Of a stretch of 58,743 nt of DNA, positions 1 to 58,743 are shown piece by piece. Positions within the stretch are counted from its first letter, which is position 1. Every line of letters begins with the position of its first letter. A program made the translations under genes and the position numbers. Source of the stretch: an uncultured Bacilli bacterium (lineage in GTDB: Bacteria > Bacillota_I > Bacilli_A > RF39 > UBA660). Under the pieces are notes generated by a model. The model was not told where the DNA came from. It did no database searches and was given only the letters and a program-made list of their open reading frames with translations. Location of the stretch: contig CANRDV010000001.1 of assembly GCA_947629475.1 (NCBI GenBank), forward strand, positions 1-58,743, given 5' to 3'.

Positions 1-175
1 CATTTTCATCAACTTCTTTCTATATCATTATAACATCTTTTTTTGAGTTTGTCTTGCTTTTTGGGGGCTAATCATACCATATTTTTTTTTGAAATTTTTA
101 AAATTATGTAAAATAATGTCTTTTTTCTTGATTATTAAAGTTATAGTCTTTATAATTAAGATAGAGGTGAAAAAA

Positions 176-1879
176 ATGAAAACAAATCCAAATGATACGA
201 AGTATAATTATATATTGAATAGTAATAAAGACTATATGGATTATACAGCTTTAAGTTTTATGGATAGAAAAATTACGTATGAAGAGATGCATGAGAGAAT
301 TAATCAATATGCAAAACTTTTATACAAGAAAGGAGTTAGAAAAGGAGATGTAATTGGAGTATGTGCTTTAAATACTCCTGAGTCTGTTTATTTATTATAT
401 GCTCTTGATATAATCGGAGCCGTTGTTGTTGGTTTTAGTCCACTTGTTAATAAAGAACAAATGGAAAGAGATATTTATTTAACGAAACCTAAGATGGTAA
501 TAACAGTTGATATGTTATATGGAAACTTTAAAGATGCTGAAAAGGCTTTGAATTTTTCAACTATATTATATCCTTTATTTGAATCATCAGACAATAAGGC
601 TTTAAAAGTTGCAGCAAAGGCTAAGCAAGTTTTAGATGGTAATTATAAATTATCTCGGGATAATAATTTAATGAGTCTTGCAAAAAGAACTTATGACTTT
701 GAAGTACCTAGAAATGCTTATACACCAGAAGAAGTAACTGATATCATGTTTACAAGTGGTTCATCTGGTATTCATAAGGGTGTTGATTTAGCAGGAGATG
801 GTTTAAATTATGTAGTTGATGGTATGAATGAAAGGTTTAAAATGTATCCTGGAGAAATCCATTTAGGAAATATTCCATTTGGTTCAATGGTTTTTGGAAG
901 AATGTTATTACATTATAGTTTAGCCAATAACTTAGAGTTTGCTTTAACTTTGAATGCAATGCCAAAGGATTTCTATACTGAACTTGCAAGGACTCATGCT
1001 CATGCTGCTGCTGGTGGACCACCTCACTGGGTATCTTTAACAGAACAAAAAGATGGAGAATTTGTTCTTAATAGTAACTTAAAGAAAGGAAGTCTTTCTA
1101 ATTTAAAATTTGCAACAAGTGGTGGTGAAGCAATTAAACCTAATACTATTAAGGCTATCAATGATGCTTTTGCATACTGTGGAAGTAAGGCAACTCTTGG
1201 AGATGGATTAGGAGCAACTGAAACTTGGGCAACTTCCATTGCTAGTAATGGAACAAATACTCCCGGAACTTTAGGATATCCCCTTTCAAGTTTGAAAGTT
1301 AAACTAGTAAATCCAGAAACTGGCGAAGAAGTAAAACAAGGGGAACCAGGATTACTATACTTATCAGGTCCATCTATTATGAAAGCTTATCACAATAATC
1401 CAGTTGAAACTGAAAAAGTTATGAGTGTTGATAAAGATGGTAGAAGATGGGTAAACTTAGGAGATTATTTAGTTCAAATTGAAACTGGTGAATACAAGTA
1501 TGTTGGAAGACAAAAGCGTAACTTTGTATCAGGTGTTGAAAATATCTATCCTGAAGAGTTAGAAGAATTAATTTCTGCAATGCCTGAAGTAAGGGATATA
1601 GTTGTAACTCCTATTTCTGATGAAATAAGACAATTTATTCCAAGATATCATATATCAATAAATGACCCAATGTTAGATACTGAAGAATTTGAAAGAAAAT
1701 TATTTACTTTAGTTCAAACTAAATTAAGTGATGCTTGGTTACCAGGTTATATTGAATACTATACTGAGCCATTAAAAAGAAATACAAGTTCAAAAATTGA
1801 TATAGCTTTCTATCGAAATAAAGATAAAGAAGATGTATTAAATGGAACTTTAAAAGGAAAAACAAAAATCTTAAAATAA
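176..1879 (+). CDS. AMP-dependent synthetase/ligase (adenylate-forming, acyl-CoA synthetase-like)
   Basis: ORF 89..1879. It carries the AMP-binding signature FTSGSSGIHKGV and a C-terminal GDY..GRQKRNF motif. Start moved to ATG 176, which follows a GAGGTGA ribosome-binding site. Confidence 0.8.
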   Translation: MKTNPNDTKYNYILNSNKDYMDYTALSFMDRKITYEEMHERINQYAKLLYKKGVRKGDVIGVCALNTPESVYLLYALDIIGAVVVGFSPLVNKEQMERDIYLTKPKMVITVDMLYGNFKDAEKALNFSTILYPLFESSDNKALKVAAKAKQVLDGNYKLSRDNNLMSLAKRTYDFEVPRNAYTPEEVTDIMFTSGSSGIHKGVDLAGDGLNYVVDGMNERFKMYPGEIHLGNIPFGSMVFGRMLLHYSLANNLEFALTLNAMPKDFYTELARTHAHAAAGGPPHWVSLTEQKDGEFVLNSNLKKGSLSNLKFATSGGEAIKPNTIKAINDAFAYCGSKATLGDGLGATETWATSIASNGTNTPGTLGYPLSSLKVKLVNPETGEEVKQGEPGLLYLSGPSIMKAYHNNPVETEKVMSVDKDGRRWVNLGDYLVQIETGEYKYVGRQKRNFVSGVENIYPEELEELISAMPEVRDIVVTPISDEIRQFIPRYHISINDPMLDTEEFERKLFTLVQTKLSDAWLPGYIEYYTEPLKRNTSSKIDIAFYRNKDKEDVLNGTLKGKTKILK

Positions 1880-1886
1880 ATTATTT

Positions 1887-1908
1887 GGAGCATATTGCTC
1901 CTTTTTTC
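1887..1908 (+). terminator. Rho-independent terminator
   Basis: GGAGCA-TAT-TGCTCC hairpin followed by T6, 8 nt after the stop codon. Confidence 0.6.
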
Positions 1909-1956
1909 TTTAAGTGATATAATATTAGAAGAGAATGAAATAAATGGAGGTATAAT

Positions 1957-3708
1957 ATGGGTGTATATTTTTCAATTAGTGCTTTATTATTCTTAATAGT
2001 ATTTGCAACTATCTTCTTCTTTAAAGGAAAGATTCAAAATAATGAAACAAAGATATATGGGAAGTTGTTATTAGTAACAATTATTGGATTAATTCTTGAA
2101 ATAGTAACTTGTGTTTGGTATCAAAATGGAGTAGATATCTCAAGTTTTGGTTATCAATTCGTATCTAAGGTAACTGCTTCTTATTACCTAGTCTGGAGTT
2201 ATTTAATGTGTAGTTACTCAATGGGAATTTGTAACTTTGATACTAAAAAGCAAAAAATAATCGCAAGAATATTTCCATTTATTTATGTTTTAGTTTTAAT
2301 CTTACCTATTGAATATACTGAATTACCATCAACTATTCTACCCGGAGGAATGTCTGTTAATTTAATATATCTTGTTTGTATAATATTTACATGTATAGAC
2401 TTTTACTTATGTATAAGATATAGAAAAGAAATAAATAAATCTAAATTTACTCCTTTATATGCATTTATTTTAATTGGAAGTATAAACTTTATCTTAACTT
2501 TCTGGTATCAAGAGTTATTCTTACTCGGATTTGTCTTTGCCCTTGTAACCTTTATCATGTATTTTACAATTGAAAACCCAGATGTTAAAATGATAACGGA
2601 ATTAAATAAAAACAGATTATTAGTTAATCAAGCTAATGAAGAAAAATCTAATTTCTTATTCTTAGCATCTAATCAAATAAAAGAACCAATTAAAAAAATT
2701 CAAGAGTTATCTCGTGATAGTGAAGATATTAAGGATATAAATGATTTACAAGAAGTAGTTAAAGAAATAAATAATTTATCTCATTCCTTATCTTATCAAG
2801 TTGAAAATGTAATGGATATATCTACTTTAACTAATAGTAATATTAAGATAATTGAAAATAAATATAACTTAAGTAATTTAATTGAAAAAGTTAGGTTACA
2901 AAAAGAAAAAAATATAAGTGATAAAGTTGATTTTAGAGTTAATATAAGTAAAAATATACCTAAGTATTTATATGGAGATTCAAAGTTATTAGAACAAATT
3001 GTCTCATCTATTTTAAATAATGCTATTAAGTATACAGATGAAGGATTTATTGAACTTAATGTTAATACAATTACCAAATATGATATGTGTAGACTAATTA
3101 TCGAAGTTGCCGATTCAGGACGTGGTATGTCAATTGATAAAGTAAATGATTTATTAATGCTTGATGAACCATTACTTGAAAAAGAACAACAAAGATTAGA
3201 AACAGGAGATGTTGATATTAATACAATTAAAAAAATAGTTTCTAAAATGGGTGGATATTTTACTATTAAAAGTGAAGAAGAACGTGGTAGTGAAGTAAAA
3301 ATAGTTATTGACCAAAAAATGGATATGGAAGGTAATATTGAATTTGATAAATATCTTGCTAAAGAAAAAGTTTTAGTTGCATCAAATAATATGAGTTTCT
3401 TGAATAGCCTAACTAAAATATTAAGAGAACATGGACTTGATGTTGAGACTTCAATGTATGCAAATGATGTTTTAGATAGAGTAAGAGTTCAAGAAGAGTT
3501 TTCTTATATCTTCTTAGATGATAGTTTAGATAAAAGAGCTTTAGAAGTTTTAAAAGAATTAAAGAAAAATCCTAAGTTTAAAACAAAAGTTATTGTAATG
3601 TTAGATAAAGATACAGAGTTTATTAAAGAACACTTTATTGAAGATGGTTTTAGTGATTATTTAATAAAAGATAAATTATTAGAAGAAGTTGATAGAATAT
3701 TAAAATAG
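1957..3708 (+). CDS. Membrane hybrid histidine-kinase-like protein with C-terminal receiver-like domain; catalytic residues degenerate
   Basis: Several N-terminal TM helices, N-box LNNAIKYT and G1 box DSGRGMS. The C-terminal 120 aa have a receiver-like pattern (IFLDD..DYLIKD). The H-box reads FLASNQIKEP, with no His. Confidence 0.7.
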   Translation: MGVYFSISALLFLIVFATIFFFKGKIQNNETKIYGKLLLVTIIGLILEIVTCVWYQNGVDISSFGYQFVSKVTASYYLVWSYLMCSYSMGICNFDTKKQKIIARIFPFIYVLVLILPIEYTELPSTILPGGMSVNLIYLVCIIFTCIDFYLCIRYRKEINKSKFTPLYAFILIGSINFILTFWYQELFLLGFVFALVTFIMYFTIENPDVKMITELNKNRLLVNQANEEKSNFLFLASNQIKEPIKKIQELSRDSEDIKDINDLQEVVKEINNLSHSLSYQVENVMDISTLTNSNIKIIENKYNLSNLIEKVRLQKEKNISDKVDFRVNISKNIPKYLYGDSKLLEQIVSSILNNAIKYTDEGFIELNVNTITKYDMCRLIIEVADSGRGMSIDKVNDLLMLDEPLLEKEQQRLETGDVDINTIKKIVSKMGGYFTIKSEEERGSEVKIVIDQKMDMEGNIEFDKYLAKEKVLVASNNMSFLNSLTKILREHGLDVETSMYANDVLDRVRVQEEFSYIFLDDSLDKRALEVLKELKKNPKFKTKVIVMLDKDTEFIKEHFIEDGFSDYLIKDKLLEEVDRILK

Positions 3709-3891
3709 TTTAGGTAACTAGACTATTTTTGTATATAAATAAATTACATTTGTTCAGCACAATTCCATAATAGATGTACAAATGTAGTGAATAAAAATAA
3801 GTAATGAAGAGAAATTATGTTTAAATTCTATTAAAAGCACCATTTTTGTATAGATTAATTTATTTTGGGCATTTTAATAATGGTGATATGT

Positions 3892-4602
3892 ATGGTTAAA
3901 GATATCTTAATGATGGCTTTGAAAGGTAGTATTGCAGTTGTTTATTTATTTTTAGTAGTTAAGATTTTAGGTAAAAAACAGATAAGCGAACTTAATATAT
4001 TTGATTATATCATAGGACTTTCCCTTGGTAATATTGCAGCTGAGATGACAGTTAACAAGAGTATTCCTATTTTAGGGGGACTTATATCCATGACTGTTTA
4101 TGGTTTATTTTCTTTATTAGTTTCTTATTTAAATGAGAAAAGTATTATATCAAGAAGATTTATAACTGGGTTTCCGATTGTGATTATTAAAGATGGTAAG
4201 ATAAGTCGTGAACAATTAAAAAGATGCAAGATAGATGTTAATGACTTACTTCAAGATGCAAGAGAATCAGGTTACTTTGATATATCTGAGATTAACTATG
4301 CCGTGATGGAACCAAGTGGTAAAGTAAGTTTCTTACCAAAAGCGAAATATACGCCGGCAACTCCATCGGATTTAAAATTAAAAGTAAGTGAAAAAACATT
4401 ATCTTATAATTTAATAATCGATGGAGTAATTATCAAAGATTCTTTAAAAGCTGTTAAACATGATGAATCTTGGCTTCGGACTAGACTTGATAAAGAGGGC
4501 TATCAAGATATATCTAATTTATTATTAGTAACCATTGATAATAAAGAAAAACTAACAATTTATAAAAGTGATGAGAAATTTAATAATGATGTTTTAGAAT
4601 AG
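3892..4602 (+). CDS. DUF421/YetF-like membrane protein
   Basis: ORF 3865..4602 with two or three N-terminal TM helices and a soluble C-terminal half typical of YetF-like proteins. Start moved to the ATG at codon 10. Confidence 0.5.
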   Translation: MVKDILMMALKGSIAVVYLFLVVKILGKKQISELNIFDYIIGLSLGNIAAEMTVNKSIPILGGLISMTVYGLFSLLVSYLNEKSIISRRFITGFPIVIIKDGKISREQLKRCKIDVNDLLQDARESGYFDISEINYAVMEPSGKVSFLPKAKYTPATPSDLKLKVSEKTLSYNLIIDGVIIKDSLKAVKHDESWLRTRLDKEGYQDISNLLLVTIDNKEKLTIYKSDEKFNNDVLE

Positions 4603-4671
4603 GAGCAATCCTATTTTTTTGAATTTAACATATAATTTAATGAAAAAATATAAAAAATTTAAGAAAATTAA

Positions 4672-4700
4672 TTGCCAAATTAAGTTAAATATGTTATATT
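4672..4700 (+). promoter_or_regulatory. Sigma-A type promoter for rpsF-ssb-rpsR
   Basis: TTGCCA, 17-nt spacer, TGtTATATT (extended -10), about 75 nt upstream of rpsF. A bulged hairpin GGCTCTT/AAGAGTCC at about 4735-4750 lies in the leader. Confidence 0.5.
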
Positions 4701-4776
4701 ATGTACGAAGTAAATTAATTACTTCAACTTTCTTGGCTCTTTAAGAGTCCGTAAGTCCAAAAGGAGGTGTAGATAA

Positions 4777-5064
4777 ATGCGTAAATATGAAGTGATGTTT
4801 GTAGTTAAACCAACTCTTGAGGAAGGTGCTACATTAGCAGTCGTAGAAAGCATGAAAAAAGTTCTTGAAGATAAGGGTGCTAAAATCAAAGCTCAAAAAA
4901 ATATGGGGAAAAAAGAATTAGCATATGAAGTTAAAGACTTCAAAGTAGGTAATTACTTTTTATTTGTGGTTGAATCAGAACCAAAAGCAGTTCAAGAGTT
5001 TTCAAGAGTTGCAAACATTAATGAAGATATAATTAGACATATCGTCGTTAAAGTAGAAGAATAG
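4777..5064 (+). CDS. rpsF: 30S ribosomal protein S6
   Basis: 95-aa protein MRKYEVMFVVKP... typical of S6, strong GGAGGTG RBS, rpsF-ssb-rpsR synteny. Confidence 0.95.
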   Translation: MRKYEVMFVVKPTLEEGATLAVVESMKKVLEDKGAKIKAQKNMGKKELAYEVKDFKVGNYFLFVVESEPKAVQEFSRVANINEDIIRHIVVKVEE

Positions 5065-5074
5065 GAGTAATTTT

Positions 5075-5602
5075 ATGAACAAAGTATTTTTAGTAGGTAG
5101 ATTAGCAAGAGATCCAGATTTAAGATATTCAGCTAATAATACCCCAATTATGAGATGTGCTATTGCTGTTAGTAGAACAATGCCAAATCAAAATGGAGAA
5201 AGAGAAGCTGATTTCATTAATATCTTAGCTTTTAATAATCGTGCTGAAACAATGAAAAAATATTTAAGTAAAGGAAGTCAAATTGCTATTTCAGGTCAAA
5301 TAAGAACAGGTTCTTATGATGCTCAAGATGGAACTAAGAGATATACAACGGAAGTTTTGATTGATGAATTTCAATTCTTAGATTCAAAGGGTGCAAGAGA
5401 TGCAGATGGTGGATATAATCAATTTGCAGGTCAAACACCAGCCCAAGCCCCAGTGAATACTTCTCCTAGTACATCAAGTAGTGATATAACACCATATGAT
5501 TTTGCAGATACATCTGTTGCTTCTAATGACACTACAGAATCAGACCCATTCAAAGATTTTGGTGACAGTATTGAAATAAACGATAGTGATTTACCTTTCT
5601 AG
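5075..5602 (+). CDS. ssb: Single-stranded DNA-binding protein
   Basis: OB-fold N-terminus MNKVFLVGRLARDPDLRY and acidic C-terminal tip DSDLPF. Confidence 0.95.
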   Translation: MNKVFLVGRLARDPDLRYSANNTPIMRCAIAVSRTMPNQNGEREADFINILAFNNRAETMKKYLSKGSQIAISGQIRTGSYDAQDGTKRYTTEVLIDEFQFLDSKGARDADGGYNQFAGQTPAQAPVNTSPSTSSSDITPYDFADTSVASNDTTESDPFKDFGDSIEINDSDLPF

Positions 5603-5614
5603 AAGGAGGATTAA

Positions 5615-5836
5615 ATGGCAGAATTTTATAGAAAAAAGAAAAAAGTTTGTTATATGTGTACAACTGGTAAAGATATCAATTATAAAGATGTAGAAATTTT
5701 AAGAAAATACATTAATGATAAAGGAAAAATATTACCAAGACGTGTAACAGGTGCTTGTGCTAAACATCAAAGACATATTGCAGAACAAATTAAAAAGGCA
5801 AGAGCAATCGCTTTATTACCATATACAAATAAATAA
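5615..5836 (+). CDS. rpsR: 30S ribosomal protein S18
   Basis: 73 aa, KKVCYMC..INYKDVEILRKYI..GKILPRRVTG motif of S18. Confidence 0.95.
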   Translation: MAEFYRKKKKVCYMCTTGKDINYKDVEILRKYINDKGKILPRRVTGACAKHQRHIAEQIKKARAIALLPYTNK

Positions 5837-5837
5837 A

Positions 5838-5868
5838 ATAGAAAATTTACTAATTTCTATTTTTTTTT
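5838..5868 (+). terminator. Rho-independent terminator of the rpsF operon
   Basis: ATAGAAAAT..ATTTCTAT hairpin followed by T8. Confidence 0.5.
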
Positions 5869-5917
5869 ATCCAAATTTATGGTATTATATTACTATAAAG
5901 AATAGAGGATAGAGATT

Positions 5918-7348
5918 ATGAATGAATTAAATGAATTATTTTTAAAATATCAAAATGTTTTAGAAAAAACTAATAATTATTTAGAAGACTTTTTAACTAA
6001 CTTTCCAGAGTTAGATTTAAGTGGTGATATACTTAGTCAAATTACCAAAGATAAATTAAAAAGATTAGAATATATGATTCCTAAATTAGAATTAACTAGT
6101 CAAGAAACTTCGATGGTAAAAGATATTTTTGATTATTATTATCGCAATTCAGACCTTAATCTTTCAGATTTAATAATTCAAGATGAAAGTTATAATAATT
6201 TTATTCAATTTATAAAAAATATCTATCTTAAAGCTTTAAAATATAAAAAAGATGTAACAACTAAATTAGAATTTGAACGAAAAAAATATCAAGGTTTAAT
6301 CGAAAATATAAAACATATTCAAGAATTACTTAACAATGATAAAGAAATAGATATTAAACTTTTAGTTAGTTATTTAAAAGAATTACCTTTAACAAGAGAT
6401 TCAATTTTAGAAATAACAACGATGGTTTTAGAAAAGAATTTAAGACTTTATCAAAAAATAAAAGTTACTAAAGAAGTAGAAGAGGAAGAAGAAACTTTTG
6501 AAGAGGAAAAACTAGAAATTGATGAAGAAATAGATTATAAAAGTATCTTAAATATTTATCCTAGAAAATTAGATGATTTTATTAATAAAATTGAAAGAGA
6601 TAATAATTATCAAGATGAAAAATATGAGACTTTAGCTAAATTAGTAGTTTTAAGGGATAAATTAAATGAAGTTAAACAAGATTATGAATTTAGTATGGAA
6701 GACCCTGAATATTTTAAAAATGATATACCTGAAATATTAGCCAGAATAAGAAAAATTTCTAATGATATAGATGATACGATTGATGAATATTTAAATGCAA
6801 CTTTAGAAGAGAATATCGAAAGTGAAAAGGAACCAGTTCGGGATTTAATTATTTTAAATCCTAGTTTAAAAGATTTAGATATTTTTAAAAAGGGAATTTG
6901 TTCAAGTATAATTTCCAAGAACTTAAATAAATTAATACATAGTTTAAGATATGATGAAGTATTATATGGAATGCCAACTTGGTTTGAAGCCCAAACTCCC
7001 GTTATGAAACTAAAAGCATCGAGAACTACGGGAGGAACTCCTAGGTTATTTTATCAATTAATAGATAAAGATAAAGCTGTTGTTTTAATGCTTGGAATAG
7101 AGGGTAAAAGTGATTATACTTACTTTAAACAAAGTGTAGAAAGTAGAATACATGGTAATGAATATAATCAATTAGTTAAAGCTATTAGACTAGGAGCTGA
7201 TAAACCTAATGAGGTTAGTCCTTATAACTCTCAAATGACTAATAAAGCCTATTTAGATTCGATTATGTTATATTATAAAAATTTAGAAACAGAGTTTTTA
7301 GAAAAATTCAAAACAGAATGCTATGCTGATTCTATGAATGTGAGGTGA
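5918..7348 (+). CDS. Hypothetical coiled-coil protein with possible RelE/ParE(Gp49)-like C-terminal module
   Basis: 476-aa ORF with RBS. The C-terminal stretch KLKASRTTGGTPRLFYQLIDKDKAVVLMLGIEGK resembles the beta-strand pattern of RelE/HigB/Gp49-type toxins. This is pattern recognition only. Confidence 0.6.
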   Translation: MNELNELFLKYQNVLEKTNNYLEDFLTNFPELDLSGDILSQITKDKLKRLEYMIPKLELTSQETSMVKDIFDYYYRNSDLNLSDLIIQDESYNNFIQFIKNIYLKALKYKKDVTTKLEFERKKYQGLIENIKHIQELLNNDKEIDIKLLVSYLKELPLTRDSILEITTMVLEKNLRLYQKIKVTKEVEEEEETFEEEKLEIDEEIDYKSILNIYPRKLDDFINKIERDNNYQDEKYETLAKLVVLRDKLNEVKQDYEFSMEDPEYFKNDIPEILARIRKISNDIDDTIDEYLNATLEENIESEKEPVRDLIILNPSLKDLDIFKKGICSSIISKNLNKLIHSLRYDEVLYGMPTWFEAQTPVMKLKASRTTGGTPRLFYQLIDKDKAVVLMLGIEGKSDYTYFKQSVESRIHGNEYNQLVKAIRLGADKPNEVSPYNSQMTNKAYLDSIMLYYKNLETEFLEKFKTECYADSMNVR

Positions 7349-7353
7349 ACTAG

Positions 7354-8988
7354 ATGTTACTTGAATTAATAAAAAGTTATAGATTAAGAATTGAAGAATT
7401 AAAAAAGCAAGGTTTACAAGGAGAAAGAGCCTTTTTACTAGCTACTAATCTTCAAGATAAAAGTAAATTTAATACTGTTGATATAAATGAATTATTAGAT
7501 TTACTTAAAGTTTCTCAATATGAAACCTTTCCTTTAAATAAAGTAGGAACAACAATTGATTATATTAGAAGAAATAATTTATTTGAAAAAGATGAATATA
7601 AACCTCTTTTAACAAGTGTAATATCTAGTTTAAAAAAATTAAAGATAGAAGGATTTAATCAAGATGAAATTGATAAGTTATTAAATAGAATAGGTAAATT
7701 AGAAAAAAGTATTGAGGCTAAGGATTTATTTATAACAGATTTTCCTTTAATTAATAGAATAATCAAAGAAAGTAACTTAGCACCTATTGATATATATAAT
7801 ATTATGTTAGAAATAGATAATTTAAATAAAAAAACTTTAGGAGTAGATAATTTAGATAAACATACTTTAGTTATTAAATTATTAAATAAATATGGATATA
7901 AATCTAATTTAACAGAATATGAAGAAAGTTTACTTGAAACAATTAATATATCTGAATTAGAAGAAAAATTAGAGTTTATTAAAGGAATAAATGAATATGA
8001 ATTTTTATATAATCCTTTAGAACATCATAGAATAACAACTATTTTATTAGCACCCCTTAAGAATATTAAAAATATCTATGAACTTGCAATGAATAGTAAT
8101 TTAAGTTTAGATAGTATCTTTGGCATATTTTATTTTAGTAAAGATTATAAATTACCAGATGTTAATACTCCTAAAGATTATTATTATCAATTATTTGAAG
8201 GTGCTTATGAAACATTTATTAATAATTCAAGATTATTACTTGCAATGCAATGTGATTTAAAAGAGGCTTATGAAAATAGCAGTGCTTTATTCTATATGCC
8301 TACAAGAAAGTTAGAAACTAATAAAGTAACATTAGATACTTATAATATACCAACTTCTATTCCTAATGTTCTTACTAGTTGTGAAGATGATAATACAAGT
8401 CTTGAAACTCAAATAGATAAATTCATTGAAGTAGGATTATATGATTATATAAAGAAATATCCTCAAACTTTATTAAATAAAGATAAGGCTTTATTCCATC
8501 GAATTTACTATGCAAGAAAAAATAATTTACCAATTAAGAAAAAATATTTATTAAGAACTATAACTTCTATAAATGGTTATTCAATAAATGAAGAGAATTA
8601 TCAAGATAAAGTAGAAACTTATAATAATCCTCTATTTGTAAATAATTTTTATCAAGAAAATACTGAAGATATAGATATAAGTTCAATTCTTAATGTATTA
8701 GATACTAATTATTTAAAAGAAGATAATGTTTATATGATAGAAAATACTTATATTTCAAGAAATAAAGTAATTAGATTATTAAAAAGATTTATAAATGGTA
8801 ATAACAATATGGAAATATTATTATATTCTATTTTAAATGGTGTATTATTAGATAAAGAAACATTTGATAAAATAGCAAGAGATGTTTTAGATAAATCATT
8901 AGAAAATAATTTAACTAATATTGATGAAGTCAATGATACATTACTTAAATTAAATATAAATAGTATAGGTAAGGTGAATAGAATATGA
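7354..8988 (+). CDS. Hypothetical protein (544 aa)
   Basis: Long ORF starting 6 nt after the previous stop. No motif recognised. Helical repeat-like segments. Confidence 0.6.
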   Translation: MLLELIKSYRLRIEELKKQGLQGERAFLLATNLQDKSKFNTVDINELLDLLKVSQYETFPLNKVGTTIDYIRRNNLFEKDEYKPLLTSVISSLKKLKIEGFNQDEIDKLLNRIGKLEKSIEAKDLFITDFPLINRIIKESNLAPIDIYNIMLEIDNLNKKTLGVDNLDKHTLVIKLLNKYGYKSNLTEYEESLLETINISELEEKLEFIKGINEYEFLYNPLEHHRITTILLAPLKNIKNIYELAMNSNLSLDSIFGIFYFSKDYKLPDVNTPKDYYYQLFEGAYETFINNSRLLLAMQCDLKEAYENSSALFYMPTRKLETNKVTLDTYNIPTSIPNVLTSCEDDNTSLETQIDKFIEVGLYDYIKKYPQTLLNKDKALFHRIYYARKNNLPIKKKYLLRTITSINGYSINEENYQDKVETYNNPLFVNNFYQENTEDIDISSILNVLDTNYLKEDNVYMIENTYISRNKVIRLLKRFINGNNNMEILLYSILNGVLLDKETFDKIARDVLDKSLENNLTNIDEVNDTLLKLNINSIGKVNRI

Positions 8989-9281
8989 ATATTTTAGAAG
9001 AATATGTAAATAAAAATATAATAGAAAAAATAAAGAATAGATATAATAAAAAAACTTTATTTAATATTATGGAAAGAGAATCTAATACAAGAGATATTTT
9101 AAATTACTTTAAGGAATTAGGTTTAGATATCGAAACTATTGTTCTTAATAGATTAGATTTATTATTACTTGATTATAAATATTTAAAAAAGAATATAAGT
9201 GATTATCAACAAGATTTAATAATACCAGCTTTAATAGATGATATATCTAATTTAGATTATATTTTAGATAGTAATGGATAA
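8985..9281 (+). CDS. Hypothetical protein (98 aa)
   Basis: ATGA start/stop overlap with the preceding ORF, suggesting translational coupling. Confidence 0.5.
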   Translation: MNILEEYVNKNIIEKIKNRYNKKTLFNIMERESNTRDILNYFKELGLDIETIVLNRLDLLLLDYKYLKKNISDYQQDLIIPALIDDISNLDYILDSNG

Positions 9282-9322
9282 GTAATGGAACTATAATACT
9301 ATCAAATGTGTTACGTATTAGT

Positions 9323-9351
9323 TTGACAAATATTATTTTTTGTGGTAATAT
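9323..9351 (+). promoter_or_regulatory. Near-consensus sigma-A promoter
   Basis: TTGACA, 17-nt spacer, TGgTAATAT (extended -10). Confidence 0.6.
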
Positions 9352-9357
9352 TTAGTT

Positions 9358-9427
9358 ATGGAAGTGAAACGCTTCGGGGTACGTTGTATAGCGTACGGTT
9401 AGGATGGCTTAGTCGTCCTTTTCTTTT
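9358..9427 (+). ncRNA. Candidate structured leader or small RNA ending in an intrinsic terminator
   Basis: About 70 nt and locally GC-rich in an AT-rich genome. Three hairpins are visible: GAAG/CTTC, GTACG/CGTAC, and AGGATG/CGTCCT followed by TTTCTTTT. Confidence 0.4.
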
Positions 9428-9452
9428 GAAAATAAAATAATAAGAGGTGAAT

Positions 9453-9791
9453 ATGTTGGTTGATGATTTAAAATATAAAAGTGAATTTGGTAGTAATTAT
9501 GGAAGGTATCAAGATGGATATAGAGTAGTGTATTTTTATCAAGGTAATACTTATAAAGTGGGAACTTTTTCGGGAACCATAGAAGGATTTATGATGGATT
9601 TTGTAGAAATAGAGCCAATTGAAGATGAAAACGATATACCTGATTTTTTTTCTATTGATGATTTATTAAATAGGTATTTATTTGATGTTAAAGATGCTAT
9701 AGCAGTAGCAATTTATAAAACAGATGGTACTTGTATTCAAAAAAAGGAAAGGGAAAATATAAATACAATTCAAGGAAATGTTAGAAAATAA
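9453..9791 (+). CDS. Hypothetical protein (112 aa)
   Basis: ORF 9447..9791. ATG at 9453 lies 5 nt after an AAGAGG RBS. Confidence 0.5.
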   Translation: MLVDDLKYKSEFGSNYGRYQDGYRVVYFYQGNTYKVGTFSGTIEGFMMDFVEIEPIEDENDIPDFFSIDDLLNRYLFDVKDAIAVAIYKTDGTCIQKKERENINTIQGNVRK

Positions 9792-9898
9792 GGCATTTCT
9801 TTTTTAATATATTAAAATTAATTTATAAATTCTTTGTTGATTGATTTACAAGACTACTATTTTAATGGTATAATATCTATAGTTATAAAGGAGGTTTT

Positions 9899-10336
9899 AT
9901 GCAAGTAATATTTATTAAAGATTTAAAAGGTCAAGGCAAGAAAGGTGAAATTAAGGATGTAAGTGATGGCTATGCAATTAATTTTTTAATAAAAAAAGGA
10001 TATGCTTTAAAGAAAACAGAAGGTAGTTTAAATAAATTAAATGAAGAAAAAAAGAAAGATAAAGAAATAGATTTAGAAAATAGAAATGAGGCTTTAAAAT
10101 TAAAAGAAAAGCTAGAAAATATTACTTTGAATTTTAAAGTTAAAACTTCGAAAGACTCTAGAATGTTTGGTAGTATTAGTAGTAAACAAATTAAAGAAGA
10201 ATTAAATAAATTAGGTTTTAATATTGATAAAAAACAAATTGAAAATACAACTATTAATAGTTTAGGCATGCATTTTGTTAATATAACATTGTATAAAGAT
10301 ATAAAGGGAAAATTAAAAGTACATACAGAAGGGTAG
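9899..10336 (+). CDS. rplI: 50S ribosomal protein L9
   Basis: [31 protein letters not shown]-terminus typical of L9, followed by dnaB. Confidence 0.95.
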
Positions 10337-10343
10337 GTAACAT

Positions 10344-11696
10344 ATGACAAGGAGTGTTCCAAATAGTAAAGAAGCTGAACAAGCGGTTTTAAGTGCTATG
10401 TTTTTATCTAAAAGTGCTTTAGATAAAGTATTTGAGACAATTGATGAAAATGCTTTTTATTATGATAACAATAGAAAAATATTTTTAGCTTTAAAGAATT
10501 TATATGAAAATAATATTCCAATTGATATGACAACTTTAGGGAATGAACTTAGAAATAAAAATGCTTTGGAGGAAATAGGTGGAGTTTTATATCTAACTGA
10601 AGTTATGGATACGGAAGCAACAGCTGCAAATATAGATTATTATTTAAAAATTGTAGTAGATGATTCTTTAAGAAGAAGATTAATAGATGTTTCTAATGAA
10701 GTAAATCAACTTGGTTATAATACCGAAAGAGAAGTTGCTGAAACTTTGGATGAGGCTGAAAGAAAGATACTTGGAGTTGTTAAAGATAAGAGGTCAACAG
10801 AGTTTAAGACAATTAAAACTGTTGTTTATAATGTACAAAAAAATTTAGAAGAATTATCAAAGTCTCATGGAGAAATTACAGGACTTGCAACGGGATTTCA
10901 AGATTTTGATAAATTAACATCTGGGCTTAGAGAAACGCAATTAATAATAATTGCTGCTCGTCCTTCAATGGGAAAAACAGCGTTTGCTCTTAATATAGCA
11001 ACGCATGCGGCCGTTAGTTTAAATAAATCAGTTGCTATTTTTAACCTAGAAATGTCAGCTGAACAATTAGCTAATAGAATGTTATCTTCCCTTGGACAAA
11101 TTGAGGGGTATAAGTTTTTAAGTGGAAAGTTTGATAATAATGACTATGTTAGATTTAATGAGGCATTAAGTCAACTTGAAAATACTAATATCTTTATGGA
11201 TGATACTCCAGGTATTACAATTGAAGAAATTAGGTCTAAATGTAGACGTTTAAAGTCAAGTGATGTTGGATTAGACTTGATAATAATTGACCATTTACAA
11301 CTTGTTTATAGTAACAAAAACTATGGAGGTAATAGACAACTTGAAGTATCTGAGATATCAAGGTCTTTAAAAATGTTAGCTCTAGAACTTAATATTCCAA
11401 TTATTGTTTTATCTCAGTTATCAAGACTTGTTGAAGGAAGAGAAGATAAACGTCCAATTATGAGTGACTTAAGGGATTCTGGTTCAATCGAGCAAGATGC
11501 TGATATTGTAGCTTTCTTATATCGTGACGATTATTATCATAAGGAAGCAAGAACAAGTGACAATACAAGTTTAAGCGAATTATTAGTTAAAAAGAATCGT
11601 AGTGGTAATACTAAGGATATTAACTTGGTCTTTAAAAGAAATACCAGTACATTCTTAGATTTTACAAGTGAAGGAAGTGATATAGATGGCAAGTAA
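10344..11696 (+). CDS. dnaB: Replicative DNA helicase (DnaB family; DnaC in B. subtilis nomenclature)
   Basis: Walker A ARPSMGKT, Walker B IIIDHLQL, and RDSGSIEQDADIV motif. Confidence 0.95.
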   Translation: MTRSVPNSKEAEQAVLSAMFLSKSALDKVFETIDENAFYYDNNRKIFLALKNLYENNIPIDMTTLGNELRNKNALEEIGGVLYLTEVMDTEATAANIDYYLKIVVDDSLRRRLIDVSNEVNQLGYNTEREVAETLDEAERKILGVVKDKRSTEFKTIKTVVYNVQKNLEELSKSHGEITGLATGFQDFDKLTSGLRETQLIIIAARPSMGKTAFALNIATHAAVSLNKSVAIFNLEMSAEQLANRMLSSLGQIEGYKFLSGKFDNNDYVRFNEALSQLENTNIFMDDTPGITIEEIRSKCRRLKSSDVGLDLIIIDHLQLVYSNKNYGGNRQLEVSEISRSLKMLALELNIPIIVLSQLSRLVEGREDKRPIMSDLRDSGSIEQDADIVAFLYRDDYYHKEARTSDNTSLSELLVKKNRSGNTKDINLVFKRNTSTFLDFTSEGSDIDGK

Positions 11697-13200
11697 TAAG
11701 AAACAATACCCAATAGTTGGGATTATAATTTCTGGAATAATAGCTTTAATATTAACCCTTTTTAATCCGGATGTTTTATCTAAATCAAAAACTCCAATTG
11801 AAGTATATCGTGTTTATTTAAAAGGAGAGTCAATTGGTCTTATTAATTCTGAAACTGAATTATCTGCTTATATTAATGAAAGACAACAAGCAATTAAAGA
11901 TAAATATCATGTTGATAAAGTTTATATTCCAAATGATATAAATGTTGTTAAAGATGTAACATATGACGAGAATGTTATGTCAATTGCTGAAATTTATGAT
12001 ATTATCAATAAAAAGACCCCTTTTACTATTAAAGGTTATGTTGTAACAATTGATAAGACGGAAGCTGAGGAGTATATTAATGATACTGATGTAACTGAAG
12101 AAGATAAAAATAAATCTAAAATTGTTAAAATTAATATTCTTGATACAGATATTTATTATGAAGCTGCTAAAAAGGTATTACTTTCCTTTGTAACCGAAGA
12201 AGAATATAATAATTATGATAATGAAACTCAAAGTCCGATTGTTGATACCGGAGAAATAATTGAAAATTTATATATAGATGCTTATACAACTTTTAAAGAA
12301 GCTTATATACCAATTAATGAAAAAATTTATACAACTGAAGAAGATTTAACAGAATATTTATTATTTGGTGATAATGGTGAGATGTCTACTTATGTTGTTA
12401 AAGATGGAGATACTTTAGAAAGTGTTGCTGAGGCAAATAAGATGAATGTAAACGAACTTTTAATTGCAAATTCTTCTTTAGGTTCAGCAAATGCTCTACT
12501 TTATACTGGTCAAAGATTAACAGTTGGTATCTTAGACCCGGTATTTTCAACTGTTGAAGAGATTCATAAAGTTGAAGACCAAACAATTGCTTATAAAACC
12601 GAATATATCTATGATAATAGCCAAATGGTTGGTTATCAAAAAGTTCAAACCAAAGGAAGTAATGGAATTACTAGAGTTACTCAAAAGATTAAGTCTATTA
12701 ATGGTGAAATAGCTCATATGGTATTCACGAATACTGAAGTAATTCGTCCAGTTACTAATGAAGTAATAGTTAAAGGTGGAAAGAAACCGGTTATTGTTTC
12801 AGCTGGTAATTGGGGCTGGCCTTGTAATATTCCATACCAAGTAACAAGTCCTTGGGGCTGGCGTTGGGGTAGAATGCACAATGGAGTTGATTTATATCCA
12901 TCAGGAGGTTATGGCTCTCCAATTTATGCAGCTAAGCCAGGAGTTGTAACTGAAAGAAAATATGATGCAAGTTTAGGTAATTTCGTTGAAATAAAACATG
13001 AAAATGGTTATTATACAAGATATTTACATATGGCTTCTTTATCACGTTATGTTAAAGTTGGAGATAGTGTTGTTATGGGTCAAACAATAGGAGATGTGGG
13101 TAATTCCGGAGCCTCTCAAGGTACACATTTACACTTTGAAATTTGGACTGGTAAACCTTATGGTGGTGGACAAAGTTATAACCCATTATTGTTCTACTAA
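11686..13200 (+). CDS. M23 family peptidoglycan metalloendopeptidase with LysM and G5 domains
   Basis: N-terminal TM helix, LysM (YVVKDGDTLESVAE..), a G5-like segment, and M23 motifs HNGVDL and HLHFEI. Confidence 0.85.
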   Translation: MASNKKQYPIVGIIISGIIALILTLFNPDVLSKSKTPIEVYRVYLKGESIGLINSETELSAYINERQQAIKDKYHVDKVYIPNDINVVKDVTYDENVMSIAEIYDIINKKTPFTIKGYVVTIDKTEAEEYINDTDVTEEDKNKSKIVKINILDTDIYYEAAKKVLLSFVTEEEYNNYDNETQSPIVDTGEIIENLYIDAYTTFKEAYIPINEKIYTTEEDLTEYLLFGDNGEMSTYVVKDGDTLESVAEANKMNVNELLIANSSLGSANALLYTGQRLTVGILDPVFSTVEEIHKVEDQTIAYKTEYIYDNSQMVGYQKVQTKGSNGITRVTQKIKSINGEIAHMVFTNTEVIRPVTNEVIVKGGKKPVIVSAGNWGWPCNIPYQVTSPWGWRWGRMHNGVDLYPSGGYGSPIYAAKPGVVTERKYDASLGNFVEIKHENGYYTRYLHMASLSRYVKVGDSVVMGQTIGDVGNSGASQGTHLHFEIWTGKPYGGGQSYNPLLFY

Positions 13201-13949
13201 TGCAAGCAATATTCTTAGGGAGTGGTTCGAAAGGTAATTCCACTCTCTTAATAACGGATTCAAAAAAAATATTAATTGATGTTGGCTTATCATATACAAG
13301 AACTAAAACAATTCTTGAAAAATATAATTTAACCCCAGATGACATTGATTTTATTCTTCTTACCCATAATCATAAAGACCATATCGGAGGCTTAAGTGTT
13401 TTAGTTAAAAAGACCAAGAAGTTTATCTATGTTCCAAAAGGAATGGTTAAGTCTATTAGAGATTTAGTTGATATGGATTATATTATGCCAGTTACTTCGG
13501 ATGATTTGGAAATAGATGATTTACATATTAAATTTATTCACACTTCTCATGATGCACCTAGTCCGGTTGGTTTTATCTTTGAAGATTCTAAGTCTCTTGT
13601 TTATATAACTGATACGGGTTATTTAAGTAGAAAGAATTTAAGTTATATGCATGATAAGGATATGTATATCATGGAAAGTAATCATGATGTTGAAATGCTT
13701 ATGAATGGAACCTATCCTTATATGACTAAACAAAGAATAGTTGGAGATGAAGGTCACTTATCTAATGAAATGGCTGGAACTTACTTAAAGGAATTAATTG
13801 GAGATAATACCAAGGAAATAGTTTTAATCCATTTAAGTGAACATAATAATACGGAGGAAATTGCTTTAAATACAGTTAGAAATTTAATTGATAATAAAGT
13901 TTTAGTTGTTGCTGCAAGACAAGAGGAGGATATGAGTGTTTTGATATGA
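13200..13949 (+). CDS. MBL-fold metallo-hydrolase (YycJ/WalJ-like)
   Basis: HNHKDH (HxHxDH) motif. The position before rlmH matches the yycJ-rlmH arrangement. Confidence 0.85.
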   Translation: MQAIFLGSGSKGNSTLLITDSKKILIDVGLSYTRTKTILEKYNLTPDDIDFILLTHNHKDHIGGLSVLVKKTKKFIYVPKGMVKSIRDLVDMDYIMPVTSDDLEIDDLHIKFIHTSHDAPSPVGFIFEDSKSLVYITDTGYLSRKNLSYMHDKDMYIMESNHDVEMLMNGTYPYMTKQRIVGDEGHLSNEMAGTYLKELIGDNTKEIVLIHLSEHNNTEEIALNTVRNLIDNKVLVVAARQEEDMSVLI

Positions 13950-14398
13950 TAAAAATTATTTGTATAGGAAAAATAAAAGAGAATTATTTAAAGGATGCCA
14001 TAAGTGAATATTCTAAAAGACTCTCTAAATATACTAAGTTAGAAATAATTGAATTACCTGATTCTTCATATGATATTAAAAAGACTTTAGAAGTTGAAAG
14101 AGATAATATCTTAAAAGTATTAAATAAAAATGATTATAATATCTTACTTGATATAGATGCTAATACTTATACTAGTTTAGAATTTGCAAATCATTTAGAT
14201 AAAATAAGAAATTTAAATAGTAATATAACTTTTCTAATAGGTGGTTCAAATGGAGTTCATCTTGATATAAAAAATATAGTTAATGAAAGAATTTCGTTTT
14301 CTAAATTAACTTTTCCTCATCAACTATTTAGAGTTATCTTATTAGAACAGATATATCGAAGTTATAAAATTTTAAATAATGAAGAATATCATAAATAA
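13946..14398 (+). CDS. rlmH: 23S rRNA (pseudouridine1915-N3)-methyltransferase
   Basis: 150-aa SPOUT protein MIKIICIGKIKENYL..GGSNG typical of RlmH. Confidence 0.9.
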   Translation: MIKIICIGKIKENYLKDAISEYSKRLSKYTKLEIIELPDSSYDIKKTLEVERDNILKVLNKNDYNILLDIDANTYTSLEFANHLDKIRNLNSNITFLIGGSNGVHLDIKNIVNERISFSKLTFPHQLFRVILLEQIYRSYKILNNEEYHK

Positions 14399-14458
14399 CT
14401 AGGGTTACCTGGTTATTTTTAACCTTAATATATCTAATTAGTTATACTATAGGCAAAT

Positions 14459-14540
14459 AAAAAAGCCCATTAGGACTTTTTTATCTAAAAATTTTCTATA
14501 AAGGAGGTGGTTCCATAATGCAAAGAGAACCTTTCCTCAT
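14459..14540 (-). ncRNA. Candidate antisense-type sRNA (unit 1 of the tandem type I TA-like locus)
   Basis: Minus-strand promoter TTGCTA-17-TAATAT (14575..14547). Minus-strand terminator AGUCC-UAAU-GGGCU followed by U6 (about 14482..14459). The transcript would contain CACCUCCUUU, which is anti-Shine-Dalgarno. Confidence 0.35.
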
Positions 14541-14749
14541 GTATACATATTATCATAAAATTTTAGTTTTAGCAAGGACTTTTTCATTTTTTTTAGAAAT
14601 TTAAAAATGAACCTTGTTTTTTAAACTAAGATATGTTATGTTAGTATCATGGATATATCTAATTCGTTAGGTGCTAATCCTTTATAGACAAATTATAAAA
14701 ACCACCAAGGAGTTGCAATCTAAAAATTTGTTATAGAGGAGGTGATATC

Positions 14750-14833
14750 ATGACTCATAAGGAAATGAATTTTTTAAGGGTTGTGGTTGTACTACTATTT
14801 GCAGTGGTTTTTGCGCTAATTTTTTTCAACTAG
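14750..14833 (+). CDS. Candidate type I toxin: 27-aa hydrophobic peptide MTHKEMNFLRVVVVLLFAVVFALIFFN
   Basis: Strong RBS AGAGGAGGTG 6 nt upstream of the ATG. The peptide has a polar head and a single TM helix. Own terminator downstream and a convergent antisense promoter. Confidence 0.45.
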   Translation: MTHKEMNFLRVVVVLLFAVVFALIFFN

Positions 14834-14840
14834 GACACTG

Positions 14841-14957
14841 CAAAAAGCACACTAACGATTGTCTACGTTGGTGTGCTTAACCCAAAATTTTAGGGATTAG
14901 TACCTAACTTCTGACAATTAGGTATATCCTTTTTTATTATATGAAGGAACTCTTCAT
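14841..14957 (-). ncRNA. Candidate antitoxin RNA convergent to the small-peptide gene (3' overlap type)
   Basis: Minus-strand promoter TTGATT-17-TAATAT (14992..14964). Minus-strand terminator AAGCACAC..GTGTGCTT followed by T5 (14878..14841). The transcript overlaps the 3' UTR and terminator of the peptide mRNA. Confidence 0.4.
14894..14935 (+). terminator. Rho-independent terminator of the small-peptide mRNA
   Basis: GGAT..TACCTAA / TTAGGTA..ATCC hairpin followed by T6. Confidence 0.6.
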
Positions 14958-14998
14958 GTATACATATTATCATATAATTACTAATTAATCAAGAATTT

Positions 14999-15682
14999 TT
15001 ACTTAATATTTAAATAATTTATCGTATTATGAGCTAATATTTTCATAGCATCAACTAAAATATCATCGTCTAAATTTTTAATCTGTCTTAAAGCCGAAAG
15101 TTCAGTACAACCTAGAATAATATATTCACAATTTTCATCTTTTAAACTATTAACAACTTTATAAAAATCATCTAAATTAATAGGATTACCTCCTTTAACT
15201 CCATCATAGATAATATTAGTTATTATTTCTTGATTGGAAGAGTTTGGTATAACACAGTCAATTCCATATTTATTTAATAAATCTTTATAAATTCCACTTT
15301 CAATAGTACCAAGAGTTGCTAATAATCCAACTTTCTTGGCATTTTTATTAGCAAGATATTTTACAGTTTCTAAAACAATATTAATAAATGGAATATTAGT
15401 ATTTTTAACTATTTCTTCAAAAAAGTAAGATGCTGTATTACAAGGCATAACAATGATAGATACACTACATTTCTCTAATTTCTTAACCATTTCTAAAATA
15501 TTAGGAAGAGGGTTAGGTTTAGTATTATCTAAAATATAATCAGTTCTATCAGGTGTTGTTGGGTCATTTATAACTACCATTTCAACATTATCAGTTATTT
15601 TTTCTAAATCATCATTTAAAAGTTCCATAAACTTAACGGTTGCAAGAGGACCAAGTCCTCCAATAATACCTATCTTTTTCAT
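14999..15682 (-). CDS. Aspartate racemase (Asp/Glu racemase family)
   Basis: IGIIGGLGPLAT N-terminus and two catalytic Cys motifs, MPCNTASYF and LGCTELS. Confidence 0.85.
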   Translation of the reverse strand: MKKIGIIGGLGPLATVKFMELLNDDLEKITDNVEMVVINDPTTPDRTDYILDNTKPNPLPNILEMVKKLEKCSVSIIVMPCNTASYFFEEIVKNTNIPFINIVLETVKYLANKNAKKVGLLATLGTIESGIYKDLLNKYGIDCVIPNSSNQEIITNIIYDGVKGGNPINLDDFYKVVNSLKDENCEYIILGCTELSALRQIKNLDDDILVDAMKILAHNTINYLNIK

Positions 15683-16017
15683 TAGTTCACTTCCTTAAGA
15701 CTAATAATTTTCTGAATTAAATCACTATTTTCTAAATTAAAATCTTTATTTATAATAGGAATAAGAGTATTATCTTTAATAATATTATATATAACTTCAT
15801 TATTAAAAGTTAAAACTAAATAACTTGAATCGATTGCTTCTAATTCTTTTATGATAGTTATTATTTCTTGTTTACTTTTTTCTAATAATTTATTATCAAT
15901 TATAATATTCATTTTTAGATGTTCTTGGTCTATTTTAGCTTTAGTATTATGAATAATTTTATTAACAAACTCCGTTGTTTTATTAAAATTATCGCCTAGA
16001 ATAGCAATTGTTGTCAT
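15682..16017 (-). CDS. Hypothetical protein (111 aa)
   Basis: GGAGG RBS. TAATG overlap with the racemase start. Sits between the ligase and the racemase. Confidence 0.5.
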   Translation of the reverse strand: MTTIAILGDNFNKTTEFVNKIIHNTKAKIDQEHLKMNIIIDNKLLEKSKQEIITIIKELEAIDSSYLVLTFNNEVIYNIIKDNTLIPIINKDFNLENSDLIQKIISLKEVN

Positions 16018-16025
16018 AGTGCCTC

Positions 16026-17231
16026 CTATTTATAATATTTTTTATATTTGGAATAATACCTTAAAGTTTTTAATTTTATAATAATATATCTTCGAATTGA
16101 AAAATCATTCTTATATAATAAGATATTTCTAACTTTATGTTCTTTATATAAATTTCTGGCTATATCCTTTAATTCATTATTTTTAGTATATTTCATAACA
16201 ACTCCTTTAGGAACAATACTCCAAAGGAATTTATTATTTAAATATTCAATTTTTCTTTTCTTATGATAGATAAAATCATCAACTAGATACTTAACAATAT
16301 TAGAACCACTTACTGTCGTAAAAGAAGAACTACGACCTTGTCTTATATTAATTTCAAATAATTTATAACTATTAGTTCTAGTATCATATTTAAAATCAAA
16401 ATTAGCATAACCAACATATTTAATTTTTTCTAAAAATTCTTGCATTCTATCAAATAATTCTTGGTCAAAAGTTGGAATAATGGCATCATAATCTCCAATT
16501 GATTTAGGAGTTTTTTCTTCAAGTAATATTTGACCTAGAGCCATGAATGTTACTTTGTGATTACTATCAACATAAGCATTTAAAACTCGAAGATTAGTAT
16601 CATCTCCCGGAATATATTCTTGAATAATTAAATTACTTTTATAGGAAGATGAATAAATACGATTTAAAATATCATGTAATTCTTCTTCACTATAACAAAT
16701 AAAAACTTTTTTCTTTCCTACAAAGTCAGCTTTCCAATAAGAAACACTATCACTAGGTTTAATAATAACTGGAAAATCAAAGGGCAAAGAAACATCTTTA
16801 TAATGGGTATAATCACAAATAAAAATTCTTGGAAATTCTAGATTATATTCCGTACAAGTTTTATAAAATTCTTCCTTTAATACTAATTTTTGCATTAAAT
16901 CATAATCAATATAAGGAATTAAAAAATATTTAGCAAGTTCTTTTTTATTTTCAATAATAAGTCGCATATAAACATCACTACAAGCAATTAATAATAATTT
17001 TTTATCTTTATATTCATTATAAACATCTTTTAAAACTTTTAGAAAAGTTTCTTTATTTTCTAAATCAGGGTTAGTAAAAGGAACAATTATTTTACTATAT
17101 TTGGTTTCTAAATAATCAGTCTTTCTAACTGAGATAGACTTTATTTGGTATTCTTCATGGAAAGCAACAGCCATTCCATATACATTACGGTCACTTCCTA
17201 ATAAAATAGGAATAAATTCTTGATTTTTCAT
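16026..17231 (-). CDS. ATP-grasp carboxylate-amine ligase, D-aspartate ligase-like
   Basis: ATP-grasp motifs VIIKPSDS, IIQEYIPG and ELFEINIRQGRS. Adjacent to an aspartate racemase, as in the enterococcal D-Asp ligase/racemase pair. Start moved to the ATG after GGAGGA (the ORF track begins at a TTG inside the RBS). Confidence 0.65.
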   Translation of the reverse strand: MKNQEFIPILLGSDRNVYGMAVAFHEEYQIKSISVRKTDYLETKYSKIIVPFTNPDLENKETFLKVLKDVYNEYKDKKLLLIACSDVYMRLIIENKKELAKYFLIPYIDYDLMQKLVLKEEFYKTCTEYNLEFPRIFICDYTHYKDVSLPFDFPVIIKPSDSVSYWKADFVGKKKVFICYSEEELHDILNRIYSSSYKSNLIIQEYIPGDDTNLRVLNAYVDSNHKVTFMALGQILLEEKTPKSIGDYDAIIPTFDQELFDRMQEFLEKIKYVGYANFDFKYDTRTNSYKLFEINIRQGRSSSFTTVSGSNIVKYLVDDFIYHKKRKIEYLNNKFLWSIVPKGVVMKYTKNNELKDIARNLYKEHKVRNILLYKNDFSIRRYIIIKLKTLRYYSKYKKYYK

Positions 17232-17414
17232 ATAATCCTCCAACTGTTAAAATTATAGCATGAAGTTTAATATTATACAATAAGTTTACAGAAATTTATC
17301 AGGAAGATTGTTGCCAAATATGGTTAGATATGTTACACTTAAGATAGCAATAATAGGTTATTAATTCGACAATTTTAGATATATAAATATGTTTTAATAG
17401 TAGTAGGAGGACAT

Positions 17415-18752
17415 ATGGCTTATTTAAATAGTGTTTTATGGAGTGTTGCAACTGTTTTTTTAACGGCATCGGGAGTTTATTATGCTTTTAAGTTAAAGTT
17501 TTTGCATTTGAATGTTAAAGAAATTTATCATAATTTATTTAAGAAAAAGAAAGATAATAAAGGAATATCGCCCTTTGCTTCTTTGATGGTATCACTTGGT
17601 GCTTGTATTGGAGTTGGGTCACTTGCAGGGATTGCTTTAGCAATTTATAAAGGTGGAGTTGGAACAATTTTTTGGATATGGATATCGTGCTTAATCATGG
17701 CTCCTAATTCGTTAGTTGAAAATTTACTGGCTGTTATTTATCAAAAGAAAAAGGGAAGTGAGTATTATGGTGGTCCACCTTATTATATAAGAGATGGACT
17801 TGGTTATAAAAAACTTGCTTTAGTATTTGCATTTATTGTAGCATTTTCTTATCTATTTGGGTTTCTAACAATTCAATCGAATACCATTGCAACCTCAATT
17901 ACTAATTTCTTTAATGTTCCAAATTTTCTAATTGGTTTAGTAGTTGGAGTTTTATCGTTTATTATTATTCATAATGGAATTAAAGGAATTGCTAAGTTTT
18001 CAAGTGTTTTTGTTCCTTTAATGGGTTTATTATATTTTGGAGTATCTTTATTTTTGGTTATTAAAAACTTTAATATGTTACCAAGTATTCTGAGTCGGAT
18101 ATTCCATGAGGCTTTTAACTTTAAGGCTTTAGGATGGGGAATGTTCTCGGTTATTATAATTGGTATTCAAAGAGGAATATTTTCAAATGAAGCGGGAGTT
18201 GGAACGGCTGCCATTGCTTCTGGTTCAAGTGGTGCTAAAAGTCCAATTAGTCAAGGTTTAATTCAAACTGTTGGCGTTTATATAACAACATTCATTATTT
18301 GTACAGGAACGGCTTTTATTATTCTAACTTCTAATTACAATCCTAGTAATTATATAGATGTAAATGGAATAGAGATAACTTTAGATGCTCTTTATTATCA
18401 TTTAGGAAATCTTGGAACAATTATTCTTTATTTTTGTATAATTGCTTTTTCATTCTCGACTATTATTTCTGGTTATTATTATGGAGAAGTTAATATGCGA
18501 TTTCTTTTAAAAAGTATTACAGATAAACAAATTTTTTTACTTAAAATTTTAACTTGTATCTTACTAGTCTTAGGATGCTTGATTAGTGCCAATGTCCTTT
18601 GGGGAATGGTCGATATCTTAACAGCAATTTTAGCAATTATTAACGTTTTTGCTATGCTAAATTTACGAAAAGATGTTATAATAGAATATATGAATTATCG
18701 AGGTAGGTGTAGTTATGATAGGAAACGATTGGGACATGGTTCTAGAAAGTGA
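17415..18752 (+). CDS. Alanine/glycine:cation symporter (AGCS family)
   Basis: About 11 TM helices. GIQRGIFSNEAGVGTAAIA motif typical of sodium:alanine symporters. Confidence 0.85.
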   Translation: MAYLNSVLWSVATVFLTASGVYYAFKLKFLHLNVKEIYHNLFKKKKDNKGISPFASLMVSLGACIGVGSLAGIALAIYKGGVGTIFWIWISCLIMAPNSLVENLLAVIYQKKKGSEYYGGPPYYIRDGLGYKKLALVFAFIVAFSYLFGFLTIQSNTIATSITNFFNVPNFLIGLVVGVLSFIIIHNGIKGIAKFSSVFVPLMGLLYFGVSLFLVIKNFNMLPSILSRIFHEAFNFKALGWGMFSVIIIGIQRGIFSNEAGVGTAAIASGSSGAKSPISQGLIQTVGVYITTFIICTGTAFIILTSNYNPSNYIDVNGIEITLDALYYHLGNLGTIILYFCIIAFSFSTIISGYYYGEVNMRFLLKSITDKQIFLLKILTCILLVLGCLISANVLWGMVDILTAILAIINVFAMLNLRKDVIIEYMNYRGRCSYDRKRLGHGSRK

Positions 18753-19383
18753 ATTTAAGAAAGATTATTTTTATAATTTATTAAGATTTGTCCAAGGAGA
18801 ATATGCCAGAAAAACTATTTATCCAGCTAAAAAGGAAGTTTTTAGAGCATTCAGATATACTCCTTATAAAGATGTAAAGGTAGTAATACTAGGTCAAGAC
18901 CCTTATCATGGGGAAGGTCAAGCTGAGGGGTTAAGTTTTTCCGTACCTAAAGGAATTAGAAAACCTCCATCACTTGTAAATATTTTTAAAGAATTAGAAA
19001 GTGATTTAGGAATACCGATGCCAAATACTGGTTCTTTAGTTCCTTGGGCTAGACAAGGAGTCTTACTTTTAAATACAGTTTTAACAGTTATCAAAGACCA
19101 AGCGGCTAGTCATAAAGACATAGGTTGGGAGACTTTTACTGATGAAGTAATCAAGAAAATAAATGAAAAAGAAGAACCTGTTGTCTTCATTCTTTGGGGA
19201 AGTTATGCGAGAAGCAAGAAAAAATATATTACGAATAAAAAACATTTAATAGTTGAGTCAGCTCACCCATCACCTCTTTCAGCATATAATGGTTTCTTTG
19301 GTTCTAAACCTTTTTCTAAAACAAATGAATTTTTAATTAAAAATAATTTAAAACCAATTGATTGGCAAATAAAGGATGATTAG
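18715..19383 (+). CDS. ung: Uracil-DNA glycosylase
   Basis: GQDPYHG motif, LLLNTVLTV, and HPSPLSA C-terminal motif. Confidence 0.95.
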   Translation: MIGNDWDMVLESEFKKDYFYNLLRFVQGEYARKTIYPAKKEVFRAFRYTPYKDVKVVILGQDPYHGEGQAEGLSFSVPKGIRKPPSLVNIFKELESDLGIPMPNTGSLVPWARQGVLLLNTVLTVIKDQAASHKDIGWETFTDEVIKKINEKEEPVVFILWGSYARSKKKYITNKKHLIVESAHPSPLSAYNGFFGSKPFSKTNEFLIKNNLKPIDWQIKDD

Positions 19384-19391
19384 GAGTATAA

Positions 19392-20462
19392 ATGAAAAAG
19401 ATAATCATAATTTTAATAATCGTAGTTTTATTAGTAATCTTAGGAATAGTAACTCCTATTGTATTTTTTAAGAATGATGTTATTATTAATGTTAACACAT
19501 CCTTAAAAACAAATGATTTTATTAATAAAGTTAGTTTAGGTAATTTTGAATCTAAAACTGTTGATACTTCTAAGATTGGGAAAAGGGAAGTAGAAATTAA
19601 AGTTAAATCTATTTTCGGAATTACTAAGAAGTATATAAGAACTTATCAAGTTTTAGATAATATAGCACCTACAATTGAAGGGAAGAGCGAGGTTGTTGTT
19701 TATCAAGGTGATACAATTGATTTACTTAAAGATGTAAAAGTTCAAGATAACTATGATAAGTATATCAAACCAACTCTTGATGGAAGTTATGATTTAAATA
19801 AAGTAGGTGAGTATAATTTAAAATATCTTGCTAAAGATACAAGTGGAAATGAAGCCTCTTTAGATTTAAAATTAAAAGTAATTGCTAAACAAAGTCCTGA
19901 GGTTTCTAGAACAAGCAAAGGTTATGCTATTGAAAATAGAAATGGTGTAACTTATATAAATGGTATTTTAATTGCTAATAAAACTTATGCTTTACCTAAA
20001 AATTATGGTAATGGATTAACCAAAGAAACGGAAGCGGCTTTTTATAAAATGCAAAGTGCAGCTAAAGAGGATGGATTAAGTTTAAAGATTGTAAGTGGAT
20101 TTAGGTCTTATCAAGACCAAGTAATTGTTTATAATAAATGGGTTAACAGAGACGGTAAGAGTGTTGCTGATACTTATTCTGCTAGAGCCGGACATTCGGA
20201 ACATCAATCAGGACTTGCAATGGATTTAAATTGGATTAGTAGTAAATTTGAGAATTCCAATGAATATAAATGGCTACAAGCTAATTCATATAAATATGGC
20301 TTTATTATGCGCTATCCTAAGAGTAAGCAAGAAATAACTGGTTATATCTATGAGCCATGGCATTATAGATATGTTGGATTAGAGTTATCAAAAGAACTTT
20401 ATAATAATGGTAATTGGATAACTTTAGAAGAATATTTAGGAATAGATAGTAAATATAAGTAA
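19392..20462 (+). CDS. VanY/M15B-type D-alanyl-D-alanine carboxypeptidase with N-terminal Ig-like domain
   Basis: Signal anchor, Ig-like repeat segment, and M15B motifs SGFRSYQDQ, SEHQSGLAMD and EPWHYRYVG. Confidence 0.85.
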   Translation: MKKIIIILIIVVLLVILGIVTPIVFFKNDVIINVNTSLKTNDFINKVSLGNFESKTVDTSKIGKREVEIKVKSIFGITKKYIRTYQVLDNIAPTIEGKSEVVVYQGDTIDLLKDVKVQDNYDKYIKPTLDGSYDLNKVGEYNLKYLAKDTSGNEASLDLKLKVIAKQSPEVSRTSKGYAIENRNGVTYINGILIANKTYALPKNYGNGLTKETEAAFYKMQSAAKEDGLSLKIVSGFRSYQDQVIVYNKWVNRDGKSVADTYSARAGHSEHQSGLAMDLNWISSKFENSNEYKWLQANSYKYGFIMRYPKSKQEITGYIYEPWHYRYVGLELSKELYNNGNWITLEEYLGIDSKYK

Positions 20463-20550
20463 ATATAAAGTATTTTGCTTAAAATATTCAAAAAAATTAA
20501 AATAATAAATATTATTATATTATAATTGACTATTTCTATATAAGACTGAA

Positions 20551-22036
20551 GGGTGTAAATTTTTTTTGTAGGCAAAAATAGTGGTTATTGGCTTAAATAG
20601 TCAACTACTATTTTTTCAATTTCATCCCAATGACCACTTTCATGATAACATCTTAAAGTAATTAAATAATTTGCTCCGTCAACACTCCATCTCATTCCTG
20701 CCTGCTTAAGTCTTTGCTGTACTACAGTTTTATTAGAACTTTCAATTGCACCACTTCCTACAAACCATCCGTTATGTTCATAAGTAGAATAATCTATTTT
20801 GTCTTTGTTATTTCTTAAATAAATCGGTAAGTTACAAACGGTTGACGGTATAATTATATCCTTGTATTTCTTCAATTCTTTTTCTATTAAATTATATTCT
20901 TTTGAGTAACAATAACCTATTATTTTATCTTTAAATTTTTCTACCTTTTTCATATCTTCTTTAAAAATAAATTTTCCATAATCATATATATTTTCTATTA
21001 AATGATATTTGTCTAATATCTGTATTGCTTCTGGAAATAACTCGCTTATCATATTTCTAAGCCAAGTTGCACCATCTGATAAGAAAACAATATTTTCATA
21101 TTTCCAATATTCAAGTTCTACTGCTTTTGCAAATATTAATATTCTAAAAATATCAACACTTCCTACGTAAGCAACATATTCCTTATGAAGTATTAAATTA
21201 GCTTTATTTTTTCTTTTATACAAATCGCTTTCTGAAAATAATATTCCTAACTTATTTTCTTTCCAAGTGGAACCATTTTCATCTTCAACTCTAGTATTAA
21301 CTGCTGCTCCATCTGCTTGTATATATATAGTACCTTTTTTATTAATACAATTAATATCAATATTTGTTCTATTGTCCCAAATCTTTATTGCTTTATCATA
21401 ATTATAATCAAAAACTATTTTGCCTATAAATTCTGTTATTTTTAAAACGTTATTTGTACAAACTTCTATATTATAAATTCTTTTGATTATTTCTTTTGCT
21501 CTTTTGAACGAAGATTGATTTTGTCCCCAAAAAGCAATTTCAATCATTGCTCTTATCGATACTTTAAATGGCAATTTATCTATTCCAAGATATTCATCTA
21601 AAGGGACTATTAGCCTACTTTTTAAATCATAATTTTCTAAATCTATATCACCAACTATTTGTAATGTAGTTCTATAAATTGTTATTTTTCCTGTTAATAA
21701 GATTAGTTCTAATTTTCTTTGACCCAAATTTTTTAATTGATATCCATTCTTTCCCCATTCTTGTTTTTTTTACTAATTAATCTTTTTTCATCAATATGAC
21801 ATCCTAATAATTCTTCAGTGTGCTTTATTAATTCCTTTTTATATTCATCAATATTATCTAGCATTAAATTTTCAAGAGTATTAATATTCATATTATCTTG
21901 ATGTACTAATTCATCAAATTCTCGTTCAAATTTTTCTAACTTTTCTTCTTTTATTTTCATACTTAAATCACACTACCTTTAATATAATTTAAGTATACCA
22001 CAAAACTGCTTTTACCTACAAAAAAAATTTACACCC
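20551..22036 (-). mobile_element. IS element (ISLre2/UPF0236-like), 1486 bp
   Basis: Perfect 22-bp terminal inverted repeats GGGTGTAAATTTTTTTTGTAGG (20551-20572 and 22015-22036). They are flanked by the 8-bp direct repeat AGACTGAA (20543-20550 and 22037-22044). Confidence 0.85.
20585..21960 (-). CDS. Transposase in two frames (75 aa + 380 aa) joined across an A8 run
   Basis: ORFs 21733..21960 and 20585..21727. The downstream frame is open from the A8 run (about 21764-21771). One extra A, or a -1 slip, fuses them. SDGATWL and DKYHL motifs resemble ISLre2-type DDE transposases. Confidence 0.7.
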
Positions 22037-22105
22037 AGACTGAATGACTTACTTGCTTTTTTTCTTTAAATGTGATATAATTGTTAGGTATGAAAGAGGT
22101 GGGTT

Positions 22106-23344
22106 ATGGAAAATTTTGATACTACCAAAAAATATTATAAAGGAAATTTAGTATTACTTGGTAAAAAGAATTTATCAAATGAAAAACTAATTGCAAGTTA
22201 TAATTATTTAGAAAAAAAATTAGAATTTAAAGAAGACTTTACTAATCAAGAAAAAATGATTCTTTCAAGATATTTAAATGCTATTATGAAATCATGTCGA
22301 GCAACCAGACGTGATATAGTAGAAATATTTTCTAAACTATTTGATAAAGATAAATTAGGTACTTTAAATATTGAAACAACTCTTTTACCAATTATTTATA
22401 CTAAAGAAAATAATATAGCAAGAGAATTGCACTCTAAGGCTCTTTTTCCAATATTAGAAAATAGTGATATAGACTTAGATTACTTTATTGAAGTTGAAGA
22501 TTATCCTAAAGAATCAATATCAAATTATAAAGTTCAAGCAAGTTCAAGAATAACTTATCCTAATGCAAATGAAATTAAAGTTGCTTTAGTATCTGAAAAA
22601 GAAGCAAGTTTAGATGAAGTTATTAATTATCAAAGAATGTTTAAAAGAATAATTGGTATTAATTATAAAAAGAAACAAGAATATCAAGATAAGATTAATA
22701 GTTTAGCAAATAAAAATGGTCATATTAAAGTAAATAATACAAGTATAAGACAAGATATAAGATTATCTTTAATGGAAAAAGTTGAATATGAATTAGCAAT
22801 TCTTGGTAATAAGAATTTAGAATTATATAATCAAATAAATAATACTTATAAAAATCTAAAAAAATCAATTACAGTTGAAGGATTAATAGAATTATTAAAT
22901 GAAATGGAAGTTATTAAAACCTTTAATTTAAACTATCGAACAGATATTTTAGGTTATATAAGTAGAGTTAAAGAAAAGTATTTATTAGATTTTAAAAACA
23001 ATTTAAATGATAATACTAATATTTCTTATGTAGAAGAAATTGCTAGGTTATTTTATAAACAACAAAATTCTTATAGTGCCATGGAGAAAAGGACAACTGA
23101 GGTGGATTTGGCTTATATATATTTAATTGAAGTCTATAGAAATAAAGAAATATTAGATATAAATAATTTAGAAAATAGTTATTTTAAAGAATTATTAAAA
23201 ACAATTGTTCTTTGTTTAAAAGCTTTAGAAAAAGAAGAAATAATTACTTTAAATGAAATTAATTTAGAAAAAGAATTAACTATTCAAGAAGTATTTGATT
23301 ATATTAAAAGTATTGAAATAAAAGAACATAGCAAAAATAAATAA
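22106..23344 (+). CDS. Hypothetical protein (412 aa)
   Basis: Long ORF with GAGGTGG RBS. No recognisable motif. Confidence 0.55.
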   Translation: MENFDTTKKYYKGNLVLLGKKNLSNEKLIASYNYLEKKLEFKEDFTNQEKMILSRYLNAIMKSCRATRRDIVEIFSKLFDKDKLGTLNIETTLLPIIYTKENNIARELHSKALFPILENSDIDLDYFIEVEDYPKESISNYKVQASSRITYPNANEIKVALVSEKEASLDEVINYQRMFKRIIGINYKKKQEYQDKINSLANKNGHIKVNNTSIRQDIRLSLMEKVEYELAILGNKNLELYNQINNTYKNLKKSITVEGLIELLNEMEVIKTFNLNYRTDILGYISRVKEKYLLDFKNNLNDNTNISYVEEIARLFYKQQNSYSAMEKRTTEVDLAYIYLIEVYRNKEILDINNLENSYFKELLKTIVLCLKALEKEEIITLNEINLEKELTIQEVFDYIKSIEIKEHSKNK

Positions 23345-23359
23345 AATTATGGGGGGTTT

Positions 23360-24187
23360 ATGGAAGAAGTATTTATATTGCAAAGTAATAAAAGTAATGG
23401 GCCGATTTCGGCTCAAAAGAGATTTTATCCTGAGTCTATGACAAAAGATGAAATAAAGAAAGATTTAACTATAAGAAGAATGAAGTTAGGGCAAGAATAT
23501 GGTTTTGATGGAAGAAAGATGATGATACCGGTTGTTAAAGGTCCAAATGAAAGAGATAAGTATCCTGATGGAAAATATGTTGTTTTAAATAATTGTCCTG
23601 AGGTGTATAGAGATGATGTTGATTTATGGGACTATGATTATAATGTTGATATTATGGTTATGAAAAAAGGTTTAACCGGAGTTATGATGGGATTTCCAAG
23701 TGCTGATTGTCCAGTTATCATTATGCAAGATAGAAAATCAAAAACCTTAGCATTTGCCCATTGTAGTGCCGATTGCATTGATAGGAATTTACCGATAATG
23801 ATTGCGGATAGCCTAAATCAAGTATCAAATACAAAAGATGAAGATATTATAGTCTATGTAGGACCTTGTGCAGCAAGTAAATCTTATTATTACGATAATT
23901 ATCCAAGATGGGCAGTTAATGATAAAATCTGGAAATATTGTATTAAAGAAAAAGGTGGACATTTTTATATTGATTTAAGAAGAGCCATTATCATGGAACT
24001 TGCTTTAAGAAATATTGAATATCAAAACATTGAGTTTTCAAGAGTAGATACAATTACTAATCCTGATTATTATTCAAATCATGCTACAAGTATGGGAATT
24101 CCTGATAAAAATGGACGTATCTTAGTTGGATGTGGATTTCTAAATCAAGAAGATATGGTTAAAACATATGGAATTAAATTCAGATAA
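23360..24187 (+). CDS. Possible DUF152/PgeF (YfiH)-like protein
   Basis: Size and the segment PSADCPVIIM....AFAHCSADC resemble the ADC..HAGWRG core of YfiH/PgeF, but it is divergent. Confidence 0.4.
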   Translation: MEEVFILQSNKSNGPISAQKRFYPESMTKDEIKKDLTIRRMKLGQEYGFDGRKMMIPVVKGPNERDKYPDGKYVVLNNCPEVYRDDVDLWDYDYNVDIMVMKKGLTGVMMGFPSADCPVIIMQDRKSKTLAFAHCSADCIDRNLPIMIADSLNQVSNTKDEDIIVYVGPCAASKSYYYDNYPRWAVNDKIWKYCIKEKGGHFYIDLRRAIIMELALRNIEYQNIEFSRVDTITNPDYYSNHATSMGIPDKNGRILVGCGFLNQEDMVKTYGIKFR

Positions 24188-24205
24188 AATTATGAAGTTT
24201 TTATG

Positions 24206-24235
24206 AAATGACAAGAATATCTTGTCATTTTGTTT
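24206..24235 (+). terminator. Rho-independent terminator
   Basis: AAATGACAAG-aatat-CTTGTCATTT hairpin followed by a T-rich tail. Confidence 0.7.
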
Positions 24236-24279
24236 AAAAAAATATATAATATACTATATTAATATTAAAGGAGGTAATT

Positions 24280-25662
24280 ATGAAATTTTATAATACTTTA
24301 ACAAGAACGATTGATGAGTTTCATCCTAATCAAGGAAATGAAGTTAAGATGTATACTTGTGGACCTACTGTTTATCATTATGCCCATATAGGAAACTTAA
24401 GAAGTTATATTGAAGAAGATTTACTTGAAAAAGCTTTAAATTATTTAGGTTATCATGTTACAAGAGTAATGAATATAACGGATGTTGGACATTTAACAAG
24501 TGATGCTGATACTGGTGAAGATAAGATGGTTAAAGGTGCAATCCGAGAGAAAAAAAGTGTTTTAGATATAGCTAAATTCTATACTGATGCTTTCTTTCAA
24601 GATTGTGAATGTTTAAATATCAAGAAACCTGAGATTGTGGTTCCAGCAACATCTGAAATAAATGAATACATTAAAATAATTACTAAATTACTTGAAACAG
24701 GCTATGCCTATCTTTCCGGAGGTAATGTTTACTTTGATACATCCAAATTAAAAGATTACTATGTTTTAACTAATCATAAAGAAGAAGAGTTAATGGTTGG
24801 AGTAAGAGATGATGTTTTAGAAGATTCAAGTAAAAGAAATAAAACCGACTTTGTTTTATGGTTTACAAAATCAAAATTTCAAGACCAAGAATTAAAATGG
24901 GAATCTCCTTGGGGCTTAGGTTATCCCGGTTGGCATATTGAATGCTCTGGCATTTCCATGAAATATTTAGGAGAATACTTAGATATTCATTGTGGAGGAG
25001 TAGATAATATTTTTCCCCATCATACAAATGAAATTGCTCAAAGTGAATCTTATTTAGGACACAAATGGTGTAATTATTGGTTCCATGTTGAACACTTAAA
25101 TGATAAAAATGGTAAAATGAGTAAATCAAATGGAGATTTCTTAACTGTATCTTTATTAAAATCTAAAGGTTATAATCCCTTAAGTTATAGATATATGGTT
25201 TTAAATAGTCATTATCAAAAACCTCTTGAATTTACATATGATGCCTTAGACCAAGCAGAGAATACTTATTTAAAATTAAAAAATAAAATAAATTCTTTAA
25301 GTAAAGATGGAACTTTAGATAAAAAATCGTTTCAAGAATTTGATGATAAATTTAAAGATGCTTTAAGTAATAATTTAAATACTTCCCTTGCTTTAACAGT
25401 TTTATATGATGTAATAAAAAGTGATATAAATGATTATACTAAAAGAGAACTAATTAAAAGTTTTGATAAAGTTTTATCCCTTGATTTAGATGTTGTAGAA
25501 GAGTTAGAAATACCATCTAATGTCATAGAACTTGTTAATTTAAGAGATAAATATAAAAAAGAAAAGAATTATTTTGAAGCAGATAAAGTAAGAGAACAAG
25601 TCTTAGAATTAGGTTATAAAATTTTAGATACAAGAAGCGGAAGTAAAATAGAAAAAATATAG
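24280..25662 (+). CDS. cysS: Cysteine--tRNA ligase
   Basis: HIGN and KMSKS class I signatures. CGPTVYHYAHIGN N-terminus. Confidence 0.95.
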   Translation: MKFYNTLTRTIDEFHPNQGNEVKMYTCGPTVYHYAHIGNLRSYIEEDLLEKALNYLGYHVTRVMNITDVGHLTSDADTGEDKMVKGAIREKKSVLDIAKFYTDAFFQDCECLNIKKPEIVVPATSEINEYIKIITKLLETGYAYLSGGNVYFDTSKLKDYYVLTNHKEEELMVGVRDDVLEDSSKRNKTDFVLWFTKSKFQDQELKWESPWGLGYPGWHIECSGISMKYLGEYLDIHCGGVDNIFPHHTNEIAQSESYLGHKWCNYWFHVEHLNDKNGKMSKSNGDFLTVSLLKSKGYNPLSYRYMVLNSHYQKPLEFTYDALDQAENTYLKLKNKINSLSKDGTLDKKSFQEFDDKFKDALSNNLNTSLALTVLYDVIKSDINDYTKRELIKSFDKVLSLDLDVVEELEIPSNVIELVNLRDKYKKEKNYFEADKVREQVLELGYKILDTRSGSKIEKI

Positions 25663-25673
25663 GAGATGATTAA

Positions 25674-26366
25674 ATGTTTTATTATTATTTTGACCCAACA
25701 TATGTATTAGTCTTAATTGGTTTAGTAATAACCATAATTGCTCAGATTTTTGTTTCAACATCTTATAGTAAGTATAAGAAAATTAGCTCAAAATCTAAAA
25801 TGGAAGGTTTTGAAGTTGCTAGAAAAATTCTTGATGAGAATGGACTTAAGGATGTTGATATTGTTGAAACCAGAGGAGAATTAACTGACCACTATGACCC
25901 AACAAGGAAAGTGGTTAGATTATCAACTGATATTTTCCATGGAGCAACCATTGCATCAGCTTCTGTTGCTGCCCATGAATGTGGTCATGCCGTTCAAGAT
26001 AAAGAAGGATATTTCTTCTTAAGATTAAGAGCTAAAATCTTACCAATTGTAAATATTTCAACTAAAGCCGGTTACATTGCCCTTATGATTGGTTTATTAT
26101 TTGGTATGATGGAATTATTCTGGGTTGGAATTATTTTAGAACTTGCTATTTTAGTTTTCCAATTAATAACCCTTCCCGTTGAATTTGATGCTTCAAGAAG
26201 AGCTGCCGAGTTCTTAAAGAAAGAAGCCTTAATTGAAGAAAAAGAACAAGAAGGAAGTAAAAGAATGTTAAGAGCAGCAGCTATGACTTATGTTGCATCC
26301 GTCGTTTCAACCTTACTTCAAATCTTAAGATTAATCCTAATTGCTGTTGGAAGTGACCGAGATTAA
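25674..26366 (+). CDS. Membrane zinc metallopeptidase (YugP-like)
   Basis: HECGHAVQ zinc motif with flanking TM helices. Confidence 0.8.
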   Translation: MFYYYFDPTYVLVLIGLVITIIAQIFVSTSYSKYKKISSKSKMEGFEVARKILDENGLKDVDIVETRGELTDHYDPTRKVVRLSTDIFHGATIASASVAAHECGHAVQDKEGYFFLRLRAKILPIVNISTKAGYIALMIGLLFGMMELFWVGIILELAILVFQLITLPVEFDASRRAAEFLKKEALIEEKEQEGSKRMLRAAAMTYVASVVSTLLQILRLILIAVGSDRD

Positions 26367-26737
26367 TGAATACTTTAGAAGTAAACTCTTTAACTTTGGC
26401 TTATTTAGGAGACTCGGTTTATGAAAGTTATATAAGAGAATATTTAATTAAAAAGAAAATTGCACATGTTAAAGACTTACAAGAAAAATCATTAGAATTT
26501 GTAAGTGCTAAAAGTCAAGCTAGAATTTTAAAAGAATTAATTAATAAAAACATCTTCAATGACACGGAACTTGAAATAATAAAAAGAGCCAGAAACACCA
26601 AAGTAAATACCCATCCCAAAAGTTGCAGTATAATTGAATACCATGATGCAACTTCATTTGAAGCCTTAATAGGTTTCTTGAAACTTGAAAATAATATAGA
26701 AAGGATAGAAGAGATAATCAAAGAAATTATCGAGTGA
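26366..26737 (+). CDS. mrnC: Mini-ribonuclease 3
   Basis: LAYLGDSVYE RNase III-like signature. cysS-mrnC-rlmB synteny. Confidence 0.9.
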   Translation: MNTLEVNSLTLAYLGDSVYESYIREYLIKKKIAHVKDLQEKSLEFVSAKSQARILKELINKNIFNDTELEIIKRARNTKVNTHPKSCSIIEYHDATSFEALIGFLKLENNIERIEEIIKEIIE

Positions 26738-27438
26738 AAAGTATGTTAGTAAGTGGTCGTAATAATGTTAAAGAAATATTAAATAACTTTGAAAATAAAA
26801 AAGATATAAAAAGAGCTATTGTTAGTTCTAACTTTAATGAACAAAATATCTTAAAATTAATTAATAAATATAAAATTCCAATAACTTATAAAGAAAAAAT
26901 GGAACTTGATAAACTAGTTCATAATAACCATCAAGGAGTAATTCTTGAAGTTAAAGACTTTGAATATAGTGATTTAGATGAATTAATTGAAAATTCCGAT
27001 AAACTTGTAATCTTAGACCACTTAGAAGACCCTCATAATTTAGGAGCCATTATTAGAACGGTTGAAGCGAGTGGAATAGATGGAATTATTCTTCCCATAA
27101 ATAGAAGTGTTTCAGTTAATGAAACTGTTATGAAAACGAGTGTTGGAGCTTTATATAACGTTAAAATAGCAAGAGTAGTAAACTTAAATCAAACTATTAA
27201 AAAGTTAAAAGATAAAGGTTTCTATATAATTGGAACGGATATGGATGGAGAGGACTATCGTACTCTTGAATTTCCTGAAAAATCCGTTTTAGTAATAGGA
27301 AGTGAAGGTTTTGGAATCTCAAGACTTGTTAAAGAATCTTGTGACTTTATTGCAAAAATTCCAATGAACGGTAAGATTAATAGCTTAAATGCCTCAGTTG
27401 CAGCTGGGATTATGATATATGAAATGATTAGAAAGTAG
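26734..27438 (+). CDS. rlmB: TrmH/SpoU family 23S rRNA 2'-O-methyltransferase (RlmB/YacO-like)
   Basis: SPOUT motifs DPHNLGAIIRT, LVIGSEGFGIS and SLNASVAAGI. Confidence 0.85.
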   Translation: MKSMLVSGRNNVKEILNNFENKKDIKRAIVSSNFNEQNILKLINKYKIPITYKEKMELDKLVHNNHQGVILEVKDFEYSDLDELIENSDKLVILDHLEDPHNLGAIIRTVEASGIDGIILPINRSVSVNETVMKTSVGALYNVKIARVVNLNQTIKKLKDKGFYIIGTDMDGEDYRTLEFPEKSVLVIGSEGFGISRLVKESCDFIAKIPMNGKINSLNASVAAGIMIYEMIRK

Positions 27439-27444
27439 GTAGTT

Positions 27445-28059
27445 ATGTATAGAGAACTTGATGATAATGAACTTTTATATATGATAAATGATAGTGATGA
27501 TAACTATGATTATTTATTATTAAAATATAAACCCCTTATCTTTAATATTTGTAAAGAATATGAAGTAGGAGGAAGAGAATTAGGGTATGAACTAGAAGAC
27601 TTAATTCAAATAGCCTATCTAGCTCTTTTCAATGCTATTAAAACATATAAAGAAAAGAAAAACGTTTTATTTTATACCTATATGATAAAATGTATCAAAA
27701 ATAGTTTAAACAACGAATTTAGAAATCAATTAACTAATAAAAAAATAGTTTTAAATAAAGCTCTTCCATATGATATACCTTTATCAGATACTTCAAGAGC
27801 AATTATTGAATTAATACCAGATACATCTTCCCCAGACCCTTTGAATTTTTTACTAGAAGAAATGGAAGAAGTTGCTTATACTAATTTCTTAAATTCTTTA
27901 CCAATTGAAACAGCTGTAAGTTATGAAATGAAAAATCAAGATATTAAAGAAACTGATATAGCAAGATTTTTAGATACTGATGAAAAAACTATTAGAAGAT
28001 ATCTAAGAGAAGCTAAAAAAGCCTATGATAAAGCTACTTTAAAGTTTCAATCCTTGTAA
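27445..28059 (+). CDS. Sigma-70 family sigma factor (SigH-like by position)
   Basis: Region 2-like segment DLIQIAYLALFNAIKTY. The position after rlmB matches the Bacillus sigH locus. Confidence 0.65.
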   Translation: MYRELDDNELLYMINDSDDNYDYLLLKYKPLIFNICKEYEVGGRELGYELEDLIQIAYLALFNAIKTYKEKKNVLFYTYMIKCIKNSLNNEFRNQLTNKKIVLNKALPYDIPLSDTSRAIIELIPDTSSPDPLNFLLEEMEEVAYTNFLNSLPIETAVSYEMKNQDIKETDIARFLDTDEKTIRRYLREAKKAYDKATLKFQSL

Positions 28060-28152
28060 TAAAGTAAAAAGAACTATAAAAAAGTGTAAAAAGTACTTGT
28101 AAAAACTAATTAATTAAGGTACAATAGGTATTGAATTTAAGGAGAAATCATT

Positions 28153-28701
28153 ATGAAGAAAAAAGAATACAAAAAAAGAATGGAAAAAGAAAAGAAAGCT
28201 TTAAAAGACTTTCAAGAAACAGATACTACTAAAAGCATTAGAAATGGTATAATTATTGCTGTTTGTGTCCTTGCTTTTTTAGGTTTAATGTTTGCATTTA
28301 CAAAAGTAAAAACTGGTGAGTGGAATTTATTTACTAGAAAAAATAATATTACTTATAAGGCTGAAGCGCAAACGGTTAAAGTTTTATGTGGTCAAGTCTT
28401 AAATAGAAGTGAAAGTGAATACTTTGTTCTAGCTTATGATATGCAAGATGAAAGTGCAAGTTTATACGAAAGTATTCTAGAAAGATATGACCAATCATCA
28501 AAGAAAATAACTGTTCATAAATTAGACCTTGCTAATAGTAGAAACAATATTTGTAAATCTGATAGTCTAGTTTTAAGTAATGATATAACTAAATTAAAAT
28601 TAAGTGAACCAACTCTACTTAAAATTAAAGATTCCAAAATAGAAAATTCTTATACAGACTATGAAACAATAAAAAATACATTATATTCTTATGTAGATTA
28701 G
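28153..28701 (+). CDS. Hypothetical membrane-anchored protein (182 aa)
   Basis: AAGGAGA RBS, basic N-terminus and a single TM helix. Confidence 0.55.
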   Translation: MKKKEYKKRMEKEKKALKDFQETDTTKSIRNGIIIAVCVLAFLGLMFAFTKVKTGEWNLFTRKNNITYKAEAQTVKVLCGQVLNRSESEYFVLAYDMQDESASLYESILERYDQSSKKITVHKLDLANSRNNICKSDSLVLSNDITKLKLSEPTLLKIKDSKIENSYTDYETIKNTLYSYVD

Positions 28702-28758
28702 TGTCAACTAACTACTTTTTTTTTACATTTTGTTTTATAATTATATTAGGTGAAGTGT

Positions 28759-29508
28759 ATGTTAAGTATTAATAATTTAAACTATAAAAATTTATACAAT
28801 GACTTTAATTTAGAAATACCTAAAAATAACTTTATAACAATTCTTGGAACTAATCGAAGTGGTAAAACAATTTTAACCAAAATTATCTCAGGAATTATTC
28901 CAACAACTGATACTTGTATTTTAGATAACATTAGTTTAAATAAAAATACAGTTTTAACTTATTTAACTAAACTTGGAGTAGTATCTAATGATTTTAATCA
29001 AGAATTTCTATTTAAAAAAGTAAAAGAAGAACTTGCTTATCCTCTTTTAAACTTAGGATATCCTGAGGCTAAACTTAATAAAAGAATTAAAGATATTAGT
29101 AAATACTTTGAAATAGAAGACTTATTAAATAAAAATATAGAAGACTTAAGTATCTCTAAAAGAAAATTACTATTAATTATAATTTCCATTATTCATGAAC
29201 CAAGATTAGTAGTCTTAGATGATGCTTTTTTAGAAATGAATAAGTCTGATAAATATTTCATGATTAATAAATTAAATAACTTAAAGAAAAAAGGTTTAAC
29301 TATTTTAAATTTAACAAGTGATATAGAAACAACCATTACAAGTGATAAAATTTATATCTTAGATAACTTTAATTTAGAAGATTATAAAGAAGATTCAAGA
29401 TTTAAAGAATCATTTATAATTCAATTATCTAATAAATTAAAAGAACTAGAAGTAACTTCTCAAACATATTTTAACATGGAAGACTTAGTAGGTGCCTTAT
29501 GGAAATAA
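28759..29508 (+). CDS. ECF-transporter EcfA-position ABC ATPase-like protein, motifs degenerate
   Basis: Walker A GTNRSGKT is intact. The signature reads LSISKR (not LSGGQ), Walker B reads VVLDDAF (no catalytic Glu), and the H-loop reads LTSD. Synteny is ecfA-ecfA-ecfT-truA. Confidence 0.65.
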   Translation: MLSINNLNYKNLYNDFNLEIPKNNFITILGTNRSGKTILTKIISGIIPTTDTCILDNISLNKNTVLTYLTKLGVVSNDFNQEFLFKKVKEELAYPLLNLGYPEAKLNKRIKDISKYFEIEDLLNKNIEDLSISKRKLLLIIISIIHEPRLVVLDDAFLEMNKSDKYFMINKLNNLKKKGLTILNLTSDIETTITSDKIYILDNFNLEDYKEDSRFKESFIIQLSNKLKELEVTSQTYFNMEDLVGALWK

Positions 29509-30302
29509 AATTCATGAATATATATAATAAAAAATATAAAATAAAAAAACTTAACTTAAAAATACTTAATAATAAAATAACTGGAATACTAGGTGATACT
29601 AATAACCTAATTGCTAACTTATTAACTAATAATCTTGACTATAAAGGAATAATCATGTTTGATAATTTAAATATCTTAGGATATGATTTAAATAAAATTA
29701 GTTATATTAAAAAAATAGATAGAAATACTTTCTTAACTAAATTAGTAAGTGATGAATTTTATTTAAAAAAGAAAAATATAGATATAAAAGATACTATTTA
29801 TTTAGAAAAAATAATATCATCTTTAAGAATGGTTGGTTTAGATGATAATTATTTAAAAAGAGAAATTAGAACTCTTTCTAAGTCTGAGGCAAGATTACTT
29901 GAAATAGCTTTAGGTTTAATTAAAAATCCTGAATTAATCATAATTGAAGAACCATTTTTATATTTAGATAATAAATATTATTATAATATTCAAAAAATAA
30001 TAAAAGATTTAAAAGAAAAATATGATAAAACTATTATTATTTTAAGTCAAGATACTAATCTTTTATATGAATTAACAGATAATCTAATAATACTATCTAA
30101 TAACCAAGTATTAGTAAGTGGAAAAACTAAAGTAATCTTTAAAGATAAAGAATTTTTAACAAATAAAAATATTAATTTACCAGATATCTTATTATTTAAA
30201 GAATTAGTAAGTAATAAAGGAATAGATTTTAGTAATTTAAATACAATTGATGAAATAGTAAAGGGGGTAGTTGAAAATGTTCAAGAAAATAACTCGGATT
30301 AA
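29499..30302 (+). CDS. Second EcfA-position ABC ATPase-like protein, Walker A lost
   Basis: The Walker A position reads GILGDTNNLIAN (no GKS/T). The signature is LSKSE, Walker B is IIIEEPF, and the H-loop is LSQD. Confidence 0.6.
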   Translation: MEIKFMNIYNKKYKIKKLNLKILNNKITGILGDTNNLIANLLTNNLDYKGIIMFDNLNILGYDLNKISYIKKIDRNTFLTKLVSDEFYLKKKNIDIKDTIYLEKIISSLRMVGLDDNYLKREIRTLSKSEARLLEIALGLIKNPELIIIEEPFLYLDNKYYYNIQKIIKDLKEKYDKTIIILSQDTNLLYELTDNLIILSNNQVLVSGKTKVIFKDKEFLTNKNINLPDILLFKELVSNKGIDFSNLNTIDEIVKGVVENVQENNSD

Positions 30303-30945
30303 CTTAGATAACTTAAATATAATAATATTAATTATTTCAATTTTCTTTTACTTAACTAGTATTATTATAACCAAGAATATCTTTATAATCTTTATACTCT
30401 TTCTAATTGATTTTTTAATATTTATTAACTCAATACGTAATAAATATATTACTTTTTTAAATGCTCTTTTACCAGTTATAATAATTTCTTTTGTTTTATT
30501 AACTTATATATCTTTAAATTTACCATTTGATTATATAAGACTTTATAGATTAATTATTAAAATATTATTGATAATAGATTATTTAGTATTAATTATAAAT
30601 ATTATTAACAAAAGACATATTATTTATATTAAAGGTTCTAAAAGAAAACATACTTTAAATGAATTAAGAAAAAAGAATATTAATAAATATCAAGATGATA
30701 ACTTAGATTATATAAATAAATACATTATAGATAATGATATAGATATTAAAAGTGATTATTATAAAGTAATATGTAAAAATATTAAATTAAAAACAATAGA
30801 TGATTTAGAAGAATATGTTACTTTAAATTATTTAAGATTTTATAAAAATAAAAAATATAGTCATAGAAACATATTTGATAAATTAAATCTTGCCTTTTTA
30901 GGAATTCATGTTATAATCTTAATGTTAGTATTTCTATTGAGGTGA
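30277..30945 (+). CDS. Polytopic membrane protein in the ecfT position
   Basis: Several TM helices and a location between the ecfA-like genes and truA. No Ala-Arg-Gly coupling motif seen. Confidence 0.45.
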   Translation: MFKKITRINLDNLNIIILIISIFFYLTSIIITKNIFIIFILFLIDFLIFINSIRNKYITFLNALLPVIIISFVLLTYISLNLPFDYIRLYRLIIKILLIIDYLVLIINIINKRHIIYIKGSKRKHTLNELRKKNINKYQDDNLDYINKYIIDNDIDIKSDYYKVICKNIKLKTIDDLEEYVTLNYLRFYKNKKYSHRNIFDKLNLAFLGIHVIILMLVFLLR

Positions 30946-30949
30946 TTGT

Positions 30950-31696
30950 ATGCGATATTTAATTAAGTTTTCTTATGATGGAACTAATTTTCATGGATTT
31001 GAAAGCCAACCTAATTATCGAACTATTGAAGATGAATTAAACAAAGCTTTAGCGTATATTAATAATGGCATAGATACAAAGTTAGTAGCAAGTGGTCGAA
31101 CTGATAAAGGAGTTCATGCTTTAGGACAAATCGCACATGTTGATATTACAGTTTCAATAACAAAAGAAAAGTTAAAAAGAGCTTTAAATAGTTTATTACC
31201 AAATGATATTCATGTAATTGAAGTAAAAAGTGTTGCTAATGATTTTCATGCTAGATATATGGCAAAAGAAAAGATATATCAATATAAACTTAATATGGGA
31301 GAATATAATCCAATTCAAAGAAATTATGTTTATCAATTTTCTCATGAATTAGATGTTCTTAAAATGAATAAGGCTATTAAATACTTTATTGGTAAACATG
31401 ACTTTAGAGCTTTTACAGAGACTAAAGAAAAAAGAAATAATTATGAAAGAGAGATAATTGAAGCAACTATAGAAGAAGATTCGGATATTCTAACTTTTAC
31501 CTTTAGAGGGACTGGTTTTATAAAATATCAAGTAAGAAATATGGTAGGATTACTTATTCAAATAGGATTAGGTAAGATGGATATAGAAATGGTTCCTAAA
31601 ATAATCGAAGGAAAAACTAGAAGTGTAGGTTATAGAACGGCTCATCCCGAAGGATTATACTTAGTTAAAGTTATTTATAAAAAAGATGTTAAATAA
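30950..31696 (+). CDS. truA: tRNA pseudouridine(38-40) synthase
   Basis: MRYLIKFSYDGTNFHGFESQ and GRTDKGVHALGQ catalytic Asp motif. Confidence 0.95.
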   Translation: MRYLIKFSYDGTNFHGFESQPNYRTIEDELNKALAYINNGIDTKLVASGRTDKGVHALGQIAHVDITVSITKEKLKRALNSLLPNDIHVIEVKSVANDFHARYMAKEKIYQYKLNMGEYNPIQRNYVYQFSHELDVLKMNKAIKYFIGKHDFRAFTETKEKRNNYEREIIEATIEEDSDILTFTFRGTGFIKYQVRNMVGLLIQIGLGKMDIEMVPKIIEGKTRSVGYRTAHPEGLYLVKVIYKKDVK

Positions 31697-31775
31697 TGTA
31701 AATTTAGAGTAAAATAATCTTTATTTTTTCTTCTTTTGTGTTAAAATTATAATGTGTTTAGGAGAGTAGTGTAGT

Positions 31776-33257
31776 ATGATAAGCAGTTATGAAGATTTAA
31801 TTAATAAAGTAAAATTAGAAAAAATATCTATGAAAGAGTTAATCGAAATAATTAATTTAAATGGTTTTACCAAAGAAAGATTAAACCAATTATTAACTCT
31901 AGTTACTTTAAGTAACAAATATTCTAAGATAATTTCTAAAATTAATATTAGTCAAATTGAAAAATATATAGATTTAAAAATAGATGAAAAGGATTACTAT
32001 ATTCTTTTAAAGTATAGTAATTATTTTAATTCTAAAAGTATAAAAAAATTAATAACTAATTTACTTAAAGATTTTGAATTAGATTATTATTGTATGTTTG
32101 CAAATAAAATTTCAGATAATGAATTATTCCAAGAAGCAATTTTAAATATTAATTATCCTGAATATATATATGAATATGCAAGTAAAGTTAAAAATGCTAA
32201 TATTAAACTATTAGAAGATAAAATAATTGAACTTAATAATATTTCATATCTTTATTTCTTTGCTAGAGATATAAAGGGAAGTAATATTAAAAGATTAGAA
32301 AGTGTTATACTTAAAAATAATCAAGATATAGAATATTTAATTAACTTTGCAGAATTAGATAATATAGATATAAATAAATTTGAAGAATTAATATTACAAT
32401 CAAATAATCCTTATTTAATAGTAAAATATGCAAATAATCCTAAAAGTAATTTACTTAAAATAGAAAAAAGACTATTAGAAATAGGTAATTTAGAAAGTTT
32501 ACTTATCTTTGCTCTTAATAACAGAATTACTGATTATACTACTTTAGAAGATATTTTTATTAGTTTAAATAGTCATTTTTATATTTATAGATTAGCATCT
32601 ATTTTACCAGATAAAGTAAATTTATTAAAGTTAGAAGAAGCTTTACTTAATTCAAGTAATAAAGATTCTTATGATGAAAATAGAGAAGAAAAAATAAATA
32701 AAATATATTCTGTATATTCCTTTGCTAAAGATTTAGCATTACATAATATAGATATATCTAAATTAGAAGATTATATTATTAATAGTAATGATTATTATTA
32801 TATATACTTATTTTATATAAATGTAAAAAATATTAATAAAGAAAGATTAAGAAATAAGTTATTAGAATTTAAAACTCCTTTAGAACTTGATATCTTAGAT
32901 TATAATATAAGAAAAGATAAAAGTTTAGATGTAGAAGATTATTTTGAATTTTTAAAAGATACTTTAAATATTAAAGTTAATTCCTTAGATTTAGCCTTAA
33001 AGTTAATAAGAAGTAATTTAACTTTAATTATTAAAAAGATAGGTTTAGTTAATTTATATTTAAAACTAAATAATCGTTATTTTAAAGTAAAAGAAGAAGT
33101 ATTACTTTATGTAAAAGATGAAGATATTTTAAGTACTTATTCTAATTTCTTAAATAATGATTTAAGTATAGAACTTGCTTTAGAATTAGATAAAAAATTT
33201 CTTGATAAAAATAAATCTAAAGTATTAAAGAAAGATATGTTAAAAAAATATTCATAG
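31776..33257 (+). CDS. Hypothetical protein built of about 33-35-aa helical repeats
   Basis: A recurring pattern (..N..YLY.FA..IKG.NI..LE..I..) is seen at least 6 times in the translation. Confidence 0.55.
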   Translation: MISSYEDLINKVKLEKISMKELIEIINLNGFTKERLNQLLTLVTLSNKYSKIISKINISQIEKYIDLKIDEKDYYILLKYSNYFNSKSIKKLITNLLKDFELDYYCMFANKISDNELFQEAILNINYPEYIYEYASKVKNANIKLLEDKIIELNNISYLYFFARDIKGSNIKRLESVILKNNQDIEYLINFAELDNIDINKFEELILQSNNPYLIVKYANNPKSNLLKIEKRLLEIGNLESLLIFALNNRITDYTTLEDIFISLNSHFYIYRLASILPDKVNLLKLEEALLNSSNKDSYDENREEKINKIYSVYSFAKDLALHNIDISKLEDYIINSNDYYYIYLFYINVKNINKERLRNKLLEFKTPLELDILDYNIRKDKSLDVEDYFEFLKDTLNIKVNSLDLALKLIRSNLTLIIKKIGLVNLYLKLNNRYFKVKEEVLLYVKDEDILSTYSNFLNNDLSIELALELDKKFLDKNKSKVLKKDMLKKYS

Positions 33258-33626
33258 TTATATTTTATGAATATTATTAAGAATAAAAGTAATTATAATT
33301 AAAATAATAATAATTAGATAATATTTACTTAATCTATGTAAGAAACTTTGTAAGTAGTTTCTTTTTTTTAGAATATCTATTCCTATTAATAAGTAACTAG
33401 TAACAAGGAATAAAAATAAAGGAATGCCAAGTATATTATAATAGATACTATTTAAGATATTTAAATGAAGTAGGCTAGTAATTGCTCTTGTTAAACCACA
33501 ACCTGGACAGGAAATATGAAAAATTTTTTTAACTGGGCAATTAAATTTAAAACCAAAGAGAATTAAAAGGAAAAAGATTGAAAGTAAAAGAAAAAAGATG
33601 ATTAATCTTTTATTTTCTTTAGTCAA
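33258..33626 (-). CDS. DUF2752 family membrane protein
   Basis: CPGCGLTRA motif and 3-4 TM helices. Confidence 0.7.
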   Translation of the reverse strand: MTKENKRLIIFFLLLSIFFLLILFGFKFNCPVKKIFHISCPGCGLTRAITSLLHLNILNSIYYNILGIPLFLFLVTSYLLIGIDILKKRNYLQSFLHRLSKYYLIIIILIIITFILNNIHKI

Positions 33627-33969
33627 CTAACTTATTTCCATTTGCATCTCTATCTATATTACCACATAGAATTAAGATACCTTCAATGAAACCCCAAATT
33701 GCTGAAATAGGTGATAAGATAAAACATGACAATAGAGTTATTAATAATTGACCTACAGCTTTACCAGTATAACCTAAATAAAAGTTATGAACTCCAAAAC
33801 AACCTAGGAAAATACCAAGAACTCCAGCTGCAACCTTACTTTTAGCATTTGGATTGGATGGTTTAGCAGGTTGTTCTTCTTTCTTTTCTTGAACAATCTT
33901 TCCACAGTTTAAACAAATATCTGCGCCTTCTTTTAATTCTTTACCACAATTAGTACAATATTTAGCCAT
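33619..33969 (-). CDS. Zinc-ribbon + TM2 domain membrane protein
   Basis: N-terminal CTNCG..CLNCG zinc ribbon. The TM2-like GVLGIFLGCFGVHNFYLGY segment follows. Start moved to the ATG after AAAGGAG. Confidence 0.75.
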   Translation of the reverse strand: MAKYCTNCGKELKEGADICLNCGKIVQEKKEEQPAKPSNPNAKSKVAAGVLGIFLGCFGVHNFYLGYTGKAVGQLLITLLSCFILSPISAIWGFIEGILILCGNIDRDANGNKLVD

Positions 33970-34023
33970 TTCAATCACTCCTTTAAACACCATGAGTATA
34001 TCATATTTCTTTCAGAAAATCAA

Positions 34024-34866
34024 TCAACTTTTGAATTTTTGAATACGAAATCGACAATTTTTACACATATTACATAAAATTTTATTATTTAGAAAACCAT
34101 TATGTATTTCTAAGAATTTATTACTCTTTAAAATATATTCTAAATCATTATCAAAAATGTTACCTAATTTTAAAATACCACTTGAATCTAAGCAACAAGG
34201 GACAACATCACCATTAGCAAGAATTGCTATATGACTTCGAGTACCAAGACAAGTACCTTGAACTTCTTTGTTATTTATACTATCAGTAGGCCATTCAAAG
34301 TAATTATCTTTATCTAAGTATAAATTATTAGTAATTTTAATATTTTTATTTTTTATAACTTCTTCCTTAAAACTATTATCTAAATTATAGTAATCAATAA
34401 TTTTATCCACAATCATGGTGGATAAAATATCTAAAGTTAAATTATCAAGTAACCAAATACGATAAATAATGGGGAAAAAATTTTTTAATTCATTAGAAGT
34501 TTCAAATACTTCATCAAAATAGTTTTTCTTATTATTCTCAGAATGTAAAGAAATATTTAATTGTTTAATACAATTATGTCTCTTTAAAATATCTTTCTTT
34601 TCTTTTAAAAGAGTACCATTAGTTGTTATTTTAACTTTCATTTTATAGTTATCACATATTGTAAGTAACTTACCTAAGTTAGAATAAAGTAAGGGTTCTC
34701 CTTTAACATGTAAATAAATTGATTTAGTATAATCTTTAATTTTATCTAAAACAATTTTAAAGTTATCTAGAGACATTTCTTCTTTAATTCTTTTATCTTT
34801 ACTACAAAAAGAACAATTTAAATTACAAATATTAGTAATTTCTACATAAATCTTGGTAAATTTCAT
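34024..34866 (-). CDS. Radical SAM protein with SPASM-like C-terminal Cys cluster
   Basis: CNLNCSFC (CxxxCxxC) near the N-terminus. C-terminal CCLD..C..C..C cluster. ATGA overlap with the uvrB stop. Confidence 0.8.
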
Positions 34867-36818
34867 TCTTCTGCCTTCATTTCAAATAAAATATCTCTTA
34901 GTTCCATAGCCCGTTCAAAGTCAAGATTTTTAGCTGCTTCTTTCATTTCGTTTTCAAGTCTTACAATCATATCCATTTTTTCTTTCTTAGACATTTTTGT
35001 TTTTTCTTTCTTTTCGCTTCTTGTATCTAAGTTAGATATTAAATCCCTTATTTCTTTGATAATTGTCTTAGGTGTAATTCCATGTTCAAGATTATATTTT
35101 TCTTGAATTTCTCGTCTTCTTTTGGTTTCTGTTATCGCATAGTCCATACTATCAGTCATCTTATCAGCATATAAAATAACATGACCATTTGCATTTCTGG
35201 CACATCTTCCAATTGTTTGGATTAAACTTCTTTCACTTCTTAAGAACCCTTCTTTATCAGCATCAAGAATTGCAATTAAACTAACCTCAGGAATATCAAG
35301 TCCTTCTCTTAAAAGATTGATACCAACTAAAACATCATAGTTACCAAGTCTTAAATCTCTTATTATTTTCATTCTTTCTAATGTTTTAATTTCTGAGTGT
35401 AAATAAGCAACTTTTATATCTAATTGTTTTAAATAATTAGTTAATTCCTCAGCCATTCTGATTGTTAAAGTTGTAACTAAAACTCTTTCATTATTGGAAA
35501 TTCTTGTGTTTATTTCTCCAACTAAGTCATCGATTTGACCTTTTGTTTTACGGACTTCGATGGTTGGGTCTAATAGTCCGGTTGGTCTTATGATTTGTTC
35601 TATGAATTTACCATTAGTAAGTCCTAGTTCATAGTCACCAGGAGTTGCTGAGACATAGATTACTTGATTAAGTTTGGCTTCAAACTCGGGAAATTTTAAA
35701 GGTCTATTATCAAGGGCACTTGGAAGACGGAACCCATAGTCAACTAGATTTAGTTTTCTAGCTCTATCACCATTATACATACCTCTTACTTGAGGAATTG
35801 TTACATGGGATTCATCAATTACAAGTAAAAAGTCTTTCTTAAAGAAATCAAGTAAACAAGTAGGAGTTGCTCCCGCGGGCTTTAAAGCAAGATGTCTCGA
35901 GTAATTTTCAATTCCATGACAAAATCCAGTTTCTTCAAGCATTTCCATATCATAGTTCGTTCTTTCTCTTATTCTTTCAGCTTCAAGTGGCTTATTATTT
36001 TGATTAAAGTATTCAATTCTGTCTTGTAACTCATCCTTAATATTTTTAATTGCAAGTTTTAAAGTTTCATCATTTGTTACAAAGTGACTAGCTGGGAATA
36101 AAGTAACACTTTTTTTATTATTAAGAATTGCTCCCGTTAAAACATCAATTTCACTTATTCTATCAATCTCGTCTCCAAAAAATTCAACTCTAATTCCATG
36201 TTCATGTTCATTTGATGGAATTATTTCTAAAGTATCTCCTCTTACTCTAAAGGTTCCTCTTTTAAAATCAAATTCATTTCTTTCATATAACATATCAACT
36301 AATTTTAACATTATATTATTTCTATCAACATTGTCACCTACTTTTAAAGTTAAAGTTTTATTTTTATACTCGGAAACTTCTCCAATTCCATAGATGCAAG
36401 AAACACTTGCAACAACTATTACATCATTACGAGAAAGTAGAGCACTTGTTGCAGAATGTCTGAGTTCATCAATTTCATCATTTATCTGAGCATCTTTTTC
36501 TATATAAGTATCACTTGATGGAACATAGGCTTCAGGTTGATAATAATCATAATAAGATACAAAATATTCAACACGGTTATTCGGAAATAATTCTTTTAAT
36601 TCCGAATAAAGTTGTCCTGCTAACGTCTTATTATGAGCAAGAACTAAAGTTTGTTTATTAACATTTTTAATAACATTTGCAATTGTAAAAGTTTTACCAG
36701 TTCCCGTTGCTCCAAGTAATACCTGGTGTTTAACTCCATTTAAAACTCCATCTGTAAGTTCTTTAATAGCATTAGGTTGGTCTCCATTTGGAGTATAATT
36801 AGATACTAATTCAAACAT
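34863..36818 (-). CDS. uvrB: Excinuclease ABC subunit B
   Basis: GATGTGKT Walker A, DESH box, QTIGRCARN motif VI, and C-terminal UVR domain. Confidence 0.95.
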
Positions 36819-36916
36819 AACTTTCTCCTTTCTAGTTTGGGTAAAGTCTTAAATAATTAAAATTTAAACTTACTGGTTCCACATGTGGAACCAAGTCATA
36901 TGTACTTAATCAAATT
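36644..36916. repeat. Repeat R2, copy a: uvrB 5' end plus upstream region
   Basis: Re-occurs at 38539..38801 with substitutions and small indels. Confidence 0.85.
36874..36893. promoter_or_regulatory. Perfect 20-bp palindrome upstream of uvrB
   Basis: TGGTTCCACATGTGGAACCA, 56-75 nt upstream of the uvrB ATG. Confidence 0.4.
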
Positions 36917-36972
36917 ACTAATTATTATACTATAATGTAATAATTAAATAAATACTTTTTAATAATTTAACT

Positions 36973-36996
36973 AAAAAAATCACTTTCGTGACTTTT
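36973..36996 (-). terminator. Rho-independent terminator of the transglutaminase-like gene
   Basis: On the minus strand: AAAGTCAC-GAAA-GTGATTTT followed by a T run. Confidence 0.6.
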
Positions 36997-37011
36997 AAAC
37001 TTATTTTAAAT

Positions 37012-38139
37012 TTAGTACTTTCTTGCAATAGTTTCATCTAAACTTTCTCTAATTACAATATTATATTTTCCTCTTCTAGCCTCTATTTCTATTTTGTTGG
37101 CTTCTTCTAATTCACGTTTTAAAAATCCGTTTGGAATTTTCTTATTTGTAATTTGATATTTGCCTTTAGCACCTTCTATAGTTTGATAATCTTGTGTTAA
37201 AGGAAAAAATGCATATTGATAATCTTGCTCTTCACCAACATAAGTTTGATCATATAAAAACCATGATTCAGATTCTCTTATTTGTAATAAATTCCAAGCA
37301 TGTCCGTAAGGTATTCCATCATCAATGATTGAACCACCAAGTAAACGACAATCAATTTTCATATAAGGATTATTTAATAGCATCATAAAAGCCTCGGCTT
37401 GACCCTCACATACTCCTTCACCATTTTTTAAAGTATCATTTGCAAAATGATATCCTAATTTTTTATTTATATCATTTGGAAAAGCTATATGTTTAGATAA
37501 ATATTGACTAACAAGTAATACTTTTTGAAAATCAGGGTGTATGCCTTTGAGTTTTAAGGTTGAATTAAGAATTTGAAGAAGTGTACGTTTTAATTTTAAA
37601 GCATCACGAAGATTATAAAAATTACCTATGAAACCTTTATTCATCCTTTCACTATATTTTATTCTTCCATCAGTATCACTGCAATCTCTTCTATCGAATC
37701 TAATAAATCTAGAATCTGCATTTTCAATTTCGTTATGCCACATTAAATACTGTAATGGAATAATAGTTATACAATTTAAGTTCTTTAAATCAAGTGATGT
37801 TCTATCTTTTAAAAGCATATCAGGAAACAATTTAATTACTTTTTGGTTAGCATTTATAAGAGAAGCAATTCTTTTGGCATTTTCAAAGTAATGCTCATCT
37901 TCAACATTTATGTGTAACTCCATATTAGGATAGTCCCTAAATATTTTATTTAAATATTCTATTGTTTTTATATCATCTGCTTCTTCTTTTGAAGTATCAA
38001 CTAAAAGTCTCAAAGATATAGGATGCTTTGGTAGAATTATCATTCTTCTTTTAGTTAATTCACGATAACTTATGGTTATACAATTGGGATATTCTTTTCT
38101 TACATTTTCATAATTACTTATAAATCTAATTTCACGCAT
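37012..38139 (-). CDS. Transglutaminase-like cysteine protease fold protein (hotspot cargo 1)
   Basis: Cys-His-Asp core pattern: GEGVCEGQAEAF ... YGHAWNLL ... FLYDQTY. Start moved to the ATG (MREIRF) after the GGAGA RBS. Confidence 0.6.
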   Translation of the reverse strand: MREIRFISNYENVRKEYPNCITISYRELTKRRMIILPKHPISLRLLVDTSKEEADDIKTIEYLNKIFRDYPNMELHINVEDEHYFENAKRIASLINANQKVIKLFPDMLLKDRTSLDLKNLNCITIIPLQYLMWHNEIENADSRFIRFDRRDCSDTDGRIKYSERMNKGFIGNFYNLRDALKLKRTLLQILNSTLKLKGIHPDFQKVLLVSQYLSKHIAFPNDINKKLGYHFANDTLKNGEGVCEGQAEAFMMLLNNPYMKIDCRLLGGSIIDDGIPYGHAWNLLQIRESESWFLYDQTYVGEEQDYQYAFFPLTQDYQTIEGAKGKYQITNKKIPNGFLKRELEEANKIEIEARRGKYNIVIRESLDETIARKY

Positions 38140-38214
38140 TTTATCTCCTTTTTCTATAAATAAATTATATATTATAAATTTATATATTACAAGATATTGA
38201 TTATTTAAATATAT

Positions 38215-38339
38215 CAAAGAGGACTTAAATTAAGTCCTCTTGGTAGCAGCCTGACAATGTCAAGCAAAATAACCTTCTATTTTTCGGAACATATTAATAT
38301 GACTGCCGAAGCTAGGCTGGGGCTACCATCTCCCGTTCG
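38215..38339 (-). ncRNA. Candidate about 125-nt structured RNA, copy A
   Basis: Minus-strand promoter TTGATA-17-TATAAT (38374..38346). Closing helix GGTAGC..AGCCT / AGGCT..GCTACC. Terminator AAGAGGACTTAA/TTAAGTCCTCTT. Confidence 0.4.
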
Positions 38340-38540
38340 TATATAATTATATACTATTTTAAACGAATTATCAATGGATTATGCTAAAATATTCCAAGTA
38401 TTTCATCATCTTTAACATCAATGTTTAGATAATTAGCATTATTAGATAAACCTGGCATTCTAACAACCCCTCCCATTAATATGGTTATAAATCCGGCTCC
38501 ATTATTGATTTTATAACCTGTAACCGTCATTGTAAAATCT
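38216..38540. repeat. Repeat R1, copy a (325 bp): small RNA locus plus fhs 3' end
   Basis: Collinear with 44677..45001, no indels, and about 14 mismatches by eye. Confidence 0.9.
38384..38540 (-). pseudogene. 3'-terminal fragment of fhs (last about 51 codons plus stop)
   Basis: Near-identical to 44845..45001 and lacks the rest of the gene. Joined to a uvrB fragment at 38539/38540. Confidence 0.9.
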
Positions 38541-38712
38541 AAAGTTTGTTTATTAACATTTTTTATAACATTAAAAATTGTAAAAGTCTTACCAGTTTCG
38601 GTTGCTCCAAGTAAAACTTGATGTTTAACTCCCTTTAAAACTTCATCTGTAAATTCTTTAATAGCATTAGGTTTGGCTCCATTTGGAGTAAATTAGATAC
38701 TAATTCAAACAT
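38539..38712 (-). pseudogene. 5'-terminal fragment of uvrB (about 57 codons), frameshifted
   Basis: Matches uvrB 36644..36818, including the GTGKT-encoding stretch. A 1-nt deletion sits near codon 8 (GAGTAAATT versus GAGTATAATT). Confidence 0.9.
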
Positions 38713-38756
38713 AACTTTCTCCTTCCTATTTAGGATTAAATATTAGATTTATTTTA

Positions 38757-38779
38757 TTGGTTACACAGTGTGTAACCAA
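38757..38779. promoter_or_regulatory. Variant palindrome in the duplicated uvrB upstream region
   Basis: TTGGTTACACA-G-TGTGTAACCAA. Both arms are changed symmetrically relative to the copy at 36874. Confidence 0.4.
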
Positions 38780-38819
38780 GTCATATGTGCTTAATCAAAT
38801 TCTTTTAAAAATTGTCTAA

Positions 38820-41704
38820 TTAATCTTCAATATTTTTAATACTATTTAATATTTCAATATTAGCATCAATAGGATCGGATTCTTTAGATATATCAACTTC
38901 TTTATCTTTTTTAGTTACTAAGATGCTTTCTATATCATTTTTATTATATACTTTAACAGCATTAATCATCTTTGAAGTTATATTTTCTATTTGTCTTTCA
39001 TCTATAGTATTTTTCATATATAAAAATGTTATTCTAACACCTTTAGATTTGTCGTCATCTTTATATTCACGATAAGTTTTACTAAAATATCTATCAATTC
39101 TTCCAATTCTTTGTTCCATATCACCAGGAGTCCAAGCAATTCCATAATGAATAATATGAGAACAATTTCTTTGTAAATCAATTCCTTCTTTAACAATATC
39201 AGTTGCAATCATAATATCAGGATAAAAACTTGTATTAAACCAAATACTTTTATTATAAACATTATCTCCATCATTATTACTTGAACAACCAACTATACTA
39301 TCTCTACAAAATTGTCTTTTATTTAATATATCTTGAATTTTTTTATCATCTAATTCATTATCATTCTTATAAAAATTACTATAACCTAAATGATTAAGAA
39401 GAGCATCAATATCTGGAACTTCATTATCATCAGAAGTAAAAGATTTAAAAAAATCTTGAACTCGATTATAAATCCTTTTCCAAAAATTCTTATTCTTATT
39501 TTTAACTATTTCTTTTAAGATATCTCTATAATTTATATCTTTTTTATCTTTCTCTAGTTTACAAACTAAGGCAATAAAATATAAAATACTTTCACTATTA
39601 ATAATATTACTTTTAATAATATCTTTAATAAACTCTCTTTTTAAAAACATTTCTTTTTCAAATTTAATATTTTCATTATTATACATTAATTGATTTAAAT
39701 TAAAGTATTCTTTATCCCATATAGAAGGATTATTTTTAAATAAAGTTTGTAAGTCAAATAAATCAATATTAAAATCCTTATTATGCTTTACTTCTTTACC
39801 AAAATAGAAAGATTCATATTCTTTAGGTATATATTCCCAAATTTTTCCATCCTTTGCTAATTTTTCCAATAATATTAAATTTACAACTCTTTTTCTTGTT
39901 AATCTCTTTAATTTTTTATCAGATATACTAACATCTTTATTTTTTAATTTTTCTTTTATTTCTGAGACTGTAATAGAATACTTACCTTTCTCTTTAAATT
40001 CAACTTCTAATTTATCTTCATTCTTGTTATAATTAATATCTTTAATATTAAACCCTAATAGTTTAAAATAATCTTCTTCAAATAATTCATCAAATTTATT
40101 ATAATTTAGAAATCTCTTTTTATAATTAGGTAAAATAGTGTTATTAGTAGGTTTAACTCTCAGTTCTTTTAACCATGAAGATTCATATGGTTCATTTTTT
40201 TTCTTATCATCATCTCCATAGTAATTATTTTCTAAAGAATCATCAGAAATTTCCTCATCTTCCTTATCATTTTTACCTAATAATTCATTTTCAAATTTTT
40301 CAATTGCTTTTTTTGGATCATCATCTTTAATATTAATAATTTCATCAATTAAGTCTGTTAAAGTATTATCATAATCATCAACTAAAACCTTTTCAATATC
40401 TTTAATAGTACTTTTAATTCTAACAAATATTAAAGTTTTATCTATTTTAGTATTATCATGATTTTTTTCAGAAATTATATCTTTAATTGCTCTAGGTTTT
40501 GGATGTGATAAAATATCATTTGCTTTATTCTTAAATTTGTTTTCTAAATCTTCTTTAAAATAATCAATTAGATAAGTATCAATTTTATCTTTACTATCAG
40601 GACTAAGTTCATCTTCATTAGGAATTTCATCTTTATTATTATTTAAGGTATCTTTATAAAAACGTTCAAATCCATCAAGAGAACCAATTCTAAAAATATA
40701 ACCATTTTGAGCAATTTCATTTTTTTGAATTAAAGCCATAGTTAAACCTTCATGAAACGTCATTTCTGATTCTGTAGTTTCATATTCACGATAATAAAAC
40801 TTACTGTGATTATTATAGATTCTATTTCTTTTAATAATATTTATATAATTATTTAGATTCTTTTTTGTTAAATCTTCTTTCTTATTAAGAATATTAATCT
40901 TTTTCTCTTTCTTAATTACAAAAGACATTTGATTAAAAACATCTTTTTCTGAATTATGATAAGGAGTAGCTGTTAGAAATAAAGTTTTTTTAAACTTCAT
41001 TTTATCATTATCAGATTCATTATTTTTATAATATAATCCAAAGAAAGCAGAAAAACATTCAGCTTTTTTAGAATCAGTTTTTCTTATATTTTGAGATTCA
41101 TCAATTATAACTAAATCAAATTCAGGTAATTCATTATTTAGTTTAAGTAATTCATTACATAAAGCCCTTAGATAGTTATCATATTCTTTAGAATTATTTT
41201 TATCATAACTTGGTAATTTAACATTAAGACCTATTTTACTAAAATTATTCTCACTTATAAAACTAAAACTATTTATTCTTATAATAGAGATTACATGTTT
41301 ATTTTTAAATTCATTTTTAAGTTCAATTAATTTTAAAGGATTATTAATTAAATCTTCATTATAATCATTATAGAGAATAACATCATCAATACTTTTTTTA
41401 AACAATTATTAGTAAACTTTCTATATTCTTTATCTATCCATTTTTTAGCAACATAATAATTAGGAGCAATTATTAAAATATTACTTTTTTGTTTCTTATT
41501 TATAATATTTCTATAAAAAGCTAATCCTAATCCTTCATAAGTTTTACCTAAACCAACATCATCAGCAATCATAAGAGTCTTATTAGATTCTAAAATACGA
41601 TTAGCCATTAAAATACCTTCTTCTTGAATCTTAGCCATATCGTTATTACCTAAATCAATATATTTTCTAAAGTCTTCTATATCATTCTCTTTTATTGTTT
41701 TCAT
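38820..41704 (-). CDS. SNF2/SF2-family helicase (about 960 aa if fused), interrupted by a frame change in an A7 run
   Basis: ORFs 41348..41710 and 38820..41405. Motif I ADDVGLGKT, Ia IIAPNYY, II VIIDESQ, III LTATP, IV TLIFVR, V IATDIVKEGIDLQ, VI GDMEQRIGRIDR. GGAGG RBS before the ATG at 41704. Confidence 0.75.
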
Positions 41705-43406
41705 AGTCAACCTCCAGATTATCCAAATAAATATCTAATAATTCTTTGGCTTTTTTTTCTTTTAACTTAAATTCATCTTTAAGTTTTGAAATAGCTTCTT
41801 TTTTTAATTCCTCAAATACTTTATTAAATTCATCATACTTAATAATATATTTATTTAAGATAATTTCAATTTCTTTAGCAGTTAATAAAAAGTATAATAA
41901 ATTTTTATCTTCAAAATTATTCTTATATTCCGAAACAAAAGAATCTGTAAAATTATCAAATTTTCTATCATAAATAGTTAAAGGTTTATTCTCTTCTTTT
42001 TTTAAATTTTCAGTTATTTTATTATAAGTAACATATATATTAGCAATATCATATTTATCTTTTTCATAACTCTTTTTAGAATCAGTTTCCTTTTCTTCGT
42101 AAGTTTCTAGTCGAAGTTTATGTTTATTAGTTTTAACAAATTCTAAAAAATCGAAATAATTGGCAGTTATAGTTAATATATTAAAATTATCAGGAAGATT
42201 TTTAATATAGAAAGTTCCATAGGCTTTATATTTATTGTCTATTTCAAGACAAAAAAATCTGTTTAATAATATCTGATTAAAAATATCATCATTTAAGTTA
42301 CAACTAAATTTATTAGATTCATTTTTAGTTAAAGTTAATTCATAAGTCAAAAGTTTTACATTTTGATAATTTTTTTCTAAAGTAATTGTAACTTCATTTG
42401 TATTATAATCTAATATAGCATCTTCAATTTTAATTGTAGAACTATCCTTATCTTCATCTTCCGTTTCAACATTTTCCTGATATTCATATTCTGTTTTATT
42501 TTTATATAATTCTTTAAACCAATTCTTAAAGTTTTCTATTGTTTTAGTATCTTTTATAATTAAAGATGCTTCAACGTTTTTATTATTTATAGCTTTATTA
42601 GTAAAATTATGAGAACCAACTATTACTTTATCATCCATAATATAAACTTTAGCATGAATAAATTCTTTATCATTATTAAGAACAAATAATTTTTTTAAAG
42701 AGGAATCATATTTATTACCATCACTAAAACCACTTTTACTAGTTAATAAAATTTCCGCATCTTTAAACTTTTCATTTGTAAGCATATCATTAGTTATAAA
42801 AGGAGTGACTATTTTTAAATTATTATTATTAATTTTATCTAAAAAGTTTTTTTCATCATTTAAACCAGTTAGAATTAATTTATCATTTAATTTACCATTA
42901 TTAGCTAAATTTTCAATAATTTGCCATATATCATTAGAATTTTTTATGATTTCTTCAATTATATTTTTTTTATCAATAGTAAGAATACCTAGAACTTCTT
43001 TATTAATACCATAACTACTTGTTGTTAAATTAGCAGATGATACCAATAAAGTTAAAATATCTTTTTTCTTTTTTTTACCTATAATTATAATTAACTTAGG
43101 ATGAAATACCCCATTTGCTTTAACTTGTTTTATTTGGTAATTACCAATTTTTTCATAATCACCTAAATAATTATCACAAAAGACATTTATTTTAGTATTT
43201 TTTTCATGTAGTTTATTAGTAAGAGCCTCAACAATAAAAAATTCTTGATTTCTAATTCCTTTATGAATTTCTATATCAAATAAATAGGGTAGCAATTTTG
43301 TTTCAAAGAAAGGGATATCTAAACTATAAGTTGTAAAAATTAAATTACTTATAGTATCATATTCATCTATTTTTTCTTTAATTTTATCTTTTAATTTTAT
43401 TTCCAT
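41682..43406 (-). CDS. Phospholipase-D superfamily (tandem HKD) nuclease-like protein with about 300-aa unknown C-terminal region
   Basis: HKD-1 FHPKLIIIIG..LLVSSANLT lacks the Asp. HKD-2 IHAKVYIMDDKVIVGSHNFT is canonical HxK(x)4D(x)6GSxN. Overlaps both neighbouring genes. Confidence 0.8.
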   Translation of the reverse strand: MEIKLKDKIKEKIDEYDTISNLIFTTYSLDIPFFETKLLPYLFDIEIHKGIRNQEFFIVEALTNKLHEKNTKINVFCDNYLGDYEKIGNYQIKQVKANGVFHPKLIIIIGKKKKKDILTLLVSSANLTTSSYGINKEVLGILTIDKKNIIEEIIKNSNDIWQIIENLANNGKLNDKLILTGLNDEKNFLDKINNNNLKIVTPFITNDMLTNEKFKDAEILLTSKSGFSDGNKYDSSLKKLFVLNNDKEFIHAKVYIMDDKVIVGSHNFTNKAINNKNVEASLIIKDTKTIENFKNWFKELYKNKTEYEYQENVETEDEDKDSSTIKIEDAILDYNTNEVTITLEKNYQNVKLLTYELTLTKNESNKFSCNLNDDIFNQILLNRFFCLEIDNKYKAYGTFYIKNLPDNFNILTITANYFDFLEFVKTNKHKLRLETYEEKETDSKKSYEKDKYDIANIYVTYNKITENLKKEENKPLTIYDRKFDNFTDSFVSEYKNNFEDKNLLYFLLTAKEIEIILNKYIIKYDEFNKVFEELKKEAISKLKDEFKLKEKKAKELLDIYLDNLEVDYENNKRE

Positions 43407-44563
43407 GAATCCATACTCCTTATAAGACTTTGAACAGCATCAAGATAATATAAATGACTAAATTCTGATTCTGGTTCTATAATATCTCGTTTTGCTGTAT
43501 GAATAATATAATATTTATTATTAATTTTTTTAATCCAAGGATTTGATTTATCTTCTGTTATAATCTTGATATGATCATCTATAAGAGCATGAATTATTTC
43601 AGTATTAGATTTTCTAATATTATCTCTTAAATTAGGATAATAATCTTCTTTAAAGAAAAAATCTAATTTATTTTTATTATAATAATCTTTTAATTCATCA
43701 ACCATTTTATTTAATTCGTTATTATTTTCTAAGTTATTTAAATTATCTTGTTTAAGGAGAGTATAAAAAATATTATTTAAATAAGTTAAAAAAGGTTCTA
43801 ATGCTAAAATATTTTTAATTGTTTCATTTGAGTTATTATTAGAAAAAATTTCTTTTATATTTAAACTATTATCATTTTTTAGAATTTCATAAATATTATT
43901 AAGATATTTTTCTTCTTTACTTATTATTCCTAATGTGTTTAAATATTTCTCTTTTTGATTATCCTTAACTTGTAAAATATTTATTATTGTATTTTTAATA
44001 TCATCTTTTATATCTTTATAGTGTATTACATTATTATTTTTTAAAATATCAAAAAAAGAGTCTATTAATTTTTGTTTATCATAAGAATTATTAAAAGTTA
44101 TATCTAAAATTTTATCTTTTAATTTTTCTGTTTTTGAGTTATATCTTCCTATATAACCTGAACTTTCTTGACCAACTAAAATTTCTTTTTCAGCTGATAT
44201 AATGGGATTATTGTTCTTGGCAGTTGTATAAAGTTTCATTCCGTTATTATCGCCTAAGAATTTTATATTTTTATTTTTTTTAATATTATACTCAACTAAT
44301 ATATATATAATAATCATTTCATATTTTATTTTAATATCGTTTTTTTCTTTGGGTGTAAATGCAATATTATTATATTTTTCTAATTTATCGATTACTTTAA
44401 GTCCAAGTGCAGTTATAATAAATCCTTTTATATCATCAGTTACTGAAGTAATATTAGGATAAAGTTTTCTAGCAAGATTTGACCAAATTGATTGTTGTCT
44501 TAAAGGGTCTCTTTGAATATTTCTTTCAATATCTGTGTCTTTTATAGTTAAAAATGCTTCCAT
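43397..44563 (-). CDS. Hypothetical protein (388 aa), first gene of the PLD-helicase operon
   Basis: AGGAGAA RBS. 10-nt overlap with the PLD gene. No motif recognised. Confidence 0.65.
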   Translation of the reverse strand: MEAFLTIKDTDIERNIQRDPLRQQSIWSNLARKLYPNITSVTDDIKGFIITALGLKVIDKLEKYNNIAFTPKEKNDIKIKYEMIIIYILVEYNIKKNKNIKFLGDNNGMKLYTTAKNNNPIISAEKEILVGQESSGYIGRYNSKTEKLKDKILDITFNNSYDKQKLIDSFFDILKNNNVIHYKDIKDDIKNTIINILQVKDNQKEKYLNTLGIISKEEKYLNNIYEILKNDNSLNIKEIFSNNNSNETIKNILALEPFLTYLNNIFYTLLKQDNLNNLENNNELNKMVDELKDYYNKNKLDFFFKEDYYPNLRDNIRKSNTEIIHALIDDHIKIITEDKSNPWIKKINNKYYIIHTAKRDIIEPESEFSHLYYLDAVQSLIRSMDSWK

Positions 44564-44586
44564 ATTTTTCTCCTATCTTTATAAAT

Positions 44587-44615
44587 ATTTTATCATATTG
44601 TTTATAATAGGTCAA
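44587..44615 (-). promoter_or_regulatory. Sigma-A type promoter of the three-gene operon
   Basis: On the minus strand: TTGACC, 17-nt spacer, TAAAAT, about 25 nt upstream of the RBS. Confidence 0.5.
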
Positions 44616-44619
44616 AAGA

Positions 44620-44642
44620 AAATTAGGATTAGTTCCTAATTT
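44620..44642. promoter_or_regulatory. Inverted repeat abutting the -35 (candidate operator)
   Basis: AAATTAGGA-ttagt-TCCTAATTT, perfect 9-bp arms. Confidence 0.35.
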
Positions 44643-44675
44643 AGTATCATTACTTGAAAACAAATTTATTATATT

Positions 44676-44800
44676 AAAAGAGGACCTAAATTAAGTCCTC
44701 TTGGTAGCAGCCTGACAATCTCAAGCAAAATAACCTTCTATTTTTCGGAACATATTAATATGACCGCCGAAACTAGGCTGGGGCTACCATCTCCCGTTTG
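44676..44800 (-). ncRNA. Candidate about 125-nt structured RNA, copy B, immediately downstream of fhs
   Basis: Promoter TTGATA-17-TATAAT (44835..44807). Closing helix GGUAGC/GCUACC plus AGCCU/AGGCU. Internal hairpin UUUCGG..CCGAAA. Terminator hairpin 44678-44702 followed by a U-tract. Confidence 0.4.
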
Positions 44801-45001
44801 TATATAATTATATACTATATTAAACCAATTATCAATAGATTATGCTAAAATATTCCAAGTATTTCATCATCTTTAACATCAATGTTTAGATAATTAGCAT
44901 TATTAGATAAACCTGGCATTCTAACAACACCACCCATTAATATGGTTATAAATCCAGCTCCATTATTTATTTTATAACCTGTAACAGTCATGGTAAAATC
45001 T
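44677..45001. repeat. Repeat R1, copy b (325 bp)
   Basis: See 38216..38540. Confidence 0.9.
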
Positions 45002-46428
45002 TTTGGATAACCTAAAATATCTTTATTATCAGTAATTGATGCAGGAGTTTTTGAGATACATATTTTATAATGTTGATATTTTTTATCAAGATTTTTTAAT
45101 TCTTTATCAAGATTATCTTTATAAACTACCTTACTTGCACCATAGATATCTTTGGCAAACTTATCAACTTTAGTTAAGATATCATCATTTAGATTATATA
45201 TTTCATATTGTTTAGTATTACCTTTATTAGCAAGTTCTACAACTTTGAGAGCAATTTCTTTAGTACCGCGACTTCCATTTTTATACATATTACTAATTAA
45301 TACTTCAACATTTAAATTATGACAATAATCCTTTAATATATTAATTTCTTCTTTAGTATCACTTTCAAATTTATTTAAGATAACTAAAACATTATCATTA
45401 AACTTTTGCATATTTAAAATATGAAACTTTAAGTTTTCAATTCCTCGAGTTAAGTCGCCATTTCCATGATATTTTAAACTTCTAATGGTTGCATTGATAA
45501 CTACTAAATCAGGGTATAAATTATTTAGGGAACATTTAATATCAAAGAATTTAACAGCACCCATATCACTTCCGAAGCCTGCTTCTGTTATTACATAATC
45601 TGATAAACTTAAAGCAGTCTTGGTGGCAACCACGGAATTACAACCATGAGCAATATTGGCAAAAGGTCCTCCATGAATAATCGCAGGATTATTTTCTAAA
45701 GTTTGAACTAAGTTAGGTTTAAAAGCATCTTTAAGTAAAGCAAGAACAGCACCAGTTCCTTTTAAATCTTTTAAATAGATTTCTTTTCCTTTTGAGTTTC
45801 TTCCTATTAAAATATTGTCTAGTTTATTTCTTAAATCATCAATGTCTTTAGCTAAAGTAAAGATTGCCATGATTTCTGATGCAGCCGTTATGGTAAAGCT
45901 TTCTTTTCTTGTTCCAAGGTCAATATGTCTTAAAGCTCTATCATTTACATCTAAACATCTTTCAAAGTAAACTTCTTCTATATCTAACTTATTTCCTTGA
46001 TAAATATGATTATCAATTATAGCAGAAATTAAATTATTAGCAGATGTAATTGCATGAAAATCTCCTGTAAAATGTAAATTAATATCATTCATTGGAGCAA
46101 CTTGACTTTTTCCTCCTCCAGCAGCCCCGCCCTTTGTTCCAAACACAGGTCCAAGCGATGGTTCTCTTAAAGCAACAACTGCTTTGTATCCATTTCTATT
46201 TAAAGCATCGTTTAACCCAACAGCAAGAGTAGTCTTTCCTTCTCCATAAGGAGTAGGATTAGTAGAGGTTACTAAAATTAACTTACCTTTTTTCTTTTTA
46301 TCTAGTGCTGGAATCTTAGCCATATATTTACCATATGGAATAAGATTATCTTCCTTAATATTAATTTTACTTGCAACTTCTTTAATAGGTTTAAGTTTAG
46401 CCTTTTTACTTATTTCATAATCTGTCAT
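44845..46428 (-). CDS. fhs: Formate--tetrahydrofolate ligase
   Basis: TPYGEGKTT P-loop. EPSLGPVFGTKGGAAGGG motif. Start moved to the ATG after AGGTGG. Confidence 0.95.
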   Translation of the reverse strand: MTDYEISKKAKLKPIKEVASKINIKEDNLIPYGKYMAKIPALDKKKKGKLILVTSTNPTPYGEGKTTLAVGLNDALNRNGYKAVVALREPSLGPVFGTKGGAAGGGKSQVAPMNDINLHFTGDFHAITSANNLISAIIDNHIYQGNKLDIEEVYFERCLDVNDRALRHIDLGTRKESFTITAASEIMAIFTLAKDIDDLRNKLDNILIGRNSKGKEIYLKDLKGTGAVLALLKDAFKPNLVQTLENNPAIIHGGPFANIAHGCNSVVATKTALSLSDYVITEAGFGSDMGAVKFFDIKCSLNNLYPDLVVINATIRSLKYHGNGDLTRGIENLKFHILNMQKFNDNVLVILNKFESDTKEEINILKDYCHNLNVEVLISNMYKNGSRGTKEIALKVVELANKGNTKQYEIYNLNDDILTKVDKFAKDIYGASKVVYKDNLDKELKNLDKKYQHYKICISKTPASITDNKDILGYPKDFTMTVTGYKINNGAGFITILMGGVVRMPGLSNNANYLNIDVKDDEILGIF

Positions 46429-46526
46429 TTTTACCACCTACTTAAATTATAACAAATATATATTTATTTTTAAATATATTTGTCAATTAATTTACTTAAA
46501 ATTAAAAAGTAAAATAGTTTCCTAAA

Positions 46527-46814
46527 TTACTTTCTTTTAAATTTAGTATCTTCTTTAAAAGAACTATTTGTAAATATTCCAGTAGGAGCTTTTTCAAAAA
46601 TTAATTTAATATCTTTAATTTTCATTTTAAAGTAAGGTGGTTCAAAATCAAAATCTTTATATTTTGTAATTTTGATAATATTTTTAAATAAAAACTTAAG
46701 GTTATCATCAAGTAAGTTTTCTTCTTCATAATATGAATACATATAAAGAAGTAGGGAAGTTTTAACTAGTAAAATATCATCATCTTTTAAAGTTCTTATA
46801 TAATTATAATCCAT
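46527..46814 (-). CDS. Hypothetical protein (about 95 aa)
   Basis: ORF 46527..46856. The ATG lies 1 nt after the HIT gene stop and is preceded by AAGGA. Confidence 0.45.
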   Translation of the reverse strand: MDYNYIRTLKDDDILLVKTSLLLYMYSYYEEENLLDDNLKFLFKNIIKITKYKDFDFEPPYFKMKIKDIKLIFEKAPTGIFTNSSFKEDTKFKRK

Positions 46815-46815
46815 A

Positions 46816-47187
46816 TTAATAATCCTTTTTATCAGGGATAACCCCACGAATTCCACCTTTTGGGTCTAATACATCTCCATTATATCTTGGAATTAAATGT
46901 AAATGCATATGATTAACAGTTTGACCAGCAGCATGACCTATATTACAACCAATATTATAACCATCTGGCTTAAATTCATTATCAATTAATCTTTTAGCAT
47001 CATCTACTAAATTAAAAATAGCAGTTCTTTCATCTTCAGTAATATCAAAAAAGTCATCAGCATGTCTTTTAGTAATAAATAACATATGTCCTTTAGAAAC
47101 TGGAAATTCATCATAGAAAGCATAAGCTAAATCATTTTCTAATACAGGTTCTATATTTTCAATCTTATAACAAAATGGACAATCCAT
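46816..47187 (-). CDS. HIT family hydrolase
   Basis: Histidine triad NHMHLHLIPR. Confidence 0.9.
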   Translation of the reverse strand: MDCPFCYKIENIEPVLENDLAYAFYDEFPVSKGHMLFITKRHADDFFDITEDERTAIFNLVDDAKRLIDNEFKPDGYNIGCNIGHAAGQTVNHMHLHLIPRYNGDVLDPKGGIRGVIPDKKDY

Positions 47188-47302
47188 AATATCACTCCTT
47201 TATTTAATTTTAACATTATTTTAGTTTAAAAACAAGGAGAAAAAGAAAATCTTGCATTTTTGATATTTTTGTGATATAATATGTACTCGAAAAGAGGGCT
47301 AT

Positions 47303-48034
47303 ATGGAAAAGAAAAGAAAATTAAGAAAAAGAAAATCACCAAGACATTATATATTAGGAGGAGTTGTTTGGGCTCTTGTTGGTTCAATTGCTGGAACTGC
47401 TACATACGCTCATTTGACAAAAAACGACAGTCAAGTAAGCACTGTAAATGATATGACAACAGAGTGTAAAATACCATGTAAACATTTACACTGCTATATG
47501 AATAAGGATGGCTATGTTACTTATCTTCCAAGAGAAGAGAAAGAAATAAATGGTTTTATAAAACAAGATATTATAAAACAAGTCTTTTTTGATAGTGATA
47601 TTGAGTTTGCGAATAAATTATTTGAAAACGGCTTTGTTGTTGCTGAGGATAATAGACCTTTAATTGAATATATTGAAGGTACAACTTGGGAAAGTAAATT
47701 AGATGGTTATGATGATGCGGGTAATCCAATTTATAAATGTGCTGGCTTTTATGCATTTCAATATAATTCAGATACTGATACTTTTGTAAGAAGTGATTAT
47801 ACTGCTTCTGTTTTCAATATAAATGAAGAATATCCTTATATTAAAATTAATGGTTTATACGATATGATATCAGAAGATAAATTAAATGAAGATTTTCAAA
47901 GTTTCTTTGAAGATGATGGAGGAGATGTCTTTGATAACTATGATGAGTGGTTTGGAGACGAATCTGATAATCAAGAAATGATTTTATCTGTAAAACATAA
48001 TAAACAAAAGACAATTGGAGCAAGAAATTGCTAA
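47303..48034 (+). CDS. Hypothetical membrane-anchored protein (243 aa)
   Basis: Basic N-terminus, one TM helix, and an acidic C-terminal region. Confidence 0.55.
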   Translation: MEKKRKLRKRKSPRHYILGGVVWALVGSIAGTATYAHLTKNDSQVSTVNDMTTECKIPCKHLHCYMNKDGYVTYLPREEKEINGFIKQDIIKQVFFDSDIEFANKLFENGFVVAEDNRPLIEYIEGTTWESKLDGYDDAGNPIYKCAGFYAFQYNSDTDTFVRSDYTASVFNINEEYPYIKINGLYDMISEDKLNEDFQSFFEDDGGDVFDNYDEWFGDESDNQEMILSVKHNKQKTIGARNC

Positions 48035-48158
48035 AATTGTCTTTTTAAGAAAATAAACAATATAATAACATATCTATTTAAAAAAATAGAATTTATTTAG
48101 AAAACATCTTTATTTTTTAAATAATTTAGTGTATAATCGTATTATAAGTGAGGTAGAT

Positions 48159-48833
48159 ATGAAAATAAAAGTTTCAGCATATTCTAGTATTATGCAATTA
48201 ATTAGTTCTGTAGTATTATTTATATTAGGAGCATTACTTTATTCTAAGCCAACCGAAGTAATGTTAGCAGTTACCTATGGAATGGGTGGTTTAATAACTT
48301 TAGTTGGAGTATTCAATTGTATTAAAAATTATCTTGATGTAAAAAAAGATAATACAACTTCATCTAAAGGAATGATTTTAGGTATTGTTTTAGCCGTTGT
48401 TGGTTTAGTATTTATCTTTTTAGGTGAAGTAATTGAACAAGTTATTAGATTTATAATTGGTGGTTGGATACTTGTATGTGGAATTACAAGACTTGCAAAT
48501 GCTTTGATGATAGAAAAAAAAGATACGAACTTTTGGGTATTACTTATATTATCTATTTTATTAATAGGTGGAGGTTTATATACTATATTAATAAAGAATT
48601 TAGAAATGCAAATCGCAGGATTAATTTTAATGGGTTATGCAATTCTTGAAATATTTGGTCATGTATTTAGTCGTAAACAAGGTCTTGAATTTGAAGTAAC
48701 TCCAAGTGCCACAGATAAACCTAAAATAGAAGATACTAATATTAAAGAAGCTGAAGTAATTAATGATAATACAAAAGATACTAAGAAAGATAAAAAACAA
48801 AAGAAAAATAAAAAAGATAAGCAAGACAAATAA
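48159..48833 (+). CDS. HdeD/DUF308-like membrane protein with Lys-rich tail
   Basis: Six TM-like segments with a GxxxG-rich pattern. Start moved to the ATG after GAGGT. Confidence 0.55.
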   Translation: MKIKVSAYSSIMQLISSVVLFILGALLYSKPTEVMLAVTYGMGGLITLVGVFNCIKNYLDVKKDNTTSSKGMILGIVLAVVGLVFIFLGEVIEQVIRFIIGGWILVCGITRLANALMIEKKDTNFWVLLILSILLIGGGLYTILIKNLEMQIAGLILMGYAILEIFGHVFSRKQGLEFEVTPSATDKPKIEDTNIKEAEVINDNTKDTKKDKKQKKNKKDKQDK

Positions 48834-48835
48834 TA

Positions 48836-50433
48836 GATAGCGTAAAAATGTTTTGGAATTAACTACAAAAGGCGATATTATTAAGTAATAACGAAATTGG
48901 ATTAGAAGAAGATTTAACTGGAATGTTTGAAGAACTTTTTTCAAAAATTGAAAAAGAAACCTCTTGTTCATCGTAAACAAAATTATCTTCTTCTTTTTTA
49001 TTATAAGAAGATAAGTAGAGACTCATAATGTTGACTCCATTGAATTTATCTTCTTGTAATTTAATATAATTTTCAATTCTATTCCTTGAAAACCCCTTAG
49101 GTCTAGAGCCAAAATAGTTAGCCATATAGTGTGAAATATGAGATTCCATTGATGATTTTACATCTCTGTCAGTCATATTTAAAATGGACTTCCAATGCTT
49201 TACAATATAATCTTTGTATTTAGTTTTTTTCTCTTTCTTTTTTTCATCATTAACTTTTTCAATAATTTCATCTGCTAATTTAATGAAACCTTTTTTATCT
49301 TTATCTACATAAATTAACTTATAAAGATTATCTCTATTTTCTTTATTAGAAGTAAATCTATTGATATATAGTTTTACATGAAATTCACAAGTATTAGCAA
49401 TTACTTTATTATTTTTGTTTAATTTCAATTCATCTTTTCCACTTAAAATCCAATTACCACAATCACTTAATAAATATATTTCATCAATTTCTTCAAAGTT
49501 ATATATATTAAATATTTCATCAATAAAACTTTTCCAAGGAGTGTCATTAGAAGTCATAAATATATGTCTGTTTAGTAATTGCTTGCGATTGTTTTTTGTT
49601 ATTGCACCAGTAAAAGTAACAAAACATTTTCCCATAATATAATGATGTTTATCTTTTTCATCATCATTTAGCATCACGTGTCTAATATATTCATGAATCC
49701 ATTTTTCATCAACCATAACATAAAGTCTTTTAACACCTTCGATAGGTTCATATTTAATTTTAGGAATTTTCCACTTATGTATCCAAGTATGGATAGTTTG
49801 CCTAGATACATTTTTAAATTTATTATTATTTAAATAATTAGAATAATCGTTTAAAAGGAGATTAGTTTCATTTGAAGTAATATTGGCATTAGTATTAGTA
49901 GAACTATCAATTAATATTGCTCTTACTAATGGGTCATATGTAGTATATTTCTCAAATTTAAATAATTCATCAATAAAATAAAAACCATTTTTTTTATCTT
50001 TGTCTGTATAATAAATTCTTTCAAAGTCTAAATCACCATAAATAGTAGTAATACTTCTTTTATGAGTATCACATTTATAGAAATTATGTTTTCTATAATC
50101 TGAGCTAAGAAATGCATTATCAATTCTTGGAATTGCTAATTTCATAGTTTCAATTATCATTTTTTTAAACCCGTCGTTTAAACTAATCATGCCTTTAGAA
50201 TATGCATCTTCACCAACATTAAAAAAAATATTTTCAATTAAATCGGGCATCCTCACCTTATTTACTTCAAAAAATGTATTTTTCAAAATATTTATTGCTA
50301 AATTTCTTAATTTTTGTGTTATAATAATCATAGAAAGAACTCCTTTTATTTTTATTTTTTATATATTTATAGGTATATTATACCATGAGTTCTTTCTTTT
50401 TTATAGTTAATTCCAAAACATTTTTACGCTATC
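48836..50433 (-). mobile_element. IS element (ISLre2/UPF0236-like), 1598 bp
   Basis: Perfect 30-bp terminal inverted repeats GATAGCGTAAAAATGTTTTGGAATTAACTA (48836-48865 and 50404-50433). 8-bp direct repeat AAATAATA (48828-48835 and 50434-50441). Confidence 0.85.
48859..50331 (-). CDS. Transposase (490 aa), intact
   Basis: Fills the IS. SDCGNWI and CEFHV motifs parallel SDGATWL and DKYHL of the other IS in this window. Confidence 0.7.
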   Translation of the reverse strand: MIIITQKLRNLAINILKNTFFEVNKVRMPDLIENIFFNVGEDAYSKGMISLNDGFKKMIIETMKLAIPRIDNAFLSSDYRKHNFYKCDTHKRSITTIYGDLDFERIYYTDKDKKNGFYFIDELFKFEKYTTYDPLVRAILIDSSTNTNANITSNETNLLLNDYSNYLNNNKFKNVSRQTIHTWIHKWKIPKIKYEPIEGVKRLYVMVDEKWIHEYIRHVMLNDDEKDKHHYIMGKCFVTFTGAITKNNRKQLLNRHIFMTSNDTPWKSFIDEIFNIYNFEEIDEIYLLSDCGNWILSGKDELKLNKNNKVIANTCEFHVKLYINRFTSNKENRDNLYKLIYVDKDKKGFIKLADEIIEKVNDEKKKEKKTKYKDYIVKHWKSILNMTDRDVKSSMESHISHYMANYFGSRPKGFSRNRIENYIKLQEDKFNGVNIMSLYLSSYNKKEEDNFVYDEQEVSFSIFEKSSSNIPVKSSSNPISLLLNNIAFCS

Positions 50434-50498
50434 AAATAATAATTCTTGTTTTCTTTTCATAAAAAATATGGTATACTTATAAAGTAGGAGAAGAGAAT

Positions 50499-51428
50499 AT
50501 GAAAAAGGAGTTTAAAACATTAGATGAACAAATTGAAATATTACGAAATAAAGGTTTAGTTGTTGATAATCCTGAATATACTAAAGAAGTATTATTCAGA
50601 GAAAACTATTTCTTTTTAAATGGATATAGACATTTGTTTATGCGAAGTAGTGTTGATAAGCGTTATTTAGAAGGTACAACATTTGAAGAATTATATAGTT
50701 TGTTTTTATTTGATAGAGAATTAAGAAATATTTTATTTAAAAATATTTTAGTAATTGAAAATAATGTTAAATCAATCATTAGTTATCAATTATCTTTAAA
50801 ATATGGATATCGTGAAAAAGATTATTTAACACCTAAAAACTTTACAAGTAACAAAGAAAAAACAAAACAAGTTGCAGATATCCTAAGAAAAATGAAAAGA
50901 CAAATTAGTATTAATGCAACCCAACATTCAGCAACGATGCATTATGTCAATAATTATGGTTATATTCCTTTATGGGTTTTAGTAAAAGTATTATCTTTTG
51001 GAATAGTTGGAGAATTATATTCTATTTTAAAAAAAGAGGACCAATTAGGAATATCAGAAATTTATAATATAGAAGTTGATACTTTGATTAATTATTTAAC
51101 AATTTTATCTAATTATAGAAATCTATGTGCTCATGAAGATATAGTATTTGAAAATAAAACTCAAAGAAAAATAGATGATACGAAATATCATAAATTACTT
51201 AATATTCCAATTATGGATGATGAATATATATATGGAAAATATGATGTATTTGCTTTAATTATAATTATGAAACAAATGTTATCTAAAGAAGAATTTTTTA
51301 ATTTAATTGAAGAAATTAATCATGATTTAGAAAATTTAAAGTTAAATTTACATACAATTAGTATTGATAAAGTATTAGATAGAATGGGATTTCCTAAGAA
51401 TTTTGATGAATTAAGAAATATAGATTGA
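50499..51428 (+). CDS. Abi_2 family (AbiD/AbiF-like) abortive-infection protein
   Basis: N-terminus KTLDEQIEILRNKGLVVDN...ENYFFLNGYRHLF and central NYRNLCAHED match the Abi_2 pattern as I recall it. Confidence 0.7.
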   Translation: MKKEFKTLDEQIEILRNKGLVVDNPEYTKEVLFRENYFFLNGYRHLFMRSSVDKRYLEGTTFEELYSLFLFDRELRNILFKNILVIENNVKSIISYQLSLKYGYREKDYLTPKNFTSNKEKTKQVADILRKMKRQISINATQHSATMHYVNNYGYIPLWVLVKVLSFGIVGELYSILKKEDQLGISEIYNIEVDTLINYLTILSNYRNLCAHEDIVFENKTQRKIDDTKYHKLLNIPIMDDEYIYGKYDVFALIIIMKQMLSKEEFFNLIEEINHDLENLKLNLHTISIDKVLDRMGFPKNFDELRNID

Positions 51429-51438
51429 GGTGATTATA

Positions 51439-52566
51439 ATGCGAGATAAAAGTAACTTTAATTTAGTAATTTATTTATTTGTAGCCTTTATTTTAGGAGG
51501 ACTACTTATGTATGTAATTGCTATTAATACAGATGTTTTTGAAAGTTTAACCCCAACTCAAACGACATCTACTAATGATAGTACTTGTCGTGCTTGTAGT
51601 GGTACTGTGATTGTTAATGAAGGTTCATTAAGTGCAAGTGTTGAAAAAGCCTATGATGCGGTAATGATGGTAAGAAATTATAAAAATGCAACAACTGTTC
51701 AATCAACTGGAAGTGGCTTTGTTTATAAAACCGATTCTAAATATGCTTATTTAATGACTAATCATCATGTAATTGATGGAGCAGCTAAAGTTACTTTAAT
51801 TACAAGTAAAGATAAAGAAATCGAAGGTAAAGTACTTGGAAGTGATGAATATTTAGATTTAGCTGTTGTAAGACTTAATAAAAGTGACATAATAGATATA
51901 GTAGAAATTGGAACAAGTGAAAAGTCAAAACTTGGTGATACAGTATTTACAATTGGTTCTCCTTTAGGATATGAATATCGAGGAACAATAACGGATGGAA
52001 TTTTATCAGGAAAAGATAGGGAAGTAGCTGTAAGTTTATCATCAACAAATGATTGGATTATGAAAGTATTACAAACAAACGCTGCTGTTAATCCTGGTAA
52101 TAGTGGTGGTCCATTATTAAATGCAAGTGGAGAAGTAATTGGAATTATTTCTTTAAAGTTAGTTGAAACAGAAGTTGAGAATATGGGTTTTGCAATTCCG
52201 ATTGAATATGCAATGAGTCATATAGATAGTCTTGAAAAAGGTGAAGCAATTGTAAGACCAATGCTTGGAATTAGTATGATAAATGCAACTGATACTTATA
52301 GTTTATATAGAAATGGTATTTTATTAGATGATAATGTAACCTCAGGAGTAGTAGTTGCTGAAATAACTAATAATTCAGGTGCTAGTAAATCTGATTTAAA
52401 AAAAGGTGATGTAATTACTAAATTAAATGGTGAAGAAACATCAAATATTGCTTATCTTAGATATGAACTTTATAAATATAATGTTGGAGATACAATTACA
52501 ATTACTTATTTAAGAGACGGAAAAGAAAGAACAACAAAAGTTAAATTAACAGAATATAAGAATTAA
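51439..52566 (+). CDS. HtrA/DegP-like trypsin-fold serine protease with PDZ domain
   Basis: TM anchor, catalytic TNHHV..D..GNSGGPL, and a C-terminal PDZ-like segment. Confidence 0.9.
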   Translation: MRDKSNFNLVIYLFVAFILGGLLMYVIAINTDVFESLTPTQTTSTNDSTCRACSGTVIVNEGSLSASVEKAYDAVMMVRNYKNATTVQSTGSGFVYKTDSKYAYLMTNHHVIDGAAKVTLITSKDKEIEGKVLGSDEYLDLAVVRLNKSDIIDIVEIGTSEKSKLGDTVFTIGSPLGYEYRGTITDGILSGKDREVAVSLSSTNDWIMKVLQTNAAVNPGNSGGPLLNASGEVIGIISLKLVETEVENMGFAIPIEYAMSHIDSLEKGEAIVRPMLGISMINATDTYSLYRNGILLDDNVTSGVVVAEITNNSGASKSDLKKGDVITKLNGEETSNIAYLRYELYKYNVGDTITITYLRDGKERTTKVKLTEYKN

Positions 52567-52569
52567 ATA

Positions 52570-52596
52570 AAAATTGCTATAATTGGCAATTTTTTT
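52570..52596 (+). terminator. Rho-independent terminator after the protease gene
   Basis: AAAATTGC..GCAATTTT hairpin followed by Ts. Confidence 0.6.
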
Positions 52597-52615
52597 ATGT
52601 AATAGGAAAGTCTGT

Positions 52616-52640
52616 AAAAAAAGAAAGCCATGAAGCTTTC
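52616..52640 (-). terminator. Rho-independent terminator after the LysM gene
   Basis: On the minus strand: GAAAGC-ttcatg-GCTTTC followed by T7. Confidence 0.65.
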
Positions 52641-52659
52641 AACTGATTTTTGGGTTTAT

Positions 52660-53298
52660 TTAAAAATTACTTTTGTTCGGTATTACCATTATTTGACCTA
52701 TTAATACATCATCTGTTAACATATTATTAGCATTCTTAATATCTTCTTTAGGCACATTAAAATAACTTGCTATACTATCTAAAGTATCATTATCTTTAAC
52801 AATATATGTTTGATAAGTATTAGTTTCAGGTATAATTAAAGTTTCTCCTATTTTAAGTAAATTATTATCTAAATTATTGGCTTTCTTTAATTCGTCTACA
52901 CTTATATTATAACGTTTAGCTATATTATATAAAGTATCACCTGGAGATACAACATAAGTTAAATTATCAGTTTCACCTTTTACTGGAATTAATAACTGGT
53001 CTCCTATATTAAGAAGAGTAGTACCTTGTTCATTAAAGTTAATTAATTCTTCTAAAGTAATTCCATATTTTTTTGCTATACTATATAAATTATCATTTGG
53101 TTTAATTGTATAAATAATATAATCACTTGGAAGACTTTCTTCAACTATTGATGTTGGCATTTTTAATTCTTGTCCTACTTGTAATAAATTAGAATTTAAA
53201 TTATTTAAAGCTTTAATTATACCAACTGTTGTATTATGTTTTTTAGCTATATCATATAAATTATCTCCTTTTTGAACGATATAGATATTATCTTTCAT
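52660..53298 (-). CDS. Protein of four LysM repeats
   Basis: Four copies of the Y.V..GD.LY.IAK...V....K.N.L..N.L..GQ.L.IP pattern. Confidence 0.9.
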   Translation of the reverse strand: MKDNIYIVQKGDNLYDIAKKHNTTVGIIKALNNLNSNLLQVGQELKMPTSIVEESLPSDYIIYTIKPNDNLYSIAKKYGITLEELINFNEQGTTLLNIGDQLLIPVKGETDNLTYVVSPGDTLYNIAKRYNISVDELKKANNLDNNLLKIGETLIIPETNTYQTYIVKDNDTLDSIASYFNVPKEDIKNANNMLTDDVLIGQIMVIPNKSNF

Positions 53299-53390
53299 TA
53301 TTCACCTCGTTTAATTATATGAATATATGAAAAAAACATGATAATTCATGTTTCAACTTGCATAAATCTTGCATAAAAAAACATGATTAC

Positions 53391-54416
53391 TCATGCCTTA
53401 ATTAAAGTTTTAGATTTTCTTAATCTTTTATAATCATCTATAATAGTAATCGATGTAACTGGAATACAATATTCTTTTAAATCATTGATAACCATTTCTC
53501 TTTCTTCTTTAGTAGTTTCTATTAATTCTTCATCAATTGTTAAAGAAAAACTAGAATCAATAAAAGCCTTAACTCTTGCATTACCTAAAATATTAGCTCT
53601 AAAAGATGCAAATGTATAACGATTAACATAATTTCTAAATAATTTTAAATCTTCTGATGATAAAAACTTATCAGCAGCTTTAATTAATTCTTTAGGACTA
53701 AATAAGGTATTTTTAAATAAATCTATACTTGTAAAATTATTACCTAATTCTTTAATTAAATTTAAAATTACTAATATATCATTTTGAATAGTAGCTTTCT
53801 TTAATTCTTTCTTTAAAAGAATATTTTCTTCTAATTTATTATAAACTTCTTTATTTTCCTTTTTTAAAGGATTAGCATAATATTTCATAAATTCGGTCGA
53901 AGATACTTTTCTAAACATAAAGAATCTTTCTAAACTATAAGGAGATTCAATAAAATCAAGAATATTTTTGGTTGTATAAGTATTAATTCGATTATAGTTT
54001 TCTTTACCACTTAAAATATTATAATATTCTCTATAGGTACTTAATATTGTTCTTATTTTAGATAGATTACGATTGGTATATTTAATATCTGGTCTAAAAT
54101 AAGTTAAATAATTATTAAGATTAGTTAATAATTCATCAGGATTAATTTTTTGTTTATATAAACTCATATAAATATTTTTATCATTATTTAAAATAATAGT
54201 TTCGATTATTTCATCAAATACTAAAGCATATCTAGGTTTAGTAATATTTTTATTAATATAGTTTATTAAATTATCAAAAAATTCTTCTTGTTTCCAATCT
54301 AATAATCTTATTACATCATATAATTTATCTATATTATTATTCTTTTTTATAAATTCTTGATATTCATTATAAGCTAATATTTCTTTATCACTTGTTATAT
54401 TTTTATTGTTATTCAT
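53391..54416 (-). CDS. Hypothetical protein, paralog 3 of a tandem triplet
   Basis: Shares YSLERFF, DLKLFRNYVN and ELIETTKEEREMVINDLKEYCIP blocks with the two upstream genes. ATGA overlap. Confidence 0.65.
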   Translation of the reverse strand: MNNNKNITSDKEILAYNEYQEFIKKNNNIDKLYDVIRLLDWKQEEFFDNLINYINKNITKPRYALVFDEIIETIILNNDKNIYMSLYKQKINPDELLTNLNNYLTYFRPDIKYTNRNLSKIRTILSTYREYYNILSGKENYNRINTYTTKNILDFIESPYSLERFFMFRKVSSTEFMKYYANPLKKENKEVYNKLEENILLKKELKKATIQNDILVILNLIKELGNNFTSIDLFKNTLFSPKELIKAADKFLSSEDLKLFRNYVNRYTFASFRANILGNARVKAFIDSSFSLTIDEELIETTKEEREMVINDLKEYCIPVTSITIIDDYKRLRKSKTLIKA

Positions 54417-55420
54417 TTAAACCTTCTTTCTCTTTTTCTATTATAATACCTTGAAAGAGCTATTGCAAATATTTTTGAATTAATAGGTATTTCATTTTGT
54501 TTTAAATAATTAATAATTTTTTCTCTATCTTCAATAGTAGTTTCAATTAGTTCATTATTTAAGGTAAAAGTATATGGTGTTGCTTTTAATAGTTTAATTC
54601 TTTGGGTATTCATAAAATTACCATATATAGCAAAGTCTCGATAACAAACATTCATATATTTTCTAAATAATTTTAAATCATTTATTTCTAAGATATTATC
54701 AGCAGTATTTGTTAATTCTCTTATTCCATAATTAGTTAAGAAAAATAAATCAATTAAAGAGAAATCGGAACCTAAATCATTAATAGCTTTAAGAATTTTT
54801 TTAATATCAGATTGAATATTTAACTCCATTTCTTTCTTTTTTCTTTCTATACTAAATAAGAATTTTCTATATAATTCTTGATTATTTTTCATAACTTTAA
54901 TAAATATACCATTTTTATTAATATTAAAATCATTTAAGTTTAATCCTTTATTAATACAGAATCTTTCTAAAGTATATTTTGAATTAATAAATTCTAGTAT
55001 TGTTTCTTCATATTGATTATTTTCTTTTATTTCAATTTGTTTTTTAAAGTAAGTAATGTATTTTTTTATAATTTCTTTATAAGTATTAAGTATTTTATTA
55101 CTATAACGAAGTTTATATTCTACTTTATAATAAGTTAAGTATTCTTCTAAATGTTCTTTTAAAAAAGATGGTGTTATATTATTAAAAAATAAATATTCAT
55201 TTGGATTATCAATTTCAGTTAATTTATCAAAGATTAAAACAAAGTCAGGTTTTTCAAGTTCATTTTTAATATAATTATTTAAAACTTTAAGGATAATATT
55301 TGTATTAGTTCGGTATTTGGCTGCGGTTAATTCAAACCAAACTAATGGGTTATCGTGAGTTTTTAACATTTGTAAGTAATCTTTATATATTAATTCACCA
55401 AAACTATATAAATTAGTCAT
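54413..55420 (-). CDS. Hypothetical protein, paralog 2
   Basis: YTLERFC, DLKLFRKYMN and ELIETTIEDREKIINYLKQNEIP. 8-nt overlap with paralog 1. Confidence 0.65.
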   Translation of the reverse strand: MTNLYSFGELIYKDYLQMLKTHDNPLVWFELTAAKYRTNTNIILKVLNNYIKNELEKPDFVLIFDKLTEIDNPNEYLFFNNITPSFLKEHLEEYLTYYKVEYKLRYSNKILNTYKEIIKKYITYFKKQIEIKENNQYEETILEFINSKYTLERFCINKGLNLNDFNINKNGIFIKVMKNNQELYRKFLFSIERKKKEMELNIQSDIKKILKAINDLGSDFSLIDLFFLTNYGIRELTNTADNILEINDLKLFRKYMNVCYRDFAIYGNFMNTQRIKLLKATPYTFTLNNELIETTIEDREKIINYLKQNEIPINSKIFAIALSRYYNRKRERRFK

Positions 55421-56447
55421 AAATTTTTCCTCCTTTGCTGTTTAATTCATTTTTATAATATCTTTTACAAGCATCTTCGAATACACTTATTGAACTAATA
55501 GGTATATTTTCTTTTTCTAGAAATTCTATAATTTTTTTTCTTGTATCTTCATCAGTTTCAATTAAAGTTCCATTTAAATTAAAAGTATATTTTTCTTTTA
55601 ATAATTCTACTTTTAATTTATGATTTTGATTATAATTACTTCTTAATCTATTTAGATATTCACGAATTAATTTATTATCTTCATTTGATAGTGTTTTATT
55701 AGCTACTTCTAATATTTCAAAGGGTGAATATTTAGTTAATTGATAAAATTCAATTGCATCAATACCTCCTTTTTCTTTAATTATAGAAAGTATATTATTA
55801 ATATCATTTGGAATATTTATTTGTTTATTTTGTTCTCTAATAGTATAATCAGTTAATAGTTTTTGATATAAGTCTTTGTTATATAAAGCAATAATTCTTG
55901 TATAAAAACCTTTATTTGAATAAAAGTAATATTTACTAAGGTTTTTAATAAGACAAAATCTTTCTAAAGAATAGTCTTGATTTAGATATTCGTTAATAAT
56001 ATTTTCTACAAAAGGAAGTAAGTTTTTTTTATTTTTTTCTTTTTCTTCACGTTCCTTCCATAATTTATTGTTATATTCAATTAATGAGTTTAATTTTCGT
56101 AGTAATATTTTATTACCAAATAAGATATCTGGTCTTTTATAGAATAAATAATTATTAAGATTAGTAATTAAAAATTCTTTAGGAATAAAGTTTTGTTTTA
56201 AATATTCTTTTGGTTCTGGATTATTTAGTAATTCATTAAATAGTTCTTCGTAATCTTCATGAACATTTATTTCTTTTATATATTGCATAAGAATGGAAAT
56301 AAATTTTGTTAAACTCATTTTTAGTTTATCTAAAGTAACTTCTATTCCAACTAGTAATTCACCTGATTCTAATAGTTTTAGATATTCATTATAAACTAAT
56401 TGCCCTCTACTTTTGATTAGTTTTTCGTCATATTTTTTTAATTGCAT
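55413..56447 (-). CDS. Hypothetical protein, paralog 1
   Basis: YSLERFC, NKLIREYLN and TLIETDEDTRKKIIEFLEKENIP. Start moved to the Met (MQLKKYDEK) downstream of AAGGGGG. Confidence 0.6.
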   Translation of the reverse strand: MQLKKYDEKLIKSRGQLVYNEYLKLLESGELLVGIEVTLDKLKMSLTKFISILMQYIKEINVHEDYEELFNELLNNPEPKEYLKQNFIPKEFLITNLNNYLFYKRPDILFGNKILLRKLNSLIEYNNKLWKEREEKEKNKKNLLPFVENIINEYLNQDYSLERFCLIKNLSKYYFYSNKGFYTRIIALYNKDLYQKLLTDYTIREQNKQINIPNDINNILSIIKEKGGIDAIEFYQLTKYSPFEILEVANKTLSNEDNKLIREYLNRLRSNYNQNHKLKVELLKEKYTFNLNGTLIETDEDTRKKIIEFLEKENIPISSISVFEDACKRYYKNELNSKGGKIYD

Positions 56448-56527
56448 AAACATATCCCCCTTTTTCCTTGCTATATTATACAATATTTATATGAAGAATG
56501 CAAGAAAAAAAAGAATTTAGTTTAAAA

Positions 56528-58743
56528 CTAAACTCTATTATTCTTTTTACGTTTTGATATTAATAGGAAAGTTGTAATTCCCCAAGCAATAAATAATATT
56601 CCAGCAAAGTAAGGTAAGATAGTACCTAGTTCTCCGGTTTTAGGTAAGGTAATACCTTTTACATTTTGCATTTCTATTTGTTTATCACTAGTAAGAGTAG
56701 ATTTATTATTAACTGCTTTTAATGTATAATTATCAGTATTAGCTCCTTCTTCGATTATTTCATAAGAAGTTCCTTCTTCAATATCCATAATTGTAATTGT
56801 TTGTCCATGAATTAATTTAATAGTTCCTAAATAAGTACCATCAGATTGTTTTGTTAATGTCATTGTACCATCATTTGCTTTGGCAACTCCTTCAGCAAAA
56901 CTTCCTCCTTTATAAGAATAACTTGTATTTAAATTTATACCATTTTTAGGAGTTAATTTAACTTCGAAAGTCCAAGATTTATTTTTATCTCCACTTGTTC
57001 CTTGTACTTCTTTTCTAATTTCTAGGTTTCTATTATTAATCATTTCTATGCGACCATTATTACCAAGATAGTTTGTTACATTTTTATTATTGTAATTACT
57101 TGATGTCATTAAAGTTGCTGTATTAGTTATATTATTAGATTTACTAGTAGTGTAATTTAAATTTTTGTTTTGACTTCCAACTTTTATTGCTACTACAACA
57201 TCACTACCAGGAGCAGTTACTTCTTCTTCAGTATCTTCATTATAATATACTAATGAAAAGTCTGAACCTTTAATAGCAGTTGCATATTGGACTAGATTAG
57301 CTTTACCATCTTCTCCTTTAGTATAATATTCTTTGATGTAATAATAAGTTGCATTTTTATCAATATTTTCTAATTTTGTAATCTTATCAGATAATACTAC
57401 GGTTCCCCCTGTTGCTTTTAAAATTCCTTCATTATTACTATCACCATTTTTACTTGTTTTATAAAGAACTAGGTAATCTTGAGTTAAATAATGTGTATTT
57501 TGTTCAGAAATAGTATAGGTTACTGTAGCATTTCCATAGTTATGAGATTTATCATAGAGATTAGAATATAAATATACATATTCTTTGTTATTTTTTGTTT
57601 CTTTATTTTTGCTTATATAATTACTAGATAGTAAGTCTAAATTAACTTTAGAATATTTATCTAATAAATTGTTTTTAATTCCAACTGTATATAAAATTCG
57701 AAGTGGTAATGAACTAGGTGTGTCTTCATTTGATATATAAGTTGTAACATCTTCTTCATCAGTTTGATAACGTGCTGTTATGATAGGTAAAACTTTATTT
57801 GGTATTTCAACATATAAAGTTTGAGTGTTAGAAGAAGTATTGGTTTCTACCCAAATTTTAATATCATTTATTTTAAATGTAGTTGTAGAATTTACTCTTC
57901 CATCACTTATGTATTCATCATATCCATGATTAGTTATAGAAGTATTGGTGCTAGCTCCATAATAGGTATAAGTTATACCATTTTTTTGGTTACTTTTTTC
58001 AGTTTGAGTAGCTTCTCTTTTGGTAATATTGTATTTTTGACCAAATAGAAGAATGGAATTTACATCTTTTACTTCAAGATAATCACTTATAGGGTCAGTA
58101 TATTTTATAGTAGTATTTGCTTTAATAGGACTTTCTATATAACTATATGATAATAAGTCATTGTAAATTGCAGTATACACTTTAGTTATATTAGCAGAAG
58201 TTGTAGTATAAAATTTTGTTGGATAGTTTAAATCAAGGTCATCCATAGTAACTTTATAAGTATCATTTTCAGGTAATTTATTGAATTTATATTCAGTTGC
58301 TGGTCTACCTAAACTATAAGGACCTGTACTAGTTCCATTATGTCCACTTCTTTTGTCACCTTGAACAGTTAATACATCTAAGTTTCCTTTTTTCCATTCT
58401 AGGTAGTTAGAATATATTTCCTTTAAAATACTTTCTTTAGAATTTATAAAACCAACCTCAGGATTTAAAATAGCATTAGACTTGTCAGAATTTAATCCGA
58501 TCGTATAGACCTTAACACCATCGATAGGGAGATTATAAGCTTTAGCTACAGCACTTTTCCAATAAGCCGCACTTAATACAGATTTTAGAACAACAACACC
58601 TCTAGAAGTAGATACTGAAACATTTGGCTCTAGCGGATCCCACCATTTTCCAGAAGTAGTCACACTTTCTGGTTTTTTATTATAGTCTATTTCTCCGGTA
58701 ACATCACTATCACCTGTATTAGCAAGTATATGATTAGCATCAC
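56528..58743 (-). CDS. LPXTG-anchored large surface adhesin (pilin/Cna-B-like C-terminal domains; 5' end outside the window)
   Basis: C-terminal sorting signal: LPKTGE, hydrophobic helix, then KRKKNNRV. The reading frame stays open to the window edge upstream of the tracked start. Confidence 0.8.
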   Translation of the reverse strand, partial: DANHILANTGDSDVTGEIDYNKKPESVTTSGKWWDPLEPNVSVSTSRGVVVLKSVLSAAYWKSAVAKAYNLPIDGVKVYTIGLNSDKSNAILNPEVGFINSKESILKEIYSNYLEWKKGNLDVLTVQGDKRSGHNGTSTGPYSLGRPATEYKFNKLPENDTYKVTMDDLDLNYPTKFYTTTSANITKVYTAIYNDLLSYSYIESPIKANTTIKYTDPISDYLEVKDVNSILLFGQKYNITKREATQTEKSNQKNGITYTYYGASTNTSITNHGYDEYISDGRVNSTTTFKINDIKIWVETNTSSNTQTLYVEIPNKVLPIITARYQTDEEDVTTYISNEDTPSSLPLRILYTVGIKNNLLDKYSKVNLDLLSSNYISKNKETKNNKEYVYLYSNLYDKSHNYGNATVTYTISEQNTHYLTQDYLVLYKTSKNGDSNNEGILKATGGTVVLSDKITKLENIDKNATYYYIKEYYTKGEDGKANLVQYATAIKGSDFSLVYYNEDTEEEVTAPGSDVVVAIKVGSQNKNLNYTTSKSNNITNTATLMTSSNYNNKNVTNYLGNNGRIEMINNRNLEIRKEVQGTSGDKNKSWTFEVKLTPKNGINLNTSYSYKGGSFAEGVAKANDGTMTLTKQSDGTYLGTIKLIHGQTITIMDIEEGTSYEIIEEGANTDNYTLKAVNNKSTLTSDKQIEMQNVKGITLPKTGELGTILPYFAGILFIAWGITTFLLISKRKKNNRV

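Follow-up and report, generated by a model that had tools for sequence, protein, structure and literature searches.

Organization of the locus

The window, i.e. the whole stretch of 58,743 nt analyzed here, belongs to a rabbit-gut MAG of 1.72 Mb with a G+C content of 25.6%. It contains two related units, and the terminator hairpin of rlmH, which is conserved in the closest relative (G011), forms the upstream border of the locus (Table 1). All elements named in a preliminary description of this DNA were found again in the sequence, the ORF list and a repeat search.

Table 1. Features of the two units and their upstream border. Promoters, transcripts and RNA structures are predicted from the sequence.
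Feature	Position	Strand	Sequence and remarks
rlmH terminator hairpin	14393–14423	+	AAATAACTAGG-GTTA-CCTGGTTATTT, then T-run; inverted repeat I21
Unit 1, whole	14428–14580		
Unit 1, mRNA 5'-block remnant	14428–14444	+	ATATATCTAATTAGTTA; 17 nt, direct repeat D2, 94% identical to 14653–14669
Unit 1, A/U-flanked hairpin	14457–14484	−	AAAAAAGUCC-UAAU-GGGCUUUUUU; inverted repeat I15; possible terminator of a hypothetical sRNA; looks bidirectional
Unit 1, SD block and start-codon remnant	14483–14521	+	ATCTAAAAATTTTCTATAAAGGAGGTG; ATG 14518–14520; its complement would provide the anti-SD of the hypothetical sRNA
Unit 1, antisense-type promoter block	14538–14580	−	−35 TTGCTA (14575–14570), 17-nt spacer, TGaTAATAT (−10 at 14552–14547)
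Unit 2, whole	14614–14992		
Unit 2, spacer and plus-strand promoter	14581–14650	+	TTGTTT (14614–14619), 17-nt spacer, TGtTATGTT (−10 at 14637–14642)
Unit 2, mRNA 5'-terminal block	14651–14680	+	GGAUAUAUCUAAUUCGUUAGGUGCUAAUCC; pairs with 3' block 14894–14929; inverted repeats I7, I10
Unit 2, anti-SD helix	14678–14742	+	anti-SD UCCUUUAUAG (14678–14687) with UUAUAGAGGA of the SD region
Unit 2, SD	14735–14742	+	AGAGGAGG
Unit 2, toxin-like ORF	14750–14833	+	ATG at 14750; 27 aa, MTHKEMNFLRVVVVLLFAVVFALIFFN; polar head, one hydrophobic helix
Unit 2, mRNA 3' block and U-tract	14894–14938	+	GGAUUAGUACCUAAC...AAUUAGGUAUAUCC; hairpin 14894–14929, then T6 (14930–14935)
Unit 2, predicted antisense (antitoxin) RNA	14841–14957	−	~117 nt; matched over its full length by covariance model R1, whose seed sequences include this copy
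Unit 2, antisense terminator	hairpin 14846–14877	−	followed by U-run (plus-strand A-run 14842–14846)
Unit 2, antisense promoter	14959–14992	−	−35 TTGATT (14992–14987), 17-nt spacer, TGaTAATAT (−10 at 14969–14964), TG extension

The plus-strand promoter of unit 2 was reassigned by homology with the other copies. It aligns with TTGACx-17-TATAAT of the paralogues and is overlapped by an alternative −10 element (TAGTAT, 14642–14647); the mRNA is predicted to start near 14651 (GGAUAUAUC). The spacer upstream of the unit is shared with the loci C83 and G011:C3. As in type I toxin genes, a small (<60 aa) hydrophobic ORF with its own Shine-Dalgarno sequence (SD) is present on a short predicted mRNA, and at the sequence level an antisense gene complementary to this mRNA is present as well. 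The predicted antisense RNA begins with a 5' hairpin (AUGAAG-AGUUC-CUUCAU, 14957–14941), which is followed by a linker rich in A, a second hairpin that complements the mRNA terminator (14929–14894) and the terminator hairpin. With the mRNA ending near 14936, both RNAs would overlap by about 96 nt. The 3' block, which is the most conserved DNA of the family, is predicted to act as terminator of the mRNA, as partner of its 5' block and as the main target of the antisense RNA.

Parts of unit 2 are repeated in unit 1. The 27-nt SD block of unit 1 (14483–14509) is identical to 14718–14744 at 24 of 27 positions, and a recount returned the figure given in the preliminary description. An exact 21-mer (TCATGTATACATATTATCATA) occurs at 14538–14558 and 14955–14975, within a 69-nt repeat of 72% identity. 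The promoter block of unit 1 is the one found in all family members; transcription from it would start near 14540 and yield a product of about 85 nt (14540 to ~14455). Two substitutions in the closest relative favor the plus-strand version of the A/U-flanked hairpin, so that its strand assignment is uncertain, and the 5'-block remnant is partly deleted in the orthologue of this relative. The plus-strand ORF of unit 1 (28 aa, 14518–14604) is not conserved there and was discarded as a junction artefact. The minus-strand ORFs 14485–14556 and 14890–14973 (MIICIHEE...) were rejected because their ATG sits within the −10 element, upstream of the predicted start.

A scan for promoters and terminators alone gives no significant result. 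Six promoter-like sites were found, with 5.5 expected, and no terminators, since in a genome of this G+C content none passes the G+C rule of the scan. The significance of the locus rests on comparison: its blocks recur in at least ten loci of the same genome and in hundreds elsewhere.

Distribution and conservation of the family

At least ten intact paralogues of unit 2 with 70–72% identity and the same block order are present in the source genome. BLAST matches were obtained in 14 of 22 congeneric genomes. A pattern scan with the 3' block of the family, by which units were gathered through their 3' hairpin, gave at least 110 contigs, nearly all of them labelled as uncultured Bacilli MAGs. Most are derived from rabbit ('Lapin') isolates and a few from mouse-gut and other sets. 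Within the same bacterial family, 150 genera were sampled, and 74 of them are matched by the antisense RNA model; in 137 genomes representing 25 further families of the class, it has no match. Copy numbers reach 10–18 per genome, in genomes of 1.2–1.7 Mb.

The antisense promoter has the form TTGnnn-17-TAnnnT in 78 of 79 full units. The TG extension is present in 77 units and the spacer is exactly 17 nt long in 77, with one spacer of 18 nt. A plus-strand promoter is found in 70 of 78 full units and ends 6–7 nt before the 5' block.

Homologous hydrophobic ORFs of 25–31 aa are present in about 90 units and are kept despite high nucleotide divergence. Type B includes units located beside tRNA genes. 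The transmembrane core of the type B peptides shows a coding signature, with variation at codon positions 1, 2 and 3 of 19, 2 and 31, respectively; position 2 is nearly invariant and position 3 is the most variable. Neither Pfam nor NCBIfam gave a meaningful match for seven peptides of the family or for the ORF remnant of unit 1. Likewise, a scan of 14300–15100 against Rfam at E-values up to 10 returned only noise. A csRNA match with 19 bits (gathering score 57) was dismissed as a look-alike of the unit-1 sRNA architecture and no member of that family. T1TAdb comprises 24 families, 13 of them with Rfam models (PMC8594479). As no known toxin or Rfam family was matched in these scans, the assignment of the family is based on architecture and evolutionary pattern.

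RNA structure and covariation

The predicted folds have z-scores of −7.4 (unit-2 mRNA), −4.5 (antisense RNA) and −3.2 (unit-1 sRNA). Two helices close the predicted mRNA, one between its 5' and 3' ends and one between anti-SD and SD. Both are present in the MFE structure, the centroid structure and the alifold consensus of both subtypes (types A and B). The long-distance pairing of the mRNA ends is accompanied by covariation. Compensatory variants of the 5' and 3' blocks are CTAATCC/GGATTAG, CTATTCC/GGAATAG, CTGTTCC/GGGACAG and CTAGTCC/GGACTAG, and two compensatory variants of this helix are not accounted for by the local hairpin. The divergent type C retains a 5'/3' complementarity of its own (−28.8 kcal/mol compared with −12.6 for shuffles; cross-type combinations reach −8 to −15). 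The comparison of about 140 copies, which supports the promoters, the hydrophobic ORF, the 5'-3' helix and the antisense gene with its own terminator alike, also indicates that the anti-SD CCUUU pairs with the SD. In L055, GGGGG variants of the SD are accompanied by an anti-SD with CCCC.

In the antisense terminator, the curated set contains pairs with 4–16 double changes (alifold) and G·U pairs that become A·C on the opposite strand. A joint alifold of both antisense subtypes from the raw MAFFT alignment lost the 5' hairpin and the terminator. This loss results from misalignment, and the terminator was recovered with the curated set. The antisense 5' hairpin (AUGAAG...CUUCAU versus CAAG-GAAA-CUUG) is recognized by eye alone.

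Decay of the putative toxin and probable origin of unit 1

Decay is asymmetric within the family. About 25 units lack the 5' part of the toxin or the entire ORF, and about 8 show an SD deletion, a change of ATG to ATA or a frameshift; the antisense promoter is kept in all of them. The reverse case, an intact toxin without antisense promoter, was not found among the units, which were collected by means of their 3' hairpin, while toxin genes without this hairpin were sought in the window's own genome alone. The pattern fits a putative toxin/antitoxin pair.

Unit 1 probably originated from an internal deletion with one end near codon 5 of the toxin and the other at the 5' hairpin of the antisense gene. 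The deletion would have fused the 5' UTR to the antisense promoter, and the unit may still be transcribed. In the closest relative, the copy still reads ATGACTCAAAAAGAA (MTQKE) and then jumps to the antisense-promoter block, as expected for the decayed duplicate that was assumed in the preliminary description.

Proposed mechanism and alternative explanations

Unit 2 probably belongs, as an intact copy, to an undescribed type I toxin-antitoxin-like family that is restricted to one lineage, and unit 1 most likely represents a decaying remnant and no selected second antitoxin. Judged by its sequences, the family is a new, putative type I toxin-antitoxin-like family of the 3'-overlap kind. We infer that unit 2 is transcribed, that the peptide is toxic and that it is neutralized in an RNase III-dependent manner. 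A sigma-A promoter would give rise to an mRNA of about 285 nt encoding the membrane peptide of 27 aa. The first 30 nt of this mRNA are predicted to pair with the 3' UTR just upstream of the U-tract and the adjoining CCUUU with the SD, so that the message would be closed, stable and poorly translated. The convergent extended −10 promoter, located ~30 nt beyond the mRNA end, would produce an antisense RNA of about 117 nt. About 96 nt of the 3' UTR would find a perfect complement in this RNA, among them the segment to which the mRNA 5' end is bound. If the example of RatA/txpA, SR4/bsrG and SR5/bsrE is followed, the duplex would be cleaved by RNase III and decay; its formation may also change how the SD region folds. 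Genes for RNase III, J1/J2 and Y are all present in the source genome.

Two other explanations concern the family as a whole. The repeats could be regarded as a non-coding mobile or repetitive intergenic element, comparable to a MITE and bounded by the 30-nt inverted repeats at 14651–14680 and 14894–14929, with ORF and promoters being incidental. These inverted repeats (I7, I10) do flank the ORF, and the units are multi-copy and frequently rearranged locally. However, the conserved promoters are located outside both inverted repeats and the ORF is under coding constraint, as seen from the codon-position signature. For these reasons the explanation was rejected and is considered highly improbable. 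Furthermore, the inverted repeats co-vary as RNA pairs, G·U pairs included, and neither target-site duplications nor an association with a transposase were seen. It appears rather unlikely that the family lies outside the toxin-antitoxin systems and encodes a small membrane protein of physiological function, such as a regulator of a membrane complex or one of its subunits, whose expression is tuned by a cis-antisense RNA. The amino-acid sequences of type B peptides are very strongly conserved between genera, which could indicate a specific membrane function other than toxicity, and no homology to described toxins was found in the Pfam and NCBIfam scans. On the other hand, translation was knocked out repeatedly and independently (SD, start codon, frameshift, 5' deletion) with retention of the antisense gene. 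Moreover, the family expanded to 10–18 copies per genome, with highly divergent peptides that keep their hydrophobic character alone, and the SD is tightly sequestered in an mRNA closed from 5' to 3'. Repeated knockout, copy expansion and a closed mRNA are hallmarks of type I toxins and unlike housekeeping small proteins.

For unit 1, the preliminary description proposed a function as a trans-acting antitoxin. An sRNA of ~85 nt would expose a single-stranded anti-SD that pairs with the SD region of unit 2 and possibly of paralogous mRNAs, resulting in dual control by a cis RNA at the 3' end and a trans RNA at the 5' end. We consider this unlikely. The pairing itself is physically possible: the extended −10 promoter is intact with its 17-nt spacing, in the predicted fold, CCACCUCCUUUAUAG stays single-stranded between the 5' hairpin and the terminator-like hairpin, and the calculated duplex with the unit-2 start region has −32.7 kcal/mol (−29 to −30 kcal/mol with the paralogues C100 and C6), compared with −13.8 ± 3.1 for shuffles. 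Additionally, the promoter block is 91% identical in the closest relative, both species with unit 1 have an intact promoter and hairpin, and precedents exist for antitoxins whose site of action is an RBS beyond the overlap or a second toxin, as in the case of SR6 and yoyJ (PMC6562991). However, the complementarity at 24 of 27 positions is inherited paralogy within the best-conserved stretch of the 5' UTR and was not acquired. The anti-SD segment is the least conserved and fastest-evolving part of the locus. Its identity between the window and the closest relative is 74%, with indels, compared with 96–98% for unit 2 and 96% for rlmH, and the SD core of unit 1 in this relative reads GGAGAGGCGG. 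In the comparison of relatives, unit 1 is present in these two genomes alone. The loci C83 and G011:C3 have lost the equivalent upstream promoter and SD block by decay, and the arrangement of an SD block fused to the antisense promoter is rare, with 1–3 cases versus 117 standard units. The SD that would be targeted is already hidden within the predicted fold of the mRNA. For a trans antitoxin encoded 5' of its target (IstR-1, OrzO, OhsC type), conservation together with the toxin across relatives and a preserved complementary stretch would be expected, which is not observed for unit 1. A trans anti-SD role of unit 1 is therefore improbable and, beyond the modelled pairing, unsupported, and dual cis-plus-trans control of the unit-2 toxin is not supported. 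Unit 1 as a newly born trans-acting 'master' antitoxin for several paralogous toxin mRNAs (unit 2, C100 and two C6 copies; predicted −29 to −33 kcal/mol) is unlikely as well; if true, it would show a route from 3'-type cis systems to 5'-type trans antitoxins (IstR/OrzO-like). Thus, the type I anatomy of unit 2 with a convergent 3'-overlapping antisense RNA, which is conserved with covariation across many genera, and the decayed duplicate in unit 1 are retained from the preliminary interpretation, and the selected trans anti-SD antitoxin is not.

Among the genera sampled from a large family of uncultured gut Bacilli with small genomes, about half carry this undescribed gene family. Its many natural copies constitute an unusually rich comparative data set, which comprises covariation for a toxin mRNA closed from 5' to 3', the proposed competition of an antisense RNA with the mRNA's own 5' end for one 3' site, and a clear decay pattern in which the toxin dies first and the antitoxin survives. 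Annotation of genes missed by gene callers can draw on an RNA model and a peptide motif, and experimenters gain short, testable constructs.

Comparison with known type I systems

Unit 2 resembles TxpA/RatA, BsrG/SR4, BsrE/SR5 and YonT/SR6 of Bacillus subtilis (PMC6562991, PMC8594479) in its small hydrophobic toxin ORF, in the partial sequestration of the SD within the mRNA and in the predicted convergent antisense RNA of ~100 nt, whose overlap with the 3' end of the mRNA spans ~100 nt. RNase III is available and several copies per genome are present. The convergent overlap at the 3' end is about 100–140 nt in TxpA/RatA, BsrG/SR4 and BsrE/SR5 and is predicted to be ~96 nt here. Unlike the members of this group, the peptide and the RNA have no detectable sequence similarity to them. 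In the window, the antisense RNA would end just past the stop codon without overlapping the ORF, and the 3' segment that it would target is also the pairing partner of the mRNA 5' end; both features differ from the B. subtilis systems. The family also differs from these systems in being confined to one family of uncultured gut Bacilli.

[quoted passage not shown] The hypothetical unit-1 sRNA alone is comparable to TisB/IstR-1, ZorO/OrzO and ShoB/OhsC, as its gene would be upstream and divergent and its complementarity to the 5' UTR and SD would be short and imperfect. IstR-1, OrzO and OhsC are, however, conserved partners of their toxins, whereas unit 1 is a lineage-specific deletion product that evolves faster than its neighbors.

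The Fst/RNAII system (par of pAD1) shares with the locus the convergent RNAs and direct DNA repeats that give complementarity at the toxin translation start. Every par unit has these repeats as a constant feature, and a single terminator serves both of its RNAs. The standard units described here, in contrast, have no 5' direct repeats and possess separate terminators, and unit 1 lies upstream. An Fst-type peptide and a shared bidirectional terminator are absent, and the Fst model gave no match.

In hok/Sok (plasmid R1) and AapA1/IsoA1 (Helicobacter pylori), long-distance pairing between the 5' and 3' ends locks the full-length toxin mRNA. The unit-2 mRNA is predicted to be closed in the same manner, with a sequestered SD. 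Toxin mRNAs locked from 5' to 3' are treated by Franch et al. 1997, as cited in PMC8594479, and metastable aapA1 folds are covered in PMC6733600. Unit 2 has no leader ORF, in contrast to these systems, and its host is Gram-positive. Furthermore, the antisense RNAs of hok/Sok and AapA1/IsoA1 attach to the 5' region of the mRNA, which is activated by processing at its 3' end, whereas the antisense RNA of unit 2 would bind the 3' partner of the closure.

Organization of the locus

Every sequence element that the preliminary description listed for unit 1 (a gutted copy) and unit 2 (the intact toxin-like/antisense unit) is present in the window. A generic promoter and terminator scan of the locus was not significant taken alone; it is the comparison with other copies that lifts the observation beyond chance.

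Features of the rlmH-proximal locus (window coordinates)
Feature	Position	Strand	Remark
rlmH	13946–14398	+	Upstream neighbour
Unit 1, remnant of 5' block (17 nt)	14428–14444	+	
Unit 1, hairpin	14457–14484		
Unit 1, SD block (27 nt)	14483–14509	+	Matches 14718–14744 at 24/27 positions
Exact 21-mer TCATGTATACATATTATCATA	14538–14558 and 14955–14975		Common to units 1 and 2
Unit 1, promoter TTGCTA-17-TAATAT	14575–14547	-	
Unit 2, mRNA promoter TTGTTT, 17 nt, TGtTATGTT	14614–14619 and 14634–14642	+	Homology with other copies
Unit 2, SD AGAGGAGG	14735–14742	+	
Unit 2, ORF of 27 aa, MTHKEMNFLRVVVVLLFAVVFALIFFN	14750–14833	+	
Unit 2, hairpin and T6	14894–14935	+	
Unit 2, hairpin with U-run	14877–14842	-	
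Unit 2, predicted antisense RNA (~117 nt)	14957 to 14841	-	5'-terminal hairpin, A-rich linker, hairpin complementary to mRNA terminator, own terminator
Unit 2, antisense promoter TTGATT-17-TAATAT	14992–14964	-	
Last gene of racemase/ATP-grasp operon	14999–15682	-	Downstream neighbour

Between the end of the racemase/ATP-grasp operon at 14999 and the antisense promoter there is no operon terminator (window 14999–14841, minus strand). Read-through would enter the antisense RNA and stop at the terminator 14877–14842, and operon transcription could therefore add to the antitoxin RNA levels.

Unit 2 belongs to a widespread family

In its own assembly (1.72 Mb, 25.6% G+C), unit 2 matches at least ten further loci with 70–72% identity, plus partial copies. 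An alignment of ten copies shows conserved blocks in a fixed order, separated by variable sequence: TTGACx-17-TATAAT, the 5' block GGATATRCTTAATTCGTTAGGTGCTAATCC, AAGGAGG plus ATG, an ORF of 25–29 codons, the hairpin GCACACTAACG...CGTTAGTGTGC, the block GGATTAGTACCTAAC...AATTAGGTATATCC plus T-run, and ATGAAG...CTTCATGTATACATAWTATCATA...CAAG. The nucleotide sequences of the paralogous ORFs diverge strongly. Each of their peptides has a short polar head and a single hydrophobic helix, as in MTLREFFLHVVILLLVVLLYIMYLHQ, MLKKEFFFQLVLILQLVIILILALATLGG, MTGRELFLNVIILGLIIIIVLLLLR and MTQREFFLHVLILLLVGIIYIMMLNN. Searches of Rfam, Pfam and NCBIfam were negative throughout, so that by sequence these loci belong to no described family. 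Judged by its sequence, unit 2 probably represents a new, undescribed family of a known kind, the type I toxin-antitoxin-like modules.

BLAST matches were found in 14 of 22 congeneric genomes, with a maximum of 18 per genome. A pattern scan for the 3' hairpin, with one genome per species, yielded at least 110 contigs. Among the matches listed, nearly all contigs are designated "uncultured Bacilli bacterium" and most derive from rabbit ("Lapin") isolates, with a few belonging to sets from mouse gut (MGBC) or elsewhere (BRZ). These contigs also carry a second subtype, type B, whose 5' UTR is shorter and whose 30-aa peptide, MRK[SQT]EKYLC[ST]IIILLIIVILIILIKIVPTV, is strikingly conserved. A covariance model of the antisense RNA found matches in 74 of 150 sampled genera of the same bacterial family, often several per genome; 137 genomes representing 25 further families of the class gave none. 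Weak matches to this model led to type C, which differs in sequence and has the same architecture (peptide MNKREYHIKLLQHIFLILLLLIVLIIIIKK).

Among 81 type B units, 29 are accompanied by a tRNA gene on the antisense strand whose start lies at an almost constant distance, 137–151 nt, from the 3'-hairpin anchor (e.g. L044:1503–1760, minus orientation, L062, L067, L103 and L133). These genes represent at least eight specificities (Lys, Leu, Phe, Met, Ala, Arg, Thr, Val). Conservation extends to the spacer, which has a hairpin ACTCG...CGAGT and TATCAATCTGG beside the CCA end, and the antisense gene lies immediately downstream of the tRNA genes in the same direction. This adjacency could reflect insertion at tRNA 3' ends or a coupling of the antitoxin RNA to tRNA transcription by read-through.

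Conserved promoters, RNA folds and coding

A minus-strand promoter (TTGnnn-spacer-TAnnnT) is located ~30 nt past the T-run in 78 of 79 full units. The spacer has 17 nt in 77 of these and 18 nt in one, a TG extension is present in 77, and the spacer and the last three bases of the -35 element vary freely. The plus-strand promoter was found in 70 of 78 units. Since its -10 element ends 6–7 nt upstream of the 5' block, this block would be the 5' end of the mRNA.

The predicted 287-nt transcript of unit 2 folds with -89.2 kcal/mol (z = -7.4). The same three elements appear in the MFE structure, in the centroid and in the alifold consensus for each of the two subtypes: pairing of the first 30 nt with the 3' block immediately 5' of the U-tract, pairing of the adjoining CCUUU with the SD sequence, and a hairpin after the stop codon. 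Four variant pairs covary in the 5'-3' helix (CTAATCC/GGATTAG, CTATTCC/GGAATAG, CTGTTCC/GGGACAG and CTAGTCC/GGACTAG). For the latter two, the local 3' hairpin offers no compensation, which favours the long-range helix. In type C, the 5' and 3' blocks are unrelated to those of the other types and again complementary to each other (-28.8 kcal/mol; shuffles -12.6 ± 3.1, cross-type pairs -8 to -15 kcal/mol). In locus L055, the SD variant GGGGG co-occurs with an anti-SD CCCC.

Between subtypes, the paired positions of the antisense terminator carry 4 to 16 double compensatory changes. The antisense RNA also has several positions that are G.U on its strand and would be A.C on the opposite strand. 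In the transmembrane core of type B (41 distinct genes), variation at codon positions 1, 2 and 3 amounts to 19, 2 and 31, and synonymous Leu changes account for ten of those at position 1.

Origin of unit 1 and the proposed trans antitoxin

The closest relative, G011, has the order rlmH, unit 1, unit 2 at the orthologous site (L009). Its unit 1 retains ATGACTCAAAAAGAA (MTQKE), joined directly to CCTTTCCTCATGTATACATATTATCATA. Unit 1 is therefore a former full unit in which the whole stretch between about codon 5 and the 5' hairpin of the antisense gene has been lost. As an AAGGAA/AAAGAA-like motif is found at both ends of the deletion, a microhomology deletion is plausible. In G011, unit 2 is followed by a 196-aa ORF on the opposite strand and an orphan 3' UTR with antisense gene. 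This orphan matches window 14840–15005 at 95%, so that the two arrangements differ by a recombination between two directly repeated 3' blocks.

In L009 (G011:C14, reverse strand, ~1040–1630 and ~1863–2478), this 196-aa ORF of unassigned function is an addition relative to the window, and a transposase-like ORF fragment takes the position of the window's racemase operon. The site downstream of rlmH is a rearrangement hot spot. Tandem arrays with a rearranged or orphan unit right after an intact one also occur on two other contigs of the window's genome. At C8:9299–9623, the space between 3' block and promoter contains an inserted ORF fragment of a different paralogue together with an inverted 5' block; at C9:9978–10138, an orphan antisense gene carries a toxin ORF tail.

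The preliminary description proposed dual control of the toxin, by a cis 3' antisense RNA and by a trans sRNA from unit 1 that pairs with the SD region of unit 2. Physically, such a pairing is plausible. The unit-1 promoter is intact, the predicted sRNA fold leaves the anti-SD stretch unpaired, and the predicted duplex with the unit-2 start region has -32.7 kcal/mol (shuffles -13.8 ± 3.1). Such a favourable duplex follows from common descent, and its target is buried within the predicted mRNA fold. Outside the window, a complete unit 1 was found only in G011, with 84% identity. Measured against G011, its anti-SD stretch is the least conserved part of the locus (74% with indels), compared to 96% for rlmH and 97%, 98% and 94% for the 5' UTR, ORF and 3' UTR of unit 2. 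Two paralogues (C83 and G011:C3) have the same spacer of ~100 nt. Their copy of the upstream promoter can still be recognised but is ruined, and an SD block is missing. An ancestral tandem was thus copied and its upstream piece left to decay. Among 117 standard units (2.6 Mb of collected sequence), an SD block adjoins a promoter only in the window locus and its orthologue, besides two different variants. The type I-like module and the decayed duplicate are supported and dual control is not; a selected trans function of unit 1 is very improbable.

Of the two variants, L024 (G018:C7, ~300–370) has a degenerate SD block (AAGGTGAG) adjoining a promoter upstream of two intact tandem units. In L032 (G005:C35, ~880–1030), SD and ORF run straight into the antisense promoter without a 3' UTR.

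One-sided decay of the putative toxin gene

Of ~140 units surveyed for decay, all collected via their common 3' hairpin, ~85 are intact. Another ~25 have lost the 5' part or the whole of the toxin ORF and kept a complete antisense gene, often with the last toxin codons still visible. A precise translation lesion is present in ~8: deletion of the SD (L075, L126, L122, L151), ATG to ATA (L156, L050), deletion of the start region (L146) or a frameshift in the A-run of codons 2–4 (C24 of the window's genome; also L178). Where the antisense promoter initially seemed to be missing, the unit either possesses it or is cut by the contig end, except for the rearranged second unit on C8, whose promoter lies further downstream. 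Each of the ten family-type ORFs in the window's own genome has the 3' block and the promoter after it. This one-sided loss is an indirect argument for a toxin-antitoxin pair: it is the outcome predicted for a peptide that does harm when the RNA is missing.

Two independent ORFs, at C24:3662–4032 and in L178 (G148:C2), are broken by a change of one base in the length of this A-run (A8 instead of A7). An inactivation hot spot, phase variation or a homopolymer assembly error could account for this.

Comparison with known systems

This undescribed family is abundant and comparatively well resolved, and its predicted mechanism belongs to a class already familiar. The hypothetical unit-1 sRNA would correspond to the 5'-encoded antitoxins of TisB/IstR-1, Zor/Orz and ShoB/OhsC (PMC8594479), but it is not conserved as that type requires. 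Closest in predicted mode of action are the 3'-overlapping systems of B. subtilis, TxpA/RatA, BsrG/SR4, BsrE/SR5 and YonT/SR6. The window's genome encodes RNase III, RNase Y and two paralogues of RNase J, so that the pathway by which RatA/txpA, SR4/bsrG and SR5/bsrE RNAs are degraded (PMC6562991) is, by analogy, available to the host. The unit-2 family adds a predicted closure of the mRNA ends similar to hok or aapA1. As a peculiarity, the antisense RNA (GGAUAUACCUAAUU-loop-GUUAGGUACUAAUCC) and the mRNA 5' end (GGAUAUAUCUAAUU-CG-UUAGGUGCUAAUCC) are near-copies with the same predicted 3' segment as pairing partner, so that in this model antitoxin binding must open the closure. Opening may expose the mRNA 5' end to RNase J, or the closure may shield a silent mRNA pool.

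Follow-up and report, generated by a model that had tools for sequence, protein, structure and literature searches.

In Campbell integration of the suicide-plasmid type, an insert comes to lie between direct repeats of a homologous segment without loss from the recipient, a single novel closure junction shows little or no homology, and host recombination functions suffice (PMC3240628). In E. coli, linear DNA that was partly degraded and recircularised enters by a single crossover and leaves duplications of the homologous locus of 109-950 bp; true homology-facilitated illegitimate recombination (HFIR) in this organism gave deletions (PMC3240628). HFIR, which is documented in naturally transformable bacteria, among them Acinetobacter baylyi, Streptococcus pneumoniae, and Pseudomonas stutzeri (PMC3240628, PMC5361080), combines one homologous anchor with one illegitimate joint, and foreign genes are gained beside a conserved gene with no mobile-element enzyme involved. 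Its known products are usually an insertion plus a deletion, with 3-10 bp of microhomology at the joint (PMC3240628). HFIR has also been proposed for the stacked effector-immunity (T6SS) arrays of Vibrio cholerae and for Rhs/CDI orphan arrays (PMC5361080, PMC3240628), in which a new module is placed beside a conserved upstream gene, the old one is kept downstream, gene-fragment scars are left behind, and the copies come from different strains rather than from duplication. Finally, hotspots flanked by core genes (PMC5635113), including the cDHS of Pseudomonas aeruginosa (PMC10250203), have conserved flanks, variable and often defence-related content, empty alleles, signs of recombination in the flanks, and no integrase; the accepted mechanism there is scarless allele replacement by double crossover.

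The fhs-uvrB locus described here resembles Campbell integration in its direct repeats, its undiminished recipient sequence, and its one closure junction of minimal homology, but the role of the "plasmid" would fall to a piece of a related strain's chromosome, circularised by inference, and the partners are 4-14% diverged. It has the anchor, the illegitimate joint, and the foreign genes of HFIR, yet no deletion, a duplicated homology, and a joint of only 2 nt. As in the V. cholerae and Rhs/CDI arrays, a module sits beside a conserved gene with a probably older one downstream; however, those arrays share a functional logic in which old immunity genes are retained, whereas here the two cargos have nothing in common and pieces of both housekeeping flanks make up the scar. 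With other core-gene-flanked hotspots it shares conserved flanks, variable and often defence-related content, an empty allele, signs of recombination in the flanks, and the lack of an integrase; in contrast to them, alleles are stacked with a scar, and the hotspot is small (0.2-8 kb) and limited to a narrow clade of uncultured Bacilli. Unlike tandem accretion of the CIME-ICE type, neither cargo encodes a site-specific recombinase. The locus illustrates a known process clearly in nature and does not amount to a new kind of system.

Structure of the fhs-uvrB locus

The window, a 58,743-nt stretch of DNA from an uncultured rabbit-gut bacterium, carries the uvrB-to-fhs gene set entirely on the minus strand, with the following features:

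34863..36818, minus strand: uvrB, intact, right-hand core flank; Pfam UvrB_inter, UvrB, Helicase_C, and UVR domains
36644..36916, minus strand: R2a, uvrB nt 1-175 together with a 98-nt stretch of 5' leader, with a palindrome at 36873-36895
36917..36970, minus strand: ancestral fhs-uvrB intergenic promoter segment, TATAGTATAAT; on the cargo-1 side only, missing from R2b
37012..38139, minus strand: cargo 1, transglutaminase-like protein (375 aa); Pfam Transglut_core, E 3.5e-7
38216..38540, minus strand: R1a, inner small RNA unit (38216-38374) plus fhs' 3' fragment (38384-38540)
38539..38540, no strand: illegitimate fhs'/'uvrB join
38539..38801, minus strand: R2b, decayed 'uvrB 5' fragment (38539-38712) plus leader with a palindrome at 38757-38780
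38820..41710, minus strand: cargo 2 gene C, SNF2-type helicase, in two ORFs (41348-41710 and 38820-41405)
41682..43406, minus strand: cargo 2 gene B, PLD-family (HKD) protein; Pfam PLDc_2; PADLOC PDC-M27B, E 1.2e-22
43397..44563, minus strand: cargo 2 gene A, 388-aa protein; PADLOC PDC-M27A, E 1.1e-14
44677..45001, minus strand: R1b, small RNA unit (44677-44835) plus the final 157 nt of functional fhs
44845..46428, minus strand: fhs (formate-tetrahydrofolate ligase), intact, left-hand core flank; Pfam FTHFS, E 9e-207

Neither flank has been damaged. The window UvrB is 97.7% identical to that of the closest relative (L001) over the full 651 aa, fhs is collinear with its relatives across 1584 nt, and no loss of resident sequence is detectable at the insertion site. 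The cargo-1 side is collinear with L001 as far as the uvrB promoter segment. The topology is A-X2-B'|A'-X1-B: both flank homologies are doubled, while fhs, uvrB, and the L001-type layout of cargo 1 are retained.

A sequence-only reading of this DNA had described two cargos of one fhs/uvrB site lying in tandem across an fhs'/'uvrB join, and every detail that it observed was borne out. The R1 copies, put at 325 bp, collinear, and about 14 mismatches, align over 325 bp without gaps and with exactly 14 mismatches (95.7% identity), including a 91-nt block identical in both. The R2 copies are more diverged and carry indels, as stated there, aligning over about 270 bp at 86-87% identity, with one of the indels a 1-nt deletion in the 'uvrB part. 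Both pairs are in direct orientation around each cargo. At the join, the 157-nt fhs' fragment, stop codon included, and the 174-nt 'uvrB fragment overlap by 2 nt (CT on the plus strand, AG on the minus strand), and direct comparison of the parental sequences yields the same 2 nt of microhomology that had been claimed. No other repeat family within the 15.5-kb region exceeds 58 nt, and identities among these are low. Repeats as long and as similar as R1 and R2 do not arise by chance. The internal boundary is a fusion of two unrelated gene fragments rather than an attachment-site repeat. Pfam, PADLOC, and NCBIfam searches of all window ORFs in the fhs-uvrB interval returned no integrase or transposase. 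The nearest transposase-like ORF (UPF0236), at 48859-50331, falls beyond the interval.

The putative small RNA runs from promoter to terminator, folds significantly (z -3.5), and matches no Rfam family. In the R1a copy the promoter matches at 11/12 positions and the terminator is present. The unit stands ahead of both cargos; in a temperate-phage-like contig from the same AT-rich clade, a homologue stands ahead of a variable gene, with a gene for a large serine recombinase 0.8 kb away.

The two cargos

The cargo 1 protein has no PADLOC match, and its orthologue (91% aa identity) occupies the same position in L001. In cargo 2, the PDC-M27 A (unknown protein), B (PLD/HKD protein), and C (SNF2 helicase) profiles match the three consecutive genes in order. 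The first of these has no Pfam or NCBIfam match, and only 14 homologues of the PLD protein were found, the nearest at 60% identity. Both helicase ORFs match PDC-M27C (E 4e-54 and 1.5e-15), with Pfam Helicase_C, ResIII, and SNF2. They are 120 aa and 861 aa long, separated by a frameshift with an A7 run in the overlap, and the split is identical in every assembly that carries cargo 2 (L014-L017). Cargo 2 as a whole matches the candidate defence system PDC-M27, with a split helicase gene. Its earlier designation as a defence cargo rests on the HMM matches, but these are moderate (E 1e-14 to 4e-54), PDC-M27 is an unvalidated candidate system, and with the helicase frameshifted a defence function here is a candidate one only.

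A cargo-exchange hotspot in relatives

The fhs gene lies upstream of uvrB in L001, L002, L003, L004, and L008, and this linkage is absent from 80 more distant loci (UvrB identity at most 76%). L004 has an empty site of 176 bp. The interval holds the small RNA, the transglutaminase-like gene, and a YhcG nuclease in L001; two C5 methylases and an AlwI-like endonuclease, a restriction-modification system, in L002; AbiEi/AbiEii in L003; and two genes of no known function in L008. The relatives also include an allele with the same transglutaminase-like gene alone. Cargo position within the interval varies among the relatives, and none of their cargo ORFs gave a recombinase match in Pfam. With an empty site and four other cargos among relatives, the proposal that the interval is a cargo-exchange hotspot is established. 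The 36917-36970 promoter segment matches both the L004 empty site and L001:4127-4191 at about 91% identity, and is also present in the L003 scar. There the order is fhs, leader, 'uvrB (1..~285, decayed), AbiE, and intact uvrB, and the 'uvrB remnant arose independently as the same kind of scar.

The fhs'/'uvrB join is missing from L001, the closest relative, and is therefore not an ancestral feature. The expectation that related genomes would show single-cargo alleles held in part: L001 has cargo 1 without cargo 2, but neither a single-cargo-2 allele nor a donor genome was found among the genome and metagenome loci searched. The species is rare, its fhs cluster having only four members.

Two lineages and uneven decay

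The 157-nt fhs' fragment differs from fhs at six positions, every one of them synonymous (P about 1e-4 under neutrality), which indicates that the R1 copies derive from two diverged lineages rather than from duplication within the genome. This agrees with the suspicion that one repeat copy is of foreign origin. Synonymous divergence is alike in the two pairs (6/52 codons in R1 and 6/58 in R2), and mismatches begin 10 nt (R1) and 27 nt (R2) from the join.

Decay is confined to one side of the join. The 'uvrB fragment has a 1-nt deletion at codon 8, such that own-frame translation stops after 25 aa, and seven nonsynonymous changes, including D->A in GDQP and G->E in Walker A. The 'uvrB half thus carries a frameshift and 6-7 disabling substitutions and the fhs' half none, a distribution with P about 0.01 under equal decay. 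A decayed 'uvrB next to a pristine fhs' hints at more than one event. One event joining two intact genes fails to explain the asymmetry, which calls for an older uvrB scar in the donor, like that of L003, for selection against expression of a UvrB N-terminal peptide, or for R1a having undergone gene conversion.

Origin of the tandem arrangement

We favour integrase-free stacking (accretion) of two alleles at one hotspot, by way of a circle and a single crossover, with a probability of roughly 0.5. The resident chromosome would have had the order fhs, small RNA, cargo 1, uvrB, as the closest relative still does, and the incoming DNA would have come from a relative about 4% diverged with the allele fhs, small RNA, cargo 2, uvrB leader/5' end. 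A donor fragment with one end 157 nt ahead of the fhs stop and the other at nt 174 of uvrB, or of a remnant of that gene, would have closed on itself by illegitimate end-joining at the 2-nt microhomology, creating the fhs'|'uvrB junction. A single homologous crossover of the RecA type, within the fhs-3'/small-RNA segment common to both partners (R1), would then have brought the circle into the chromosome, leaving fhs and uvrB intact, the homology doubled as R1a and R1b, and cargo 2 upstream of cargo 1. The topology fits the Campbell-type single crossover put forward in the sequence-only reading, although we infer both the circular intermediate and the crossover position. Gain of a cargo by homologous recombination without an integrase, also proposed there, agrees with the recombinase-free interval; its direction follows from parsimony, by which cargo 2 would be the newcomer because L001 has cargo 1 in common with the window.

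The broader class to which this reading belongs, in which an illegitimate join is combined with a single homologous exchange between diverged alleles, is likely. Its other member is the anchor-first route, HFIR of a linear fragment, in which the donor would pair in fhs upstream of -157 and its far end (uvrB nt 174) would be joined illegitimately at fhs -157; in a possible mirror image of this, a cargo-1 fragment would be anchored in uvrB and attached at uvrB nt 174 through its fhs-side end. HFIR likewise supplies one homologous and one illegitimate joint without a recombinase gene, fits the L003 scar equally well, and has in its favour that DNA imported single-stranded circularises with difficulty. 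Against it, the usual recipient deletion is missing and 325 bp of homology is duplicated instead, and the illegitimate site would fall inside a 96%-identical region that should itself pair. The 2-nt microhomology is below the usual range, but three of four E. coli HFIR clones had none, making this feature weakly diagnostic (PMC3240628). Both routes end in the identical sequence, which cannot separate them; we modestly prefer the circle-first route because homology was duplicated and nothing was deleted, and regard the anchor-first route as a serious but lesser possibility.

Alternatively, the region from fhs-3' to uvrB-5' might have been duplicated in tandem within the genome by illegitimate sister-strand exchange at the 2-nt microhomology, with one cargo later swapped by foreign double crossover. 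Bacteria commonly carry tandem duplications whose join points show short homology. For hotspots free of mobile elements, the accepted mode of turnover is double crossover at the core genes on either side (PMC5635113). However, such a history predicts join-proximal segments identical to the resident sequence, which the mismatches at 10 nt and 27 nt oppose; the copies already differ so near to the join that the inner crossover would be confined to the final 9 nt of R1a or the final 27 nt of R2b. As it also takes two rare events where one suffices and leaves the decay asymmetry unexplained, we consider it improbable.

Site-specific accretion, with cargo 2 a decayed island that targeted the fhs 3' end or the small RNA gene, the R1 copies its att repeats, and its integrase lost, gains some colour from the direct repeats with a gene 3' end that bracket cargo 2, from the identical 91-nt R1 block, and from the small RNA homologue near a serine recombinase gene, but it is very improbable: each of the three cargo-2 genes matches the same candidate defence system, with no recombinase among them, an island ending in a uvrB leader plus 5' coding fragment is unaccounted for, the relatives' cargos lie at differing points, also without recombinases, and no integrase-bearing island with the same R1 ends at fhs was present among 13 genome loci, 80 metagenome loci, and viral contigs.

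Under Campbell-type stacking, recombination between R1a and R1b could precisely delete cargo 2 (6461 bp) and restore a single-cargo allele, whereas recombination between R2a and R2b would usually bring the R2b lesions into uvrB, so that loss of cargo 1 would be disfavoured. More speculatively, and with little expectation of being right, fhs-uvrB might be an integrase-free stacking hotspot that adds whole alleles, with the small RNA unit serving as a portable homology block or common regulatory leader for exchange of defence cargo between phage and chromosome; in that case the tandem would hold two cargos reversibly, in a state that recombination could resolve, and would not be a dead scar.

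The join in other assemblies

The arrangement is reproducible. ENA contig L014 (ERZ27249631) matches the window from 45638 to 38464 with one mismatch, and L015 (ERZ27249136) matches it from 44695 to 38413 at 100%; both span the fhs'/'uvrB join and carry R1a-specific variants, although the three supporting assemblies may share reads, which weakens their independence. An assembler chimera as the source of the join appears very unlikely, because ENA contigs of other assemblies reproduce it. A chimeric read or mis-assembly of coexisting strain alleles (fhs-X1-uvrB and fhs-X2-uvrB) would be in keeping with a metagenome-assembled window, low coverage of the supporting contigs (about 3-5x), suspiciously similar coverage of the three cargo-2 contigs, and the coverage gap between cargos, but it is hardly credible when graph assemblers join at shared k-mers and a 2-nt overlap cannot serve, at least two further assemblies span the join, one with a SNP elsewhere, the sequence past the join has R1a-specific variants linked to cargo 1, and R2b is a decayed pseudogene, which rules it out as the 5' end of a functional uvrB from a second strain. 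In the ENA assemblies, k-mer coverage is 4.83-4.85 for cargo-2 contigs vs 2.76-2.83 for cargo-1 contigs (about 1.7-fold), and the source population may thus be heterogeneous. L018 and L019 reproduce the cargo-1/uvrB side, and the ENA contigs show the fhs'/'uvrB join in integrated form only.

Layout of the fhs-uvrB locus

The window is an entire 58,743-bp contig of an NCBI metagenome-assembled genome (MAG) and has a G+C content of ca. 25%. A genome-collection scan with Fhs, which we used to gather relatives of the locus, placed it nearest to MAGs of uncultured Bacilli ("Tenericutes"-like) recovered from rabbit gut; cluster membership shows the species to be seldom represented in public data. 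Every gene between 34.8 and 46.5 kb is on the minus strand, and two cargos lie in tandem between fhs and uvrB:

34863-36818, minus: uvrB
36644-36916: repeat R2a (ca. 270 bp, 86-87% identical to R2b, with indels)
37012-38139, minus: cargo 1, transglutaminase-like gene
38216-38540: repeat R1a (325 bp, ungapped, 14 mismatches to R1b)
38216-38374, minus: small RNA gene (ca. 125 nt), first copy
38539-38801: repeat R2b
38820-41405 and 41348-41710, minus: cargo 2, SNF2-type helicase in two ORFs
41682-43406, minus: cargo 2, PLD/HKD protein
43397-44563, minus: cargo 2, 388-aa protein
44677-44835, minus: small RNA gene, second copy
44677-45001: repeat R1b
44845-46428, minus: fhs

R1 comprises the final 157 nt of fhs and a promoter-to-terminator small RNA unit, and R2 the first 174-175 nt of uvrB with ca. 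90-100 nt of leader. The truncated genes, fhs' and 'uvrB, are fused at 38539/38540, where the parental sequences have just 2 nt in common. Both repeat pairs and this join, first noticed by a sequence-only reading, proved real on direct sequence comparison. No tRNA or tmRNA gene was found in the window, which thus offers no tRNA-type integration target.

The genes of cargo 2 match those of the PADLOC candidate system PDC-M27 A/B/C one-to-one and in the same order. The helicase is broken into two ORFs, of 120 aa and 861 aa, with an A7 run where they overlap (window 41340-41410); this split is present in every assembly, is identical in four other contigs, and may reflect a genuine pseudogene or a phase-variable tract. 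By these matches cargo 2, earlier described as a defence cargo, is a candidate defence system, and its helicase is interrupted. A donor search by PLD homologues returned only 14 matches, the best of them 60% identical and located on a 2.5-kb contig, and identified no donor; the 8.4-kb interval had no match in the plasmid collection.

The junction in other assemblies

Two ENA contigs cross the join. L014 (ERZ27249631) corresponds to window positions 45638 to 38464 with one mismatch, and L015 (ERZ27249136) to positions 44695 to 38413 exactly; each extends from cargo 2, by way of R2b and the join, into 76-127 nt of R1a, and both carry R1a-specific variants. Two further ENA contigs, L018 and L019, reproduce part of R1a, cargo 1, R2a, and uvrB. 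The proposed tandem structure is thus borne out, segment by segment and including the join, by other assemblies. A chimera or mis-assembly at the join is very improbable: no k-mer graph assembler could make a join from a 2-nt overlap, the sequence past the join is the R1a rather than the R1b allele, and R2b, being a decayed pseudogene, cannot represent the 5' end of a functional uvrB from a different strain. What speaks for an artefact is that ENA coverage is low and nearly equal among the three cargo-2 contigs, so the assemblies may share reads. SPAdes k-mer coverage is 4.83-4.85 for these contigs (L014, L015, and L017; window 38.4-45.6 kb) versus 2.76-2.83 for the cargo-1 contigs of the same assemblies (L018 and L019; window 35.9-38.4 kb). 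This 1.7-fold gap may reflect a mixed population, for example a sub-population with cargo 2 alone, or a sampling effect of low coverage. Exact-protein look-ups with UvrB and Fhs retrieved no additional contigs.

The fhs-uvrB interval in related species

Five related species likewise have uvrB after fhs, both genes sharing one orientation, but what lies between them varies:

L004: empty site of only 176 bp, with fhs terminator, promoter, palindrome, and uvrB ribosome-binding site
L001 (the closest; Fhs 96%, UvrB 98%): small RNA, cargo-1 orthologue (91% amino acid identity), YhcG/DUF1016 nuclease gene
L002: Na/Ca exchanger, two C5 methylases, AlwI-like endonuclease
L003: AbiEi/AbiEii
L008: two unknown genes

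The empty allele and the varied cargos in these aligned intervals support the earlier suggestion that the interval is a cargo-exchange hotspot. Neither cargo in the window, nor any in the relatives, encodes an integrase or transposase, in agreement with the proposal that none was involved. The fhs-uvrB linkage is clade-specific; among 80 metagenome loci retrieved with UvrB, all at 76% identity or less, none has fhs within 10 kb, and the scan yielded no extra fhs-uvrB alleles. The site fits the class of core-gene-flanked hotspots that lack mobile-element genes (PMC5635113; PMC10250203). Content gain at such hotspots has mostly been inferred from flanking-gene recombination statistics (PMC5635113), and for core defence hotspots the route of gain is stated as an open question (PMC10250203).

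The L001 YhcG/DUF1016 gene, a PD-(D/E)XK nuclease gene (L001:4202-5236), separates uvrB from the old uvrB promoter segment; its end overlaps the uvrB start, and it marks a third insertion point in the same 176-bp ancestral spacer. Nucleotides 451-600 of uvrB (ca. 36218-36368) are 98% identical to both L001 and L002, versus 87-93% in adjoining windows, a pattern resembling a recombination patch in one of the core genes that flank the hotspot. The sole mobile-element-like gene found near the locus is a 490-aa UPF0236 ORF (48859-50331, minus), 2.4 kb past the fhs 5' end and outside the hotspot; UPF0236 proteins are presumably ISLre2-type transposases.

A second scar is present in L003. Directly after fhs, this locus has sequence homologous to the L004 empty site, leading into a decayed uvrB 5' fragment that reaches to about nt 285 and has an ATG-to-ACG change and an internal deletion of 96 nt; next come the AbiE cargo and an intact uvrB with a different leader. 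Its breakpoint is not that of the window, and no fhs' piece accompanies it; an insertion that duplicates the uvrB 5' end has thus occurred independently at least twice in the clade, suggesting a recurrent route at fhs-uvrB. The R2b leader resembles the L003 scar more than it does R2a, as would fit an older allele or an older scar.

Origin and decay of the repeat copies

All six differences between R1a and R1b within the fhs' fragment are third-position synonymous changes, where 22% synonymous would be expected of random changes (P ~1e-4), and outgroup comparison places four or five of the six on the R1a side. These differences thus predate the fragment state of R1a, which diverged inside a working fhs of another lineage; this directly supports the suspected foreign origin of one R1 copy. 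The closest relative of each R1 copy is the other (95.7%, versus 92% for each to L001), which points to a close relative as donor. Site by site both copies are equidistant from L001 (6, 5, and 3 sites), a comparison that does not distinguish the foreign copy, and identity in sliding windows along fhs and uvrB, taken against L001-L008, revealed no clear mosaic breakpoint to date or orient the event.

Synonymous divergence is alike in the two repeats (6/58 codons in R2, 6/52 in R1). R2b also has a 1-nt deletion at codon 8 and seven nonsynonymous changes, including D to A in GDQP and G to E in Walker A, six of which fall at positions invariant across all functional copies. Such one-sided decay, of 'uvrB and not of fhs', has P ~0.01 if both became pseudogenes in one event. 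The asymmetry suggests one of three histories: an L003-type uvrB scar may already have been present in the donor; selection may have acted against an expressed UvrB N-terminal peptide (R2b retains its ribosome-binding site and ATG); or R1a may have been partly homogenised by gene conversion (a 91-nt R1 block is identical in both copies). The topology is that expected of the single crossover originally envisaged, but a single-event history is questionable.

Routes to the stacked arrangement

The arrangement A-X2-B'|A'-X1-B (here fhs, cargo 2, 'uvrB, fhs', cargo 1, uvrB) requires a single illegitimate join together with a single homologous exchange involving diverged alleles. In the favoured Campbell-type route, a fragment from fhs -157 to uvrB +174 would have closed at the 2-nt microhomology, and the circle would then have entered by a single crossover in R1 or R2. 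In the alternative, homology-facilitated illegitimate recombination (HFIR), one end of a linear fragment would pair within fhs or uvrB while the opposite end forms the illegitimate join. Either route would produce exactly the observed sequence, and HFIR has been proposed for analogous stacked arrays, the Vibrio cholerae T6SS clusters and Rhs loci (PMC5361080). We regard it as a serious alternative, at somewhat better than one chance in four. The circle-first route is preferred because the homology here is duplicated with no deletion, and because under HFIR the illegitimate site would sit in a 96%-identical stretch that should have paired. The first of these features set the two classes apart in Escherichia coli, where recircularised single-crossover products made up 56 of 60 clones, with duplications of 109-950 bp, and true HFIR the other 4, with deletions (PMC3240628). 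An in-genome tandem duplication followed by allele replacement is disfavoured, as the nearest differences between copies lie 10 nt (R1) and 27 nt (R2) from the join, leaving no space for the inner crossover. Site-specific accretion of an island is likewise disfavoured, with no recombinase found in the cargos and no reason for a uvrB fragment at the island end.

Cargo 1 is shared with L001, and parsimony thus suggests that it was there first and that cargo 2 came in later. Of the proposed Campbell acquisition, the hotspot setting, a foreign allele, and the lack of an integrase are supported; its circular intermediate and direction of transfer we infer.

Both flanking genes are intact after stacking, and the locus has two copies of the small RNA gene. 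Recombination between R1a and R1b would cleanly delete cargo 2; an exchange involving R2a and R2b would for the most part carry R2b lesions into uvrB, so cargo 1 would effectively be locked in. Turnover at other core-gene-flanked hotspots is thought to be by scarless double crossover, in contrast to the stacking with a scar seen here and in T6SS and Rhs arrays. The locus keeps a readable scar of one content gain, and suggests that a second cargo can be added beside a first by host recombination and one illegitimate join alone. It is a clean natural case of known recombination routes in an unstudied lineage, involving no new mechanism, system, or kind of element, and makes a useful, testable worked example.

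The small RNA and the leader palindrome

Besides its two window copies, the small RNA gene occurs at L001:2735-2902 and at ca. 4040-4190 (minus) of L101, a temperate-phage-like IMG/VR contig encoding an endolysin, a large serine recombinase, and an ERF recombinase. It has a predicted near-consensus promoter (TTGATA-17-TATAAT) and intrinsic terminator, and a significant computed fold (z -3.5). Each of the four copies is followed by a variable gene oriented the same way. The first 37 nt at the 5' end, with an unpaired CCCC, recur unchanged in L101, where the inner hairpins differ, with some compensatory changes. L101 is the one true homologue that scans of viral contigs found; 11 matches to a 16-mer were chance hits in GC-rich contigs. 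The unit matched no Rfam family at gathering thresholds or a permissive E-value, and weak matches to AfaR, RsaJ, and snoRNAs were noise.

The uvrB leader has a palindrome at 36873-36895 and 38757-38780 (CTGGTTCCACATGTGGAACCAAG versus TTGGTTACACAGTGTGTAACCAA), which also occurs in the L003 scar and at the L004 empty site. The motif differs from a canonical Bacillus-type LexA box. The differences between copies are compensatory (C/A paired with G/T), and the palindrome could be an operator or a uvrB leader hairpin.

What the first reader, a model, noticed from the sequence alone, without database searches (positions are those of the whole stretch)
38820..44642. Three-gene operon (unknown protein, tandem-HKD PLD nuclease, SNF2 helicase) in a variable hotspot: candidate uncharacterised defence system
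Seen in sequence:
- Three minus-strand genes are translationally coupled, with 10-nt and about 23-29-nt overlaps. They sit behind one promoter (TTGACC-17-TAAAAT) that has a perfect 9-bp-arm inverted repeat next to the -35.
- Gene 1 (388 aa) has no motif I recognise.
- Gene 2 (574 aa) has two HKD motifs. The second is canonical (HAKVYIMDDKVIVGSHN). The first lacks the Asp. About 300 aa of unknown sequence follow.
- Gene 3 has all SF2/SNF2 helicase motifs.
- The locus is visibly more Lys/Asn/Ile-rich than its neighbours. It occupies a slot that holds an unrelated cargo in the adjacent duplicated copy.

Established knowledge: PLD nucleases paired with helicases recur in anti-phage systems. Examples are DISARM DrmC plus SNF2 DrmD, Mokosh, and, as far as I recall, Azaca.

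Inference: there is no methyltransferase, DrmA/DrmB, Upf1-like SF1 helicase or other partner. The combination with an orphan first gene may therefore be a distinct or undescribed system. I cannot exclude from sequence alone that it is a diverged member of a named three-gene helicase/PLD system.
Basis: partly seen in the sequence, partly recalled or inferred. Interest (0 to 1): 0.85.

Follow-up and report, generated by a model that had tools for sequence, protein, structure and literature searches.

The report
Frameshifted PDC-M27 (Azaca-like) defence candidate
The three genes are a divergent copy of a candidate anti-phage operon already catalogued as PDC-M27 (unknown helical protein, PLD nuclease, SNF2-like helicase; a relative of the tested Azaca system), and here the helicase is broken by a one-base frameshift.

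Summary
Three overlapping minus-strand genes (388 aa unknown, 574 aa tandem-HKD PLD, SNF2-like helicase split at an A7 run) fill a low-GC slot between fhs and uvrB.

The trio is not undescribed. All three proteins have their best PADLOC hits on the A, B and C models of one catalogued, untested candidate, PDC-M27. All 76 sampled relatives of gene 1 hit PDC-M27A. The PLD and helicase also hit Azaca ZacB and ZacC (about 1e-18). Gene 1 shows no similarity to ZacA/DUF6361, and its confident predicted fold (pLDDT 94) matches nothing in PDB or BFVD.

The A-PLD-helicase order recurs in every related locus examined. It sits next to GmrSD and WYL genes, between BREX genes, and on a Rhodoferax plasmid. 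Two related genomes carry 37-43% identical versions at the same fhs or uvrB flank.

Every other relative listed at more than 30% identity has an intact helicase (877-1003 aa). Four further metagenome assemblies of this strain carry the same A7 frameshift.

Most likely it is an Azaca-like helicase-driven PLD nuclease complex against foreign DNA, inactive or switched off in this strain. It is a new member of a known candidate kind, of modest interest.

The parts
44620..44642 (-). Perfect 9-bp-arm inverted repeat (AAATTAGGA / TCCTAATTT, 5-nt loop) followed by a T-run. It marks the left edge of the cassette as shared with sister strain L008. It is either an operator or a weak terminator of fhs.
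   Evidence: The 83 nt from the inverted repeat to the gene A start are 98.8% identical in L008, against 82% across the whole L008 match, which is mostly coding.
44587..44615 (-). Sigma-70-type promoter-like site, TTGACC-17-TAAAAT, with a TG extension.
   Evidence: 10 of 12 positions match. This is a consensus match only; such sites are near background frequency here.
43397..44563 (-). Gene A, 388 aa. A PDC-M27A-family all-alpha protein with no Pfam family and no structural match.
   Evidence: PADLOC PDC-M27A 1.1e-14. The family profile finds 271 representatives, and 76 of 76 sampled hit PDC-M27A. AF2 pLDDT 93.9, pTM 0.90. Foldseek against PDB and BFVD finds nothing.
41682..43406 (-). Gene B, 574 aa. 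A single-chain tandem-HKD PLD-superfamily nuclease (H102/K104 and H251/K253) with a beta-rich and helical C-terminal region.
   Evidence: PLDc_2 1.3e-17. PDC-M27B 1.2e-22 and ZacB 2.7e-18. Both His/Lys pairs are invariant in 13 relatives. The AF2 model matches two-lobed PLD folds such as PLD3/4, F13 and Tdp1 at E around 1e-9.
41348..41704 (-). Helicase N-terminal fragment (118 aa from the ATG at 41704). It carries motifs I and Ia and ends at a stop 17 codons after the frameshift.
   Evidence: ResIII and SNF2-rel_dom hits. PDC-M27C 1.5e-15.
41393..41399 (-). A7 homopolymer run where the helicase reading frame breaks. A8 would restore a single ORF. In frame it reads A_AAA_AAA.
   Evidence: The identical A7 is present in L006, L010, L011 and L012.
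38820..41392 (-). Remainder of the helicase: motifs II, III and VI, a long insertion, and Helicase_C. It is in the -1 frame relative to the N-fragment.
   Evidence: Helicase_C 9.5e-12. PDC-M27C 4e-54, DrmD 3.5e-19, ZacC 2.6e-18. The repaired ORF is 43% identical over its full length to intact 970-971 aa homologues.
44664..45001 (-). Flank repeat R1a: the last 157 nt of fhs, a small structured-RNA-like unit and its terminator. Homology with R1b ends just after the terminator, at about 44677.
38534..38801 (-). Flank repeat R2a: a copy of the uvrB upstream region plus uvrB codons 1-58. It starts 18 nt after the helicase stop and is joined directly to R1b.
38203..38540 (-). Flank repeat R1b: a copy of fhs codons 480-530 plus the structured-RNA-like unit. 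It heads the second slot, which holds the transglutaminase-like ORF.
   Evidence: The junction is covered by the independent assemblies L006 and L010.

Best explanation
Identity: the locus is a divergent, very AT-rich member of the three-gene PDC-M27 candidate defence family. PDC-M27 is a sister of the experimentally tested Azaca system.

Inferred mechanism:
- The SNF2-like SF2 ATPase (C) loads on or translocates along invading DNA.
- It licenses the single-chain tandem-HKD PLD nuclease (B) to cut that DNA.
- The all-helical protein A acts as a third, obligatory subunit, as an adaptor or target sensor.
- This mirrors Azaca, where only the ZacABC complex cuts modified phage T4 DNA, and cutting needs the PLD site and the ZacC Walker A motif.

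How it got here: the cassette sits in an fhs-uvrB hotspot and is exchanged between strains by recombination through the conserved flanks.

State in this strain: the helicase carries a -1 frame break at an A7 run. The system is most probably inactive, or OFF, unless the run gains one A.

Shown: family assignment, domain content, conserved gene order, defence neighbourhoods, the frameshift and its presence in five assemblies.
Inferred: complex formation, DNA targeting, the defence phenotype and loss of function.
For: - A, B and C give their best PADLOC hits to PDC-M27A (1.1e-14), PDC-M27B (1.2e-22) and PDC-M27C (4e-54).
- The gene A family profile retrieves 271 representatives. All 76 sampled hit PDC-M27A, with E down to 8e-191.
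- PDC-M27 is a three-family cassette (CAS_00110) assigned as a candidate by Payne et al..
- B hits ZacB at 2.7e-18, well above the DrmC models (about 1e-9). C hits ZacC at 2.6e-18. In a distant member, ZacB covers the whole tandem-PLD region.
- The order A-PLD-helicase is kept in every related locus examined.
- Neighbours are defence genes. Two GmrSD genes and a WYL gene flank L001, L003 and L004. BrxC/D, a BrxH-like helicase and PglZ flank L014-16. DUF2779 and WYL precede the trio on a Rhodoferax plasmid.
- In L007 the trio follows an fhs that is 97% identical. In L002 it precedes a uvrB that is 93% identical. The trio proteins themselves are only 37-43% identical.
- The Azaca mechanism is taken from bioRxiv 10.1101/2025.07.10.664194.
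- The listed relatives at 34-43% identity are intact at 877-1003 aa; the only closer listed protein is this strain's own 861-aa fragment.
- A7 is identical in four other assemblies.
- The trio holds about 19 sense-strand A7+ runs, so a slip in one of them is an expected mutation.
Against: - No experiment on PDC-M27 was found, so the defence role rests on context and on homology to Azaca.
- Gene A has no similarity to ZacA/DUF6361. Transferring the mechanism from Azaca is therefore analogy for one of the three subunits.
- The direct hits of A and B to the PDC-M27 models cover mainly their N-terminal halves.
- The window copy has no defence genes as immediate neighbours: fhs, uvrB, a HIT protein, a radical SAM protein.
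- The 861-codon downstream frame is free of further lesions in 20% GC DNA. That fits a very recent break, but equally fits continued use through slippage.
Confidence: 0.7

Rival explanations
1. The split helicase is functional. The A7 run would act as a phase-variable switch (A7 to A8 in a subpopulation) or as a site of programmed -1 ribosomal frameshifting or transcriptional slippage. Full-length helicase would then be made at a low or regulated level.
For: - In the upstream frame the run reads A_AAA_AAA, a classic slippery heptamer, and a -1 shift gives the correct downstream frame.
- The 2.6-kb downstream frame has no other lesion, although the DNA is 20% GC.
- The same state is found in five assemblies.
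Against: - All five assemblies are one clone, with at most 1 SNP in 7 kb and all with A7. No length polymorphism is seen.
- No Shine-Dalgarno-like stimulator or downstream hairpin is visible in the sequence.
- The run is not conserved in homologues, which encode the helicase in one frame.
- The trio has about 19 similar sense-strand A7+ runs, so this one is not special.
Confidence: 0.12
2. It is a true Azaca system in which gene A is a ZacA (DUF6361) homologue that has diverged beyond sequence recognition.
For: - The architecture and sizes match: an A protein of about 400-460 aa (388 aa here) against ZacA, whose size I did not have; a PLD of about 580-640 aa against the 586-position ZacB model; an SF2 helicase of about 960-1180 aa against the 1019-position ZacC model.
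- The ZacB and ZacC models hit B and C at about 1e-18.
Against: - None of 76 gene A family members hits Pfam DUF6361 at E<=0.01.
- None hits a PADLOC ZacA model even at E<=10.
- PADLOC keeps the two systems as separate model sets, and the PDC-M27 models score higher for A and C.
- ZacC scores no better than DrmD for the helicase.
Confidence: 0.2
3. It is a remnant or minimal form of DISARM: DrmC PLD plus DrmD SNF2 helicase, having lost DrmA, DrmB and the methyltransferase.
For: DrmC models hit B (best 1e-9) and DrmD models hit C (3.5e-19). Beyond the family, the nearest named helicases are DrmD.
Against: - The DrmC and DrmD hits are local, motif-level matches covering about 45-60 residues.
- The PDC-M27 models score far better.
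- No DrmA, DrmB or methyltransferase lies in the operon or among the neighbours tested.
- The same three-gene unit recurs without those genes in all related loci.
Confidence: 0.03
4. The trio is not an immune system. It would be a DNA repair, recombination or mobile-element maintenance module that merely rides in variable regions.
For: - There is no experimental defence phenotype for PDC-M27.
- The window copy lies between housekeeping genes, one of them uvrB.
- A Tn3 transposase and a recombinase lie nearby on the Rhodoferax plasmid.
Against: - The trio is repeatedly adjacent to or embedded in GmrSD, BREX and WYL-regulated loci.
- B and C are homologous to Azaca, which protects E. coli against T4 by more than 1e6-fold.
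- The trio diverges strongly at a conserved locus, which is typical of defence cargo.
Confidence: 0.08

Closest known systems
PDC-M27 (PADLOC-DB phage defence candidate, multi-gene no. 27; cassette CAS_00110 of Payne et al., bioRxiv 10.1101/2024.01.29.577857)
   Same: All three proteins match its A, B and C models. The gene order and same-strand overlapping arrangement agree. Distant members are embedded in BREX-type loci, which is how the candidate was first defined.
   Different: This is a very divergent, AT-rich branch (gene A E=1e-14; A and B match mainly over their N-terminal halves). Proteins A and B are shorter (388 and 574 aa against 460- and 635-position profiles). The helicase is frameshifted. 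PDC-M27 itself has no reported experimental test.
Azaca (ZacABC; Millman et al. 2022 from my own knowledge; biochemistry in bioRxiv 10.1101/2025.07.10.664194)
   Same: A three-gene operon with an unknown protein, a PLD nuclease and an SF2 helicase of similar sizes. The ZacB and ZacC models hit B and C at about 1e-18. It is the best available mechanistic model: a ternary complex, ATPase-dependent PLD cleavage and a preference for modified T4 DNA.
   Different: ZacA carries DUF6361. Gene A and 76 of its relatives show no DUF6361 or ZacA signal. The target specificity of this system is unknown.
DISARM DrmC (PLD) plus DrmD (SNF2)
   Same: It pairs a PLD-superfamily nuclease with an SNF2-like helicase in a defence context.
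   Different: There is no DrmA, DrmB or methyltransferase. Similarity is limited to the catalytic motifs. DrmC is a single small PLD domain of about 250 aa, whereas B is a tandem-HKD protein with an extra region of about 270 aa.

Membership tests
PDC-M27 (PADLOC) | Protein matching the PDC-M27A model | tested here: met
   E=1.1e-14, and it is the only hit. 76 of 76 family members hit PDC-M27A, with E down to 8e-191. hhalign of the family profile against the A protein of the BREX-embedded trio gives probability 99.9%.
PDC-M27 (PADLOC) | Protein matching the PDC-M27B model (tandem PLD) | tested here: met
   Best hit, E=1.2e-22, residues 3-193. PLDc_2 1.3e-17. Two-lobed PLD fold.
PDC-M27 (PADLOC) | Protein matching the PDC-M27C model (SNF2-like helicase) | tested here: met
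   C-piece 4e-54 and N-piece 1.5e-15, both best hits.
PDC-M27 (PADLOC) | Three genes contiguous, on one strand, in the order A, B, C | tested here: met
   The same order is seen in L001-L007, L014-16 and L017.
PDC-M27 (PADLOC) | All components intact | tested here: not met
   The helicase is split at the A7 run 41393-41399. This affects function, not ancestry.
PDC-M27 (PADLOC) | Anti-phage activity | not testable with these tools
   No publication in the library reports a test.
Azaca | ZacA with a DUF6361 domain | tested here: not met
   No DUF6361 hit in gene A (E<=1) or in 76 relatives (E<=0.01). No ZacA model hit at E<=10. A structural comparison with ZacA was not possible.
Azaca | ZacB PLD nuclease | tested here: met
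   ZacB model 2.7e-18, residues 180-363. It ranks second to PDC-M27B.
Azaca | ZacC SF2 helicase | tested here: inconclusive
   ZacC model 2.6e-18, but DrmD scores the same (3.5e-19) and PDC-M27C scores far higher.
DISARM | DrmA (DUF1998-associated helicase), DrmB and a methyltransferase next to DrmC and DrmD | tested here: not met
   None is in the operon or in the flanking ORFs scanned, 31776-50331.
Mokosh | SF1 (Upf1-like) RNA helicase with PLD; MkoA/B/C models | tested here: not met
   No Mokosh model appears among the PADLOC hits listed for any of the four products at E<=1; the list for the helicase N-fragment shows only the best 25 of 29. The helicase is SF2/SNF2-like.

The most novel reading that the evidence does not exclude
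PDC-M27 would be a working Azaca-type nuclease-helicase system in which ZacA has been replaced by an unrelated protein with a previously unseen all-helical fold. That protein would set a different target specificity. In this uncultured gut Bacilli lineage, the system would be switched on and off by slippage at the A7 run in the helicase gene.
Probability: 0.1. Interest if true: 0.55.

Novelty: new member of a known kind. Interest (0 to 1): 0.3.

Why it matters
It links an untested PADLOC candidate (PDC-M27) to a system with known biochemistry (Azaca). It isolates the one component that differs: a well-predicted protein A with no fold match. That makes a concrete target for testing how such complexes choose their DNA targets.

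It also documents a clean fhs-uvrB cassette hotspot. Strongly diverged alleles of the same system sit in the same slot in related genomes, and there is a tandem two-slot arrangement.

This particular copy is frameshifted, and the gene set is already catalogued. The finding is therefore useful context rather than a discovery.

Tried and rejected
- Rfam found nothing on the whole window at gathering thresholds, nor on 44500-44900 at E<=1. ARAGORN found no tRNA or tmRNA.
- tblastn of gene A against plasmids gave no match. Gene B gave only a 64-residue HKD-motif match. The phage collection was not searched.
- PDB sequence searches found nothing for the gene A family profile. B matched only Zucchini (0.004) and C only RapA (0.001), both at motif level.
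- Foldseek of the gene A model against PDB and BFVD gave best E of 0.25 and 0.54 with TM of about 0.1.
- I looked for ZacA sequences to compare directly. The Azaca preprint has no supplementary files held, so only HMM tests were possible.
- The GTDB genome scan with the gene A alignment returned a single locus, the same MAG contig as L002. The family is therefore rare among species representatives, or the back-translated patterns were too narrow.
- I searched two papers' main text (on BREX-related systems and on defence modularity) for PLD, HKD/SNF2, Azaca and PDC-M. The passages returned describe no trio like this one.
- Programmed frameshifting was considered and ranked low; see the rival explanations.
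Full report
**1. Anatomy**

- Three overlapping ORFs lie on the minus strand:
  - Gene A, 44563..43397, 388 aa.
  - Gene B, 43406..41682, 574 aa, overlapping A by 10 nt.
  - A helicase in two frames: 41710/41704..41348 and 41405..38820.
- The likely helicase start is the ATG at 41704. It lies 6 nt after a GGAGG and overlaps B by 23 nt.
- The two helicase frames meet at an A7 run, 41399-41393. Inserting one A gives a single 961-963 aa ORF.
- That repaired ORF aligns without a break across the junction with intact homologues. The invariant residues C101, N113, N122 and P123 flank the site.
- Helicase motifs I (GLGKT), Ia, II (DESQ), III (TATP) and VI (QRIGRIDR) are all present.
- B has H102-P-K104 with no Asp, followed by SSAN, and a canonical H251-A-K253-x4-D-x6-GSHN.
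- The trio is 19-21% GC, against 24-32% in the flanks.
- A TTGACC-17-TAAAAT site with a TG extension lies at 44615-44587.
- A perfect 9-bp inverted repeat lies at 44642-44620.

**2. Family assignment**

- Pfam gives nothing for A. B hits PLDc_2. The helicase pieces hit ResIII/SNF2-rel_dom and Helicase_C.
- PADLOC places all products in one catalogued candidate system:
  - A hits PDC-M27A at 1.1e-14.
  - B hits PDC-M27B at 1.2e-22.
  - The helicase pieces hit PDC-M27C at 1.5e-15 and 4e-54.
- The second-ranked hits are Azaca ZacB for B (2.7e-18) and, for the helicase, DrmD (3.5e-19) and ZacC (2.6e-18).
- 'PDC-M' denotes the multi-gene phage defence candidates that Payne et al. predicted from genes embedded in BREX, DISARM and type I RM loci. 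They added these untested to PADLOC.
- Their supplementary table lists PDC-M27 as the three-family cassette CAS_00110.
- No paper in the library mentions PDC-M27 in its main text.

**3. Gene A**

- A word-indexed search found only nine relatives at 35-66% identity.
- A profile built from them, run against 1.84 billion representatives, found 271 proteins at E<=1e-3. Nearly all of the best 150 are 380-490 aa and most match end to end.
- All 76 sampled members hit PDC-M27A (best 8e-191). None hits a ZacA model even at E<=10, and none hits Pfam DUF6361.
- DUF6361 is the domain reported for ZacA.
- With the 76-sequence alignment, AlphaFold2 gives a confident all-alpha model, pLDDT 93.9 and pTM 0.90. 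Only the conserved N-terminal 20 residues are less certain.
- Foldseek finds no similar structure in PDB (best E 0.25, TM 0.11) or in BFVD.
- A profile search of PDB sequences also finds nothing.

**4. Genes B and C**

- Thirteen B relatives keep both His/Lys pairs and the N-terminal FTTF...FFE region. The missing Asp in the first motif is a family trait.
- The AF2 model of B has pLDDT 75, good over residues 1-305 and 327-402. It matches two-lobed PLD enzymes (PLD3/4 nucleases, vaccinia F13, Tdp1, PPK) at about 1e-9.
- By sequence, the closest solved relative of B is Zucchini.
- For the helicase, the closest solved relative is RapA.
- Apart from this strain's own 861-aa fragment, the helicase relatives listed at more than 30% identity are single ORFs of 877-1003 aa. 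Beyond the family there are only motif-level matches to DrmD-type SNF2 helicases.

**5. Conservation and context**

- Every contig carrying a gene A relative has the same A-PLD-helicase order; L008 and L013 end inside the second gene.
- In L001, L003 and L004 the trio follows DUF2779, two GmrSD genes and a WYL gene.
- A distant, GC-rich trio of 423, 681 and 1179 aa lies between BrxC/D-like genes, a BrxH-like helicase and PglZ. Its members hit the PDC-M27 models and ZacB/ZacC. Its A protein matches the family profile at 99.9% probability.
- A Rhodoferax plasmid carries DUF2779, WYL, a hypothetical protein, a PLD and a helicase, in that order.
- In L007 the trio directly follows an fhs that is 97% identical to the window's. 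In L002 (a MAG of an uncultured Bacilli bacterium) it directly precedes a uvrB that is 93% identical.
- Yet the L007 and L002 trio proteins are only 37-43% identical to the window's.

The fhs-uvrB interval is therefore a hotspot holding strongly diverged alleles of the same system. That is typical of defence cargo.

**6. The tandem slot**

- Window 44664-45001 (the fhs 3' end plus an intergenic unit) recurs at 38203-38540, at about 95% identity.
- Window 36639-36916 (the uvrB upstream region plus uvrB codons 1-58) recurs at 38534-38801, at 86-94% identity.
- Read in the direction of transcription, the layout is: fhs, R1, [trio], R2'(uvrB fragment), R1'(fhs fragment), [transglutaminase-like ORF], R2, uvrB.
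- The uvrB'/fhs' junction is covered by two other assemblies.
- I infer that a circularised fhs'...uvrB' segment from a related strain integrated by homologous recombination. An alternative is duplication followed by cargo replacement.
- Homology between the R1 copies stops just after a terminator hairpin. The trio cassette, with its own inverted repeat and promoter, spans about 44676-38802.

**7. The frameshift**

- Four other metagenome assemblies match the window at 99.99-100% identity and carry the same A7. The break is therefore real, but all five sequences represent one clone.
- The trio contains about 19 sense-strand A7+ runs, so a slip in one of them is an expected mutation.
- No stimulatory elements for programmed frameshifting are visible.
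- The run is not conserved in homologues.
- I therefore read the break as a recent inactivation or an OFF state. Functional slippage remains a minor alternative.

**8. Mechanism**

- The best experimental guide is Azaca. Only the ZacABC complex cuts phage T4 DNA.
- PLD-site and ZacC Walker A mutants abolish cutting. Protection against T4 exceeds 1e6-fold.
- B and C are homologous to ZacB and ZacC, and the architecture is the same.
- I therefore infer an ATP-driven SNF2-like motor that licenses a tandem-HKD nuclease, with A as an obligatory adaptor or sensor.
- Because A is unrelated, or unrecognisably related, to ZacA, target specificity cannot be transferred from Azaca.

**9. The inverted repeat**

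- In sister strain L008 the repeat begins 4 nt after the fhs stop codon and is followed by TTTTCTTTT. L007 has a different hairpin plus T-run at the same place.
- It may be a weak fhs terminator carried at the cassette edge rather than an operator.
- Relatives that have a WYL regulator upstream lack this arrangement.

**10. Verdict**

- The locus is a divergent member of an already catalogued but untested candidate family that is related to Azaca.
- In this strain it is disabled by a homopolymer frameshift.
- Novelty is 'new member of a known kind', and interest is modest.
- The most useful leads are the foldless-match protein A and the clean hotspot architecture.

Noticed in passing
window 44678-44835 (minus strand) and its copy 38217-38374: A small transcription-unit-like element lies inside flank repeat R1. 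It has a strong promoter-like site (TTGATA-17-TATAAT, 11 of 12 positions), then about 100 nt of GC-richer structured RNA closed by GGTAGC(CCC)AGCC / GGCTGCTACC, then an intrinsic terminator. It has no Rfam match at E<=1, and its fold z-score is -2.7. In the second copy it sits directly 5' of the transglutaminase-like ORF, a riboswitch- or attenuator-like layout. One homologue with the same core and a terminator was found in a 28% GC metagenome contig (L020 2984-3061). Sister strain L008 lacks the element.
   Followed up: partly
window 36639-38801 and 44664-45001: The fhs-uvrB interval is a tandem two-slot structure. A fragment of uvrB (codons 1-58) is fused directly to a fragment of fhs (codons 480-530) at 38539/38540, between the two cargos. 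This is the footprint expected if a circularised fhs'-cargo-uvrB' segment from another strain integrated by homologous recombination.
   Followed up: partly
window 37012-38217 (minus strand; likely true start is the ATG near 38139): The cargo of the second slot is a protein of about 375-401 aa with a transglutaminase-like cysteine-protease core (Transglut_core 3.5e-07). Its function is unknown.
   Followed up: partly
L001 2965-9980, L003 830-7846, L017 2024-4494: DUF2779 and a WYL-domain protein recur immediately upstream of the trio, in both low-GC gut contigs and a Rhodoferax plasmid. In the gut contigs two GmrSD genes lie between them. The WYL protein may be the usual regulator of PDC-M27, and it is absent from the window.
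   Followed up: no
L007 6335-6874: In the related genome where the trio follows fhs, the next gene downstream is a DUF1016 (YhcG-like) protein, not uvrB. The hotspot therefore carries additional, different cargo in other strains.
   Followed up: no
window 48859-50331 (minus strand): A 490-aa ORF of the UPF0236 family (9e-26), which from my own knowledge are transposase-like proteins, lies about 4 kb from the hotspot.
   Followed up: no
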